Positions 1 through 64,000 of a DNA stretch of 64,000 nt are shown piece by piece. How positions within the stretch are numbered: the stretch's first letter is position 1; every line of letters starts with the position of its first letter. The DNA comes from Squalus acanthias (Eukaryota), in the NCBI GenBank assembly GCA_030390025.1, contig CM059441.1, forward strand, positions 20,894,001 to 20,958,000, given 5' to 3'. A model generated the notes under the pieces. It saw only the letters and a program-made list of their open reading frames with translations, was not told the DNA's origin and ran no database searches. The translations under genes were made by a program, and so were the position numbers.

Positions 1-1193
1 GCACCAGCAGAACCATGAACAACAGCAGCACCAACAGCAGCAGCAACAACAGGAGCGCCAAGCTGCTGCTCACCCGCCTGAAGCTGCACAGGCCAGAAGG
101 GGCCAGCGCATGGAAGGCCGTCGCGCAGGAGATACCCGCCAAACAGGGTCTACAGACACAGGGTCAGCTACCTCAACATGTCTGAGCAGCAGTGCCAAAG
201 GCGGCTCCGACTTTCGCGAGAGGTAGTGGGTGACATCTGCGCAATGCTGCAACAAGACCTGGAACCCAGAGGACCAGGTGGACACCCCTTACCAGTGGCC
301 GTCAAAGTCATCAACGCACTCAACTTTTTTGCCTCAGGCTCATTCCAGGTATCAGCAGCAGACATCAGCGGCATCTCCCAGGCGGCCGCACACACCTGCA
401 TGACGCAGGTAACCGATGCCCTCTTTGCCATCACGCACAATCACATCCATTTCACCAAGGATCGAGCAAGTATCACGGCACGTGCGGTTGGATTAGCTAA
501 TCTGGCAGGCTTTCCAAGGGTGCAGGGCGTCGTTGACTGCACACATGTGGCCCTTAAGGCACCCCATCGCAATCCAGGTATTTTTGTCAACCGCAAGATC
601 TTCCACTCCCTCAACGTTGAGCTGGTGTTTGACCACAAGAAGGAAGTTTTGCATGTTTGTGCCAAGTACCCTCGCAGTTGCCATGACTCCTTCATACTGC
701 GCCAGTCTAGTGTGCCTCCGCTATTCAGTCCGCCAGACCAACTTCACGGATGGCTACTTGGAGACAAGGGCTATCCCCTGAAGACGTGGCTAATGATGCC
801 GTTGAGGAGCCCATCCAACGCAGCTGAGGAGAGCTACAACTCCATCACATTTCCACCAGAGCCATAATCGAGCAAACCATCGTTATGCTGAAGATGCACT
901 TCAGATGCCTGGATAGATCAGGTGGAGCCCTGCAATACTCAGCAGCCAGGGTCTCCAGAATCGTCGTGGTTTGCTGTGCACTTCATAACATGGCACAGCG
1001 TCGTGGCTTGCAGATTCCTGAGGACCAAGTGGCTCCTCACATAGCCTCCTCAGATGAGGAGGAGGAGGAGGTGGAGGAGGAGGAGAGAGAGAACGAACAT
1101 CTTGCAGAGGCCCATCAACCAGCGGCAGCATTACGCGAGACCATAGCTGCCCGGAATGCAAAGAACGCACTCATCTTGGCCAGATTTGCTTAG
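1..1193 (+). pseudogene. Harbinger (HARBI1-like) DDE transposase, frameshifted near 845
   Basis: ORFs 178..867 and 885..1193 carry [48 protein letters not shown] and CCALHN. The N-terminus is Gln/His-rich (CAG/CAA repeats). Confidence 0.92.
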
Positions 1194-1419
1194 CCTAGAC
1201 AATCAAGCACTTTTGCCTCGTAGCTTCTTACCAGAGCTTCGACAATAGCCAAGAACCAGCGGATCCCTAACAATTTGACCACCATACTGACAATTGCAAG
1301 TTATCCTAAGGCCTCATTGTGGAAGTCCCATTAGCAAAATGACAGACACCACAACTGCAGCAGTAGCTATCAGAGTTTTTATTTACACTTAACATCTGAT
1401 GGCTTTTTTACATTAAACA

Positions 1420-3453
1420 TCAAATTTCACCCAAGTGACTACCCTTGTGACTATTTGTGCAGTATCTTTCTCTTACGCGTGCTCCTACGTGGTGCTTCCC
1501 CTGTGGCTTCAGCAGATGTGGAGGCACCCTGTTCAATTTGTTGCTGCTCCTGTCTTGACACCTTTGGCGGGCATCCTCTGGGGTTGCGAGCCTCTGAGGG
1601 CTCGCCAACAGTCTGCTGCTCCTACGGCTGTGCAGGGGTTGAGACGCCGATCTCAGTTGGGTGCGGACTCTGGTGGGGCTCTGACCGAGGACTTGTCAGT
1701 GGCATGGAAGTGTGAGCGCTTGGAGAGGAGCCCCCACCTCCTTGTTCTCTGCCACCATCATCCCTCTCATGGGTCAGGTCCACCTCAGCGCTTGCAAGTG
1801 GATTGAGAGCACCTTCCTGCACATCAGCGGGGCCATGGGGACTCGTATCTGCACTGGAAGTCCTACTCAGAAGGACTTCCATGAAGGTCTAGTTTCTGTG
1901 TTCAATAGATGACCATCGCTCCTCCAGAGATGTCATTCTATTCTGAACACTCACCATGTTTTCTGCACTCTGGCGACTTATCTCCTCCATGGCCGCAGCC
2001 ATCCTCTCGTCTACTGTAGCCATCCTTTCGACGGAGGTTGCCATCATTTGCACAGAGGTTGCCATCCTTTCCACGGAGGTTGCCATCCTTTCCGTGGTGA
2101 TGCGTTCATGCGCCAATGACTCCACAAAGGCTCTGCTCATGTTCGCAATGGACTCCTCCATTCGCTCCACACTCGCAGCGACACTGGAGACAAAACCTGC
2201 CAGAGACTCCTGCATCTGTTCCTGGAGTTCCAGCACCGCTGATCTTGTGGATGGACCCAGAGGCAGAGGGTCGACATGCAGCTGAGCCGAGCTGGCAGAG
2301 TCCTGCGCCCTCCAACTAGGACTCTCCACTGCGGTAACTGTCTCCACCATTTGCTGATGCTCACTTGTGAGCTGTGATACACCAGGTGACAACACTACTC
2401 TATGTCCCGAGGGTCCCACCGAGGTGTGAGTCTCTGCGCTGGTGCTGGGTGCGCTGAATTCTGATGACGCTGCGCCCTCAGAGGTTGCAGCTTCCTCTGA
2501 GGAGTATGTATGCTCAGGCTCTTCCTCCTGGCTAGTGGGGACGGGTGCTTGCGATGGTCCTGTGGGGGAGTAAAGAAAAGAGCCAGAGATGTGATGCCAA
2601 GGTTACATGCACATTGCATATTGCAGATGATCATAAATCCATCTGTTAGAGCTTCAGATTCATTATCAGCGACTCATGCAATGTCAATGAGAGAGATGGA
2701 ACCCTCTTCTGTCACCAGCTTGCTGTGATGCACCCGTCTGTCCGTCCCCCACTTGCGTATCGTCCTCCCACGATCTCCAGGACCGCATCCTCCCAGGGGG
2801 TGAGCTGGGCTAATGAAGGTGGCCCTCCTCCTGTCCTGGCTCTTTCCCTTTTATTGTGAGCTCTCTTTTCCTGCAATGAGGGAGACAAGTGGAGTTTGAG
2901 TGAGATTGAAGGAGTGAGTGTAGAGAATCCATAGCATAGATGCTTAGAAGGAGACAAAGATGGAGTGAGGTGGCAAGACCAAGGGCCCTCCCTGTGTGTT
3001 GTAAGTTGTTTTCATAGCATGACAGTGATAGGGAGTGTGAGGGCTGTATAGTCGAATAGTAAGGTGAATGTGACCATAGAGGGAGAGGGAATGGGTAAGG
3101 GTGCATGGATGTCAGTGTCAAGTGGGATATGGAGGAAGAGGTTGCTGAAGCTGAGTGCTGGTGAGGAGAGTCAATGGGGATCAGATTGAGGGTGAAGGGA
3201 AAGTCATACTCACTTTTTCAGTGCGTAGAAGGTCATGAAACCTCTTCCTGCACTGAAGCCAGGTTCTGCGGGTTATGGACAAAGAGTTGACCTCCTGGGC
3301 GACCTGGACCCACACAGCCTTGGTCTGCTGGGGAGGCTTCTTCCTCCCTGAGGAAGGGAAGAGCACCTCTTTGTTGGCTCTTGCTCCCTCCACCAAAGCT
3401 TGCAGGGCAACGTCATCGAACCTGGGAGCAGACCTGGGTCGTTGGCTGGCCAT
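1420..3453 (-). pseudogene. Harbinger Myb/SANT-like DNA-binding protein gene, 3 exons (about 3453..3214, 2870..2716, 2559..1420), with frameshifts
   Basis: Exon 1 reads MASQRPRSAPRFDD...WVQVAQEVNSLSITRRTWLQCRKRFHDL, followed by a GTGAGT donor. Exon 2 reads EKRAHNKRERARTGGGPP after a ttgcag acceptor. Exon 3 has a coiled coil and a basic C-terminus (PRRSTRKRK). Confidence 0.85.
1995..2100 (-). repeat. 21-nt tandem repeat encoding (ERMATSV)-like heptads
   Basis: GCCATCCTTTCCACGGAGGTT-like unit repeated 4-5 times; translation ERMATSVERMATSVQMMATSVERMATVDERMAAA. Confidence 0.85.
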
Positions 3454-4072
3454 TCCTCCTGCAGCTGCCTCTAAGATACAAGTCCAAAAGGTTGGCAGTC
3501 TGCAGAAGAAGCAAGGCTTGTTGCAGACCTTAAATGCAGCAGCAATGATGACGTCATCGGAGGCGACTTTCAGACTGGAATAACTCATTGGCCATGGGTT
3601 CCCACACGTTGGAACTCAATTGGCCAATTAAGTTAAAATCGCATCATTCTCCCACATCGATCTAGATTCGGGTGGGTAACACGAAAAGCGGATAACACGA
3701 CCCCAACCCGCCCCAGTATCAAAATCCAGCCCTATGCCTCTATTTATGAAGCCCACGATGTCGTATGCTTTTTTAACCGCTTTCTCAACCTGCCCTGCCA
3801 CCTTCAACGATTTGTGCACATATACCAACAGGTCTCTCTGTTCATGCACCCACTTTAGGATTGTACCCTTAAGTTTATATTGCCTCTCCTCGTTCTTCCT
3901 ACCAAAATGTATCACTTCACACTTTCTGCGTGAAATTTCATTTGCCACGTGTCCACCCATTCCACCAGCCTGTCTTCTTGAAATCTATCACTATCCAACT
4001 CACTGTTCACTATACTTCAAGTTTTGAGTCATCTGCAAATTTCGAAATTGTGCCCTGTACACCCAAGTCCAA

Positions 4073-4727
4073 GGCCTAAAAATTTGGTTGCTTTGCGCCT
4101 CCCGTTAGCGCCCTAAAGCAACTCGCGCCTGGGCGAGGCGCCGCCAACGCCTCCCGCGAAATTCAGCAGGAGGTTAGCGGCGACGGTAACCGTTAGCGCC
4201 CTGTGGCGCTGTGCCGCCAGTGATAACATCATCGCCGTGCACAGCGCCCCCCTCGCACCCCGGCCGCGATCTTCGGTAGCGCCCACTGACTTACCGCCGG
4301 ACGCTATGTCCGACGGTGTCAGGGGGGCCTACCTGCGTCCGGGGCGGTGTTAATTAAAGGCAAGGTGCCGGGTGGCCATTTTTGTTGCTGGCCGCCTGCC
4401 AGCACCTGCCCCCGTTGCCGTCCCTGGCCTCCCCGCGGAGTGCCGGCTGCGCTCCATGAGCCCGGCACTTCTCTTGAGTGCCGAGCTCTTTTGCTGGCAC
4501 TCCGATACCTGGTGGCCCAGCTGGGCTCTTGGTCGCGCTGCGCAAGGCCCCTCCCCTTTAAGAAGGGGAGGGGCCTGCAGTACTGTGGCCTTATTCCCTC
4601 GCAGCACCCCAAGAGGGAGGTGGGGCGCTTCCAGTCGCGCTACCGATGAATTTAGACTGCGGGGGCACGAAAGGTAGCGCCCCGGCGAAGTTAGTGCCCC
4701 AAAGGGGGTGCGATTCAATTTTCCCCC
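4073..4727. mobile_element. GC-rich non-autonomous Harbinger-type MITE
   Basis: Interrupts the CR1 sequence gtccaagtcatt (uninterrupted near 32893) with a 3-bp duplication (caa). Same family as 36705..37417. Confidence 0.85.
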
Positions 4728-6022
4728 CAAGTCATTCATATATATCAAGAAAAGCAGTGGTCCTAGTCCCGACTCCTGGGAAACACCACTGTATACCTTT
4801 CTCCAGTCCGAAAAACAACCGTTCACCACTACTCTCTGTTTCCTGTCACTTAGCCAATTTCGTATCCATGCTGCCACTGACCCTTTTATTCCCTGGGCTT
4901 CAACTTTGCTGGCAAACCTATTATGTGGCACTTTATCAAACACATTTTGGAAGTCCATGCACACCACATCAATCACATTGCCCTCATCACCCTCTCGGCT
5001 ACCTCATCAAAAAACTCGATCAAGTTAGTTAAACACGATTTGCCTTTAACAGATCTGTGCTGGCTTTCCTTAATTAATCCACACTTGTCCAAGTGACTGT
5101 TAACTTTGTCCCTGATTATCATTTCTAAAAGCTTCCCCACTACCGAGGTTAAACTGACTGGCCTGTAGTTGCTGGGTTTAATCTTACACCCTTTTTTGAA
5201 CAAGGGTGTAATATTTGCAATTCTCCAGTCCTCTGTCACCACCCCCGTATCTAAGGAGGATTGGAAGATTATGGGGAGTACCTCCGCGAGTTCCTCCTTA
5301 ACCTCCCTCAGCATCCTAGGATGCATCTCATCCGGTCCTAGTGACTTATCAACTTTAAGTACAGACAGCCTTTCTAGTACCTCCTCTTTATCAATTTTTA
5401 TCTCATCCAGTATCTCCACTACCTCCTCTTTCACTATGACTTTGGCAGCATCTTTTTCCTTGGTGAAGACAGATGCAAAGTACTCATTTAGTAGCTCAGC
5501 CATGCCCTCTGCCTCCAAGCGTAGGTCTCCTTTCTGGTCCATAATAGGCCCCACCCCTCCTCTTACTACCCGTTTATTATTTATATGCCTATAGAAGACT
5601 TTTAAATTCCCTTTTATGTTAGCTGCCAATCTATTCTCATGTACCCGAACCATTTCCCCTTTAAATGCAGCCCATTGTTCGATTACTGTTTTGCCTGCCA
5701 GTCTTTGATTCCAATTAACCCGGGCCCGATCCGTTCTCAACCCACTGAAATTTGCCTTCCTCCAATTAACTATTTTTACTCCAGATTGCTCCCTGTCCTT
5801 TCCATAGCTAATCTAAACCTTCTCATATTATGATCACTGTTCCCTAAATGTTCCCCTACTGATACTTGCTCCACTTGACCCACCTCATTCCCCAGAACCA
5901 TATCCAGCAATGCCTCCTTCCTCGTTGGGCCGGAAACGTACTGATCAAGAAAGTTCTCCTGAACACACTTCAGAAATTCTTCCTCCTCTTTGCCCTTTAC
6001 ACTATTACTATCCCAGTCTATA

Positions 6023-8970
6023 TAATCTCCAGAATGTCCGTTCACTTGTGAAAAAGGCCCTTGCCATCCATGAGCTTATCGTGGATGACTGCATCGACAT
6101 CATGGCCCTGACGGAAACTTGTTTGAGGGGTGATGACACCTTTCCCTTAAATGAAGCCTCCCCACCTGGCTATACCTTCCACCACTTGCCCCGCTCAGGC
6201 CGTCGCGGTGGCGGTGTGGCTCTCATCACCAAATCACACCTTGGTCTGTCCCCCTACTCCTCCGGCAGTTTCTCCTCCTTTGAGCATCTCACCTTATCCC
6301 ACCCCTTTCTCCTCTCATTTAAAATTCTTGTTCTCTACCGCCCACCCAAGTATCATAAAAATGTTATTACTGAGATATCTTCACTGTTCTCCTCCCTCAG
6401 ACTCTGCACCGAACAACTTCTCATCCTCGGTGATTTCAACCTCCATCTCAATTCATCATGCTCTCTCTCCTTTGAGTTCATGAGCCTCCTATCCTCCCTT
6501 AATCTCTCCCTCCATGTAAACTCCCCAACCCAGATTCACAGCCACCCCCTCGACCCTGCCATCTCTCGTGGCCTCGCTACTCCCATCGTGTCAATTGCAG
6601 ATAAGGCCATCTCTGACCATTTCCTTGTATCGCTCTCCACCCACATCCCCCTTCCACCCACCCACTCCCAATCCTACTTCCTTCTGTGTCCGCCCCTGGA
6701 AAAAACTCTCTCCCAACTCTCTTACAACTGCACTTATGAAATCCCAACTGTCCAGCCTCTGGCCCTCTATTCACCATGAAATTTCTGCTCAACCACACCC
6801 TCACCACTATCTTTGATGCCCTAGTCCCTACTAAAACAATTACCCTCTCTCACCCTGGCCGTTCCCCCTGGTACGGCTCTCATCTTCGCTCCCTTAAGTC
6901 CAAATGACGCAGACTCGAACGGATATGGAGTACAACTTGTTTAGCCATTCACCGCCAGATCTGGCTGGACCACATAAAGCATTATTGGGCCCTGCTCTCG
7001 TCTGCCAAAATTGCTCACTATTCCAGAATCTTTCTGGACTGCATAGATAAACCCCGGCTCCTATTCTCTACTGCTAACCGTCTTCTTAAACCCCTCTCCC
7101 CTGTCTCCTCCACCCTCGCCTCCGATAACAAATGGGAAGAGCTCATGGACTTCTTTGTCTCTAAGATTGAGACCATCCGTTCAGCTGCCTCTGCCACTTC
7201 CCTTCCTTCCCCTCGCCCACTGAGCCAAACTTTCTCGAAGGTTCCCCCCTGCCCTAGCCCTGAACTCACATCTTTCTCCAGTTTCTCTCCGATCTCCCCT
7301 CATGACTTCTCTGCACTCATTTTGTCTATGAGACCCACTTCCTGCTCCCTCGACCCTATTCCCACCAAACTGCTGACCACCCAACTTCCTTTTCTGGCTC
7401 CTGTGTTAGCTGACATTGTTAACGGTTCTCTCTCCTCAGGTACTGTCCCCCTCTCCCTCAAATCTGCCGTCATCACCCCTCTCCTCAAAAAAACAAACCT
7501 TGATCCCTCCGTCCTTGCAAACTACCGCCCCATTTCCAACCTCCCTTTCCTCTCCAAAGTCCTTGAATGTTTTGCTGCCTCCCAAATCCGTGCCCATCTT
7601 TCCCGCAATTCCATGTTTGAATCCCTCCAATCAGGTTTCCGCCCCTGCCACAGTACCGAAACGGCTCTCATCAAAGTCACAAATGACATCCTTTGCGACT
7701 GTGACAAAGGTAAACTATCCCTCCTCGTCCTTCTTGACTTGTCTGCAGCCTTTGACACGGTTGACCACTCCATCTTCTCCAACGCCTCTCCACCATCGTC
7801 CAGCTGGATGGGACTGCACTCGCTTGGTTCCATTCTTATCTATCTATTCGTAACCAGAGAATCACCTGCAACGGCTTCTCTTTCTGCTCCCACATCGTTA
7901 CCTCTGGTGTCCCCCAAGGATCTATCCTTGGCCCCCTCCTATTTCTCATCTACATGTTGCCCCTTGGCGACATCATCCGAAAACACAGCATCAGTTTCCA
8001 CATATATGCTGACAACACCCAGCTCCACCTCACTACTTCTTCTCTTGACCCCTCCACGGTGTCTAAATTGTCAGACTTCTTGTCCGACATACAGATCTGG
8101 ATGAGCAAAAATTTTCTCCAATTAAATATTCGTGAAAACGAAGCCATTGTTTTCGGTCCCCGCCACAAACTCCGTTCCCTAGCCACTAACTCCATCCCTC
8201 TCCCTAACATCTGTCTGAGGCTGAACCACACTGTTCGCGACCTTGGTGTCATAATTGACCCTGAAATGAGCTTCCAACCACATATCTGCAGCATAACTAA
8301 GACTGCCTACTTCCACCTCCGTAACATCGTCTGTCTCCACCCTTGCCTCAGCTTATCCGCTGCTGAAACCCTCATCCATGCCTTTGTTACCTCTAGACTT
8401 GACTATTCCAACGCACTCCTGGCTGGCCTCCCACATTCCACCCTACGTAAACTTGAGGTCATCCAAAACTCGGCTGCCTGTGTCCTAACTCGCACCAAGT
8501 CCCGTTCGCTCATCACCCCTGTTCTCGCTGACCTACATTGGCTCCTGGTTAAGCAGCACCTCGATATCAAAATTCTCATCCTTGTTTTCAAATCCCTCCA
8601 TGGCCTCGTCCCTTCCTATCTCTGTAATCTCCTTCAGCCCCACAACCCCCCGAGATATCTGCGCTCCTCTAATTCTGCCCTCTTGAGGATCCTTGATTAT
8701 AATCACTCATCCTTTGGTGGCCGTGCCTTCTGTTGCCTGGGCCCTAAGCTCTGGACTTCCCAGCCTAAACCTCTCCACCTCGCTACCTCTCTTTCCTCCT
8801 TTAAGACGCTCCTCAAAACCTACCTCTTTGACCAAGCTTTTAGTCACCTGCCCTAATTTATCCTTATGTGGATCGGTGTCAAAATTTTTGTCTTAAAATA
8901 ATCCTGTGCAGCGCCTTGGGACATTTTACTACATTAAAGGCGCGATATAAATACAAGTTGTTGTTGTTTT
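6023..8970 (+). mobile_element. L2 LINE, near full-length ORF2 (APE endonuclease + RT) with stops and frameshifts
   Basis: Motifs [56 protein letters not shown] and SRLDYSNALL, with a (GTT)n tail. Inserted between tctata and ttaggata of the CR1 (empty site near 34380). Confidence 0.93.
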
Positions 8971-9522
8971 TTAGGATAATTGAAGTCCCCCATTATCACT
9001 ACACTATAGTTCTTGCACCTCTCTGTAAATTCCCTGCAAATTTGCTCCTCTATAACTTTCCCACTACAGGTAGTTGGTGGCCTATAGAATACACCTAGTA
9101 GTGTAATGGCACCTCTATTATTTCTTAACTCTAACCAAATAGATTCTGCCCTTGACCCCTCCAGACATCCTCTCTCTCCAGCACTAACATTCTCCTTAAC
9201 AATACTGCCACCCCACCTCCTTTCTTTCCTTCCCTATCTTTCATGAACACCTTATATCCAGGAATATTTAAAACCCAACCTACCCGTTTTTGAGCCAGGT
9301 CTCCGTTATCGCCAAGGCATCATATTTGCGCCTGCAGCTCACTCACCTTATTTACCACGCTTCGTGCGATTACACACACGCACTGTAAACATATCTTCGA
9401 CCTTCTTGTATTCTCTCTTAGTCTGACCCCACCTAATGTCTTACTATTTCTTAGCAGGAATGGATAAATTGCGACCCAAGCCAGGTATTTATGCTGAATT
9501 GCGAGGTGAGCTAGAACACAAG

Positions 9523-10300
9523 TCAAATAAACTCAGGCAAATGTTGGGATTGGCAGGAAAATTCAATCTGCTCTCCTTCCCACAGAGTGCTGGGTATGTA
9601 AATTAGATTCACAGATGAAGCAGTTAATGCAGTGCTTATTGACAGCATGAAGAATATCTGGCCAAGCAGTCGGAAATCCTGTAAAGTGACGACATGGTCT
9701 GTGTCAAAACCATATCCTGGTAGATGTGCACTCAGCCGCTTTCTCAATGTCCGTTCCTCTGTGGCAAACAATTGCAGGGCAAGGTCCTGCTGCAAAATTC
9801 CTCCCCCCAGGAGGATATACGTCCCATTTGCTCTGGAATGGTCCAGGGATCTGCCTGCAATATGTAGATAAGCCTGACCCTGGGATTTCCACCCTTCCCG
9901 CCCAAGTCCTTCCCAGGAATTGTGCTTAATGGGCAGATGCACAAAACCACCGGCGGGACCTCGAATGCCGCAGGGTGCACTAGCCACAATATCCTGTTTA
10001 TTAACATTAATGGATGGTGGCGTGGGCTCTCAGACAATTCCACCCATCATGTACCTCCAGAATGGAGGTCACAGCTGACCATTCCTGTCACTGGCTGTGC
10101 CAGCTTTATGCTGCATGTTAGCTGCAGATGTCCTTGCAGCAGAAGGCACAGCTCTATATCTGTCTCTTTGATGAACTGTAGACAATTGCTGCCAGGAGGG
10201 TGGTCCAATGCCTGCGGATATGTTGACATCTTGGGATGTCCGGCCAAGCCGGCTGTGCTTGCTATTGAATCACCCTGACATGTCTTATTTCCTGTAATAT
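9523..10300 (-). pseudogene. Highly diverged Harbinger-transposase-like coding remnant (part repeated at about 61315..61475)
   Basis: ILLGGG...RLSAH...QDFRLL has spacing reminiscent of LLGDxGY...YNxxH...RFRCLD. A clear second copy of 10150..10300 lies near 61320. Confidence 0.35.
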
Positions 10301-10448
10301 TGCAGGCAAATATATCGGCCAGGTCACTGTGAGCAACTATTCAACATACACAATCGACTCCTTGCATTTCTGTCTTCACGTTCCTTGTCGTTAACCACCA
10401 CAGACACGAGCATCCTGTGTTCTCGAACTGCCAAAAATAAATTCATAT

Positions 10449-10689
10449 TGTGGCGGATCGCCACCTAAACGGGCATAACCCACTTTTCCGTCTGTGGACA
10501 ATATATCGGTGAACCTTCCCTGTAAGGCACCTTACCTTTAAGACAGGAGTGGGCGGGGCTTCAGGGTTTATCCAGAGAATTCTGGGAGCAGCTTTCTCAG
10601 CCATTTTTGTGTGCCATGCAGTGAATTAAAGTTTCTTGTTTTCCACATATGGATTCAGCCTCCATTCGTGTTTCGCGGCAGCCTCAACA
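10449..10689 (+). mobile_element. 5' LTR (241 bp) of a CsRn1-clade Ty3/Gypsy retrotransposon
   Basis: TG...CA ends, an ATTAAA signal, and a PBS immediately downstream. Confidence 0.8.
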
Positions 10690-10690
10690 A

Positions 10691-10704
10691 TGGTGACCCC
10701 GACG
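10691..10704 (+). promoter_or_regulatory. Primer binding site complementary to the 3' end of tRNA-Trp
   Basis: TGGTGACCCCGACG is the reverse complement of ...CGUCGGGGUCACCA. Confidence 0.88.
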
Positions 10705-10729
10705 CTCAGAACGTATTCCGAGCACTGCA

Positions 10730-12153
10730 ATGGCGGACACGAACGCAGTTTCCGTGAAACTGCCGGAGTTTTGGGAAAACCAGCCCGAAGCCTGGTTTCT
10801 CCAAGCTGAATCTCGCTTCCGGCTGCGAAATATCACCACAGATGGGACGAAGTACGACTATCTCGTCACATCACTCAGTAGCGCCGCAGTTTCGAAGGTT
10901 TGGACAACGCTGCAGAACCCACCAGAGGAAGGCAAGTACGCACATCTCAGGACAGCGCTCCTTAAAAAATTTACGGCCTTGGCATATAAGCGAAACTGCC
11001 ACCTCCTCGACCTTCCAGGCCTCGGTGATGCCTCACCGTCAGACCTCCTCTCCCACATGCTCTCCCTCACCGACGAGAGCCCACCCGGATCCCTCTTCCG
11101 CACGCTGTTCATCCGCCAGCTCCCTCTCAGCATCCGCCCAGCGATCGTGGCGTCCGGCCTCACGAACCTGGAAGCCCTGGCCGATGAGGCCGACAAGCTG
11201 CTGTCCGCTCACTCCAGCCACGACGTCACTCTGGACCTGGCAGCCAATGCCTGGGCGCGCCCCTCACCATCCAGCACGCGGCCACAAGGGCCTGTCACCA
11301 GGCCCACGGGGCCTTCACGCCCCACTAACCCGGGCCACTGTTACTACCACGCACGGTTCGGCGCCAGGGCACAACGGTACACACCTCCCTGCTCTTTCAA
11401 GGCCACCCCTGTACCAGCCCCCGCGATGGCTGTGGGCCACGCGGGCTCCCTGCTGTACGTCACGGATGACAAAACCGGCCGCCGGTTCCTGTGCGACACT
11501 GGGGCTCAGCAGAGCATCATCCCGGCCTCCTCCCTCGACATCCAAAAGGGCGAACGAGGACCGGCGCTGGCTGCTGCTAACGGCTCGGAAATCCGGATAT
11601 ATGGCACCTAGACAGTCACCCTCGACCTCGCTGGTCGCCGCTACCGATGGGAGTTCATCACTGTCAAGGTGCTCTCCCCTCTCATCGGCGCAGATTTCCT
11701 GTGCGCCCACGGCCTACTGGTAGACATCCCCCGTCACCGCCTCGTGGACATGAACACCATGTCCCCCATCCTGGGCGCCATGGCCCCCCGTCAACCCGCC
11801 GACATGACGTCACAGTGCCACGCCCTGACCACGGATGACTACTCGGCACTCCTGGCCGAATTCCCAGCCCTTACCAATCCGACCTTCTCCGCGGAGGCCG
11901 CCAAACACGGGGTGGAACACTTCATCCCCACCACAGGCCCCCCAGTGTACGCCCACGCCCGCAGGCTGGACCCGGCCAAACTGGAGATCGCGCGGACCGA
12001 GTTTGCCACCATGGAACAGCTCGGCATCATCCGCCGCTCCAACAGTCCCTGGGCCTCCCCACTCCACATCGCCCCCAAACCAGGCGGAGGTTGGCGCCCC
12101 TGCGGGGATTACCGCCGCCTCAATGACGCCACCACTCCTGATCGGTACCCAGT
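10730..12153 (+). pseudogene. gag-pol: CsRn1-type Gypsy gag-pro-RT (single frame, in-frame TAG at 11609..11611, truncated early in RT)
   Basis: Motifs KLPEFWENQPEAWFLQAE, CHCC-type CYYHARFG..(C>Y)..PC, protease FLCDTGA, IGADFL, and RT start SNSPWASPLH, WRPCGDYRRLN, DRYPV. Confidence 0.9.
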
Positions 12154-12276
12154 GTATGAAGCTCCCGTGTCCAACAAATAACTACCCTTCTGCTTCTCTA
12201 CCTCCATCTCCACCAGGGGTCGCTTCCACGCATCATAGCTGAGCGGACACAGGTAGACGGGCTGTGCGGGCTCTAG
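12152..12276 (-). pseudogene. pro: Aspartic protease N-terminus, in frame after the gag UGA (truncated)
   Basis: Reading on past the TGA gives LEPAQPVYLCPLSYDAWKRPLVEMEVEKQKGSYLLDTGASYT; the DTG codons are at 12171..12163. Confidence 0.88.
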
Positions 12277-14100
12277 TCATTGGGTACTGTTGGACGGGGC
12301 TGCGGCACCTGCGGGGCCGGTAGCGACTGCCACCCTTCCTTGCGAAATCATGAGGGTGCGCATGGCTCCCAACATTGATTCTATCGCATCGGGATGGATA
12401 GGCACACCAGCTCCCTTATCGGGGGCAGGTGCCTGGGCTCGGGCTGCGGGATTTTTATCCCTGGACTCTTTCCAAGGGTTCCTGCAGTTCTTGCGCCAGT
12501 GCCCTGTCTTTCCGCACCCGAAACAAGCATTACTGGCTTGTGGGACGCGATTTCCCTCCTGATGCCACTCCCTTAGAGCCGGGGCGGTGGGCCGCGCCTC
12601 ATGCACCTTTCCCTTGAGGGGACGCGCTCCCATACTCCTAGTATTACGGTACCCTACCGTGAGTCGATTTAGGACCGACTCCTCTGTAGTGGCGGGGTTA
12701 GTGGGATCAAACCACGCTTTGGCCTGCTCCCTGACGGCTGGCAAACTGTTGGCTACTAAACACCTGAGCCAATGAATTAAACCAACCCCGTTCAAATAGG
12801 TGCGCTCTGGCGCACCTGGGCAGCTACGCTGGTATACTGGCCACAGCCTGTCGGCGAAAACCTTCGGGGGTTCTCCCTCCATCTGCACTGTCTGTCCCAA
12901 TCTAACGAACGGACCTTCATCGTCCGCTCCCAACACTTCCAGGACCTCGTCCCTCAATTCCCCATAGGTATGCTCTCCCCTTTTGCTCGCGTCTGAGAGA
13001 CACTGTAGGACCGAGCTGTCTAATGAGAACAGCAGCATTTTTGCCTTTTCTCCATTGTCGCAGCCATTAATGGCTGCGGTCTGCTCTACCTCCCTGAAAT
13101 GTACTGAAGGGTCGTCTGCCTCGGACAGCTTCCGTACGTGACTGATCATAGCCCTCAGCTGGTGTGCATTGTGTGGCAACACAAGCTGGCTGAGGAGATT
13201 CCCCGCTTCCCCATTGTCTCCCTCCGGGCCCCTCTTGATACCTGTAAGCGGGCACAACGGTCCCGGCTTCACTACTACTTCAGGGGGCTGTACTAACTCG
13301 GGGACCTCTTCCTCTACTTCTACCACTTCCTCCCTTACCCAGGTTGCCGAATAGCTGGGTGGCGCGGAGGGCACAGTGGCAAATACCTCCTCTGCTTTGT
13401 TCGGTGGGGATTTCTGAAATTCCCCACCCACCGGCGGCTGGTGTGCTGACAGGCTGATAAGGCATACCATGCCGTGCGCTTTATTCAGGGCCTCTTTAAG
13501 GTTCCCTATCTCTCTTTGGCAGACGCTGTGATCGGCCCCCTCATGTTTATCCTCGAGGGCCATCTTATATGCCGCCCTAACTCCCTTTAAGCTCTCTTCC
13601 TGGGCTTTTATTTGAGCAGCCAGGCGGGCACATCGTTCCCTTATTCTGCCCTCATTTAATTTTGCCTCAGTGACCTGGCACTCGAGGTAATCTATTTTCG
13701 CCTCATGGTGGTTGGCGACTAACTGGCGTTCTTGATGCAACGCATTTAAGGACGCGATGAGCTGCTGCCCCCCCGCGACCTTCTCGTCCATTTCCACCTC
13801 TAAACCCTTGATCTGAGCTGCCTGCGCTATGATGACCTGGTCCGAAAGCTGGACTTGCCTTTTATAACACATCAGCCAGACCGCTTTCTCTACAGATTTT
13901 TTATGTTCCTTGCTACCTGTCCATCTCACGGCTGCCTCTAGTGGACGCTTATCCACCAGCAGGTCACTTATCCATCTCTTAGTCAAATTCACTTTTCCAA
14001 AAACATAATCGGCTATTCTCTCTTCCATAACATTTCGCACATTCATACCAGGGTCTAACACATTATTTTCTTGCTGCCAGTGTCCCTTCGTGGTCGCCAT
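12277..14100 (-). CDS. gag: Gag polyprotein of an LTR retroelement (open for 607 codons; true start possibly the Met at 14046)
   Basis: N-terminal coiled coil, PSAPPSY, capsid MHR-like QMEGEPPKVFADRL, and CCHC knuckle CFGCGKTGHWRKNC. Directly follows the LTR and PBS. Confidence 0.92.
   Translation of the reverse strand: MATTKGHWQQENNVLDPGMNVRNVMEERIADYVFGKVNLTKRWISDLLVDKRPLEAAVRWTGSKEHKKSVEKAVWLMCYKRQVQLSDQVIIAQAAQIKGLEVEMDEKVAGGQQLIASLNALHQERQLVANHHEAKIDYLECQVTEAKLNEGRIRERCARLAAQIKAQEESLKGVRAAYKMALEDKHEGADHSVCQREIGNLKEALNKAHGMVCLISLSAHQPPVGGEFQKSPPNKAEEVFATVPSAPPSYSATWVREEVVEVEEEVPELVQPPEVVVKPGPLCPLTGIKRGPEGDNGEAGNLLSQLVLPHNAHQLRAMISHVRKLSEADDPSVHFREVEQTAAINGCDNGEKAKMLLFSLDSSVLQCLSDASKRGEHTYGELRDEVLEVLGADDEGPFVRLGQTVQMEGEPPKVFADRLWPVYQRSCPGAPERTYLNGVGLIHWLRCLVANSLPAVREQAKAWFDPTNPATTEESVLNRLTVGYRNTRSMGARPLKGKVHEARPTAPALREWHQEGNRVPQASNACFGCGKTGHWRKNCRNPWKESRDKNPAARAQAPAPDKGAGVPIHPDAIESMLGAMRTLMISQGRVAVATGPAGAAAPSNSTQ
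14082..14099 (-). promoter_or_regulatory. 18-nt primer binding site for tRNA-Arg (TCG-type 3' end)
   Basis: The minus strand reads TGGCGACCACGAAGGGAC, complementary to ...GUCCCUUCGUGGUCGCCA, 5 nt from the LTR end. Confidence 0.88.
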
Positions 14101-14104
14101 TATC

Positions 14105-16491
14105 TGTAAGGGGTTACGCGTGGCTCTGTGCTTAGCCTGGGTGCTAGTGCGGGGTTAGGCCTTGTTGCCTGTTCTGGTCTCCAGCCAGCCTGGTAGCACT
14201 AGACACCTGTGAGTGGTTCGACCCACTCGCCCTTACGGTTCTGACACTGGACTTAGGTGCGAGAGCAATAATGCAGAGAAAACTCAGGTAGACCCGGTTG
14301 AATAGTGCGAAATGGAAATTTTTTATTGCATATTGTTCAAGATTACGAAATAGATGTCATAAGCACAGATTAATGACATTACAAGCTTACATATATTTAT
14401 GAAACTAGGTTTAGGGAAACGAGGAGCGCATGACACATCGTAAAAGGGGACACACATTGGCCCAAAAATTAGTGCCGCTACGCGAGAGTACGCACTGTGT
14501 ACTCTCGCGTATTCTGTCTCCAATTGCCGGTTTTCTGCATGCACTGCGCATGCGCTGAAAACCGGCACTTGGTGAATTCAAAAGGGGGCGGTTCCTAGGT
14601 GAACCGCGTGCGCGCTACAGGCTGCGCGCACGCAGTTCACTTAGTGCTTTGGACGCGCAGTTAAGCATGGAAGATTTTAGACATAAAGAAAGGAGGCGTA
14701 AGACCCTCTTTTAACAAGGTAAGTACTTAATTAAGTATTATTTTGAATTTTTTTCAACAGGTATATCTTTTTTAGAGACTTTAAAGACAGGTAAGTTTAT
14801 TTTTATAACTTTTTAAAAGATTTTAAATTTTTTCAAAAATTTAATTTTTTGTTTAAAATGGTTAATTTATTTAACTATACTTATTTTATTAATCTGATGG
14901 TTTTTAAAAAAAAATTAATTGAGGTTTAGCTGTTCTTTTGGGGGGTTATAGTATTCATAGCTTTCGCAGCCGTGCTGTGAAAGCTATGAATGAAAGATGG
15001 TGTGCTGCCATTGGCTCTAACTGAGTCACGTGATCCCACAGCTCGCACGAATTAACTACGCCTGTGGGATACGAAAGCACTGCACAGATGCTGTCCAGAA
15101 CATCAAGTTCGTGCGAGCTCGGACTGAAAAAGCCAGCGCTCAGTGAGAGATCGCGGGAAGGCCTTACCCTCGCACAAACGCTCACTCACTCATTTTTGGG
15201 CCATTATAATTATCCTTAAAACATAAACCCTCCCCTATCAATACCTGTCCTAATCTAGATCTGTAGGATCTAGACTCATGCTCACCACTCGTGATAACTC
15301 GGAGAATTCCGAAACTCTGCTCGGATGTTTTCACCGCAGCACCTGACTATCCATGTGTTGATCAGGGGTCTCTGTTCCCCACTTGTTTACTCGCTTCTGC
15401 TCCGGCTAGCAGGCTGGACCGTCTGCTGTCATGAAGATCTGTGTTGACCTCGGACTCCAGATACAGTTCGAGGAAGAGTCTTACTGTGCCCGACACCAGT
15501 TGTCGGTAGAACTCGAAGAAAAGTCTTCCAGGGCCAGTTGTGGAGTAGCCGATAGAATTCGAAGAAATGGTTAATCGATTTTCGGGTGCGGTCGGGGTTT
15601 ACTGACCGCGGCGGCACGTGTAGTCGTCTTCTTCTCTTCTCATCTCATCTCATCTCATCTCCTCTCGGGCCTTCGGTTCCAACACCGTTTACCGACTTCT
15701 CGGGATGGTGCGCCCGCTTACCGGCCTTCGCAGACCAGCTCTCCACAGATCTTCGCGGCAAGCCACGAGGTTGACTCCCGGAAAATCCACGGATCAGAGG
15801 AGCGAGTCAAAGGAATAAGAGTCGAGCGAATAAGAGCGCGAGTAAGAGAAAGATGGACGTCTGGACACTACAGTTATAGTACTGTAATTCCTTATCTCCC
15901 GCCCAATCTTAATGTTCATCTTTTGTCATGTTTTGGCGCTCAAACTTCTTGTATGGGGTGGTATTTGTCGTTAATGGGTTTCGGTGACACTTGTAACTGT
16001 CTGACTACCCGTTAATATTTCTCCCATTGTGGAACCGGCTAGGAGTCTCCCTGGAGGGGTTTTGGGGGCCTCCGATTCTTGTTGTGAGTACCCGCGAACG
16101 GCTCTCTCATCGTAGAGCCGTGGGGAATTTGCGTATCAATGTCTTTTGGATGGGCCCCTAATTGCCCAGTACAATAGCCCTCGTTTGTGCATGGAAAACC
16201 TGATTCCAGCACTTATATTCCTTGCTTGGGTGTTAAAATACAAAACGATCTCGTCTTGTCTTATCTCAATATGCTGAGTCCTGTCCGATCTTGCTGAAAT
16301 GTTTATTGAAACGCCATCTTGTCTGCCTGCTGAAAATCTAGAACCTTCTGCCACGAGGCGTGGTGGCCATTTTACAGGCTGTTTGTGTCCGTTTTGAAAC
16401 CTGACAGCATTTTGCTGAAATAAAGCTGTTTATACGAAACTATGTCTCCTTCTCATTATTATGAAATCGCGATAATTTTGCGAATTCTACA
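14105..16491 (-). mobile_element. 5' LTR (about 1.64 kb excluding a MITE insertion) of the readthrough gag-pro element
   Basis: TGTA...TACA ends; colinear with the solo LTR at 54123..55764; minus-strand AATAAA at 14327..14322. Confidence 0.92.
14459..15202. mobile_element. 744-bp Harbinger-type MITE inserted in the LTR
   Basis: Ends GGCCCAAAAAT...ATTTTTGGGCC with TSD att. It is absent from the solo LTR (acacattata near 54471); a second copy lies at 50099..50842. Confidence 0.93.
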
Positions 16492-17569
16492 AACCTAACC
16501 ACCTTTCAGGGGTGGTATCAGCCCAATTATAATCATACTCGAACACCCCCGTTTCTTGTATTAACCAATACCTCAGGAGTTGGTAGGCCACAGGGGGCAT
16601 TATGTTTTAAAAAGCAGGCTGAAGTAAGCAGGATGCAGGATGAAAAGGAAGTCGGAGAGAGCTCTTGTAATCAAACAGTCGTGTGGCAACCACCAATTCC
16701 TGGCCTGTTTGACCGGGGATTTTATTCAGTTTGACTGGACAAAAGTAAATAATAAAACCAGCAGGTCCCCCTGGACCGGCGACCCTATCCGAATATGGAG
16801 GGGAGGAGAAGGTAATCTGACAGCCTATAACTGTACCTATTTTATATGCGGGAACAAGGCTTACCCATGGTTGCCACATAACTGGATAGGATCCTGCTAT
16901 TTAGGTTATGTAGTACCTTATATCCATATTTTAGATGAGATAGGAAAACATTATGAATTCCAAAGAACTAAAAGAGAGGTAGAAACTTATGAAAGAGTCT
17001 TTGGAGTATTAATAGCCCCATACGGAGTAGGGAAGTTAATGGGAGAAGTAACCGAGCTAGCGGACCTGATAGAAAAAGTAGCAAATGAAACTGAGGAAGG
17101 ATTGTCCGAAATGAGTGCGGAAATGGTAGCTATGAGAGTAATGACATTACAGAATCGAATGGCAGTAGATTATCTGTTGGCAGATAAAGGAGGAACTTGT
17201 GCTTTTATAGGGAGTGAATGTTGTACCTATATCCCAGACAGTTCAGAAAATATAACTAACATTGTCAAACACATAAGAGATGCAGTGAGTCAGTATAAGA
17301 ATCCAAAGAGCCAAGGATGGTTTGACTGGATGCTGGGAGGATGGCTGGGATCAATGGGACAAATATTATTGCATGGACTTATAGTAGTAGTAGTAGCAGT
17401 AATTGTATGTATCAGTCTGTTTGTCAAAATGGCCAAGTGCGGTTGTGATAGGCTAGGTAAGGCAGTTATACCCGAAGGAAGTATGATGGTGCAGAGGGAA
17501 CTAAATGAAGAAGAAGAGGACGAACCTCTAGGAGAAGAACTAAGGCGATTGAATAAGATAAATTTTTAA
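16492..17569 (+). pseudogene. env: ERV envelope with gamma-type TM (epsilon/gamma-like fish ERV); 5' end cut by the LTR insertion and SU frameshifted near 16720
   Basis: Furin site RTKR, fusion peptide, ISD LQNRMAVDYLLA, CX6CC (CAFIGSECC) and TM anchor ILLHGLIVVVVAVIVCISLFV. An upstream SU frame is open from 16492 (NLTTFQGW...GESSCNQTV). Confidence 0.92.
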
Positions 17570-17675
17570 GGATTAGATGGCCAAGATGTTGCCGGTCACA
17601 GTTGGTTCTGGGACCGAGAAGAAGGACAAGGGACTGAAAGGGTCAATTTCAGTTAGATTTTGTCCTAGTAAGGAC

Positions 17676-18330
17676 AAAAAGGGGGGAATGTGGAAGTGTA
17701 TTTTTAATTGGACACAAAATGGCTTCTTGGACACAAAATGGCTTCATAAGACACAGAATATAAAATCTAAAATGGCCTACACAATGTCTGTTAGAAAGAT
17801 TAGCCAATTGTTTATAGTTTCAACCTAATGAAGGAATTTCAGTTTGCAGACTGTTTAAATTGCCCCCAATAAATAACTTAGGTTTGTAGAACAAGAAGTC
17901 TCTCTCTAACGAGCTTAAGATAACTAAGGCTATAGCGTGAATCACTATCTCCCTTGAATTCTAGATGGTGTGGTGGGAGAAATCACACGTCCCCCCTTTA
18001 GAAGGGATTTAGTTAGCCTTATCTCAAGGGATTTCTGCTGTTTTAAATCTTTATGACCTTTAGAAAGTCCTTTTATGTATACACAAATACTCTTTTAACT
18101 TGTTTTATAGGCACTATGCTGTCAATTAATGATTTATTACCATGTCATGTGATATAGGAAGCTTGTATTTTTCTGTGTATAAATTTGTAGCAGTTTTTGT
18201 ATTTGCAGGGTGTCATCATAGCCGAATTTGACTATGGTTGCACCCTCCTTGCAGCAAGTAAATTAATAAAACCTTCCTTTGACGCTACTTTATGTTTAAA
18301 GAGTCTTACTCGGAAGTCGAAACTTCGACA
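17676..18330 (+). mobile_element. Polypurine tract (17676..17688) and 3' LTR (17689..18330) of the env-bearing ERV
   Basis: AAAAAGGGGGGAA is followed by TGTGGAAG...CTTCGACA (imperfect inverted ends), with AATAAA at 18265. Harbinger sequence resumes at 18331. Confidence 0.88.
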
Positions 18331-19320
18331 GCAGTCAGTGGCACCCTGCACCATGGGGAAGCCCGCTATCCTCACAAAGCCCAATGCGCGTTCATGCTGT
18401 TTGGCCCGGGTCATCAGGAAAGAGATGTACTGGCGTCTCCTTTTATAGAGGGCATTTGTGACCTGACGGATGCAGCAATGGACCGTGAAATGGGAGATAT
18501 TGGCGATGTCCCCAGTAGCTGCTTGAAAGGAGCCGGTGGCATAAAAATTCAGAGCCACTGTGACCTTCACTGCCACCGACAGAGACGTCCTGGTCCTCAG
18601 TTGAGGCTGCAGATCTGGCTGCAGCAAGTGGCAGAGCTCAGTGACCACCTCCTTGCTGAAGCGCAGCCTGCGCAAACACTGCACCTCAGACAAATGAATG
18701 TAGGAGAATTGTTCCCGGAATACCCTGGAACAATTAAGGTCTCCTGTGCAGAGGCCTGTTGGCCCTCCTCCCTCTGGCCATGATTGCCACTCTCTCTCTG
18801 CGTCTCTGTTGCCTCCGATTCTGCAGGCACAGGACGATGCCCCAAATCAGTGCATCCCCCATCGTCTCTTGACAATCGAAGTAATGAAGGTCAAATCCAA
18901 AAGTACCTGCAAAGTGATGCTCAGTAGCCAAAACTACTTCACACAGTGTTGACTCTATGCAGTAGTCTCTCTCTCTCTCTCTCTCTCTCCTTCAGAATGA
19001 GTGGTGCAAAAATGTCTACCACAGAAAAAGGCAGGAAGAGGGTGCCTTTAAATAGCACCCCCCCAGCCCCTCACTGACTGGGAAACGTGCAAGTCTCCCT
19101 GTCATTGCTTATGGCAGGCGGAAAGGACGGGGGCGCCACTCAATATCCAGTCCGGGGCCTCACCAGGGCATTGCATGGTTGACTGACGGCTTGACCTGCG
19201 GGCGCAGGAGATTGGGGCGGTAAACTTTTGCGCCGCCGCAAAAACTCGTCAATTTCGCGAGCGGTGCAAACATCGCCGCGCCCGGGCGCTAGTTGCTTTG
19301 CGCCCCATTAGCACCCTTTT
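18331..19320 (-). mobile_element. Harbinger remnant: terminal region plus transposase N-terminal half, cut by the ERV
   Basis: MSEVQCLRRLRFSKEVVTELC...GFPMVQGATDC. 19000..19320 resembles one end of the 42608 MITE. Confidence 0.85.
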
Positions 19321-19520
19321 TTTCCTCTATTAACTGCTCATTTAATTCATACCTGTTTATGGGACCTTGCTATGTGTAAGTTGGCTGCCACGGTTGCCTA
19401 TGTAACAACAGTGACTTGTCTTAACTCCAATGATCTTCACTCTATGGATTCTGTGTGAAAGCTCGAAGTGTCTCAATCCACTTTATGCTATTCTACCCCA
19501 CATCAGTGGGTCATCTTACC

Positions 19521-19619
19521 TCACTTAGACAAAGAATCCTCTAATATTTCTAACTTCTTCACCTTAGTGAAGCCCTCACAGGTTTCTCTTTCACAAACCT
19601 GAGCGCCTTTGTAGCCTTG
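19521..19619 (-). pseudogene. Candidate cytoplasmic-tail exon of an orphan receptor paralog
   Basis: A tttttgaaacag acceptor precedes phase-0 QGYKGAQVCERETCEGFTKVKKLEILEDSLSK*. The segment is duplicated at about 63520..63971. Confidence 0.4.
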
Positions 19620-20170
19620 CTGTTTCAAAAAGGCTCTTCCCCTGTGCCTGCCTCTGTGTAGTTTACCTCCCACTATTCAAAACCAGAAAACAAAAGCCTG
19701 CCAGACCTTCTACTGAGCATGTGGGACCAACAGCTCCCCAGACAAATGGGTGCGGTGTGCTGATTGATTACCAAGATAACCTGGAGGATCCTGAATTGGG
19801 AATGGGATATATACTTGAAAAGGAAAGAATTGCAGGGCTTTGGGGAAAGAGCTGCTGAGTGGGACTAATTGGAGAGCTCTTTCAAAGAGCCAGCACAGGT
19901 AAGGTGGGCTGAATTACCTCCTTCTGTGCTTTATGATTCAACGATAGTGACACCACCCTATAGCCAATCTTTGAGTGCCTGAGCTGACACTGGGGAAAAG
20001 GTAACATCCCTCAGCAAGAAAGGACAATTTGCCATGAGGCATTTTTCACTGTGACTTGAATTAGAAGTAAAATTTGGCAAATTTGATTGAGCTGTCTTAG
20101 TTTATTAATAATGTTAAACAATTTTAAAAACATATTGTTCAGCAATTAACACAAAATCCACAATACTTAC

Positions 20171-20262
20171 CTTAATTTTTCTTTGTGCAACACATGACTA
20201 AACTGTCACAAATCAACAGGGCTGCCAAGATCATCCGTCATAGTCAATTCCAGATAATGTAG
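20171..20262 (-). pseudogene. Decayed transmembrane exon of a CD300/MDIR-like paralog
   Basis: ttttgtccag acceptor, YIIWN*L*RMILAALLICDSLVMCCTK, GTAAGT donor. Homologous to the intact exon 29862..29952. Confidence 0.8.
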
Positions 20263-20589
20263 CTGGACAAAAGGAACATTTCAGATTGGGGTCCTAAAAA
20301 GGGCGATCGGCCTCTGATCAGCGTACGAAAGAGGGCCAACGTCTGTTTCAGATGGGTGCCCGGGATCTCTAAATATCGCCCGATCCAATTTCGCATTCAG
20401 GGTACTTCGGGGATGATACGGGTGCAGGATATAATGCACTGAAATTGCTAGGTTTATCATCCAGTTTACGCCAGATAAATGGCAGCTGCCCCTTGGCTTC
20501 AATGGCTGGTCTCCTGTTGTTGCCACTTATTCGCCTTGATGCTCACTTTTCTCTTGTTACTCAATTAAATCAATTGGAAGGCTTCAATC

Positions 20590-21900
20590 TACATCAAAGC
20601 TATGCAACAAACAGTAACTATATTTCCAAACTTCCATGCACAATGTGGCAATTTAGCTCCAGAACGGTCCAACCATATGAAGTGCTAACTTAGAATCTCA
20701 ATTATTTGCTCAGTGAGGGCCCTTTTTGACACAAGGGCATCATTGGGCCAGAAATTCGGCTCTCCGGCTTCCCGCGGGTGTAAGCATCGTGCGCGTACTT
20801 ACCTACCGCGCCTGCCGTTGTGTTTCGGGCCCACGAGGAATTCGAGTCCTGGGCCTCCTGCAGCTGCCGGCGCGCAGTGCTTGCGTATCCCAGGGGCGCA
20901 GTTAGTTCGAAGCGTCCCCTGGGATCATGTGGGCCATGGAGAGCCAATCCTAGCAGGGAATTTTCATTCATAGATTTGACAGGAAGACCTGTTAAATCTA
21001 TGAATAGAGATCGGCCCCAAAACCACACTAAAACTTCAAATAAATTTTTAAAAACCATCACATTTTTAAAATAACTATAAATTACATAAATCAACTACTT
21101 TAAACAAAAATTTAAATTTTTGAAAAAATTAATTCAACTTTTTAACGGTGCTAAAAATAAACTTACCTTTCTTTAAAGTATGTAAAAAAATAAACCTGTT
21201 GAAAAAATATTTAAATTGTAATTAATTAACCACTTACCTTGTTAAAAACAGGCCTTGCACCTCCTTTTTAAATGTACAGCTTCTCCATACTTAACCTCAC
21301 GGAGAAACCTAAAAAAAAAACGAAGTTCACTGCGTGCGCGCTGCCTCTCCCGCGCACGCGTTCGACTTGTGAACCCCTTCCTTCAGGGGAACGGAAGTTC
21401 TGGTTTCCCGCACATGCACAGTGCATGCGTGAAACCAGCACTTCAGGTGCCCTTACGGGTGAGTACACAGCGCGTACCCATCTGACAAGCGCCGAATTTC
21501 TGGCCCAATTATATCCTTGCTTGGCTCAGTATGGGAATGGTGCGCAGGTACGAGCAGCCTTGGTTACACTATATACCCTACGCTTCTCAAGTTTTCCTGC
21601 TAAGAGAACTGAGCATTAACCTGCATGATTTCCATCCGTGTATCACACATCTGTACATTGATTCGATGGAATTCCTTTTGTTTGATGTCACGATTGTAGT
21701 TTAGTGAATGAATAGTGCAGGGAATGATGTCCTGCACCTTTGAGAACCTACAAACACAGTGAGAAGCAAACAGGTTTGGCTGCTGTTTCTGTTTGGTATT
21801 GCTGAATGTTATGTACCCATGTGCATGCCTTTGCAAGTGTAAGAATAAGCCATTTGCTGTAAGAATTTGCTATAACTTGATCAAAGTTAAAAAAGGTGAC
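20590..21900 (-). pseudogene. Old Harbinger transposase remnant, interrupted by a MITE
   Basis: RFSKVQDIIPCT, KEFHRINVQMCD, GYN..EQII and HFIWLDRSGAKL...IVTVCC correspond to HARBI1-type motifs. Confidence 0.65.
20745..21506. mobile_element. Harbinger-type MITE with perfect 16-bp TIRs
   Basis: GGGCCAGAAATTCGGC...GCCGAATTTCTGGCCC, with att/aatt flanks and an AT-rich core. Confidence 0.9.
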
Positions 21901-22007
21901 CAAATTTAATACGATAGCAAAATACTGCGGATGCTGGAAATCTGAAATAACAACAGAAAACGCTGGAAAAACTCAGCAGGCCAGGCAGCATCCGTGGAGA
22001 GAGAAAG

Positions 22008-22046
22008 AGAGTTAACGTTTCAGGTCGATGACCTTTCGTCAGAACT
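22008..22046 (-). ncRNA. Minimal type I hammerhead ribozyme of the Penelope element
   Basis: Minus strand AGTT-CTGACGA-A-AGGTC-ATC-GACCT-GAAAC-GTTA-ACT: core boxes CUGANGA and GAAA, a 5-bp stem II and palindromic AACGTT. Confidence 0.8.
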
Positions 22047-22324
22047 GTGAAGAGCCGGAAATCAAATAGATTTAAAGCCAGAGTAAAGCTGGGAAAAGGG
22101 GGAGGGTATAAAAGAACAAAGGGGGAGATGAAGAGACATTAAGAGACATTAAGAGATATGCAAGGCTAGAGGTGGTGTTAATGTGACAGATTAAGGCTGA
22201 AAGAAGTGTGAAATCCACTGGCAGAATGAAGGACAGCTGCCAGCTTCTAGGAGGAAAAAAAAGGGTGGGGGGGGGCAAATAAAAGGGTGGAAAAAATAAA
22301 ATATAAATGTGATTGGAGCTGAGG

Positions 22325-23155
22325 TTATGATCTAAAATCGTTGAACTCGATATTGAGTCCAGAGGGCTGTAGCGTGCCTAAACGAAAGATGAGGTGCTGT
22401 TCCTCGAGCTTACGCTGCGCTTCCGTGGAACAGTGTAATAGGCCGAGGACGGTGAGGTCAGAGTGGGAGTGAAGCGGTGAATTAAAGTGACAGGCCACCG
22501 GGAGCTCGGGGTCCCCCTTACGGACTGAACGGAGGTGTTCCGCAAAGCGGTCACCCAATCTGCGTTTGGTCTCCCCAATGTAGAGGAGACCACATCGTGA
22601 GCAGCGAATACAGTATACTAAATTGCAGGAAGTACAAGTAAATCGCTGTTTCACCTGGAAGGGGTGGTTGGGGCCCTGGACAGTGGGAAGAGGGGAGGTA
22701 TAAGGGCATGTGTTGCATCTCCTGCGCGTGCACGGGAAGGTGCCGGGCGAAGGGGAATGGGTGCTGGGGGTGGTAGAGGAGTGGACTAGGGTGTCGCGGA
22801 GGGAGTGGTCCCTGCGGAATGCTGAAAGGGGAGGTGAGGGGAAGATGTGTTTGGTGGTGGGATCACGCTGGAGGTGGCGGAAATGGCGGAGGATGATCCG
22901 TTGAATGTGGAGGCTGGTGGGGTGAAAGGTGAGGACAAGGGGAACCCTATCGTGGTTCCGGGAGGGAGGGGCAGGGGTGAGGGCAGAAGTGCGGGAGATA
23001 GAACGGACACGGTCGAGGGCCGTGTCGACCACGGTAGAGGGGAATCCTCGGTTGAGGAAAAAGGAAGACATGTCGGAATCACTGGTATGGAAGGTGGCAT
23101 CATCAGAGCAGATGCGGCGGAGACGGAGAAACTGGGAGAATGGAATAGAGTCCTT
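22325..23155 (-). CDS. Penelope RT-thumb/GIY-YIG endonuclease C-terminal fragment
   Basis: CTRRRCNTC, LVYCIRCSRCGLLYIGETKRRLGDRFAEH and LGTLQPSGLN; the frame is open. Confidence 0.9.
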   Translation of the reverse strand, partial: KDSIPFSQFLRLRRICSDDATFHTSDSDMSSFFLNRGFPSTVVDTALDRVRSISRTSALTPAPPSRNHDRVPLVLTFHPTSLHIQRIILRHFRHLQRDPTTKHIFPSPPLSAFRRDHSLRDTLVHSSTTPSTHSPSPGTFPCTRRRCNTCPYTSPLPTVQGPNHPFQVKQRFTCTSCNLVYCIRCSRCGLLYIGETKRRLGDRFAEHLRSVRKGDPELPVACHFNSPLHSHSDLTVLGLLHCSTEAQRKLEEQHLIFRLGTLQPSGLNIEFNDFRS

Positions 23156-23489
23156 GCCAGCATGCTTTGGGAGGTTGAGAGGTTGGTTCCTGTGGGAAAT
23201 TTGTACGAACTTTGGTCAGTTGCCAGTTAAAGTCGTACGTCTAGCCATCGCCGAACTGACCACTTGCTGGTGTTAGTATATATGTAGAGTTGGCTTATTA
23301 GTGCTTGATCTTAAAGTAAGGGAATAAATCTGTGTATGCTTAGAAATAATCAGGAGTATTATATGCAACAGTTTTGTGTGAGCTTACTTGTAACCTCTTG
23401 CCGATTTTGAAAGCTATTCTTGAATCCTTGGGTTTTGCGTTGTCTGTTTCACGGGTCCGAACTTTGGAAACTGTTGGACGGGTTAAAGG

Positions 23490-23760
23490 ACAAGGGTGAA
23501 TTTAAATGTCTTACACAAGACTTCTGTAATGTGCATTGTGCAACAGTTGATAGCATTTCCATTGACTCCTGAGATATCTGCCACTCAGTTCTTGGAAGGT
23601 ATGTCAATGTTGAGAGCTGTGGTAACTATGACTTCACCTAACAGCACAGTTTAACTGTTGACTGCTTCTTCAGGTCTTTTGGCAGCACATCATGTAGATC
23701 AGTTAAGAAGTCTTTGCTCAGCTTCAGCCTCTCCTTCTCTTTAAGATTTATAAAACTACA
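23490..23760 (-). pseudogene. Very diverged Harbinger transposase N-terminal remnant
   Basis: ERLKLSKDFLTDLHDVLPKDL...TTALN...VADISGVNGNAINCCTMHITEVL resembles [14 protein letters not shown]...[23 protein letters not shown]. Confidence 0.5.
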
Positions 23761-24387
23761 TCTAGCTTAGTAATGCTTCCCTCTGGGGTCATTTGTCCAC
23801 ACCATGGTGTGGCTCGTATGTCCCCTGTACACCTGTCCACTGTTTCTTCCATCTGCATCATCTGGTGTCCAATAAATGGACCAGCACACATGATGCTTGC
23901 CTATAAAAAGCCCTGAAATATTGTAGTTCTTCTTCTCCCACTAGCACACACAATCCTTCATTTAGTAACTCACACCTCCTGCCATTGTACATTCACGGGT
24001 TTCTGTCACACATCCACCCAGAGAATATCAACACATTTTTTTGCAGTTTCAAACCATCATGACCAACTCAAGCTGCAACAAGATTGAAACATTTTTTCAG
24101 CACTCAACTCTTTCAACCTTTAAAGTATTTGAGGAGTTAATGGAATTGTGCTAAAACTGAATTTGTGTTCATATAGGATAGAACATTCACTCGCAGCATT
24201 CTTTGTGCAAGGAAAACTTCTTAACCTTTGAAACCAATGGGAAATTTCAGGCCTCTGAAGCAATCTGTTGTACATGCAGAAAGTTTTCACTCTCAACAAA
24301 AGGAACGGGAGATTCCTCTCATTGACCACAGCAGTGGCTTGAGAAGCATGTTCATTTATTGTTGTTGCCTCATTAGTGGAATCAACA

Positions 24388-24775
24388 TCAACAACAGCCA
24401 TTACTTGCATTTACATAGCACCTTTAACATTGTAAAACGTCCCAATGAGTTTCATAGAAACGTAACCAGAAGCAATTAATACCGAGCCAAAGAAGCAGAC
24501 ATTAGGACAGGTGACCAAATGTTTGGTCAAAGAGAGTGGAGAGTTTTAGTGAGGGAATTCCTGAGTTTAGGACCTAGATGGCTGAAGACATTGCCGTCAA
24601 AAGTAGATCAGCGGGCACAGGGGTGATGAGTGAATAGGACTTGGTGCGAGTTAGGATACAGGCAGCAGAGTTTTGGATGAGCTTAAGTTGATGGATTTTG
24701 GAAGATGGGAGCCCAGCCAGGAGAGCATTGGGATAGTCGAGTCTGATGGTAACAACAGCATGGATGAGGGTTTTT
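24388..24775 (-). mobile_element. L2 LINE 3' fragment
   Basis: TLIHAVVTIRLDYPNALLAGLP...IQNSAACILTRTK, plus an L2 3' tail. Confidence 0.85.
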
Positions 24776-24939
24776 GCGGGCTTTTGAGCGTAGACTTGCT
24801 GGCATCTGGCGTCTGATCCAGCACTGCGCCCTCTACAGATGGTCTGTGGCATCTCTAAGCAGCACAAGAAACAGCGAGGCTCTTCAACCAATCAGATTGA
24901 AGAATCCTTACTGAGACACGCAGGGGGTTAAATTGGATA

Positions 24940-25850
24940 ACCCCTGAAAATGCACGTCGGGATTGTGATGCATGATTAACCCACGCCCATTAATTGCAAT
25001 GCAGGCAGGGTGCCAGCTTCGTGCTGCCTGTTCATTTCCATGATTTCTGCGTGCAGCCAGCGCTGTTCATTGGCTGCGCGCATCAGCAGGGGGCCCAATA
25101 TCATGAGTGCCTAGGACTACTTAAAGCTGGCCTGCACCTCTTAAATGGGAGGTGCATTGTGGCTGCTGGTGGTGCTGAGATCATTCTGATATTGTGCTAT
25201 GGGAGAATCAACAATGGCTGACCATGGGAGAGAATATGCATTGTGGATTGGCGGATGCTTCACTGGAGGTCTTGGTAGAAGAGCTGGAAAGAAGGACCGA
25301 TGTCCTGTATCCTTAGGCGGGTAGGATGCCCTCCAGACATATGCTCAGAAGGCAGCAGGAAGAGATCGCGGCGGAGGTAAATGCCAGGAGTCTAGCCCCA
25401 AGTATTTGATTATGGTGCAGCAGGAGTTTAATGATCTCACACGAGTTCTCAAGGTCAGTGAGTGCATCTTCAAATGCTATAGACTAGCAACTGCACTACT
25501 AGCCTCATCCAGTGTGCAATTCACTGCACCCCATCATTCACCTACCAACAATCTCAATCAATCAGGACTCATACCTAATATATGCTTTACCTCATCCTCA
25601 GTTAGTCATGTTGCAAGCATGCCTCGCACCCACATCTCAAAACTGCAGCTAGTCAACCATAACAACCACATCACCCAAACATATTGCACGACACACTGAT
25701 ACACTTCCCTCTTTCTTGCAGGAGATGGTGGCACACAACAGAAGGTGGCAGGAATTAACGGGAGATGGAAAGGCACGCCTGCATTTTTTAACCCCCATGG
25801 AGGAGACAGTGCTGGCCATTATGGGAAGGGGCATTGCTGAGAGCCCTTCC
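24940..25850 (+). pseudogene. Decayed Harbinger Myb/SANT gene fragment
   Basis: FNDLTRVLK|gtcagt, and exon 2 ttgcag|EMVAHNRRWQELTGDG...LTPMEETVLAI. Confidence 0.7.
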
Positions 25851-26129
25851 ACCCTCATCCAACTCTCTCTTCTAGCAGCTTGTCCTGCTGTGAGTGGCCT
25901 CTGCTCAATCTCCCAGTCATACCCAATGCCAAGAGGAAGCCCTACTAGGCCACCCATGTCTGGAAGCAACTGGTTTCTGCACAAGCCTTTAAGTCACCAA
26001 AAAAGTACTTCAGCTTCAGTCAGACCTCTCCCTGTAGACTATTAAAACTTTAAACAAGTATGGAACAGCACCCAAAACTCGTAGAATTGCAGCAATAGCT
26101 GAACCGGTGTTACAGAGCCCAATTTCGTC

Positions 26130-26678
26130 CCCGATGCATCTAAACCAAGAAGTATAGACCATGAAGTATAAATTAGTTTTAAAACGTGTACAGAAAGCAT
26201 AATAAGATTAAGAGAGCGAGATAAAAGAAATAGACAGAAACATTAAAAAAATTATTTTAATTTTAATTTTTTTTAAAGTCTCCAACACGAATTAAATTCT
26301 GAAGGAATGAGACTCCACACAAGTGAAATTAGATTTTCAGGGCCAGAGATTCTGTTTGGCAGTAATTATGACTGTTCACCCCATTAAAATTCACTTAAAC
26401 CTGAATGCACCAGCCCTAACATTTTCTAATGTGTTTAGTGGGTAACTAGTGGGCAAGTACCACAAAATCACGCCCTTACATTGATTTCAATGCCAAGTCT
26501 ATCGGCGAGGTACCGGTGTAGCGCAGCCTGTGGAGGAGCAGGGTAAGTCGGACCGCAACTTCTGGGTCTCCACATTTAACAGCGCGTGTGCGTACTCCGG
26601 ACGTTGCTGTCCCATTTATTCCAAAATTACGGTGAGGGTTGTTAGCCTTATCATTATTCTCAATGAAAAATCTGGACC
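26130..26678. mobile_element. Non-autonomous DNA element fragment, inverted copy of the 61843..62626 family
   Basis: Reverse-complement similarity to 61843..62400; terminus aaaatctggacc. Confidence 0.7.
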
Positions 26679-27259
26679 ATTGTTCCATCTCATATAAAAG
26701 TGCAACACATTATTAGAGTTACCGGTTTCCAGTGAATGAATAAGTAAAGTTGCCTATTTCTTACAGATTATTGTTCATGTGTTAGTGATATTTTCAGGCT
26801 TAAAAATTGACAAAAATATGAAACAAGAAGTCAAGTTGTGCAGACAGGAAGTGGGCACACAGATAAATTATTACTAATCTTTACAGACCTCTAGCAGGTC
26901 ACCCCTCGGTCTTCTTATCTCTATAGATATTTAAAAAGCAGTCCTAGACAATGCTGGTGGAGTTGTCTGGAACAGTTCTAACCATCACCTCTCAATCTTA
27001 CCACTGATGCCTGTTTTCCACAGTCAACTTAAAAAAAGAAAACCAGTCCTTTATTTTCAATACATATTATGAGAAGTCATTTATACTTGTTCCGTGAGGG
27101 AAGCATGTTGTCTTGTTTGAACCTTGTGTTGAGACATCTAAGGGACACTTTGTGAGACATTGGAATGGGGAGGTTGTGTGATGGTGTGGGTGAAAAGCAT
27201 CTCAAAGCTGTAGGCAAGCTTGTGGTTTGTTTTGGTTGCTTAATTTTCCCATTGGTATT

Positions 27260-27628
27260 GTTACAAGATTCTGAGGGGGATTGACAGGGTAGATGCTGAG
27301 AGGTTGTTTCCCTTGGCTGGAGAGTCTAGGGCTAGGGGGCATAGTCTCAGGATAAGGGGTCAGCCATTTAAGACTGAGATAAGGTGGAATTTCTTCACTC
27401 AGAGGGTCGTGAATCTTTGGAATTCTCTACCCCAAAGGGTTGTGGATGCTAAATCATTGAGTATATTCGCTGAGATAGATAGATTTTTGGACTCTTCGGA
27501 ATCGAGGGATATGGGGATTGGGCAGGAAAGTGGAGTTGAGGTTGAAGATCAGCCATGAGCTCATTGAATGGTGGAGCAGGCTCGAGGAGCCGTACGGCCT
27601 ACGCCTGCTCCGAATTCTTATGTTCTTA
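27260..27628 (+). mobile_element. CR1 LINE 3' end
   Basis: TRGH-like motif, FFTQRVVNLWNSLP and CR1 tail. Confidence 0.88.
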
Positions 27629-27835
27629 AGATGTAGATAGAGAGACAACAACTTAAAGGACGTAGCCGTCACTTTGGTTTTGATTTTGCTCCACTAATTA
27701 AATACTCAAGTTGATTTAATGCTGAAATCCATTTTATGCTGTACAATTGTTAAACAAAATGTACAAAGCTGGATGAATAATGAATATTTGATTAGGACAC
27801 ACAATTCCATCAAGGTCGATGTAACCAGGGAATCT

Positions 27836-27883
27836 TCATTTTACCACATTGGTCAAGCTGTGACGATCTGATTCATTGATTAA
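27836..27883 (-). CDS. Gene A exon 6 (candidate): short cytoplasmic tail LINESDRHSLTNVVK*
   Basis: Strong acceptor ttttctttttcag, with phase 0 matching the TM exon. Downstream ATTAAA (near 27715) and AATAAA (27055..27050). Confidence 0.55.
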   Translation of the reverse strand, partial: LINESDRHSLTNVVK

Positions 27884-30800
27884 CTGAAAAAGAAAATATT
27901 TAAGGCATCAGATTCATTGATACTGAGAACGATGCATTATTTTACATGTCAGTTCTGAACAGAATCCTGGAACTGGCAACAAATTGAGGAAAAGCTTGTG
28001 ATGGGCTGGAGCTGTGTTGAGATCACACTCCTCCCTCCCCCAGCACTATTGCACGTGTGATGGGAACAGGAGCAAGTTGTGTCGCTCTTGAATACATGTA
28101 GCACCATTTTCTCACAGGCAACAAATGTTTCCCAGCAGCTGTGATTGTGGACAGTTGACAGCAGAAATAGATTGACTTGGCTACTTTATTAAATACATTT
28201 TTGATAGTCTAGACGAGGTTGCCAGCAACAAATGCATTGGGTCTGTGTCAGAGTCCCTTTGTGCTCAACTGGATAAATTTGACTGCCTCTGTGTTCTTGT
28301 GTGAAAACCGTTGTCCCTGGTGCCCTACAGCAAAGTGCTTTTTTTTAGGCTTTCCCATTTCCTTCCTTCCTTTTCTTGTAACAACCATTTTATACCAATG
28401 GAATAAAAGTTGGGAGAATTCTATAATGGGCGGGTTACATGGGCACATAGCAGCAGGAGCAGCCCATTCAACCCCTTGAGCCTGTTCCGCCATTCAATTA
28501 GATCACGGCTGCTCTGTAGCTCAACTCCATTTACCCACCTTTGATCCATATCCTTTGATATCCTCACCCAACAAAGATCTCGTGATCTCAGCTGTGAAAA
28601 TTTGAATTGACCCAGGATCCACTGCCTTTAATAATAGCAAGTTCCAGATTTCCACAGCCCTTTGTGTGAAAAAGTGCTTCCTAATTTCACTCCTAAATGG
28701 TTTAGCTCTAATTTTTAGATTATGCCCCTTGTACTGGATCCCCCACCGAGCAAATCTGACCCAGGCTCTGTACAACTGAAACATCACTTCTTCATTTTTG
28801 AATTCCAAACCCCGTAAAATAAAGGCCAACATTCCATTGGCCTCTTTGATTACTTTTTGTACCTGTGCACTAGCTTTTAGTGACTTGTGTACATGGACAC
28901 ACAAATCTCTTTACTCCTCCACATCTTCTAGTCTCTCGCCACTAAGAAAATATTCCGATTTGTCTTTCTCTGATCCAAAGGGGCTGAACTCACACTTCCC
29001 CACATTGAACTCCATCTGCCATAGTTTTGCCCACTCACTTAGTCTTTCAATGTCCTTATGTAGCTTCCGCTCTAGAACGGGTGGGTGATCGCTCTGCAGA
29101 ATTACCGCCTATGCTGTGAAGATGATACGTTACCCCAGTGACACCAATTAGAAATAAAACGCTTGTCACATGGAGTTCTTTAACCTGGATTGAGCCTGTT
29201 TGGCCAGGGACTTCACCACATAATCTAGGCTGGCACTTCAGCGCCGTACAGAGATAACGCTCTGTTGTCAGATGAAACGTTAACTGAGGACCCTGTCTGC
29301 TTGTTCAGCTGGTCAGAAAAGATCCCACGGCACCATTTGAAGAAGAGCAGAGGAGTTCGCCCAGAGTCCTGCCCAAAACAGATTATCTGGTCATTTATCT
29401 CCTTTGCTGTTTTGGGGATTTTGCTGTGTGCAAATTGTCTGCCCCTTTTGCCTACAGAACAACAGTAACACTTCAAAAGTAACTCATTGGATGTAAAGAG
29501 CTTGGGACATCTTGAAGGCATGAAAGGCTCTGTGTAAATTTTATTACAAGGATCTTCAGTGATAAAGTGAAGCTTTCGTTTATTAGTGGAAGTTATCCTA
29601 GACTAATACTGCTGATCACTTCTGGATGGATGCAGCCACAACAAGGCTCAAGAAGCCCGACTCCATCCAGAACAAGCAATCCACTGGATTTTGCCTACAT
29701 TGCAACAGTAACCTTTCAAAACTAACTCATATTATCTGTAAAACGCTTTGTTTCATCCTGAGGACATGAAAGAGTTTATATAAATGCAAGTTTTTCTTTA
29801 CAGTGATCAATATTTTTGAAAGAATTGATGGTGTGATTCATATAAAGTCCGGAATCCCTACCTTAGATTTTCTCGTACAACTTGTGACTGAAATAGTACA
29901 AATCACCAGGAGAGCAAAGAGCACCCAGCGTACCACGTTCCATATAATGTAACTGAGCAAAAGGGAAGAAATACAAAATAATTCGAAGGAAACAAGACTG
30001 CTTTGTGTTTGGGACATTTATAATGGGGGGAGTTTACCGGGGGTGGGGTCAGCAGACGGGATCAGGGGCGGGTCGTGTAGGAAAGTTGTTTTTTTTTGAC
30101 ACCGGGTTGGGACCCCGCTGTCAACCCGCCGCCACGCGCATTTCCCAATGTCGAGTCTGTCAGTGCTGAGCAGACCCGACAGGCAGCGGTGGGCCACCCA
30201 ATTAAGCTCATTATAGCCTTGTTGACAGATCATTAACAGGCTCTTTTAACTTACCTTTTCACTTTACCTTTATGGCCACAGCAACCACGCTGTTCGGGGA
30301 CCACGGCTGTCAACCTGAGGCGGGAGTTCAGTGGCCATTGCTCCAGCTGATTACTAGACAGCTTCAAATGTACAGTAAAAGCTCCCAGCTGACAGATCTT
30401 CACTTTCCTCAGCCACAAGCTGTTTCTCAGACCCTTTCCAGCACAGATTCTGCAGGCTTTCCACTTTCCACTCTCCATCCAGTATCACCTCTTTGGAAGA
30501 ATTCTCTCACCATTGACAGAATGCTTCTGTCATCTGTACTTCACCTGCCATCTATTCCATCAATATGGGTGCCCTTTATACATGTCTCATCTTCGTCCGC
30601 ATAACCCCACCCCGATCAACCCCAACACCAGCATCATCAGGCACACCAGGAGCACCAGCAACAACACCAACCTTCTCCGCAATCACCTGATGCTGCACAG
30701 GACAGAGGGCATCAGCACCCGAGCACATTGCTGCCCGGGAGGCCAGGGATGGCCTCACCATGGCCACATTTACTTCACTTGATGCTGTACACCCTAGCTG

Positions 30801-33800
30801 CCACATGATGCGCCAGGTTGGCACCACCCCACACCAACACCATGAAGCATCCCTACAATGCCCAAGCCAGTCCTTTCACACTCACCACCATTGCGGGGGG
30901 TACCGTTATGTCTCACCAGGTACTTATCCAATTCCCTTTTGAAAGCCGAGATTGAGTCTACCTCCACCACCCTTTCAGGCAGTGCATTCCAGATCCTAAC
31001 CACTCACTGCGTAAAAAAGTTTTTCCTCATGTCGCCTTTGGTTCTTTTGCCAAACACATTGGGCTGGATTTTGATACTGGGGAAGTGATGGAGGCGGGAC
31101 TCCCACTTTTTGGGTTGTAGTCCCACCTCCATCGACTTGTGGCCAACCCACTGCATTTTCACTTGTTTGACCTTGTTGAGCCTGCCCGGCGAGCTCAGCA
31201 GGCCAATTAAGGGCCACCCGGCAACAGGTGACATCACAGATTGACATTTCATCTATCAAGAGCTTTTGACAGATGAAATATCAACGTTTGACAGCTCTGT
31301 GAAGCTGTCAAACACTGACAATCTGTCTTCTAACTTGAGTCCTTCCTCTCAGGCTGAGTTAGAAATTATTCCAGCACAGAAAACAGAGGCTGGAGTTTTT
31401 GACAGCACCACGGCCATTCTGTTTTCTGTGCCGGTAAGATTTCTGACTCCCGAGACCTGAAGGGCTGACACCTGCAGGAGGAAGTTAAGGTAAGTAAAAC
31501 TTTTTCCCATACTTTAGACTTACCTTACACACTTACCTCTGCACACATGCACTCATCACTCACCTGCCCACCGGACATATCGACCCCTCCAACCCCTGCA
31601 GACCCGCGGTCCGCCTCGCTAACTTGGCGTGGTTGGGACCTGTCGGGAAGCCCACATTTCACGCATCAAAATAGGGATTAGGCAAAAACCTGCCTGTTAA
31701 CTAGCTGTTAACAGGCAGTTTATTGCCACTAATCCCCTTCCCGCCTCGGGGAGGCGGGTCCCTGCACAGGTCGGGTACCCGCCTCCAGCGAAACTGGCAT
31801 GGAGGCGGGTTGGGGGCGGGATGGGTTCGGGACCCCTGAATCTGCAACTTTAACCCCCCACATGCCTCCAAACCCGCCTCCACGGGTCAATGAAAATCCA
31901 GCCCATTGAATCGGTGTCCTCTGGTTCTCAACCATTCCGCCAATGGGAACTGTTTCTCTCCATCTACTCTGTCTGGACCCCTCATGATTTTGAACCCCTC
32001 TATCAAATCTCGTCTCAACCTTCTCTGCTCGAAGGAGAAGAACCCCAGCTTCTCTAGTCTATCCATGTAACTAGAGTCCCTCATCCCTGGAATCATTCTC
32101 GTAAATCTTTTCTGCACCCTCTCTGAGGCCTTCTCATCCTTCCTAAAGTGCGGTGCCCAGAATTGGACGCAATAGTCCAGTTGAGGCCGAACCAGAGTTT
32201 TATAAAGGTTCATCATAACCTCCTTGCTTTTCTACTCCAGGGGCTAGAAATTCCTGTCGGCGATCAGGGGATTCGATTTCTAGCAGAGCCTGCAGCAATG
32301 GCCCTTCCCTTTAAGTGGGGGAAGGAGCCTCTGATCCCAGCACGCTGCACTGGACATTGTGCCGCGCTCTGCCACTACCGCCCCTCTTGCCTGGTTTAAC
32401 ACTCCAGGGGAAGTGGTAGCCCTCGATTTAACACTCCACTTCCCTCCTGGAGCGCTAAACCGGAAGTTCGCTTCCGTTGGAATTGGGTAGCGCCCGGCGA
32501 TACTTTGGCGCTCCCGCTAAAGTTAATGGGGCGATACCCAATTTCTCCCCCATGCCTCTATTTATGAAGCCCAGGATCCCGTATGCTTTTTAAACTGCTT
32601 TCTCAACCTGCCCTGCCACCTTCAACGATTTGTGCACATACACCCCCAGGTCTCTCTGTTTGTGCATTCACTTTAGGATTGTACAATTTGGTTTTTATTT
32701 CCTGTCTTCATTCTTTCTACCAAAATGTATCACTTCGCACTTTTCTGCGTTAAATTTCATCTGCCACGTGTCCGCCCATTTCACCAGCCTGTCTATGTCT
32801 TCTTGACATCTATCACTCTCCTCCTCACTGTTCACTGTACTTCCAACTTTAGTGTCATCTGCAAATTTTGAAATTGTGCCCTGTACTCCCAAGTCCAAGT
32901 CATTAATATATATCAAGAAAAGCAGTGGTCCTTGTACCAACCCCAGTGGAACACCACTGTAAACCTTCCTCCAGTATGAAAAACAACCGCTCACCACTAC
33001 TCTCTGTTTCCTGTCACTTCGTCAATTTTGTATCCATGCTGCCACTGTCCCTTTTATTCCATGGGCTTCAATTTTGCTGGTAAGCCTATTTTGTGGCACT
33101 TTATCAAACACATTTTGGAAGTCCATGTACACCACATCAACCGCATTACCCTCATCAACCTTCTCTGTTACCTCATCAAAAAACTCGATCAAGTTAATTA
33201 AATACGATTTGCCTTTAACAAAGGCTTTCCTTAATAATCCACACTTGTCCAAGTGACTGTTAACTTTGTCCCTGATTATTATTTCTAAAAGCTTCCCCAC
33301 TACCAAGGTCAAACTGACTGGCCTGTAGTTGCTGGGTTTATCTTTACACTCTGTTTTGAACAAGGTTGTAACATTTGCAATTCTCCCGTCCTCTGGCACC
33401 ACCCCCGTATCTAAGGAGGATTGGAAGATTATGGCGAGTACCTCCGCGAGTTCCTCCTTAACCTCCCTCAGCATCCCAGGATGCATCCCATCCAGTCCTG
33501 GTGACTTATCAACTTTAATTACAGGCAGCCTTTCTAGTACCTCCTCTTTATCAATTTTTATCTCATCCAGTATCTCCACTACCTCCTTTTTCACTATGAC
33601 TTTGGCAGCATCTTTTTCCTTGGTGAAGACAGATGCAAAGTACTCATTTAGTAGCTCAGCCATGCCCTCTGCCTCCATGCGTAGGTCTCCTTTTTGGTCC
33701 CTAATCGGCCCCACCCCTCCTCTTACTACCTGTTTATTATTTATATGCCTATAGAAGACTTTTAAATTCCCTTTTATGTTAGCTGCCAATCTATTCTCAT

Positions 33801-36800
33801 ACTCTCTCTTTGCCCCTCTTATTTTCTTTTTCACATTTCCTCTGAAATTTCTATATTCCGCCTGATTCTCACTTGTATTCTCAACCTGACATCTGTCATA
33901 TGCGCTCTTTTCCTGCTTCATCTTATTCTCTATCTCTTTCGTCATCCAGGGAGCTCTGGTTTTAGTTGCCCAACTTTCCCACTTGTGGAATGTACCTCGA
34001 CTGCACCCGAACCATCTCCTCTTTAATGGCAGCCCATTGTTCGATTACTGTTTTTCCTGCCAGTCTTTGATTCCAATTTACCCGGCCAGATCCGTTCTCA
34101 ACCAACTGAAATTTGCCTTCCTCCAATTAAGTATTTTTACTCTAGATTGCTCCCTATCCTTTTCCATAGCTAATCTAAACCTTATCATACTGTGATCTCT
34201 GTTCCCTAAATGTTCCCCTACTGACACTTGCTCCATTTGACCCACCTCATTCCCCAGAACCAGATCCAGCAATGCCTCCCTCCTCGTTGGGCCGGAAACT
34301 TACTGATCAAGAAAATTCTCCTGGACAGACTTCAGAAATTCTTCCCCCTCTCTACCCTTTACACTATTACTATCCCAGTCTATATTAGGATAATTGAAGT
34401 CCCCCATTATCACTACTCTATAGTTCTTGCTCCTCTGTGTAATTTTCCTGCAAATTTGCTCCTCTATAACTTCCCCACTAATATAGAATACACCTAGTAG
34501 TGTAATGGCACCTCTATTATTTCTTAACTCGAACCAAATAGATTCTGTCCTTGCCCCCTCCAGGACATCCTCTCTCTACAGCACTGTAACATTCTCCTTA
34601 ACCAATACTGCCACCCCACCTCCTTTCTTTCCTTCCCTATCTTTCCTGAACACCTTATATCCAGGAATATTTAAAACCCACTCCTGCCCTTTTTTGCGCC
34701 AGGACTCCGTTATCACCACGACATCATATTCCCATGTGACTGTTTGCGTCTGCAGCTTACCAACCTTATTTACCAAGCTTTGTGCGTTTACACACATGCA
34801 CTGTAATCCTGTCTTAGACCTTCTTGTCTTCTCTCTTAATCTGACCCCACCTAATACCTTACTATTTCTTACTCTAGTGCTATCTGTCTCTCCCCATCCT
34901 TTGTGCACTTTGTTTCTCCTTTCTAAAGCTACATCCTGGTGCCCATCCCACTGCCAAATTAGTGTAAACCCTCAGCAACAGCACTAGCAAACCACCTCCG
35001 CCAGGACATTGGTTCCAGCTCTGTTGAGGTGCAACCCGTCCGGCCTGTAGAGGTCCCACCTCCCACAGAAACAGTCCCAAAGTCCCAGGAACCTGAAGCC
35101 CTCCCTCCTGCACCATCTCTCCAGCCATGCATTCATCTGTTCTATCCTCCTATTTCTATACTCACTAGCCCTATCACCGGAAAATCATTTCACAGAGCGG
35201 GATAGAGCCAGCAGCGGGGCAGCGACCCGCCACTGACATCACCCACACTGGACCCACCAAGGTAAGTAAAATCCCGGCCCTCCTGTTTACACTGTAATCT
35301 TAGTACAGTGCATCAATGTAGAGCAGCAGAGCCAAGGGATTACACAGGATTACATAGGATATACGGCACAGAAACAGGCCATTCATCCCAACCAGTCCAT
35401 GCCAGCATTTATGCTCCACTCGAGCCTCCTCCCGTCTTTCCTCATCTAACTCTATCAGCATAACCCTCTATTCCCTTCCCTCTCATATGCTGATCTCGCC
35501 TCCCCTTAAATGCATCTATACTATTTGCCTCAACTACTCCCTGTGATAGCAAGTTCCACATTCTCACCACTCTCTGGGTAAAGAAGTTTCTTCTGAATTC
35601 CCTATTTGATTTCTTGGTGACTATCTTATATTGATGGCCTCTAGTTATTCTCTTCCCCACAAGTGGCAACACTCTCTCTGTATCCACTCTATAAAAACCT
35701 TTCATAATTTTAAAGACCTATTCAACCTTCTTTTTTCAAGCGTAAAGAGACCCAGCCTGTTCATCCTTTCCTGATAGGTATACCCTCGCATTTCTGGTAT
35801 CATCCTTGTAAATCTTCTCTGCACCCTCTCCAGTGCCTCTATATCCTTTCTATAATATGGTGACCAGATTTGTACGCAGCACTCCAAGTGTGGTCTAACC
35901 AAGCTTCGATACAAGTTCAGCATAACTTCACTACTTTTCAATTCTATCCCTCTAGAAATAAACCCGAGTGCTTGGTTTGCTTTTTTATGGCCTTGTTAAC
36001 CTGCTTTAGCTGGGAAAGTAAACTAATGTTTGACTTCTGGAGGAAAGTCAACTTTGTGATCATTAGATAAAGATCAAATGAAGCAAGCTTCATTAACATG
36101 TCCACAATGTATAGCTGTAATGGTAAGCCACAATTTTATAATTGAGGACTTTATAAAAGTGACTGGCCATCTGAGGGAAGCACCGCTGCCTGGGGTCATG
36201 TAGCAATGGTGAGATATCTCCTCAGGGAGTCAGGATAGTCAGAATAGCATCATCCTACACTGCTCTCATGCACCTTCTAACAGGCAATTGCTGAGCAGCT
36301 GGAATCAGGCAGCCTCCTCACCCTCTCAGTTTGGGAACAGTGTATAACATCGGGAACTGAGAAGGAGAAAATGACAGAGAATGCAACTTTTCTGTCAATG
36401 CCACTCCAGAACAGATAAGGGCAAGAAAACTGGCATTGTGCTAGTGTGGCAAGGGCAACTCCATAAGATTAACTTTGCGCTGAAATAATCAAGTTGAATA
36501 ATGCAAAGAACACGATCTAAGGAGCGGCAAAATGGAGGTGCTCACTTTTTATTCTTATTTTCCACCAACAAAGATAGCACCTTCGTTCGGAAGCTAACAC
36601 AACAGCATGATGTAAACCCAGCCACCATTTCCATTCTGATGAGCTTACATTCTGAAATAATAAATGATTTTCACCCCTTATGATAAAATTATTAAAGAAC
36701 CATTTAAAAATTCGGTTGCTTTGCGCCTCCCGTTAGCGCCCGAGGGGGCACAAAGAACCTGGTGCCCGGACGCAGTGTCGCTAATGCCTCCTGCGAAATT

Positions 36801-39800
36801 CAGCGGGAGGTTAGCGGCGGCGGTAGCCGGGAGCGCCCTGTGGCGCTGTGCCTCCGGCGATGATGTCATAGCCGTACGTAGAGCCTGCTCGCGCCCCGGC
36901 TGCAAACTTGGCTCCCTCCCCCTGACCTACCGCCGAACGCTGTGTCCGACAGGGTCAGGGTGCCGTGTTTGTGGCCGCGGCGGCGCTAATTTAAAGGCCA
37001 GGTGCCGAGCGGCTATATTTTTTTGGGCCGCCTGCCAGCACCTGCCCCCTCTTGCCTCATCTTGTGGGGTTCCGGCCGCGATCGGGCGATTGATCTCTTG
37101 CCGGTACCCCGCTCCCTGGTGGTCCAGCAGGGCCCCGGTGCGCGCTACGCTAGGCCCCTCCCCTTTAATCAGGGGAGGGAGGCCTGCAGTACCGCGGCGC
37201 TTGGGGCTGACACGCCTGCCGCTGCTGCACGTAGCGCCGCTATATTCAATGGGAGCACCCCAAGAGGGATGGGGAACGCTTCCATTAGGGCCCCGCCTCC
37301 TGCTTGGGGTGCTACCATTCAACTTCGGGCGCGGGGGCGCTAACTTTTTCGGAGCTCTAAAAGTAGTGTCCCGGCGAAGTTATCGCCGCAAAGGGGCCGT
37401 GAGCCAATTTTTCCCCGAATCTCTCACATGGAAGCCGTGCCAATCAAAACACCAGCAATGAGAACATTGTACCTGCTCGGCGATTTGGATCCTGAAGATT
37501 GGTTTCGATTATCAGTGGAAATTATATTTGTACTTGTGGAATGTGTAGTTGTTGATGATACTGTTGAAAAACCTTCACAAGAATATTCAGGTCCTATTGA
37601 AACAAGGGAATAAAATTCAGATTCACCTCATTTTCACTTGTAGTCAACCAAGAGAGCACTATCGTCAAATGGAACCTCATTACTTGAGTAAACGCCTGGT
37701 TGATATAATGGATTTGGATGATTTAATTCCTGTGTAATTTCCCCCTCTCTGGTAGCAAGGAGAGATGCTGCTGACACCTGGCCGTGGCCCATTTTTACTG
37801 ATAATTTCTGTTTCTTTCCCATATCTGAGAGTTGGTGGCACAGAGTTACTATTGGGGCAGTTAAAGGGATCAGGTTGGTGGGACTACAAACCAGGTAAAC
37901 CCATTTTTGCCCCGCGCAAGCGTAAAGGAAAGTTCCAGCCAGAGAGCTGGCCTCTGCCACCAGCGGAAAATGTATTTCTGGGGGCCGAGAAACCACAATT
38001 ATGTCCTGGAGAGATGTCCTCAGTGGAAAAGGAACAGCAGCTGTTCATTGAGTGCAGAGGGAAATATTAGACCAGGAATTACTGCTCTCGATATTAGTGG
38101 ACAAGCAGTTAAAATTTGAATGGCGTTTCTCTGTTAAAAGAATGTTTCTGTTACAATATAGACAGACGAATGTCACACGAATACATTAAACTGTACACTG
38201 GGCCGTGCAGCGCTGCCTCGTTGGAAGGCTCCTTCCCTCTCTTAAAGGGAAGGGCCATCGCTGCAGGCTCTGCAAGGGGAAAACTTACCTGGTGCCTGAC
38301 GGCAGCCGCGATCCGGCCCGTTGCACTGCAGCAGAGACTCGGGCTGATCGATCGCGGGCGAAGAAAAGTGAAAGATAAACAGAACCAGCATTTCCAATTT
38401 TTTTTGTTTCCTTACCTCGGCTACCTCGCCTTTAAGTATCGCCCCCAAAGTGCCCGGCCGCCCGATGAACGCCTCCTGCAGCTGTCGGTGTTTTCACCCG
38501 GCGATGCTGCAGGGGGTGGAATTGAAGTTCGGGTCTGGGGCACTACCGGAGCGATGACATTACCATCTCCGGGCGAAGGAGATCGGGGCGCAACACCATA
38601 CCGCCACCGCAAACTTCCCGCGAGTCAATCTTCTCACCGCGCCCAGTCGGTAGGTAATTACCACCCCATTATCGCCCCACGGAGGCGATATCTGGAGGCA
38701 CAAAGGTGCCCAATTTCTCCCACCTATATCTCTAGAGGGGGACTTGAACCCACAACCGACTGGTATCAGAGGCAAGAGCGCTACCAACTGAACCACTGCT
38801 GACACCTACAGTACAAATGCAATTTACAGGTGAAATTTCTACCTGCTGCTGACATCCTTCTTGTCTGACAGCTAAAGCAAGTGACTACATTAACATACGG
38901 CCGGAGTCAATATTTACATATGTTAATTTATATGCATTACTGCTCAGGAGAAAATACATTTCTCTTTGTTTTCTGACCGTTTTGATGTTTCTCAGCGCAA
39001 CCAATGGTGAACATATTGCTTCCCATTCTGCGGAAAATTAAATCGCTACATTTAAGTAGGCTAGGTTCCTCCTCAAGTCAGAACCAGGGTCATTGTTTTA
39101 TGGTGACTGAGTAATTCAGTTTTTAACTGTTGAAGGATCCAAATGGAGTGAATTTGGCCAGTTATAGTTTCTCTGAGTGACTGAAGGAAATTAACTGGCG
39201 ACCAGTTTGGATAAACATTAATTAAAAAAATTCATTAATCATGTTGTTTGTTTAAAGTAACACTTACCAATGCCGCTGATTTGTGTCACATAACTGCAGG
39301 TCTTCCCTGCTCTGTTGAAGACTGACACGTTAACCATTTCACTGGATTTTTCCCCCTGATTATTTGAGGCTGTGCAGTAATATTGATGATGTTGCTGTTT
39401 GAAGGATTGACAATGTAGATCCAGTTTATTGGTGTCAGAGATCTTTGAATCTTCAGACGGGGTCTTTTCGTACCATGTGTACTGAATGGGAAGAGATCCC
39501 TGGACAGACTCACAGGAGACTGACACTAAGCCTCCAAAACATGAGACATTTGGTGGCGATAAATATCTAAGTACAGGAACTGACACGGATTCTGTGGGAA
39601 AGAAACAAACATTCAGATACTGACTGAACATCTAAAAATCAAATACTCTCCAATTTCCAGTATTTCTGTATCTCAGCCAGGGTCTGCCATGTTGGAATCT
39701 CACCGGCACATCTACCTGTCCAGCAGTAATGATACTGAGGATGTGTCAATGGGAAAATCAGGGCTAACAATTTCTCTCAGTAGCAGGTAGCCAGCCTCCA

Positions 39801-42800
39801 ATGCTGTTTAATTGTTTGACTCTCGAACATGAATTAGTTGGAGAGAGTCCTAGAAAACCACAGCCGAATATGAGGGAAAGAAATTGGCAGATATCTGTTA
39901 CATGTTTTGTCTTTGCCACAAACTGTGCTCAGAAACAGTTCTGCCAAAATTTGCTACTGCTTGCGAGCCTGTCCCAGAGGACGTTTCTACTCACACTCCC
40001 AGATCCATTGAAAATTTAACAGACGGTCCTGAACATAGAAAAGGGAGGAAGCCATTCAGCCCCTCGAGCCTGTTCCACCATTCAATTAGATCTCGGCTGA
40101 TCTGTATCTTAACTCCATCTGCCCGTCTTGGTGCCGTAACCCTTAATACCCTTGCCTAACAAAAATCTGTCAATCTCAGTTTTGAAATTGACCCCCAGCC
40201 TCAACAGATTTCTGAAGTAGAGATTTCCAGATTTCCACGACCCTTTGTGTGAAGAAGTGCTCCCTGACATCACCCTCAAGATGCGCTTCAGTTGCCTGGA
40301 CAGATCTGGAGGTGCCCTTCAGTACACACCAGCCAGGGTGTCCAGAATGATCGTGGTTTGCTGCGCTCTGCACAAAATTGTGCAGCAGCAAGATTGGAGC
40401 TGCAGGAGGAACAAGGCACTGAGCACACATTGTCTACGGACAAATCCGAGAGGGAGGAGAAAGTGGGAAAGAAGCATGAGCAGGAGGAGGAGGAGGAGGA
40501 AGAATATTGCGACTCCGACGCAGCACCAGTCACTCACATTGCTGCCCGCGCTGCCAGCGTTTCCCTTATAGCTGTAAGTTTCAGTTAGTCACCATCACTG
40601 GACCGATGTAACAACCACATCCAACGGCCGCTCTCAACTGCCCCCACCCCCCTCCAATCCCACTGACACAAAGCAGACCTGCTACCAACCAACCAGCCAT
40701 TGCACATCCCCCCATTGCTCCCCCTCAATTCATGTCTTCCCATTCATTAACGAGTAACTGAAAAGGTGAGTTGCCACCCAGCAACCAAAAATGGGCAACA
40801 CGGGAACATGGTGCAAATTAATATATTTTATGTGATTCTACTTATGAACAGAAACTTAACAACATAACAATTTCTCAAACACACATGTGCAGACCCTTGT
40901 GCAACTATAAAACTTTACTCTTCCTTTTCCTACCGCTCCTACGTGGTGCAACCCTCATGGCTTCAGCAGAGGTCGAGGCAGGCTGCTCAGATCCCTGCTC
41001 TGACTGCTGAGATGCTCTTGGTCGATGACCTCTGGGTTTGAAGCCCAACGTGGCCCCCACCAAAGACTGCTCCATCTGCACCTGTGCAGGGGCAGACACA
41101 GCCATCGGGAGAGGAGACAGCATTCCTCTCATGGCCCAGCCGCACTTCACTCCTACCACTCTGCTGGAGAGCAGCTTGGTGCAGATCAGTGACGCGCTGT
41201 AAGGCCAAGGCTCAGGTGTCTGCCATCCTATTTAATGTGCCAGACATGTTGGCATCCAGAGTCTGCACGGCCGTGGTCAATGCCTGCATGGACTCATTTG
41301 ATTGTCGCGACTGATGCTCGACGGAGTTCGCCAATCCATCCATGGAACAAGACATCCTCGCAATGCCCTGTGACATCAACCCACTCATCCTTGAGGTGGA
41401 CTCCTCCAGTCTCTCTGCAATTGTGGACAGTGTGCGTGGAAGGCCTGTCAGTATGTAGCAGATTTTCTGCTGCCCCACAATGATTAGCCTTTTAATCGAC
41501 GGCCCCCGGGGTACAGCACCTGTGTCCAGTTGAGCAGAGTTTGGAGAGTGCTCTGTCCTCCGACGTGGACTCTCCGCAGTTGTCCCTGCCACCACTGTTG
41601 GCTCTTGCTCCCTTGTGAAGTGTGATTTATGAGGTGAAAACCCAACTATCTGTCTAACTGGACTCACTGAAGTGTGAGTATCTGCATTGGTGCGTGGTAA
41701 GCATGAGTCCTGTGATGGTGCACCCTCAGAAGGAATCAGCTCCTCTGAGGATTCATCGTCCACTAGTTCCACTGACGGCTGCTGCACATGTGAAGGCCCT
41801 GGCGGAGAGAGAAGATATGAATTAGTACTGGCAAGGTAAGGATGTAGCAACTTATCATTATGAAGATGATTATATTAAACTCATTGCTGAAATCACGTCA
41901 ACATGACTGAGTGTTTTATGACATGTGGGCCCATGATATTTAACTCTGTCACCAGGTTGCTGGGAGGTCCCCATCTCCAATGGCCAGGGACGGCGAGTTA
42001 CCACTGATCTTCAGCGCTTCCTCCTCTGCGGTTGTCAGCTATGAGATCTGTCAAGCACCACCTCAGGTTCTCTCTCTCTCTCCCTAGTGTTCTGCGCTCT
42101 CTTCTCCTGCAACGGGAGAAACAAAAGACCTATGAGTGACTGTAATGGCATATGTTCTCCCGATGGATGCAGTGCATATGGTGAGGGTAACTATCAGCGA
42201 GCAGCATGAAATTACATAAGGATCAAGGTGAGTGGCAGTGGTGGATGGAGAGATGGGGATATGAGGAAATACATAGAAAGAGAAGGATGGGTGTGCGTGC
42301 AGAGTAAGTGGGTGTGAGGAGTGATGTGATGGAGTAGGCTTGACAAAACAGGGTGAGGGGGTGGGTGATGTTCTCAATGGGTAGCAGGTGAATGAGCAAC
42401 TGTACTCACCTTTCCTAACCTGGTTAGATCATTAAAGAGCTTCCTGCGCTGACTCCAGCAGTGTGGTATAATGCTCCTGCTGCTGATCTCCTCGGCCACA
42501 TCCAGGCACGGGTTCTTTGTAGCTTTCTTACTGCTGTGCCTGGGGAAGGGTCCGGATAGCTCAGTCGGTAGAGCATCAAACATTTAACTTGAGGGTCCAG
42601 AGTTCAAGGGGGAAAAATTCAGTTGGTTGCGCCTCCTGTTAGCGCCTTAAGAGGGCGCTAATGGGGCGCAAAGCAACTAGCGCCTGGGCGCGGCGATGTT
42701 TGCGCCGCTCTCGAAATTATCTAGACATTTTGTGGCGGCGCTAAACACTACCTCCACGATCTCCTCCGTCGGCAGATCGTGACGTCAGTCGAGTGTGCAA

Positions 42801-45800
42801 TGCCCTGGTAGCGCCCCGGAGCGGATATTGAGTGGCGCCCCCTGCCTTACCGCCTCCCGCTAGCAACGACAGGTTGAGGGGAACGTTTTGCAGTCAGGAA
42901 GGGACTGGGGGAGCGCTATTTAAAGGCGACCGCTTCCTGCCTTTTTTGTTGGTGACATTTTTGAACCACGCATTCTGAGAGAGAAAGAGAGAGACTTCTG
43001 GAGAGATTCAACGCTGTGTGAAGGGGTTTTGGGTACTGAGCAGCACTTTGCAGGTTCATTTTGATTTGCCCTTCCTTGTATCGATTTAGAAGAGACTCTG
43101 GGGGTTGCACTCTGAGCTCTTTCCCTGGGTCTCTGCATTGTTCTTTCCAGCAGATTTGATGTACAGGTCTCTCCAGGCCGAGATTCAAGGCTGCAATGAG
43201 CAGGATGTGGATGGAAAGCAAGATCAACCCTCCCCTTTAAGAACTGGCAGGCACATAATTGTCTGTGTTCAATTGCTGACTGACATCACATGAGCTTCGC
43301 CAGCGCTCTGAGTTAGCGCCTCACTCCTCGGCCTTTGCGCCTTAAGACAGATGTGTAGCGCCTGATTTAGTGCTCCAATCACCTCCAGGGGCGATAAAAG
43401 TCAAGTTTGCAGTCGGAGGCGATAATTAGCGCCAGGCGCTAATCTTTGCGCCCGGCCGATAATTGCGCCCCAAACGGGGCGATACTGAATTTTTCTCCCC
43501 AAGTTCCTGTTGAGGCGTTAGCTTTGCCAGCATGGGCTCGATGGGCCGAATGGCCTCCTTCTGTTCTGTAACCATTCTATGATTCTATGGTCCCTGTCCG
43601 GCTCCTCACTGCCCCCAGCAATGCATCAAGGGAGGCGATGTTAAAGCGGGATACAGCTTTGTGAGTCCTGAGTCTATCTTCTATGATTATTTTCCCTGTT
43701 CCAAAGCTTCCAAATTCCATCTTTGAATTGACCAGTTAAATACTCGAGTTGAGATCACATCATGCGGGTCCACACCACACCCGCTACCGCACATACAACG
43801 CCACACCCAGGAGTAAAATTATAATGAGCTGGCTGCGTAAAAATGCCACAGACAGACGCACTGAAATCACTTCTGAGTTTCCCACGCGATATCGGATCCC
43901 CTGCACCGAACACGCCTCGAAGTTAATATCCGGGCCATTGCATTTAATAATTGATCCATCAGGAGGTATGATTGGGAGGAAGATAATGTCTCAACAATTA
44001 ATAAAGAGGGTTCTTTTACCATCAAAACAGTGACCTAGCTTTTCAATTTTAGTTTAGTTCGCTTGTAAAGTTGACCAAAATATCTCATTGATGATGTGAG
44101 CCACCCATCATATCAGGAAACCTATGAAACCTGTTAAGCTCTGTGGATTGATTCTATTTTTATTATTTTCTAAGAATTCATGCCATTAGTAACGACTTGC
44201 TGCTCACTGCTTTTGTTATTGTCTGACTATTAGTTTTAGTCTGAATGCAAACATCTGACATTTAATACAGTTCAGAGACAGGAAAATGTGGGGGCATCCC
44301 ACATGATGTCTGACGCAATAGCCGGTAGTTAAAGGAATTGTTTGTCCCATAATACTTGAAATTCTTGGTCAGCTCGTTGGACAGGCCACGAATTGGGAAT
44401 GTGCAACATGAGTCGGATTTCCTGACCTCTGCCCGCTACCTGTGAGACTCTGCACTGCTGCGGAGCCTTGGGATATCGGAGATGTCATGTTTCCTCCCAG
44501 ATATAACATTGATCAGACATTTCAGTAGAGAGTAATAAAGTAAATCGCTGAGAAATGTACCGTAAGATATTTGTAGCTTTACTTTAAACAATGGATCGAG
44601 GGCGTAAGATTTTTCAATCCCACAGCTGTACCATCCTGCATCTCCTGGACGAAGATCCTTCATAGTAACAACAAATATTCCTGCTGTCTTGTTATCTGTG
44701 ATTGACATTCTTCCTTGTCTTCCATGTCGCACATTTGTTTTTACTAATTCTGAACAACCGATAGTTCTCCCGTGACACCAATATTTCACATAAGACTGGT
44801 ACTCCGATTTGTCATAGTAACAATCTATTGTGATCGCTCTTCCCACTACTCCTGTTACGTATTTTTCTGCCCACAATGCACCTGAAACTGAAGAGACAAC
44901 ATTTGTGAAATTGAACAGGAAATAACTGCTTAATACAAACAGATACATTTTAATAAGAGTTACCACTCTGCACAGAGGAATCTCTCCACTCCATCTATTG
45001 ATACAGTTGAATTCCTTCTAGTTTCTGATGAAAGGAAACATTAATATAGTGCCTTATCACATCCTCAGGATGTGCCAAAGCACTTCACAGCCAATGATTT
45101 ACTTTTGAAGTATAGTCAGTATTGTTATTGTGTCAGCTGTCGCTCAGTCTTTGCACTCTCGGCTCTGAGTCAGTAGATTGTGGGTTCAAGCCCCACTCCA
45201 GAGACTCTGAGCAGAAAATCGAGACTGACATTCCAGTACAGTATTGAGGGAGTGCTGCACTGTTGGAGGTGCCGTCTTTCAGATGAGTTATTAAACCCAG
45301 AGCGCGTCTGCCCTCTCAGGTGGATGCAAAAATTCCCAGGGAACTATTTCAAAAAAGAGCTGGGAAATTCCTCCCGGTGTCCTGGCCAACATTTATCCTT
45401 CAACCAAAAATCAATATTAAACAGATTATCTGGTCATTATCACCTTGCTGTTTGTGGGACCTTGCTGTGCGCAAATTGTCTGACTCTTTTCCTACATTAC
45501 AACATTGGCAACACTTCAAATAAATAATTGGCTGTAAATCGCTTTGGGGCGTCATGAGGTCATGAAAGGTGCTACTTAAATGCAAGTCTTAGTTTCTGAC
45601 AGCAACAACAACTTGAATTTGATAATCATCTCCCATTCATCCAGCACCATGGGAACAGCCAAAGGAATGCCCATCCTCTCAACTTCGTTGCTGCAACCTG
45701 CACTGCAGCAGGATTTGGAGAGGGAAGGTGAACATGGTTCATGCAACCAAGGACATAGAAAGGAAGAGGATTGAGGATCGGCAAGGGAAGATTCAGGAAC

Positions 45801-47071
45801 TTGGAGATAGATCAATGAGCAGGACATCGAGGTTAGTAACCACAGGATTACTCCCAATGCCACATGCTAGTCAGTATAAGAACAGTAAGATAAGAGGAGT
45901 GATTATTTGTCTGGAGAGATGGTTCAGAGGAAAAGGGTTTCAATTCCTGGCACATTGGGGCCAGTTCTGGAAGAGGAGCGGCCTGTAGAGGACGGGAGGA
46001 CTTTACTTGAACAGTAATTAAACCAATGGCCTTGCTGGGAGAGGAACTTGTGCTGTGGGGAAAGAGTTTACACTAAAATAGCAGGTGTGAGGTTAAAAAC
46101 AAGGTGAAGAGGCAGAGAGAAGAGCAGAAAGGGAAGAGGATATAGGAAAGATAAAAGAGGGAAATGGGGAGGTAAAAGACAGAAAGAGGAAGGATTGAAA
46201 AGAGGAAGATTGTCAAACAGACAGAGGCACGCGTCAGTTGCATGTACATAAGTACATAAAGTATTCTATGTAAAATTGGTAAGCTAGAGGCACAACCTGT
46301 TATGGGGAGGTTTGATGTAATAGAATTAATGGTCGTGGCTTAGAGTAGGGTGGGACTGGGAGTTCAACATTGCTGGTAACAAAGATTTGTCATAAATGGA
46401 GGAGAGTTGTATTAATCAAAAATTCCATTACACCATAATATCGTAGGGTTAATATGGGGCGGGAGTGAAAAAGCTAAATCTACTTGGTTAGAGTTAAAGA
46501 GTGAGAAGAAAGTGGTTACTTACTGGAAGAGTAATATGGACCAACCCTCTACCAGTGAGGAACAGTGTCACTGACAGAGCCTCATGAAACAATATTTCAT
46601 CAGCTGTACTTTAAATAACAGAAACAATTGCAAACTCGAGACATGTTCAGTGTGAGGGATTATTACTGCTGCAGTCTTCAGTGTATATTGGACAGCAGAC
46701 TACATAAAAAAATCACTTTTTACAGATTAAAACGGGTTACCTTTGCATTTTGATTATGTTACTCATGTAGATGTTAAAAACATTAAATGGGCCTTATTTT
46801 CCATTCACAATGAATAATGCAGTTTAGTATATATTGGTAAATATTTGTGTGGTACAATAGTACAGTCAAAAAGAGATGACAAGACTTCACACAAATATTA
46901 TTCATGTATATTTTTGCTGGGTATTTTGTGCCTTTACATGTCTACAAGTATTGAAACCTCTCTGCTCTATAAACCGTACACTAGACTCAAACTAACACTG
47001 ATTATCTGAATATCCCGCTCTGGCTGTCACTCACCGGGCAGGGAACAAATGAGTAGAATCAGAATCCACAT
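27836..47071 (-). CDS. Gene A: CD300/pIgR-like (MDIR-type) Ig-superfamily receptor with activating-type TM; 6 coding exons
   Basis: Phase-compatible GT-AG exons 47071..47035, 44887..44561, 39591..39268, 37593..37473, 29952..29862 and 27883..27836 join into one open frame. Confidence 0.85.
28435..29065 (-). mobile_element. CR1 LINE 3' fragment
   Basis: KEANGMLAFI, FFTQRAVEIWN and tail. Confidence 0.85.
29220..29542 (+). mobile_element. Deu-domain SINE (SacSINE1-like), 5'-truncated
   Basis: CAGATGAAACGTTAACTGAGG...AAAAGATCCCACGGCACCATT core with an L2-like tail. Confidence 0.75.
29862..29952 (-). CDS. Gene A exon 5: transmembrane (S)YIIWNVVRWVLFALLVICTISVTSCTRKSK
   Basis: Acceptor cccttttgctcag and donor GTAGGG; the phase-2 start matches exon 4. 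Confidence 0.88.
30027..30890 (+). mobile_element. Harbinger-like terminal fragment
   Basis: G-rich end, CCAATTAAG motif and His/Gln-rich decayed transposase start, similar to other Harbinger copies in the window. Confidence 0.5.
31061..31904. mobile_element. Non-autonomous Harbinger (TIR GGGCTGGATTTT, TSD att)
   Basis: att|GGGCTGGATTTT...AAAATCCAGCCC|att. Confidence 0.92.
32241..32550. mobile_element. Short Harbinger-type MITE
   Basis: GGGCTAGAAATT...AATTTCTCCCC interrupting the CR1 at tactc/atgcctct. Confidence 0.82.
35338..36005 (-). mobile_element. CR1 LINE 3' fragment (duplicated at 52553..53222)
   Basis: LVRPHLECCVQIWSPYY and FFTQRVVRMWN, with an (ATCCTATGTA)-type tail. Confidence 0.88.
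36705..37417. mobile_element. GC-rich MITE of the 4073 family, specific to gene A
   Basis: Shares tttgcgcctcccgttagcgccc; empty site in the duplicate near 53915. Confidence 0.85.
37473..37593 (-). CDS. Gene A exon 4: Ser/Thr-rich stalk
   Basis: ttgtttcaatag|(G)PEYSCEGFSTVSSTTTHSTSTNIISTDNRNQSSGSKSPS|gtacaa; phase 1 to phase 2; conserved in the duplicate. Confidence 0.82.
38195..38805. mobile_element. GC-rich MITE fragment (to about 38722) abutting a minus-strand SINE tRNA head (about 38725..38805)
   Basis: End CCAATTTCTCCC. The minus strand has TGGTTCAGTTGG (A box) and GGTTCAAGTCC (B box), like the 45131 SINE. Confidence 0.6.
39268..39591 (-). CDS. Gene A exon 3: Ig C2-like domain
   Basis: VSVSCESVQGSLPIQYTWY...QYYCTASN; acceptor ttcccacag, donor GTAAGT. 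Confidence 0.9.
40030..40272 (-). mobile_element. CR1 3' end
   Basis: HFFTQRVVEIWKSL and tail. Confidence 0.8.
42550..43590 (+). pseudogene. tRNA-Lys(UUU)-derived retrocopy fused to a CR1 3' tail, split by a MITE
   Basis: GTCCGGATAGCTCAGTCGGTAGAGCATCA...GAGGGTCCAGAGTTCAA [MITE] GTTCCTGTTGAGGCG, then GGGCCGAATGGCCTCCTTCTG...(ATTCTATG)2. Confidence 0.85.
42608..43499. mobile_element. Harbinger-type MITE inserted in the tRNA T-loop (TSD caa)
   Basis: TIRs GGGGGAAAAATTCAGT and ACTGAATTTTTCTCCC. Confidence 0.9.
44561..44887 (-). CDS. Gene A exon 2: Ig V domain of CD300/pIgR type
   Basis: ITIDCYY...KYWCHG...CSELVKT...GRMSITDN...DAGWYSCG; the extra C-C' Cys pair is typical of the CD300/pIgR/TREM group. 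Confidence 0.93.
45131..45592 (+). mobile_element. Full-length tRNA-derived Deu-domain SINE (SacSINE1-like)
   Basis: A/B boxes (GGTTCAAGCC), GCCGTCTTTCAGATGAG...CTGCCCTCTCAGGTGGA core and L2-like tail. Confidence 0.82.
45760..46560 (+). mobile_element. Old CR1 fragment (ORF1 esterase to endonuclease start)
   Basis: GLLPMPHASQYKN..LERWFRGKGFQFLAHWGQFW. Confidence 0.7.
47035..47071 (-). CDS. Gene A exon 1: signal peptide MWILILLICSLP
   Basis: ATG, hydrophobic codons and a phase-1 GTGAGT donor; conserved in the duplicate at 61212..61248. Confidence 0.9.
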
Positions 47072-49429
47072 TGTTTTCTTCGCGAAGAACAGATCCGCAC
47101 TTGTCGTCAGTCACCCAGCTCTTAGTTCTCATATGGGAATAAGTATCTGATATAAATCATACGCAGAATTCAAATGAGGAAGAAGAAAGCAGGAAGTCAA
47201 GGCATGAAACTGGAAAAGCCAGCTGATGAAATCTGATCCTTAAGAACTTGAAATACTGTCAGTCATATTTAACAAACAAAACCAAACAAATTTTTGTCCA
47301 AGGTTAGAAAATGGTGAAAACAAGAGAGTTAAAATCATAGAATCATAGAATCAGATTGTGGTAACAGCACAGAAGGAGGCCATTCGTCCCGTCGAGCCCA
47401 TGCCGGCTCTCTGCAAGAGCACTTCAGCTAGTCTCACTCCCCCGCCCTTTCCCCGTAGCCCTGCAAATATTTTTCCTTCAGATACTTATCCAATTCCCTT
47501 TTGAATGCCATAATTGAGTCTGCCTCCATCACCCTTTCAGGCAATGCATTCCAGATCCTAACCACTCGCTGCGTAAAAAAGTTTTTCCTCATGTCGCCTT
47601 TGGTTCTTCTGCCAATCACCTTAAATCTGTGTCCTCTGGTTCTCGACCCTTCCGCCAATGGGAACAGTTTCTCTCTATCTACTCTGTCTAGGCCCCTCAT
47701 GATTTTGAACACCTCTATTAAATCTCCTCTCAACCTTCTCTGCTCTAAGGAAAACAACCCCAGATTCCCAGTCCATCCACGTAACTAGAGTCCCTCATCC
47801 CTGGAATCATTCTCAACTTAACCACTACTCTGGGTTTCCTGTCACTTAGCCAATTTCGTATCCATGCTGCCACTGACCCTTTTATTACATGGGCTTCAAC
47901 TTTGCTGGTAAGCCTATTATGTGGCACTTTATCAAAAGTCAACAGCATTGCCCTCATCAACCCTCTATGCTACCTCATCAAAAAACTCCATCAAGTTAGT
48001 TAAACACGATTTGCCTTTAACAAATCTGTGCTGGCTTTCCTTAATTAATCCACACTTGTCCAAGTGACTGTTAATTTTGTCCCTGATTATTGTTTCTACA
48101 AACTTCCGCACTACTGAGGTTAAACTGACTGGCCTGTAGTTGCTGGGTTTATCCTTGCACCCTTTTTTGAACAAGGGTGTAACATATGCAATTCTCCAGT
48201 CCTCTGGCACCACCCCCGTTTCTAAGGAGGATTGGAAGATTATGGGGAGTACTGCCGCAATTTCCTCCTTAACTTCCCTCAGCATCCTAGGTAATGCATC
48301 CCATCTGGTCCTGGTGACTTATCAACTTTAAGTACAGACAGCCTTTCTAGTACCTCCTCTTTATTAATTTTTATCCCATCAAGTACGTCCACTACCTCCT
48401 CTTTCACTATGACTTCGGCAGCATTTTTTTCCTTGGTGAAGACAGATGCAAAGTACTCATTTAATACCCCAGCCATGCCCTCTGCCTCCATGCGTAGGTC
48501 TCCTTTTTGATCCCTAATCGGCCCCACCCCTCCTTTTACTACCCGTTTATTATTTATATGCCTATAGAAGACTTTTGAATTCCCTTTTATGTTAGCTGCC
48601 AATCTATTCTCATACTCTCTCTTTACCCTTCTTAAATTCTTTTTCACTTCCCCTCTGAACTTTCTATATTCAGCCTGATTCTCACTTGTATTCTTAACCT
48701 GACATCTGTCATACGCGCTCTTTTCCTGCTTCATCTTACTCTCTATCTCTTTCGTCATCGAGGGAACTCTGATTTTAGTTGTCCTACCTTTCCCCCTCGT
48801 GGGAATGTACCTCGACAGCACCATCTCCTCTTTAAAGGCAGCCCATTGTTCGATTACTGTTTTGCCTGCCAGTCTTTGATTCCAATTAACCTGGGCCAGA
48901 TCCGTTCTCCGCCCATTGAAATTTGCCTTCCTCCAATTAAGTATTTTTACTCTAGATTGCTCCCTGTCCTTTTCCATAGCTAATCCAAACCTTATCATAC
49001 TATGATCACTGTTCCCTAAATGTTCCCCTACTGACACTTGCTCCTCTTGACCCACCTCATTCCCCAGAACCAGATCCAGCAATGCCTCTTTCCTCATTGG
49101 GCCAGAAAAGTACTGATCAAGACAGTTCTCCTGAACACATTTCAGAAATTCTTCCCACTCTCTTCCCTTTACACTACTACTTTTCCAGTCTATATTAGGA
49201 TAATTGAAGTCCCCCATTATCACTTCTCTATAGTTCTTGCACCTCTCTGTAATTTCCCTGCAAGTTTGCTCCTCTATATCTTTCCCACTATTTGGTAGCC
49301 TATAGAATACACCTAGTAGTGTAATGACACCTCTATTATTTCTTAACTCTAGCCAAATAGATTCTGTCCTTGACCCCTCCAGGGCATCCTCTCTCTCCAG
49401 CACTGTAACATTCTCCTTAACCAATACTG

Positions 49430-51818
49430 GGGAGGAATTGAATGAAATCACTATTTGTAGGGAAATGGTGTTAGGGAAATTGATGGGATTGAAGTCCGAT
49501 AAATCCCCAGGGCTTGATAATCTACATCCTAGGGTACTTAAGGAAGTGGCCCTAGAAATAGTAGATGCATTGCTGGTCATCTTTCAAAATTCTATAGCCT
49601 CTGGAACAGTTCCCATGGATTAGAGGGTAGCTAATGTAACCCCACTATTTATAAAAGGTGGTAGAGAAAAAACGGGGAATTATGTAAGGCTGACATCGGT
49701 AGTGGGCAAAATGCTGGAGTCCATTGTAAAAGATGTAATAGCAGAGCACTTGGAAAACAGTGACAGGATCAGACAAAGTCAACATGGATTTACAAAAGGT
49801 AAATCATGCCTGACTAATCTACTGGAATTTTTTGAGGATTTAACTGGTAGAATAGATAAGGGAGAACCAGTGGATGTGGTGTATTTGGACTTTCAGAAGG
49901 TTTTTGATAAGGTCCCGCATAAGAGATTAGCGTGCAAAGTTAAGCACATGGGATTGGGGGTGAGGTACTGATTTGGATAGAGAACTGGTTGGCAGACAGG
50001 AAGCAAAGAGTTGGAATAAACGGGTCTTTTTCCGAGAAGCAGGAAGTGACTAGTGGGGTACCGCAGGAATCGGTGCTAGGACCCCAGCTATTCACAATGG
50101 CCCAAAAATTAGTGCCTCTACGCGAGAGTACGCACTGTGTACTCTTGCGTATTCTGTCTCCAATTGCCGGTTTTCTGCATGCACTGCGCATGCGCTGAAA
50201 ACCGGCACTTGGTGATTTCAAACGGGGGCGGTTCCTAAGTGAAACGCGTGCGCGCTACAGGCTGCACGCACGCAGTGCACTTAGTGCTTTGAACGCACAG
50301 GTAAGCATGGAAGATTTTGCACCTAAAGAAAGGAGGCGTAAGACCCTCTTTTAACAAGGTAAGTAGTTAATTAAGTATTATTCTGATTTTTTTTCAACAG
50401 GTATATCTTTTTTAGAGACTTTAAAGAAAGGTAAGTTTATTTTTATAACTTTTTAAAAGATTTTAAATTTTTTCAAAAATTTAATTTTTTGTTTAAAGTG
50501 GTTAATTTATTTAACTATACTTATTTTATTATTGTGATGGTTTTAAAAAAAAAGTTAATTGAGGTTTAGCTGTTCTTTTGGGGGGGTATAGATTCATAGC
50601 TTTCACAGCACTTCCTGTGAAAACTATGAATGAAAGATGGTGTGCTGCCATTGGCTCTAACTGAATCACGTGATCCCACAGCTCGCACGAATTAACTGCG
50701 CCTGTGGGATACGCAAGCACTCCCCAGCTGCTGTCTAGAAAATCAAGTTCGTGCGAGCTGGGAATGAAAAAGCCGGCGCGCATTGAGATATCGCGGGGAA
50801 GCCTTACCCCCGCACGAAGGCTCCCTCTTTAATTTCTGGGCCAATATATATTAATGATCTAGACGAGGGAACTAGATGTAATATCTCTAAGTTTGCAGAG
50901 GACACAAAGCTGGGTGGGCGTGTGTGCTGTGAGGAGGAGGCACAGAAACTCCAGTATGATTTGGACAGGTTGGGTGATTGGGCAGATGCATGGCAGATGC
51001 AGTATAATGTGGATAAATGCGAGGTTATCCACTTTGGTGGCAAAAACAGGAAGACAGATTATTATCTGAACAACAATAGATTGGGAAAAGGGGAAGTGCA
51101 ATGAGACCTGGGTGTCCTTGTGCACCAATCGCTGAAGGTAAGCAAGCAGGTGCAGCAGGCGGTTAAGAAGGCAAATGGTATGTTGGCCTTCATAGCGAGA
51201 GGATTCGAGTACAGGAGCAAGGATGTCTTGCTGCAGTTGTACAGGGCCTTGGTGAGACCACACCTTGAGTATTGTGTGCAGTTTGGTCGCCTTATCTGAG
51301 GAAGGATGTTCTTGCCATGGAGGGAGTGCAGCGAAGATTTACCAGACTGATACCTGGGATGGCAGGAATGACGTATGAAGAGAGATTGGGTTGATTAGGC
51401 TTATATTTGCTAGAGTTGAGAAGAATGAGAGGGGATCTCATTGAAACTTTAAAATTCTAACAGGACTAGACAGAATAGATGCAGGAAGGATGTTCCCGGT
51501 GGCGGGGGAGTCCAGAACCAGGGGTCACAGTCTAAGGATAAGGGGTAAGCCATTTAGGATTGAGATGAGGAGGAATTTCTTCACCCAGAGAGTGGTGAAC
51601 CTGTGGAATTCTCTACCACAGAAGGCAGTTGAGGCCAATTGATTAAATATATTCAAGAAGGAGATAGATATATCTCTTAAGGCTAAAGGGATCAAGGGAT
51701 ATGGGGAGAAAGCAGGGACAGGGTACTGAATTTGGATGATCAGCCATGATCTCATTAAATGGTGGAGCAGGCTCGAGGGGCCGAATGGCCTACTCCTGCT
51801 CCTATTTTCTATGCTTCT
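49430..51818 (+). mobile_element. 5'-truncated CR1 LINE (TSD atactg), interrupted by a MITE
   Basis: KSPGLDNLHPRVLKE, SQHGFTKGKSCLTNL, KFAEDTK and tail; atactg at 49424 and 51819. Confidence 0.92.
50099..50842. mobile_element. 744-bp MITE, second copy (TSD aat)
   Basis: aat|GGCCCAAAAATT...AATTTCTGGGCC|aat; colinear with 14459..15202. Confidence 0.93.
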
Positions 51819-54122
51819 ATACTGCCATGCCACCTCCTTTCTTTCCTTCCCAATCTTTCCTGAACACCTTATATCTAGGAATATTTAAAACCCACTACTG
51901 TCCTTTTTTGAGCTAGGTTTCTGTTATCGCTATGACATCATATTCCCATGTGGCTATTTGCGCCTGCAGTTCATGAACCTTATTTTCCAAGCTTTGTGTG
52001 TTTACACACATGCACTGTAATCCTGTCTTAGACCTTCTTGTATCCTCTCTTAATCTGACCCCACCTAATACCTTACTATTTCTTACTCTAGTGCTATCTG
52101 TCTCTCCCCATCCTTTGTGCACTTTGTTTCTCCTTTCTAAAGCTACATCCTGGTGCTCATCCCCCGGCAAAATTAGTTTAAACCCTCCGCAACAGCACTA
52201 GCAAACCACCTTCGCCAGGCTAGTGGTTCCGGCTCTGTTGATGTACAACCCGTCAGTCCTGTACAGGTCCCACCTCCCCCAGAAATGGTACCTATGTCCC
52301 AGGAATCTGAAGCCCTCCCACCTGCACCATCTCTCCAGCCATGCATTCATCTGTTCTATCCTCCTATTTCTACACTCACTAGCCCTATCACCAGAAAATC
52401 ATTTCACAGCGTGGGATGGAGCCAGCAGCGGGGCAGCGACCCGCCACCAACGTCGCCCACACTGGACCCGTCAAGGTAAGTAAAATCCCGGCCCTCCTGT
52501 TTACACTGTAATCTTAGTACAGTGCATCAATGTAGAGCAGCAGAGCCAAGGGATTACATAGGATTACATAGGATATACGGCAGAGAAACAAGCCATTCGG
52601 CCCAACCAGTCCATGCCAGCGTTTATGCTCCACTCGAGCCTCCTCCCGTCTTTCCTCATCTAACTCTACCAGCATAACCCTCTATTCCCTTCTCCCTCAT
52701 ATGCATTTCTAGACTCCCCTTAAATGTATCCATACTCTTTGCCTCAACTACTCCCTGTGATAGCAAGTTCCACATTCTCACCACTCTTTGGGTAAAGAAG
52801 TTTCTTCTGAATTCCCTATTTGATTTCTTGTTGTCTATCTTATATTGATGGCCTCTAGTTATTCTCTTCCCCACAAGTGGAAACACTCTCTCTGTATCCA
52901 CTCTATCAAAATCTTTCATAATTTTAAAGACCTTTTCAATCTTCTTTTTTCAAGCATAAAGAGACTCAGCCTGTTCATCCTTTCCTGATAGGTATACCCT
53001 CGCATTTCTGGTATCATCCTTGCAAATCTTCTCTGCACCCTCTCCATTGCCTCTATATCCTTTCTATAATATGGTGACCAGATTTGTATGCAACACTCCA
53101 AGTGTGGTCTAACCAAGGTTCAATACAAGTTCAGCATAACTTCACTACTTTTCAATTCTATCCCTCCAGAAATAAACCCGAGTGCTTGGTTCGCTTTTTT
53201 ATGGCCTTGTTAACCTGCTTTAGCTGGGAAAGTAAACTAATGTTTGACTTCTGGAGGAAAGTCAACTTTGTGATCGTTAGATAAAGATCAAATGAAGCAA
53301 ACTTTATTAACATGTCCACAATGTATAGCTGTAATGGTAAGCCACAATTTTATAATTGAGGACTTTATAAAAGTGACTGGCCATCTGAGGGAAGCACCGC
53401 TGCCTGGGGTCATGTAGCAATGGTGAGATATCTCCTCAGGGAGTCAGGATAGTCAGAATAGCATCATCCTACACTGCTCTCATGCACCTTCTAACAGGCA
53501 ATTGCTGAGCAGCTGGAATCAGGCAGCCTCCCCACCCTCTCAGTTTGGGAACAGTGTATAACATCGGGAACTGAGAAGGAGAAAATGACAGAGAATGCAA
53601 CTTTTCTGTCAAAGCCACTCCAGAACAGATAAGGGCAAGAAAACTGGCATTGTGCTAGTGTGGCAAGGGCAACCCCATAAGATTAACTTCGCGTTGAAAT
53701 AATCAAGTTGAATAATGCAAAGAACACGATCTAAGGAGCGGCAAAATGGAGGTGCTCACTTTTTATTCTTATTTTCCACCAACAAAGATAGCACCTTCGT
53801 TCGGAAGCTAACACAACAGCATGATGTAAACCCAGCCACCATTTCCATTCTGATGAGCTACATTCTGAAATAATAAATGATTTTCACCCCTTATGAGAAA
53901 ATTATTAAAGAACATTTAATCTCTCACATGGAAGCAGTGCCAATCAAAACACCAGCAATGAGAACATTGTACCTGCTGGGCGATTTGGATCCTGAAGATT
54001 GGTTTTGATTATCAGTGGAAATTATATATGTACTTGTGGAATGTGTAGTTGTTGGTGATACCGTTGAAAAAACTTCACAAGAATATTCAGGTCCTATTGA
54101 AACAAGGGAATAAAATTCAGAT

Positions 54123-55764
54123 TGTAAGGGGTGACCTGTGGCTCTGTGCTTAGCCTGGGTGCTAGTGCGAGGTTAGGCCTTGTTGCCTGGTCTGGTCTCC
54201 AGCCAGCCTGGTAACACTAGACACCTGTGAGTGGTTCGACCCACTCGCCCTTACGGTTCTGACACTGGACTTAGGTGCGAGAGCAATAATGCAGAGAAAA
54301 ACTCAGGTAGACCCGGTCGAATCGTGCGAAATGGAAAATCTTTATTGCATATTATTCAAGATTACGAGATACACGTCATAAGCACAGATTAATGACAGTA
54401 CAATCTCACACACAGTTATGAAACTAATTTTAGGGAAACGAGGAGCGCATGACGCATCGTAAAAGGGGACACACATTATACTTATCCTTAAAACTTAAAC
54501 CCTCCCCTATCAATACCTGTCCTAATCTAGATTTGTAGGATCGAGACTCATGCTCACCACTCGTGATAACTCGGAGAATTCCGAAACTCTGCTCGGATGT
54601 TTTGACCGCAGCACCTGACTATCCACGTGTTGATCAGGGGTCTCTGTACCCCACTTGTTTACTCGTCTCTGCTCCGGCTAGCAGGCTGGACCGTCTGCTG
54701 TCATGAAGATCTGTGTTGTCCTCGGAGTTCCGATACTACTCAAAGAAGAGTCTTCCTGTGCCCTCACACCGGTTCGATAAAACTCGAAGAAGGGTCTTCC
54801 TAGGCAAGGAAGTGTTTATTCGACTTACAGGCGCGGTCAGGGCTTACTGACCGTGGCGATGCGTATTGTCGTCTTCTTCTCTTCTCATCTCATCTCATCT
54901 CATCTCATCTCCTCTCGGGCCTTCGGTTCCAACACCGTTTACCGACTTCTCGGGATGGTGCGCCCGTTTCAAGGCCTCACAGCCCAGTTCTCCACAGATC
55001 TTCGCGGCAAGCCACGAGGTTGATCCTAGCGGATCAGAGTCCAGAGCCGTCAGGCAAGAGAATAAAAGTTCAACAGCCTTCCAGCGAGTCAAAGCAGCAA
55101 GCGCAAGAAGAAGCAGAGGCAGCAGTCAGCAGAGCGATGGACGGTCGTACCTTACAGTTATAGTGCTGTAATTCCTCTTTTCCCGCCCAATCTTAATGTC
55201 TATCTTTTGTCAGGGTTTTGGCGCTCAAACTTCTTGTATAGGGTGATCTCCGTCTTTAATGGGTTTCGGTGATACTTGTAACTGTCTGAGTACCCGTTAA
55301 TACTTCTCCCATTGTGGAACCGGCTAGTAGTCTCCCTGGAGGGGTTTTGGGGCTTCCAAATGCTTTCTGTAACTACCCGCAAACGGCTCTCTCATCATAG
55401 AGTCGTGGGGATTTTGCATATTAATGTCTTTGGATGGGTCCTTGATCGCTCGGTACAATAGCCCTTATTCGCACAAGGGAGACCGATTCCAATATTTATG
55501 TATAAAATGCAAACCCATCATGTCTTGTCAATTATCTCAAATGTGCTGAGTCCTGTACGATCTTGCACAAATGTTTATTGGAACGCCATCTTGTCTGCCC
55601 ATTGAAAGTCTAGAACTTTCTGCCACGAGGCATGGCGGCCATTTTACAGGCTGTTTGTGTCCGTTTTGAAACCTGACAGCATTCTGCTGAAATAAAACTG
55701 TTTGTACGAAACTTTATGTCTCCTTCTTATTTTATAAAATCGCGATAATTTTGCGAGTTCTACA
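54123..55764 (-). mobile_element. Solo LTR (1642 bp) with 4-bp TSD agat
   Basis: agat|TGTAAGG...TTCTACA|agat; the empty site ttcagattcacctc is near 37620. Confidence 0.95.
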
Positions 55765-56449
55765 AGATTCACCTCATTTGCCGTTTCCAGACGAGAGTTC
55801 CAAACTTCTACCACCCTTTGTGTGTAGATGAAAGAGCTCCCCACTTAATCCCATTCCCTAATAACCATTGGCACCAAGAACATTCTCCTAACTTCTCCCT
55901 TTGTCCTTTTGGTGATGATATTAAATTTATGCCCTGTAGTTGCTGGCTCACTGACTAGTGGAAATAGTTAGTCCCAACTTACCTTATCAAAACCCCGAAT
56001 AATTTTGAATATCTCCATCAGCTCACTTAACCTCTGTTCTGATGTTTCTCTCCTCATAACGAAAACATCTCAGCCCGGGTATCATTTTAGTTCAATTCTT
56101 CTGCACTCTATCCTTGACATCCCTCCTAAACTAGGACACAACAGGTTGGCGGTTGCAGTTCACAATTCCATCGGCTAGAATGGCCTCCTTCTGTGCCGTA
56201 AATTTCTATGATTCTCTGAAATAGTCAGGTTAGTTTATGAAGACTCAGTCAATCACATTCAATTTTAATCTCATGGGATTACTGGACTTTCTGCAATGTT
56301 TACGCATGTTTTAGGATCATATTTTATGATTCCGTCCATTTTCCATGAAACATGCAAATCAGTGGCCTAGTTCATAATTGAGAGACTGAAGGAACTTAAC
56401 CAGCAACCAGTTTGGATAGAGATTAATTGAAAAAAAAATCACAAACCAG

Positions 56450-57068
56450 GGAAGATTTGCAAGGATGATACCAGAAATGCAAGGGTATACATATCAGGAA
56501 AGGATGAACTGGCTGGGTTTCTTTTCTCTTGAAAAAAGAAGGCTGAGGGGTGACCTAATAGAGGTCTTTAAAATTATGAAAGATTTTGACAGAGTGGATA
56601 CAGAGAGAATGGGCTGGATTTTGAATGACCCGTGGAGTCGGGTTTGGAGGCGTGTGGGGGGTTAAAGTTGCAGATTCGGGGGTCCCGACCCCATCCCGAC
56701 TCCATTCCGCCTCCACACAATTTTGACAAAATCGGTTGCGGTGTTCCCGACTCCGTTCCACCTCCAAAAGGCAGGAGAGGCCATTAAAGCCCTTAACAAG
56801 CCCTAAATTGGCTCTGTAATGACATTTTGAAACGTTTTAGCTAGTTTAATCCTTTTCCCACGTGAAGCACGCCTGATGTGAAACACGCCAGTGAAACCTG
56901 GCGGGAGCACAAGTGGATAGCTGACTATCAGCTGCAGGTCCACTATTACAACGGAGATGTGATGAAGGTAGTAGTAGTATTAGGTCTGAAAGTCGCCTCT
57001 GATGCTGCTGCATTGAATGTCTTCAGAGACTGCCTGGCCTTGCTGTGAGAGGACCTGGATGCAAAAAA

Positions 57069-57114
<46 letters not shown>

Positions 57115-57705
57115 GCTCATTTTGCATCCAGGTCCTCTCACAGCAACAGCCAGGCAGTCTCTGACCTGCAATGCACCAACAATGATGACATCGTCAGAGG
57201 CGACTTTCAGACTGAAACCACTAATTGGTTCATGGGTTCCCACATGCTGCAGCTCAATTGCCCAATTAAGTGAAAATTGCATCAATCTCCCACATCCAAT
57301 TGCAGCCGGGTGGATAACACGAAATGCAGATGACACAACCCCAACCCACCCCAGTATCAAAATCCAGCCCAATGTTTCCACTTGTGGGGAAGAGAATAAC
57401 TAGAGGCCATCAGTATAAGATAGTCACCAAGAATTCCAATACGGAATTCAAAAGAAACTTCTTCACCCAAAGAGTGGTGAGAATGTGGAACTCGCTATCA
57501 CAGGGAGCGGTTGAAGCGATTAGTATAGATGCATTAAAGGGGAGGCTAGACAAGCATATGAGGGAAAAGGGAATAGAGGGTTATGCTGATAGAGTTAGAT
57601 GAGGAAAGACGGGAGGAGGCTCAAGTGGAGCATAAACGCCGGCATGGACTGGTTGGGCCGAATGGCCAGTTTCTGTGCCGTATATCCTATGTAATCCTAT
57701 GTAAT
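56450..57705 (+). mobile_element. CR1 3' fragment interrupted by a non-autonomous Harbinger
   Basis: RRLRGDLIEVFKIM | MFPLVGKRITRGH...FFTQRVV. Confidence 0.88.
56611..57370. mobile_element. Non-autonomous derivative of the window-start Harbinger (TSD aat)
   Basis: TIR GGGCTGGATTTT; the last ~200 bp closely match 3540..3732. Confidence 0.92.
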
Positions 57706-60700
57706 TACCAAGTGACCAGTTTGGATAAACATTAATTTAAAAACTTCACTGATCATATTGTTTGTTTAAAGTAACATTTACCAATGCCGCTGATTTGTGT
57801 CACATAACTGCAGGTCTTCCCTGGTCTGTTGAAGACTGACACGTTAACCATTTCACTGGATTTTTCCCCTGATTATTTGAGCCTGTGCAGTAATATTGGT
57901 GATGTTGCTGTTTGAAGGATTGACAATGTAGATCCAGTTTATTGGTGTCAGAGATCTTTGAATCTTCAGACGGGGTCTTTTCGTACCATTTGTACTGAAT
58001 GGGAAGGGATCCCTGGACAGACTCACAGGAGACTGACACTGAGCCCCCAAAACATGAGACATTTGGTGGCGATAAAAATCTAAGTACAGGAACTGACACG
58101 GATTCTGTGGGAAAGAAATCAACATTCAGATACTGACTGAACATCTAAAAATCAAATGCTCTCTAATTTTCAGCACTTCTGTATCTCAGCCAGGGCCTGC
58201 CATGTTGGAATCTCACCGGCACATCTACCTCTCCATGTCTCTCCACCCTCTGAGCAGCCTGAACTACCATGTCTGCCATTATATCAGAACATAGCAGGGC
58301 TCCCGATCAGGACAGCAGCAATGATACTGAGGATGTGTCAACGTGAAAATCTGGGCTCACAATTCCTCTCAGTAGCAGGTAGCCAGCCTCCAAAGCTGTT
58401 TAATTGTTTGACTCTCGAACATGAATTAGTTGGAGAGAGTCCCAGAAAACCACAGCAGAATATACGGGAATAAAATTGGCAGATATCTGTTACATTTTGT
58501 GGCTTTAGATCAGGAGTGTTATTGTGATTGTTTTCAGTTAACTGCAGCTGAAAAGGAATCCTTTGGTCCCGACATTTGCGAGGAGGCGGGGAGTGAGCGA
58601 GTGTGTGGTCGGGAAACCTGGAAATGCCGGAAGGGTGGAGGTCGTGCCGAATTTAACGGCAGGATCTCATTCGAATTCCTGTCTGCCGTTTCCCGCCCAT
58701 CAGTGGGAGATCGCGGGAGGGGGGAGGTTAGCCGATCGTGGGTTCTTGGAGTTGGCCAATTGCTGATTGGGGTGGGGGGGAGAGGTCACGGCAGAAGAAG
58801 GTATAGGAGACAGAGGCTGGATAATTTGATACGGCCCAAAAACAGTTCGGACCCACCACACCGGACATGCCTCGAAGTTATTATCCAGGCCATTGCATTT
58901 AATAGTTGGTGCATCAGAGGTTACTCTTGGGAGGAAGATACTGTCTCAAAATTAATAAAGAGGCTTCCTTTACCATTAAAACAGTGACCTAGCTTTTCAA
59001 TTCGAGTTCAGTTTGCTTGAAATGTTGAACACTGTTCTACAGACCAAAGTATCTCATTGATGATGTGAGCCACCCATCATATCAGGAAGCCTATGAAATC
59101 TGTTAAGCTCTGTGGATTGATTCTATTTTTATTATTTTCTAAGAATTCATACCATTAGTAACGACTTGCTGCTCACTGCTTTTGTTATTGTCTGACTATT
59201 AGTTTCAGTCTGAATGCAAACAAATGACATTTAATACAGTTCAGAGACAGGAAAATGTGGTGAGCATCCCACATGATGTCTGGCGCAATAGCCGATAGTT
59301 AAAGGAATTGTTCGTCCCATAATACTTGAAATTCTTGGTCAGCTCATTGGACAGGCCACGAATTGGGAATGTGTAACATGAGTCGGATTTCCCGACCTCT
59401 GCCCGCTACCTGTGAGACTCTGCACTGCTGCGGAGCCTCGGGATATCGGAGCTGTCATGTTTCCTCCCAGATAAAACATTGATCAGACATTTCAGTAGAG
59501 AGTAATAAAGTAAATCGCTGAGAAATGTACCGCAAGATATTTGTAGCTCTACAGCTAACATTGGATCGAGGGCGGGATATTGTTCAATCCCACAGCTGTA
59601 CCATCCTGTATCTTCTGAGAGAAGATCCTTCATAGTAACAACAAATATTCCTCCTGTCTTGTTATCTGCGATGGACATTCTTCCATGTGGCCCATTTGTT
59701 TTTACTAAATCTGAACAACAGTGAGTCATCCCATGACACCAATATATCACATGTGACTGGTACTGTTTGTCACAGTGACATTTTACTGTGATCGCTCTTC
59801 CCACAACTCCTGTTACATTATCTTTTGCCCACAATGCACCTGAAAATGAGGAGACAAAATTTCAGAAATTGAACAGGAAATAACTGCTTAATACAAACAG
59901 ATACATTTTAATAAGAGTTACCACTCTGTACAGAGGAATCTCTCCACTCCATGTATTAATACAGTTGAATTCCTTCTAGTTTATGATGAAAGAAAACTTT
60001 AATATAGTGCCTTATCACATCCTCAGGATGTGCCAAAGCACTTCACAGCCAATGATTTATTTTTGAAATATCATCTGTGTCTCAGTGTTAGCACTAATGC
60101 CTCTGAGTCAGTAGAATGTGGGTTCAAGTCCCACTCGAGAGACCTGAGCCTAAAATTTAGGCTGACACTCCAGTGCAGTATTGAGGGAGTGCTGGTTAGA
60201 ATTTGTTACGACACCAATTAACTTGCTCGGAGGGGAGCTTGTTCTGTGGGGAAAGAGTTTACACTAAAATGGCAGGAGGGAGGTTAAAGAGGCAGAGAGA
60301 AGAGCAGAAAGGACAAAGGAAATAGGAAAGATAAAAGAGGGAAATGGGGAGGTAAAGGAATATCAGATCAGAAAGAGGCAGGACTGTAAAGAGGAAGATT
60401 ACCAAGCAGACAGAGGCACAGGTCAGTTGCATAAGTACATAAAGTATTCTGTGTAAAATTGGTAAGCGAGAGGCACAAATCTTTCTGGGGAAGTTTGATG
60501 TAATAGAATTAAAGGTCATGGCTTAGGGTAGGGTGGGACTGGGAGTTCAACATTGATGGTTACAAAATACATTCGTCATAAATGGAGGAGAGTTGTATTA
60601 ATCAAAAATTCCATTACAGCATAAGATTAATATGGGGCGGGAGTGAAAATACTAAATCTACTTGGTTAGAGTTAAAGAGTGAGAAGAAAGCGGTTACTTA

Positions 60701-61842
60701 CTGGAAGAGTAATATAGACCAACCCTTTACCAGTGAGGAACAGTGTCACTGACAGAGCCTCATGAAACAATATTTCATCAGATGTACTTTAAATAACAGA
60801 AACAATTGCAAACTCGAGACATGTTCAGTGTGAGGGATTATTACTGCTGCAGTCTTCAGTGTATATTGGACAGCAGACTACATTAAAAAATCACTTTTCA
60901 CAGATTAAAATGGGTTAACTTTGCATTTTGATTATGTTACTTATGTAGCATTTCAAAAATTAAATGGGCCTTATTTTCCATTCACAATGAATGATGCAGT
61001 TTAGTATATGTTGGTAAATATTTGTGTGGTACAACAGTACAGTCAAAAAGAGATTACAAGACTTCACACAAATATTATTCATGTATATTTTTGCTGGGTA
61101 TTTTGTGCCTTTACATGTCTACAAATATTTAAACCTCTCTGCTCTATAAACCGTACACTAGACTCAAACTAACACTGATTATCTGAATATCACGCTCTGG
61201 CTGTCACTCACTGGGCAGGGAACAAATGAGAAAAATCAGAATCCACATCGTTTTCTTTGTAAAGTTGAGGTCAGTCTTCCAGCTCTTAATTCTCATCTCG
61301 ACTACAGAAGACACCGCTCTATATCTGTCTCTTTGATGAGCTGTAGAGAATTGCTGCCAGGAGGGTGTTGAATGCCTGCTGATATGTTTATCAACATCTT
61401 GGGAGGTGTGGCCAAACAGGCTATGCATTGCTATTGAATCACCCTGACATGTCTGATTTCCTGTACTATTGCTGGAAAAATAACGACGTGTGAACAACAC
61501 ATACCTTCATTAATATGCCAATCAGCCAGCAACTTGTGGCGATCAAGAGACACCCCAATGAATTGCGAATCGCCACAAGTTACTGAGTGATATGCGCCGC
61601 TCATCCATTACCTTCATGAAAACGGCAGCTCGCCATTAACCTCTACATGTGTTTCAAGAAGTTGCTACATTTGCCCATTGATTAACCATTAAACTCGCCA
61701 CAGAAAGTTAAGTCTAGTCATTAACAGGGTAAGTACCCTTTTAACATTGTGATAATTGTTAATGACTGCCAATCAAATGCACTGGCCCAGAAAGTGAACA
61801 ATTAAAAGTGTCACGTCTCATTCCTTCAGGTATTGAATTGTT

Positions 61843-62626
61843 GGCCGGATTTTGTGTTGAGAATAATGGTAAGACTACCAGCGCTCACCGTTATTATGGA
61901 GTAAATGGGACAGCAAGTTCCGGAGTACGCACACGCGCATTTAAACGTGGAAATCCATATGTTGCATTTCAAGTTACCCTACTTCTCCACAGGCTGTGCC
62001 ATAACAGTAGCTCGCCAGTAGACTCGGCATTGAAATCAATGTAAGGGTGTGAAGCTGTGGTAATTACCCACTAGTTACCCAATAAACATAGCAGAAAAAG
62101 TTAGGGCTTGTGCATTCAGGTGTAAGTGAATTTTCAATGGCGTGGTAAGTCATAATTACTGCCAAACGACCTCTCTGGCCCTGAAAATTTAATTTCACAA
62201 GTGTGGAGTCTCATTCCTTCAGAATTTAATTAATGTTGGAGATTTAATAAAAAATGTAAATTCATTTTTTTTAACTTTTCCTGTCTTTTCTCTTTTATCT
62301 CTCTCTTAATCCCTTTCCTCTTTCTCAAATCTTTGTTTCGCTTTCTGTACATGATTTAAATTTATTTTATAATTTCTGGTTTATATTTCCTGGTTCAGAC
62401 TTTGCGTGTCTCAGTGAGGATTCTTTAATCTGATTGGTTGATGAGCCTCGCTTTTTCTTAGCCTGCTCACACATGCCACAGATCCCCTGTAGAGGACACC
62501 GCGCTGAATCAGACGCCCGATGACAGCAGGTCTCCTCCGCTCAAAAACCTGCAAAATCTCTGTGGGAAACTGTCAGTGTAGTGAACGCAAGTGCCATTCC
62601 TTTGCCGCTGATCGCAAAATCCGGCC
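61843..62626. mobile_element. Non-autonomous DNA element with GGCCGGATTTT TIRs nested in a related repeat
   Basis: GGCCGGATTTTG...CAAAATCCGGCC, flanked by attgtt on both sides. Confidence 0.8.
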
Positions 62627-63519
62627 ATTGTTGGAGATTTTAAAAATGTCAAATTTTACACTTTTTAATTTCTTTTCTTACCTGTGCTGTTCGCACAGAT
62701 AGGATGAGCTGCCTGTGCCTAGATTGTCAAGGCTGGAGGTCCACAGGTACCATTAGGGCTCCAGGTTGGACACCACTGGAAACATTTAAACCCAGACCTC
62801 GCAACTTCTCAATCAAGGAGTGAGCCTGAAAAAATCAGGACAAGTGGCCAAAATCAGGGGCTCTTACTGAAACCCAGCAGTATCCCAGACGTCTGCTGTC
62901 AGTGGCAGAGGACTCTGACCAGTGCCTTCGGTCACAAAGTGACAGTGACACAAGGCATGTACTGAGGAGCACGGAGAAGTCACAGATTGAGGAGTTCAGA
63001 AAGACTGAGTTTGGTGGGGTGCACCATCTCTCTGGGGAGGGAAGCACAGAGTGCTGATATGGGGTGAAATGCATAAAGAAATAATTGGTGGCTGCCTGCT
63101 ACCATTGGTTACTGTCTTTCACAGTTTCTTATCTTAGTTTCACTCTTTACTAATTTAAAGTTCGCACTGTTTCAATTTACCACTCCCGTTCCTCCAACTG
63201 CCTTCTTCCTTTCCATCTCTTCCCTTCAGCGCTAATTGGCTGCCACTTTTCCCACATTACAACAGTGATGCTCTTCAATATTACTTCATTGCCTGTAAAG
63301 TGCTTTGGGACATCCTGAGGATGTGAAAGGTGCTATGTAAATGCAAGTTCTTTCTTTCAAATCATTAACAATAAGCAAGTTCCAAATAAGCCAGGATTTA
63401 AATGTTGCAGCTCCATCAGTGGAACAACAACATTTCTAAGTAACAAGAACCTCACAGGGGAGTTCTCCTGGTGCCCTCACCTATATTTATCACTGAACCA
63501 ACACCACCAAAAGATATAA

Positions 63520-63971
63520 ACTGCTCATTAAATTCATACCTGTTTGTGGGACCTTTCTGTGTGTAAGTTGGCTGCCACAGTTGCCTATGTAACAACAGTG
63601 ACTAGTCTTATCTCCAATGCCTCTCACTGTAAGGGTTCTGTGCGAAAGCTCGAAGAGTCTCAATCCATCTTTTTGGTATGCTACCCCACATCAGTGGGTC
63701 ATCTTTACCTAACTTAGACAAAGAATCCTCGAATATTTCTAACTTCTTCACCTTAGTGAAGCCCTCACAAGTTTCTCTTTACCAAACCTGATTGCTTTTG
63801 TAGCCTTGCTGTTTCAAAAAGTCTCATCTTGTGTGCCTACCTCTGTGTAATTTATCTCCCACTATTCACAACCAGAAAATAAAAGCCTGCCAAATCTTCT
63901 GCTGAGCACGTGGGACCAGCATCTCCTCAAACAAATAGGTGCAGTGTGCTTATTGATTACCAAGATAACCT
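63520..63971. repeat. Paralogous copy of 19333..19781 (segment downstream of a TM exon)
   Basis: Colinear, high similarity; the candidate exon starting at 63808 reads QGYKSNQVW*. Confidence 0.85.
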
Positions 63972-64000
63972 AACAAATTGATTATTATTTACAGTCTATG

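Follow-up and report, generated by a model that had tools for sequence, protein, structure and literature searches.

Endogenous retroviruses (ERVs) related to the snakehead retrovirus (SnRV) are already known, including from a chimaera (CmiERV lineage I; Han 2015). This lineage, clade Huo (Xu et al. 2018) and the Ovex1- and SnRV-related ERVs, compared here by description only, appear in the available excerpts as the same SnRV-related, non-foamy grade of class III; neither the fold of Env nor the context of readthrough nor the start of Gag is described there. According to Chong et al. (2014), some Ovex1- and SnRV-related ERVs carry a zinc finger together with GPY/F, and the table there lists ERV3/ERV-L and ERV4 with 5-bp target site duplications (TSD), no zinc finger and no GPY/F. 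For foamy viruses (Spumaretrovirinae) a fusion protein fold of the F type was described for Env (PMC11468914). Lokiretroviruses, whose RT clade is sister to retroviruses, combine a dual RNase H with an F-like Env (Wang and Han 2021, PMC7947760); their integrase is closest to CGIN1, and an smc gene may be present. Since no similarity of this Env to other retroviral Envs was seen, four scenarios for the origin of retroviral Env were left open there.

The window analysed here, i.e., the whole stretch of 64,000 nucleotides from Squalus acanthias (GCA_030390025.1, contig CM059441.1, positions 20,894,001 to 20,958,000), contains at 12152..16491, wholly on the minus strand, a dead fragment of a genuine endogenous retrovirus, namely its 5' third. 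Probably it belongs to the snakehead-retrovirus-like grade (clade Huo, non-foamy class III), and complete members of the family carry gag, a pol with dual RNase H and an Env of predicted paramyxovirus F fold. A previous sequence-only reading had noticed a long LTR, a tRNA-Arg primer binding site (PBS), an uninterrupted Gag of about 600 codons, a protease in frame after a UGA codon, and a solo LTR with a 4-bp TSD; all of these were confirmed, as detailed below.

The 5' LTR (14105..16491, minus strand, TG...CA) measures 1,640 bp after removal of an insert of 744 bp at 14459..15202, which has GGCCC terminal repeats and a 3-bp ATT duplication, and which is a non-autonomous DNA element foreign to the virus; by its features we take it to be Harbinger-like. 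Further copies of this type of insert are present in the window at 50093-50853 and 20874-21477. Because a TATA-like box and an AATAAA signal are both located within the last 300 nt of the LTR, we infer the U3/R/U5 borders such that U3 comprises about 1.3 kb. A solo LTR of the same family (54123..55764, minus strand, 1,642 bp) is flanked by the target duplication AGAT, the 4 bp of which would be due to the viral integrase. The protease stub (12152..12276, minus strand) consists of the first approximately 41 codons and is cut just after DTGA, where it adjoins a plus-strand Gypsy element, itself truncated in RT; this copy lacks the remainder of pol, with env and the 3' LTR, the loss of RT, IN and env having been noted before. 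An env at 16628-17569 beside the LTR was considered as the missing gene and rejected, since it lies on the opposite strand, gives a TLV_coat match (E 1e-12) and comes with a 3' LTR of its own. The copy was probably inserted into the env of another ERV and would then have lost its 3' part by deletion.

Between LTR and PBS there is a spacer of 5 nt (14100..14104, minus strand), which ends with the A that opens the first in-frame ATG of Gag. The PBS (14082..14099, minus strand, 18 nt) is perfectly complementary to CCA and the 15 nt that form the 3' end of a tRNA-Arg(TCG) gene of the host, and PBS variants among the copies match two host isodecoders of tRNA-Arg(TCG). A host tRNA-Arg(TCG) would be the primer for reverse transcription. 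The first in-frame AUG overlaps the PBS, and if it is used, the PBS would represent Gag codons 1-7. Gag is presumably translated from genomic RNA, probably from this AUG, with Met25 as an alternative start. Such a start on the PBS would force the signals for packaging and splicing into the LTR or inside gag; a literature search on this arrangement listed general papers only.

The gag gene (12277..14100, minus strand) encompasses 607 codons from the ATG at 14100 to the TGA at 12277 and encodes an N-terminal coiled coil (helix predicted over residues 64-215), late-domain motifs, a capsid region and a single CCHC zinc knuckle (12484..12525, minus strand; Pfam E 0.007). Coiled coil, knuckle and the motif PSAPPSY (13351..13371, minus strand), in which PSAP and PPxY overlap, were all found as previously claimed; PSAPPSY is retained in subfamilies of 71-84% identity, and budding of Gag may proceed via these motifs. 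The designation of the capsid motif as Gypsy/spuma-like had to be abandoned, as it is the general major homology region, which aligns to gammaretrovirus Gag (probability 90%, E 1e-6) as well as to SnRV Gag. A structure model of Gag was poor (pLDDT 50); capsids (MLV, Arc, HIV) headed its Foldseek matches, none of which reached E 0.001.

At the end of gag the stop codon is embedded in the sequence UGA-CUAG (12273..12279, minus strand). This context was found in 96/100 among the copies listed and is also kept in a family which is just 36-52% identical in Gag; upstream of the protease motif an internal Met is the one separate start that pol could use. The heptanucleotide is identical to that of type II readthrough, known from the UGA-CUA of Sindbis-type alphaviruses and the UGACUAG of mammalian genes. 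The element differs from these systems in that the context stands at a retroviral gag-pol junction and that no stimulatory stem-loop was detected: RNA 3' of the gag stop, folded in four lengths, did not clearly exceed mononucleotide shuffles in stability at any of them. The enzymes are likely, to judge from sequence, to be made by predicted stop readthrough of the alphavirus type, whereby a few percent of ribosomes would pass UGA-CUAG and yield Gag-Pol. A review of 2026 gives this context for no retrovirus, and the junction would represent a third kind of readthrough signal in retroviruses.

Complete copies of about 12.6 kb occur elsewhere in the genome, with the order LTR-gag-pol-env-LTR, the full 18-nt PBS and a polypurine tract (PPT), and the family is abundant, amounting to thousands of copies. 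Their pol encodes PR, RT, RT_RNaseH (tether), RNase_H and integrase, with RT_RNaseH and the second RNase_H both above the Pfam cut-off, i.e., a dual RNase H; a GPY motif is present, and the integrase is followed by an acidic tail of about 270 aa. Thus the tether and the env ORF suggested as items to look for in full-length copies were both present, and these copies did not turn out to be an env-less Gypsy family. Besides the acidic tail, no further ORF of at least 200 aa was common to the long copies, and no 3'ORF between env and LTR was seen in the copies examined. From four sequencing runs, presumably of RNA, short contigs were obtained across all 30 bins, with no splice joint among them.

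Shared variants gave pN/pS values of 0.08 for env, 0.22 for gag and 0.03 for IN, compared to 0.49-0.97 for the LTR control; the copies were the best protein matches, which depresses pN within the query stretch, and env outside this stretch showed 0.12 and 0.08. Gag, pol and env are thereby shown to be under purifying selection, with the acidic tail being weakly constrained (0.40; 0.74 over the last 100 codons). These data bear on the notion that the family has spread solely as an intracellular retrotransposon, with env as a passenger, the UGA as the plain end of gag, and Pol made in another way. High copy number is more usual for spreaders lacking env, and the thousands of copies, the existence of a pol-less subfamily and the finding of an unbroken pol in 0/10 long copies examined would be in accord with it. 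However, env displays 209 synonymous and 55 non-synonymous shared variants and 0 stops, and it is kept even in pol-less copies; together with the conservation of UGA-CUAG and the lack of a proper pol start, this makes purely intracellular spread unlikely. Env would be cleaved at RQRR and act in class I fusion, so that at least some of the family's spread would have occurred in enveloped particles, either by reinfection or from cell to cell in the germ line.

The env product of complete copies (about 780 aa) has its own signal peptide and a short tail. From profile comparisons it is homologous to the Envs of SnRV (hhalign 94%, E 1.2e-7, 349 columns) and of foamy viruses (E 1.4e-4); an Env HMM matched SnRV Env with E 1.1e-7, whereas the other retroviral ORFs compared gave E 0.1 or worse. 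Homologues were found in frogs, sharks and one skate. Pfam and single-sequence PDB searches with env produced no significant match, and the ESM Atlas returned one unnamed chordate cluster at 0.84. The model, of moderate confidence (pLDDT 61.5, pTM 0.44) and with low whole-chain TM scores (0.2-0.5), resembled paramyxo- and pneumovirus F (Foldseek E 6.5e-11; VIA Z 10.8, rmsd 21.1, 357 aligned), and Env is thus predicted to share the fold of the measles- and RSV-type fusion protein (paramyxovirus F). Ahead of the F core, residues 81-188 form a beta sandwich in the model; the Ig signal is weak (Pfam Ig_3 E 0.049, in a homologue 0.0085, below the cut-off; VIA Z 5-6). For SnRV and the walleye viruses, no report of an Env of the F type was found in open-access text, and the passages available from two papers on foamy F are silent on both.

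Placement was obtained from RT of complete copies. The tree contained two Loki rows, recognized by motif, and was built without sequences of Ovex1, SpeV, CmiERV and Repbase ERV3/ERV4; it put the element inside Retroviridae (100/98; 99 in a quick tree) and the Loki rows outside. Grouping with Gypsy was rejected (AU p 0.0097), and a branch of 91/99 separated the class I group from the element, although 4-bp TSD, zinc finger, GPY/F and stop readthrough (predicted for the element) are common to both and hence not diagnostic. Accordingly, the earlier statements that the traits are of retrovirus type and fit neither ordinary Gypsy nor gamma/epsilon ERVs held, but the proposed position near the boundary between Gypsy and retroviruses did not; the element is not an intermediate between them.

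A lokiretrovirus was also our first guess, in view of the dual RNase H and F-like Env, and the coiled-coil Gag could be added, as Loki-derived Bik-1 Gag of Bhikhari has one at its N-terminus; in PMC7947760, 0/6 chondrichthyan genomes had Loki. It was dropped on RT motifs and trees: the element reads LPQGF, and the Loki rows shown have PFGY-type motifs, the RT motifs of the element being those found in SnRV; RT identity is 34% to Loki versus 43% to SnRV; grouping with the two Loki rows was rejected (AU p 0.036). The F-like Env is not diagnostic, because SnRV and foamy viruses have it too, and the likeness in RNase H is no more so. Membership in lokiretroviruses, or in any lineage between Gypsy and retroviruses, is thus extremely improbable.

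Within Retroviridae, the element sits in a grade outside classes I and II that also holds SnRV and ERVs of frogs, coelacanth, turtle and birds, and in which branching is weakly supported; no starred branch unites it with SnRV, and AU tests gave p 0.15 for a Huo-like clade, 0.27 for sisterhood with SnRV and 0.24 with foamy viruses, so that none of the three groupings was rejected. The last value, the LTR of 1.64 kb, the coiled-coil Gag and the homologous F-type Env could point to a basal relative of foamy viruses, preserving the state before loss of the zinc knuckle and the shift of Pol to a spliced mRNA. To our knowledge, foamy viruses have no CCHC in Gag and produce Pol from a separate spliced mRNA; the element, in contrast, has the knuckle and an in-frame gag-stop-pol, its RT shares 32-35% identity with the four foamy RTs compared and 43-53% with those of SnRV and of frog and coelacanth ERVs, and the best tree keeps the two apart. 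We regard this descent as very unlikely and retain the snakehead-retrovirus-like grade.

That a backbone inside Retroviridae carries an Env of the F type, with sequence homology to the Envs of both SnRV and foamy viruses, favours the scenarios of Env origin in which Env was already present in the common ancestor. It is conceivable, if still somewhat doubtful, that an F-type fusion protein was the ancestral retroviral envelope and Envs of the gamma/beta type are derived, with the shark lineage keeping further early or unique solutions; F-type Env would then occur in lokiretroviruses, foamy viruses and SnRV, as well as in the shark lineage with its relatives from frogs, and apparently in walleye epsilonretroviruses. 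If so, the solutions kept would comprise the leaderless Gag start on the PBS, the UGA-CUAG readthrough, the Ig-like domain that precedes the F core, and a satellite subfamily without pol, in which the readthrough product would be a fusion of Gag, coiled coil and acidic tail. The many young copies offer natural sequences for testing such an ancestral Env.

Among known systems, Metaviridae/Gypsy have a single RNase H and the element a dual one; from ERV3/ERV-L and ERV4 it differs by the 4-bp TSD, the CCHC and the GPY motif, the latter two features being as in some of the Ovex1- and SnRV-related ERVs (Chong et al. 2014). The nearest RTs (51-53% identity) are those of frog and coelacanth ERVs annotated as "NYNRIN-like" (P0004, P0007, P0008, P0009), which do not form one resolved clade; identities to class I, foamy, Loki and Gypsy amount to 30-37% (class I 33-37%). 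SnRV (L051/P0120, 10,688 nt), recognized by its RT, which matched the SnRV entry in the supplement of PMC7947760, shares the coiled-coil Gag with a single CCHC (625 codons in SnRV), a stop in frame between gag and pol, an Arg-type PBS (TGGCGA-type), the dual RNase H and a homologous Env. The absence of RT, IN and env from the window had been thought to preclude classification, yet the combination of Gag, readthrough and Arg primer is the SnRV layout. In contrast to the element, SnRV has an LTR of 518 bp, a gag stop of UAG-GGC, a Gag AUG about 250 nt downstream of the PBS, a much longer Env with a tail of 136 aa, accessory ORFs and complex splicing; the acidic tail after integrase in the element and the RT identity of 43% are further differences. 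To this known group, the copies described here add the homology and predicted fold of Env, selection on env, the UGA-CUAG context and the Gag AUG on the PBS.

All features listed in the sequence-only reading (LTR, PBS, Gag, protease and target duplication) are present on the minus strand of the window; the element is real, was described correctly, and represents a piece of one copy from a large and fairly young family of shark endogenous retroviruses (ERVs) resembling snakehead retrovirus (SnRV). The LTR (14105-16491, minus strand) measures 1,640 bp once a 744-bp insert is removed, and a solo LTR (54123-55764) is flanked by the target duplication AGAT. A 5-nt spacer on the minus strand separates the LTR from the 18-nt PBS (14082-14099, minus strand), an exact complement of the 3' end of tRNA-Arg(TCG) plus CCA; one tRNA-Arg(TCG) gene complementary to it, called by ARAGORN, was matched in the same genome. 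The gag gene (ATG at 14100 to TGA at 12277, minus strand) comprises 607 codons and encodes a long predicted helix (residues 64-215), PSAPPSY and one CCHC. A protease stub of about 41 codons follows in frame on the same strand; its end, near 12152, abuts a Gypsy element on the plus strand (10697-12151) that has DUF7041 Gag, protease and the start of RT and is itself cut in RT, being truncated at the retrovirus junction. An unrelated class I-type ERV (16492-18331, plus strand) retains the 3' part of a TLV_coat-type env with CX6CC and an immunosuppressive-domain-like motif, a polypurine tract and the 3' LTR. We infer that the window copy was inserted into this TLV_coat-type ERV and later suffered a deletion.

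The window has three copies (14459-15202, 50093-50853 and 20874-21477) of a non-autonomous DNA element that bears GGCCC at its termini and a 3-bp duplication; several remnants near such elements (e.g., 82-1193) are, judging by motifs, presumably Harbinger-like transposases. Host exons with immunoglobulin domains, in a tandem duplication of ~15-18 kb (39239-39631, 44436-45017, 57800-58144 and 59406-59861), are taken by us to be CD300/pIgR-like from their resemblance.

In complete copies, Pol has the order PR, RT, tether (RT_RNaseH), second RNase H, integrase with GPY motif, and acidic tail. An ordinary Gypsy element is excluded by the tether, second RNase H and integrase domain set, and in this the sequence-only reading was right. 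The acidic tail (~270 aa; family locus L041:1565-2400) is internally duplicated, weakly constrained and contains an RRSSR motif, which we take, from its sequence, to resemble arginine-anchor chromatin-binding motifs.

That reading had also suggested a lineage near the Gypsy-retrovirus boundary, for example one related to lokiretroviruses (Loki), which combine a dual RNase H with an F-like Env (Wang and Han, PMC7947760, accessible text). Loki identity, suggested at first by these two traits, was rejected on RT motifs and on trees with two Loki-type proteins: the RT motifs agree with the SnRV row of the accessible part of that paper, not with its Loki rows. Loki were absent from the 6 chondrichthyan genomes surveyed there. 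Protein P0120 and contig L051, matched to the SnRV RT shown in PMC7947760, served as SnRV reference; the virus is 10,688 nt long (PMC12193657). The RT reference set comprised SnRV, two Loki-type, four foamy, three beta, seven class I, six Gypsy and three bird sequences, the last labelled class III-type here by motif. In an IQ-TREE RT tree of 44 rows, hand-picked from ~200, the element lay inside Retroviridae (support 100/98) and Loki outside; a quick tree of 65 rows gave the same placement. AU tests rejected groupings with Gypsy (p 0.0097) and with Loki (p 0.036; two Loki-type proteins), and did not reject SnRV sisterhood (p 0.27), a clade like Huo, the SnRV-related grade (p 0.15), or foamy sisterhood (p 0.24). 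The RT phylogeny proposed as a check places the element in Retroviridae, with full copies carrying tether, second RNase H and env; neither kinship with lokiretroviruses nor a Gypsy-retrovirus intermediate was borne out. Frog and coelacanth ERVs shared 51-53% RT identity with the element and SnRV 43%; class I, foamy, Loki and Gypsy RTs reached at most 37%. From the RT tree, AU tests, RT identities and SnRV gene layout, the element is a retrovirus, probably of the SnRV-like grade, and it is likely to belong in one clade with SnRV.

Within the 3.7-Gb genome, the best 150 of 7,042 candidates from a capsid search had 90-100% identity, and the best 150 of 7,902 from an env search 94-100%, candidates not being copy numbers. 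Lower bounds on family size were given by an exact LTR 21-mer (at least 1,432 matches) and an LTR-PBS junction pattern (at least 3,232, older subfamilies included; control pattern 1). Ten copies were taken out for study (15.5-20 kb each); two LTRs and an env-like frame were found in 9, one copy was interrupted by another element, and unbroken pol was found in none of the 10. Three undeleted copies measured 12.6-12.9 kb. LTR pairs diverged by 0.6-2.1% in five copies and were identical in one tandem-array pair; the comparison leaves out two copies whose 5' LTRs are rearranged and a further one that was unmeasured. Two full copies and the solo LTR have a perfect 4-bp target duplication, and two other copies have one with a single mismatch. 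Head-to-tail provirus arrays with a period of ~11.0 kb occur at L031-L032 (contig G000:C3234), where the LTRs are identical, and at G000:C15 68.92-68.93 Mb.

The host is probably a cartilaginous fish: a sevengill-shark protein shared 88% identity over part of Pol, and the Env homologues looked up (10 of 48 matches) came from one skate, three sharks and three frogs. Sawshark and frog gene models (P0051, P0052 and P0004) with env-family pieces fused to Niban-like, zinc-finger and Pol sequence are probably annotation artefacts.

The third ORF of complete copies (~783 aa from its Met) has an Env layout: its start is hydrophobic, RQRR has a hydrophobic stretch after it, and then come a heptad region, a Cys-rich region, a transmembrane segment and a short tail. 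A Pfam search with it gave no family above cut-off. A 36-sequence profile, built from the query with 35 of its 48 matches, detected foamy virus Env in PDB (E 1.4e-4) and was aligned by hhalign with SnRV Env (94%, 349 columns); among the ORFs of 15 viral contigs, the HMM found SnRV Env (E 1.1e-7), all others being no better than 0.1. The AlphaFold model (pLDDT 61.5) matched paramyxovirus and pneumovirus F in Foldseek (E 6.5e-11); VIA gave Z 10.8 against F (rmsd 21.1 over 357 residues) and Z 8.5 against foamy Env. Residues 81-188 form a beta sandwich in the model, with weak Ig signals. The top BFVD rows included baculovirus F and the predicted Envs of walleye epidermal hyperplasia virus 1 (WEHV-1; E 3e-13) and of walleye dermal sarcoma virus (WDSV; E 2e-10), and these models suggest that epsilonretroviruses may have an F-type Env too.

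Selection was assessed from variants against the commonest codon of each column, counted if common to at least 2 copies, after removal of tandem duplicates (3 gag and 2 env loci). Shared-variant pN/pS in env was 0.08, from 28 copies with 209 synonymous and 55 non-synonymous variants and 0 stops; in gag it was 0.22 (27 copies) and in integrase, where sites were few, 0.03. The LTR read as codons, a control, gave 0.49-0.97. The copies were best protein matches, which biases values within the searched stretch; env outside it gave 0.12 and 0.08. The family therefore needed Env during its spread, which points to spread as enveloped particles.

A subfamily lacking pol accounted for 8 among 27 close loci and 3 among 18 others (L003, L004, L012, L013, L017, L020, L027, L028, L125, L126 and L135). 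These copies keep gag and UGA-CUAG, but PR-RT-RH-IN gives way to a 22-aa coiled-coil repeat of 1-3 units, which in most of them shares its frame with the acidic tail; env was kept in all three taken out at full length.

Retroviruses copy the tRNA primer into the PBS. The family PBSs match two tRNA-Arg(TCG) isodecoders, which fits such copying: one is the window type, and the other was present in 4 of 30 close copies and in 16 of 20 junction-picked ones. The tRNA gene for this second type had 429 pattern matches genome-wide. Genes for tRNA-Arg(TCG) lie in large tandem arrays (period ~1.62 kb) at G000:C26 ~39.0-42.2 Mb (L068-L070), one locus also carrying tRNA-Ser. The base 5' of the PBS was A in 98 of the 100 first-listed junctions, creating an ATG in good context, and in 16 of 20 unselected copies the frame from it ran uninterrupted for 602-607 codons. 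Codons 7-24 had a pN/pS of 0.30, versus 0.08 for codons 25-60, and Met25 was invariant in 48 rows. Gag may well start at the PBS-overlapping AUG.

The gag stop has the context UGA-CUAG in 26 of the 27 loci covering the site, in 96 of the 100 first-listed among 301 pattern matches, and in 19 of 20 junction-picked loci. It is also kept in a distant ERV family (L127; Gag 36-52% identical) that shares the LTR end, the 5-nt spacer and the Arg PBS; there, no PBS ATG is present and Gag begins further downstream. UGACUA is the type II readthrough signal of alphaviruses, and UGACUAG is active in human genes (PMC13517186, a 2026 review); the retroviral contexts listed in the accessible text of that paper are UAG contexts plus UGAAGA, UGACGA and UGAAGU only. 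UGA-CUAG would be read through into pol; a stimulatory RNA structure was looked for after the gag stop and not found.

The SnRV-like group itself is already known. According to the accessible parts of the respective papers, SnRV-like ERVs occur in a chimaera (Han 2015), clade Huo across all major vertebrate lineages (Xu 2018), and chondrichthyan ERV RTs are mostly clade III (PMC11089739); Ovex1- and SnRV-related ERVs, some with zinc fingers and GPY/F, were left unclassified (Chong 2014). Close relatives of the family may be contained in the supplementary consensus set of Xu 2018. The link between foamy Env and F has been published (PMC11468914, accessible text); no publication stating it for SnRV or the walleye viruses was found in the accessible literature searched. 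As far as our searches reach, three features are unreported: a predicted F-type Env on an SnRV-like backbone, a gag stop in type II readthrough context, and a putative Gag start on the PBS. SnRV, like the element, has a coiled-coil Gag (625 codons in SnRV), one CCHC, an in-frame stop before pol and a similar PBS, whereas its stop is UAG, in the context UAGGGC, and that of the shark family is UGA, in UGA-CUAG.

Follow-up and report, generated by a model that had tools for sequence, protein, structure and literature searches.

The gag and protease genes of an endogenous retrovirus on the minus strand of the Squalus acanthias genome share one reading frame, with a single UGA stop codon between them in the sequence A-UGA-CUAG. 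The element lies in a 64,000-nucleotide stretch (assembly GCA_030390025.1, contig CM059441.1, positions 20,894,001 to 20,958,000), called the window below, with positions counted from its first letter. It is a truncated endogenous retrovirus of cartilaginous fishes and belongs to a multi-copy family. Readthrough of the UGA is most likely the route to Pol, and if readthrough is real, the linear type II context A-UGA-CUAG is likely to be its main cis signal. Suppression of the UGA had been proposed in a previous, sequence-only reading of this DNA, and it is the best explanation of the anatomy, the conserved stop and the coding constraint described below; we infer the readthrough itself, its level and any role of RNA structure. 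It is possible, at somewhat less than an even chance, that an undescribed retrovirus lineage of cartilaginous fishes sets its Gag:Pol ratio by A-UGA-CUAG without a pseudoknot, as the first known to do so, and that the motif is kept while the adjoining gag tail turns over. In this lineage, too, Gag may begin at an AUG that lies within the primer binding site, leaving no leader.

Features of the provirus, its gag-pro junction and its neighbours in the window (offsets with a plus sign are counted from the stop codon)
Feature	Positions	Strand	Remarks
5' LTR	14105..16491	-	TG...CA ends, AATAAA at 14327; split by an insertion of ~744 bp
PBS-like 18-mer, begins TGG	14082..14099	-	5 nt past LTR end; overlaps first gag ATG
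gag, 607 codons, intact	12280..14100	-	start ATG 14100; coiled coil, capsid, CCHC knuckle, variable tail
Stop context A-UGA-CUAG, candidate readthrough signal	12273..12280	-	stop at 12279-12277
In-frame extension	12152..12276	-	linker of ~11 residues and N-terminal part of aspartic protease, 3' end cut off
Hairpin of the earlier reading	12241..12273	-	spans +4 to +36, the inner stem of 6 bp being +10 to +30 (12267-12247); doubtful role
Alternative longer stem	12197..12257	-	+20..+38 with +61..+80; core +20..26 / +74..80; candidate role
Break point	12150..12154		provirus tail-to-tail with Ty3/gypsy fragment, 3-5-nt overlap
Ty3/gypsy fragment, unrelated	10730..12154	+	DUF7041 gag, protease, start of RT; abuts break
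Solo LTR, same family	54123..55764	-	4-bp target-site duplication ATCT

On the minus strand, the gag codon CAA (12282-12280) is followed by TGA (12279-12277) and CTAG (12276-12273). This TGA is the only stop in a frame of 675 codons, in which 607 gag codons, the UGA and 35 sense codons lead to the D-T-G of an aspartic protease (12171-12163, within LLDTGAS). The sequence-only reading had reported this gag end and the 35 in-frame codons that lead to LLDTGAS, leaving the strand unstated, and had taken the site for a gag-pro junction. Both statements are borne out, as one in-frame stop stands between an intact gag and a protease. Within the 41 residues that follow the stop, positions 16-39 can be aligned gap-free with residues 5-28 of HIV-1 protease; the extension has a weak Pfam RVP match (E 0.022, which falls short of the curated cut-off). 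The next AUG is 70 nt downstream of the stop and matches HIV protease residue ~13, inside the protease fold. No XXXYYYZ heptamer was found in 12157-12480, where both other frames carry four stops. A UGA followed by CUA(G), as found here, is the type II readthrough context, and because CTAG follows only 7 of the 2375 TGA triplets on the two strands of the 64-kb window, the context is unlikely to have arisen by chance. UGA at the gag-pro boundary is also found in some human class I ERV groups.

In the mechanism we propose, most ribosomes on unspliced RNA would stop at the UGA and release Gag, and a few per cent would insert an amino acid by way of a near-cognate tRNA and continue in frame. Continuation would add the linker of ~11 residues and the protease, followed by the remainder of Pol where the family member is intact, with a high ratio of Gag to Gag-Pol as the outcome. 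The window copy, being cut within the protease, cannot make Pol.

Aligned with the solo LTR (54123-55764), the 5' LTR (16491-14105) gives two matching blocks at 93% and 82% identity; the LTR of the family is ~1.64 kb long. TG...CA ends together with the 4-bp duplication at the solo copy mark the family as LTR retroelements, and the order of a gag that carries a capsid and a CCHC knuckle, then an aspartic protease, gives the same answer for an LTR retroelement or ERV. The 18-mer that resembles a primer binding site may be complementary to an Arg tRNA; a search pattern biased to tRNAs gave a single database match, to a phage tRNA-Asp at its 3' end. The first AUG of gag overlaps this PBS-like site. 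Beyond ~12152, the provirus lacks the remainder of pol and all that would follow it on the 3' side. Loose ends of other copies part from the window sequence at 12152-12158 on the provirus side and at 12150-12154 on the Ty3/gypsy side; since the departure of other copies, for either element, coincides with the break, the provirus copy lost its remainder by deletion. An env at 16628-17569 lies on the opposite strand and outside the 5' LTR, and it belongs to another element. Pattern-matched scans for related loci gave 0 of 42 confirmed in viral contigs, 0 of 594 in metagenomes and 0 of 128 in prokaryote genomes, and further scans of viral contigs and metagenomes found none.

The Gag protein has a long N-terminal coiled coil, a capsid region at residues ~284-497 and one CCHC knuckle at residues 525-540, and it lacks a myristoylation Gly. 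Its closest named protein is an uncharacterised protein of the skate Rhinoraja longicauda (58% identity). By sequence, the Pfam zf-CCHC match falls below the curated cut-off (E 0.0065), and the PDB matches of the Gag profile cover the knuckle or the coiled coil only. The structural comparison used a model that AlphaFold generated from 11 sequences (mean pLDDT 68, pTM 0.27); a capsid folded from the single sequence (pLDDT 39) was set aside. In this model the capsid starts at P284 and continues into strands 286-290 and 302-307, which form a beta-hairpin. The best viral structural matches are WEHV-2 Gag (E 1.4e-7), the Gag of a Rhinella marina ERV in second place, and WDSV Gag-Pol. Among solved structures the best match is the MLV capsid (Z 11.3-11.5; against MLV CA 1-228, Z 11.3, rmsd 7.0, 186 aligned), followed by Copia (10.3) and PEG10 (9.8); identity in these matches is 13-16%, and the margin of MLV over the Copia capsid is small. 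A language-model atlas search returned Ty3/PNMA-type Gags with scores of 0.92 and 0.95, which serve as leads only. A foamy capsid was absent among the structural matches listed. Readthrough sites at gag-pro are given for WEHV-2, the Rhinella marina ERV, WDSV and MLV, or for the genus of each (PMC13517186). The model thus presents an orthoretroviral capsid with an N-terminal Pro and beta-hairpin, closest to gamma- and epsilonretroviral Gag, as expected for class I, and the layout, with gag and pro in one frame and one stop between, is also that of class I. By this modelled Gag, the retrovirus is most likely class I and epsilon-like, an assignment that is drawn from Gag only and falls short of proof because RT is absent from the copy.

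Two lines of evidence indicate that the stop is common to the family. The first is the position at which related Gags end. The close full-length Gags, which are skate P0001 (59% identity), P0002 (48%) and P0004 (37%), all end within one column of Q607, and two of the three also end in Gln; these ends were compared as proteins, not as nucleotides. The count left out the fragments P0003, P0005 and P0018, as well as the distant Gags P0012, P0021, P0022 and P0026 (18-21%), whose tails align poorly; the distant Gags end 1-13 columns beyond the Q607 column, except P0026, which ends six columns before it. A fourth homolog search added a fragment only. None of 6551 candidates (proteins of 1085-3095 residues) was a fused Gag-Pol, which is weak evidence. 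The second line comes from DNA contigs at least 80% alike, compared at 12100-12520 in four of the 22 listed runs (559, 226, 61 and 27 records; organisms A, B, C and E; four studies); one of the four, X1, may come from the source organism itself. At least 20 carriers of the sequence in nine studies were listed, none of them recorded as RNA. Here the 40 best supported of 75 variable sites were considered, at differences of 3% or more; the most divergent subfamily lies below that threshold, and rare sense alleles at the stop may exist. In the four runs we found no variant at 12272-12280 among these 40 of 75 sites, and no indel and no joint in 12100-12520. Neighbours of the stop do vary, at the -2 base and at the synonymous positions +6, +9 and +12. 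Counts of change types exclude the A>G change at 12279, which corresponds to a CpG-type sense codon, in runs X6 and X15, where 12372 is the one site with A>G. Because Gags end in the same column and the contigs of four organisms show no variant at the stop, the stop is taken to be family-wide. Other copies with a sense codon here, named as a way to refute the sequence-only reading, were not seen among three Gag ends and contigs at 40 of 75 variable sites.

The same contigs point to coding constraint beyond the stop. Among the listed variants, those after the stop comprise 6 synonymous changes and one K>R, whereas the gag tail has 12 that are synonymous and 21 that replace a residue (Fisher p=0.033), and the density of listed sites is 7/122 after the stop against 33/241 in the gag tail (p=0.022); both Fisher comparisons treat each site singly and use the best 40 of 75 variable sites. 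Five of the synonymous sites listed, and the K>R, lie between the stop and the first AUG, so that the stretch from stop to AUG is under coding constraint in the gag frame. Judged by eye, each of the seven loose ends listed for the protease part, with 30 more beyond the listing, continues in register and meets no stop. Summed contig depth is highest at 12235-12264 in all four runs, although such depth cannot rank parts of a gene. Conservation of the context across relatives is therefore accompanied by constraint on the extension, within close relatives at least 80% alike and 40 of 75 sites. Conservation of CUA-G could come partly from the Leu-Glu that it encodes. The sequence-only reading had counted CAA as part of the signal, which the contigs contradict: changes at the middle base of this codon make up 22% (X6), 39% (X8) and 69% (X15) of the summed depth, with 0.03% in X1, and CAA is therefore no part of a fixed signal. 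The A at -1 had no variant among those listed.

The hairpin proposed as a stimulator in the sequence-only reading fares less well. Its arms (GAGC-CC-GCACAG, 9 nt, CTGTGT-CC-GCTC) are present as written at 12273-12241, and the 33 nt folded alone give exactly the drawn structure, at -11.0 kcal/mol. Its z of -3 is found only in the hand-picked 33-nt window, 7.6% of 1788 33-nt gag windows fold at least as well, the pairs have a probability of at most 0.05 in contexts of 77-154 nt, and the 106-nt fold has a z of -0.7; the hairpin is thus within what chance would give. The outer 4 bp begin at +4, and the +6 variant (12271; 24-58% in three runs) breaks one pair; about 11-12 nt past the A site lie in the ribosome mRNA channel (PMC13517186). 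The subfamilies in X6 and X8 diverge after +32, which removes the outer 3' arm. With its outer stem in the ribosome channel and broken by the +6 variant, and with a longer stem favoured in context, the hairpin as drawn finds no support as a part of the signal, and a contribution from it is quite unlikely. The +9 variant falls within its internal loop, and the +12 variant (12265) leaves the inner stem paired, through a G-U. This 6-bp stem at +10 is weak but compatible with the data. Core pairs of the longer stem have probabilities of 0.86-0.98 in the fold of +1..+120. That some downstream structure adds to readthrough is a tentative proposition, a little less probable than its opposite.

Whether such a structure might instead be the main driver, with CUAG secondary, has to be weighed for the inner hairpin at +10, for the long stem +20/+80 and for a pseudoknot formed by the loop of the inner hairpin, on the gammaretroviral model. 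The inner stem starts 9 nt past the stop, the spacing of known stimulators; its only listed variant is the one that preserves pairing as G-U; positions 12225-12264 carry no variant among those listed; and, by eye, the 3' arm of the long-stem core remains compatible in two divergent loose ends. However, neither the hairpin nor the long stem folds better than shuffles in unbiased windows, and no compensatory double change appears among the listed variants. The inner stem alone reaches -4.8 kcal/mol, which 11.6% of 21-nt gag windows match, and the subfamilies part after +32. Furthermore, 12 nt of 3' sequence are enough for UGA-CUAG to act in human cells, CUAG alone sufficing in four genes, and a purine at -1 is preferred (PMC4132726). 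We therefore consider a mainly structure-driven readthrough rather unlikely, and the linear context remains our preferred signal.

The other explanations do away with readthrough. A spliced RNA could skip the stop, its acceptor being either the AG within CUAG (+3/+4) or the one that follows (+5/+6): CUAG ends in a canonical YAG, which would explain conservation of the motif without readthrough, and spumaviruses have separate pol expression (PMC8278194). The absence of joints in the contigs has no bearing on this idea, as these are DNA. The 24 nt upstream, however, contain just 12.5% U, and three AGs, at -10, -23 and -32 from the end of the stop, would compete, which by established splicing rules makes a poor acceptor; Gag also has a CCHC knuckle and a capsid that is MLV-like rather than foamy. 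Splicing is accordingly improbable. Pol might also be reached if ribosomes reinitiate or start internally at the first AUG, by frameshifting or by ribosomal bypass, for which the AUG 70 nt past the stop and the non-canonical bypass proposed for Tca2 (PMC2194720) could be cited. Starting at protease residue ~13 would cost the N-terminal dimer strand, and the five synonymous changes and one conservative change upstream of that AUG follow the gag frame, so reinitiation is unlikely, while the missing slippery heptamer (12157-12480) and the closed frames make frameshifting unlikely as well; together these routes have a very small probability. The UGA could, finally, have arisen by nonsense mutation in this copy alone, or in a non-autonomous branch, and interrupt an ancestrally continuous gag-pol frame. 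The copy is defective anyway, cut in the protease, and the variants compared are the best 40 of 75 variable sites, at 3% or more. Against this, Gags at 59, 48 and 37% identity share the end column, the stop has no listed variant in four organisms, the 607 gag codons are otherwise intact, and the fused protein was not found among the 6551 candidates, so that a private mutation is already largely refuted and has only a slight chance of being right. Selenocysteine recoding was ranked low. An Rfam search of 11800-16700, in an element that lacks its 3' half, gave no SECIS and no other match apart from one chance hit.

Readthrough at a type II context thus remains the preferred reading, and what it would add should be stated narrowly. 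UGA-CUAG in a retrovirus was not found in the literature searched, a search that left Repbase, Dfam and most subscription journals outside its scope. What looks new in a retrovirus is the UGA-CUAG context alone, since an in-frame UGA at gag-pro is already known. Nothing is overturned, as UGA at gag-pro is on record in several fish and frog retroviruses. If the reading is true, retroviruses can use a structure-independent cellular motif, which would be its third convergent use, and a multi-copy family with UGA-CUAG offers a short and directly testable cassette.

Gammaretroviruses and epsilonretroviruses are described as making Pol by readthrough, experimentally unverified in the latter (PMC13517186); the process has been dissected in gammaretroviruses only and is assumed for epsilon-related viruses, according to section 4.1.2 of that source. 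UGA occurs at gag-pro in SSSV (UGAAGA), in zebrafish ZFERV (UGACGA) and in the Rhinella marina ERV (UGAAGU) (PMC13517186). Together with XtERV-S (PMC8278194), these cases run counter to the rarity of UGA at this junction that the sequence-only reading implied. The shark element resembles SSSV, ZFERV and the R. marina ERV in its in-frame UGA between zinc knuckle and protease DTG and in its aquatic vertebrate host, and the R. marina Gag is the second-best structural match of the shark Gag. It differs from all three in the UGA-CUAG context, the long coiled coil, the lack of a myristoylation Gly, the AUG overlapping the PBS-like site and the LTR of ~1.64 kb, and the likeness drawn here is one of layout, host and Gag structure.

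Other retroelements share single parts of this arrangement. XtERV-S likewise has a single in-frame UGA between gag and pol, but it is a class III, ERV-L-related frog ERV with 5-bp duplications (PMC8278194), whereas the shark element has 4 bp and a CCHC knuckle. Candida Tca2, a fungal Copia element, shares the lone in-frame UGA between gag and pol, but in yeast the sequences around it failed to direct readthrough (PMC2194720). An N-terminal coiled coil followed by a retroviral capsid is common to the Gags of the shark element, lokiretroviruses, zebrafish Bhikhari and chicken ENS-ERNI. The loki capsid is reported to be MLV-like, as is that of the shark element. Bik-1 Gag, however, has a glycine-rich patch where the shark Gag has a CCHC knuckle, and the lokiretrovirus host classes given in the text drawn on here do not include cartilaginous fishes; membership turns on RT and Env, both missing from the shark element.

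MoMLV has the same order of gag, stop and pro in one frame, and the MLV capsid is the closest solved fold. Its signal is UAG-G with an H-type pseudoknot past an 8-nt spacer (type III), in contrast to the type II UGA of the shark element, downstream of which no strong G-C-rich pseudoknot was found. The type II UGA-CUA context is known from alphaviruses, a triatovirus and human genes (PMC13517186, PMC4132726), and the sequence-only reading was correct in calling UGA-CUAG a known leaky context of alphaviruses and vertebrate genes (PMC4132726). The shark element shares UGA-CUA(G) and a purine at -1 with Sindbis, Middelburg and chikungunya viruses and with AQP4, MAPK10, OPRK1, OPRL1 and MDH1. Unlike in these viruses and genes, the context stands at a retroviral gag-pro junction, and the readthrough there is predicted.

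In three sequencing runs, a divergent subfamily of the provirus matches the window at about 84% over the 90 nt that run from the UGA stop into protease (12193-12282), and departs from the window sequence 1-3 nt upstream of the stop. Because the match ends there, the stop itself is the boundary of conservation, as judged by the extent of the divergent-subfamily match. Examination by eye of the region 3' of the stop (12225-12267, minus strand) found that the loop of the inner hairpin, at +20 to +24, can pair with either +48 to +52 or +76 to +80. Such pairing would form a candidate H-type pseudoknot, with a 9-nt spacer after the stop, that is not distinguished from chance; the nearer pairing, with +48 to +52, is lost in one divergent subfamily.

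Several other elements lie in the window, and their coordinates are collected in the table. The env is part of another ERV, not of the gag-UGA-pro provirus; a purine tract and then LTR-like sequence follow 3' of it, from ~17680 on. The provirus seems to have inserted into this env-bearing ERV, in the opposite orientation. The Ty3/gypsy fragment, apparently joined to the provirus through a deletion, has its own in-frame stop within the protease region, at about 11609-11611. The provirus LTR is itself interrupted by an insertion of ~744 bp (14459-15202) that shows a 3-bp duplication, has inverted repeats at its termini and resembles a PIF/Harbinger MITE. Two ORFs, one at 82-867 and the other at 18232-18846, presumably resemble Harbinger transposases. 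The immunoglobulin V-set exons, which we take to be CD300/pIgR-like, sit in repeated blocks of ~15 kb.

Features in the window beside the stop
Feature	Position	Strand	Remark
Ty3/gypsy fragment	10730-12154	+	
First in-frame gag ATG and PBS-like site	14082-14105	-	ATG at 14100
Gamma-type env	16628-17569	+	Pfam TLV_coat, E 1.3e-12
LTR insertion, partial copy	~20874-21477		
Immunoglobulin V-set exon	44436-45017	-	Pfam V-set, E 2e-11
LTR insertion, second copy	~50093-50853		
Immunoglobulin V-set exon, duplicate	59406-59861	-	

The LTR ends directly 5' of the first gag ATG, which overlaps the PBS-like site, and there is therefore no leader before gag. This ATG has A at -3 and G at +4. The first nine residues of the provirus Gag are identical to those of the skate homologue P0001, while the homologues P0004, P0010, and P0017 begin with a related peptide, which may be another PBS translated as codons. 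A second Met is conserved, preceded by 24-25 open codons in all five Gags. Gag translation, judging from these sequences, may start within the putative PBS, with the caveat that gene callers prefer long frames; such a start is, to our knowledge, unusual for a retrovirus.
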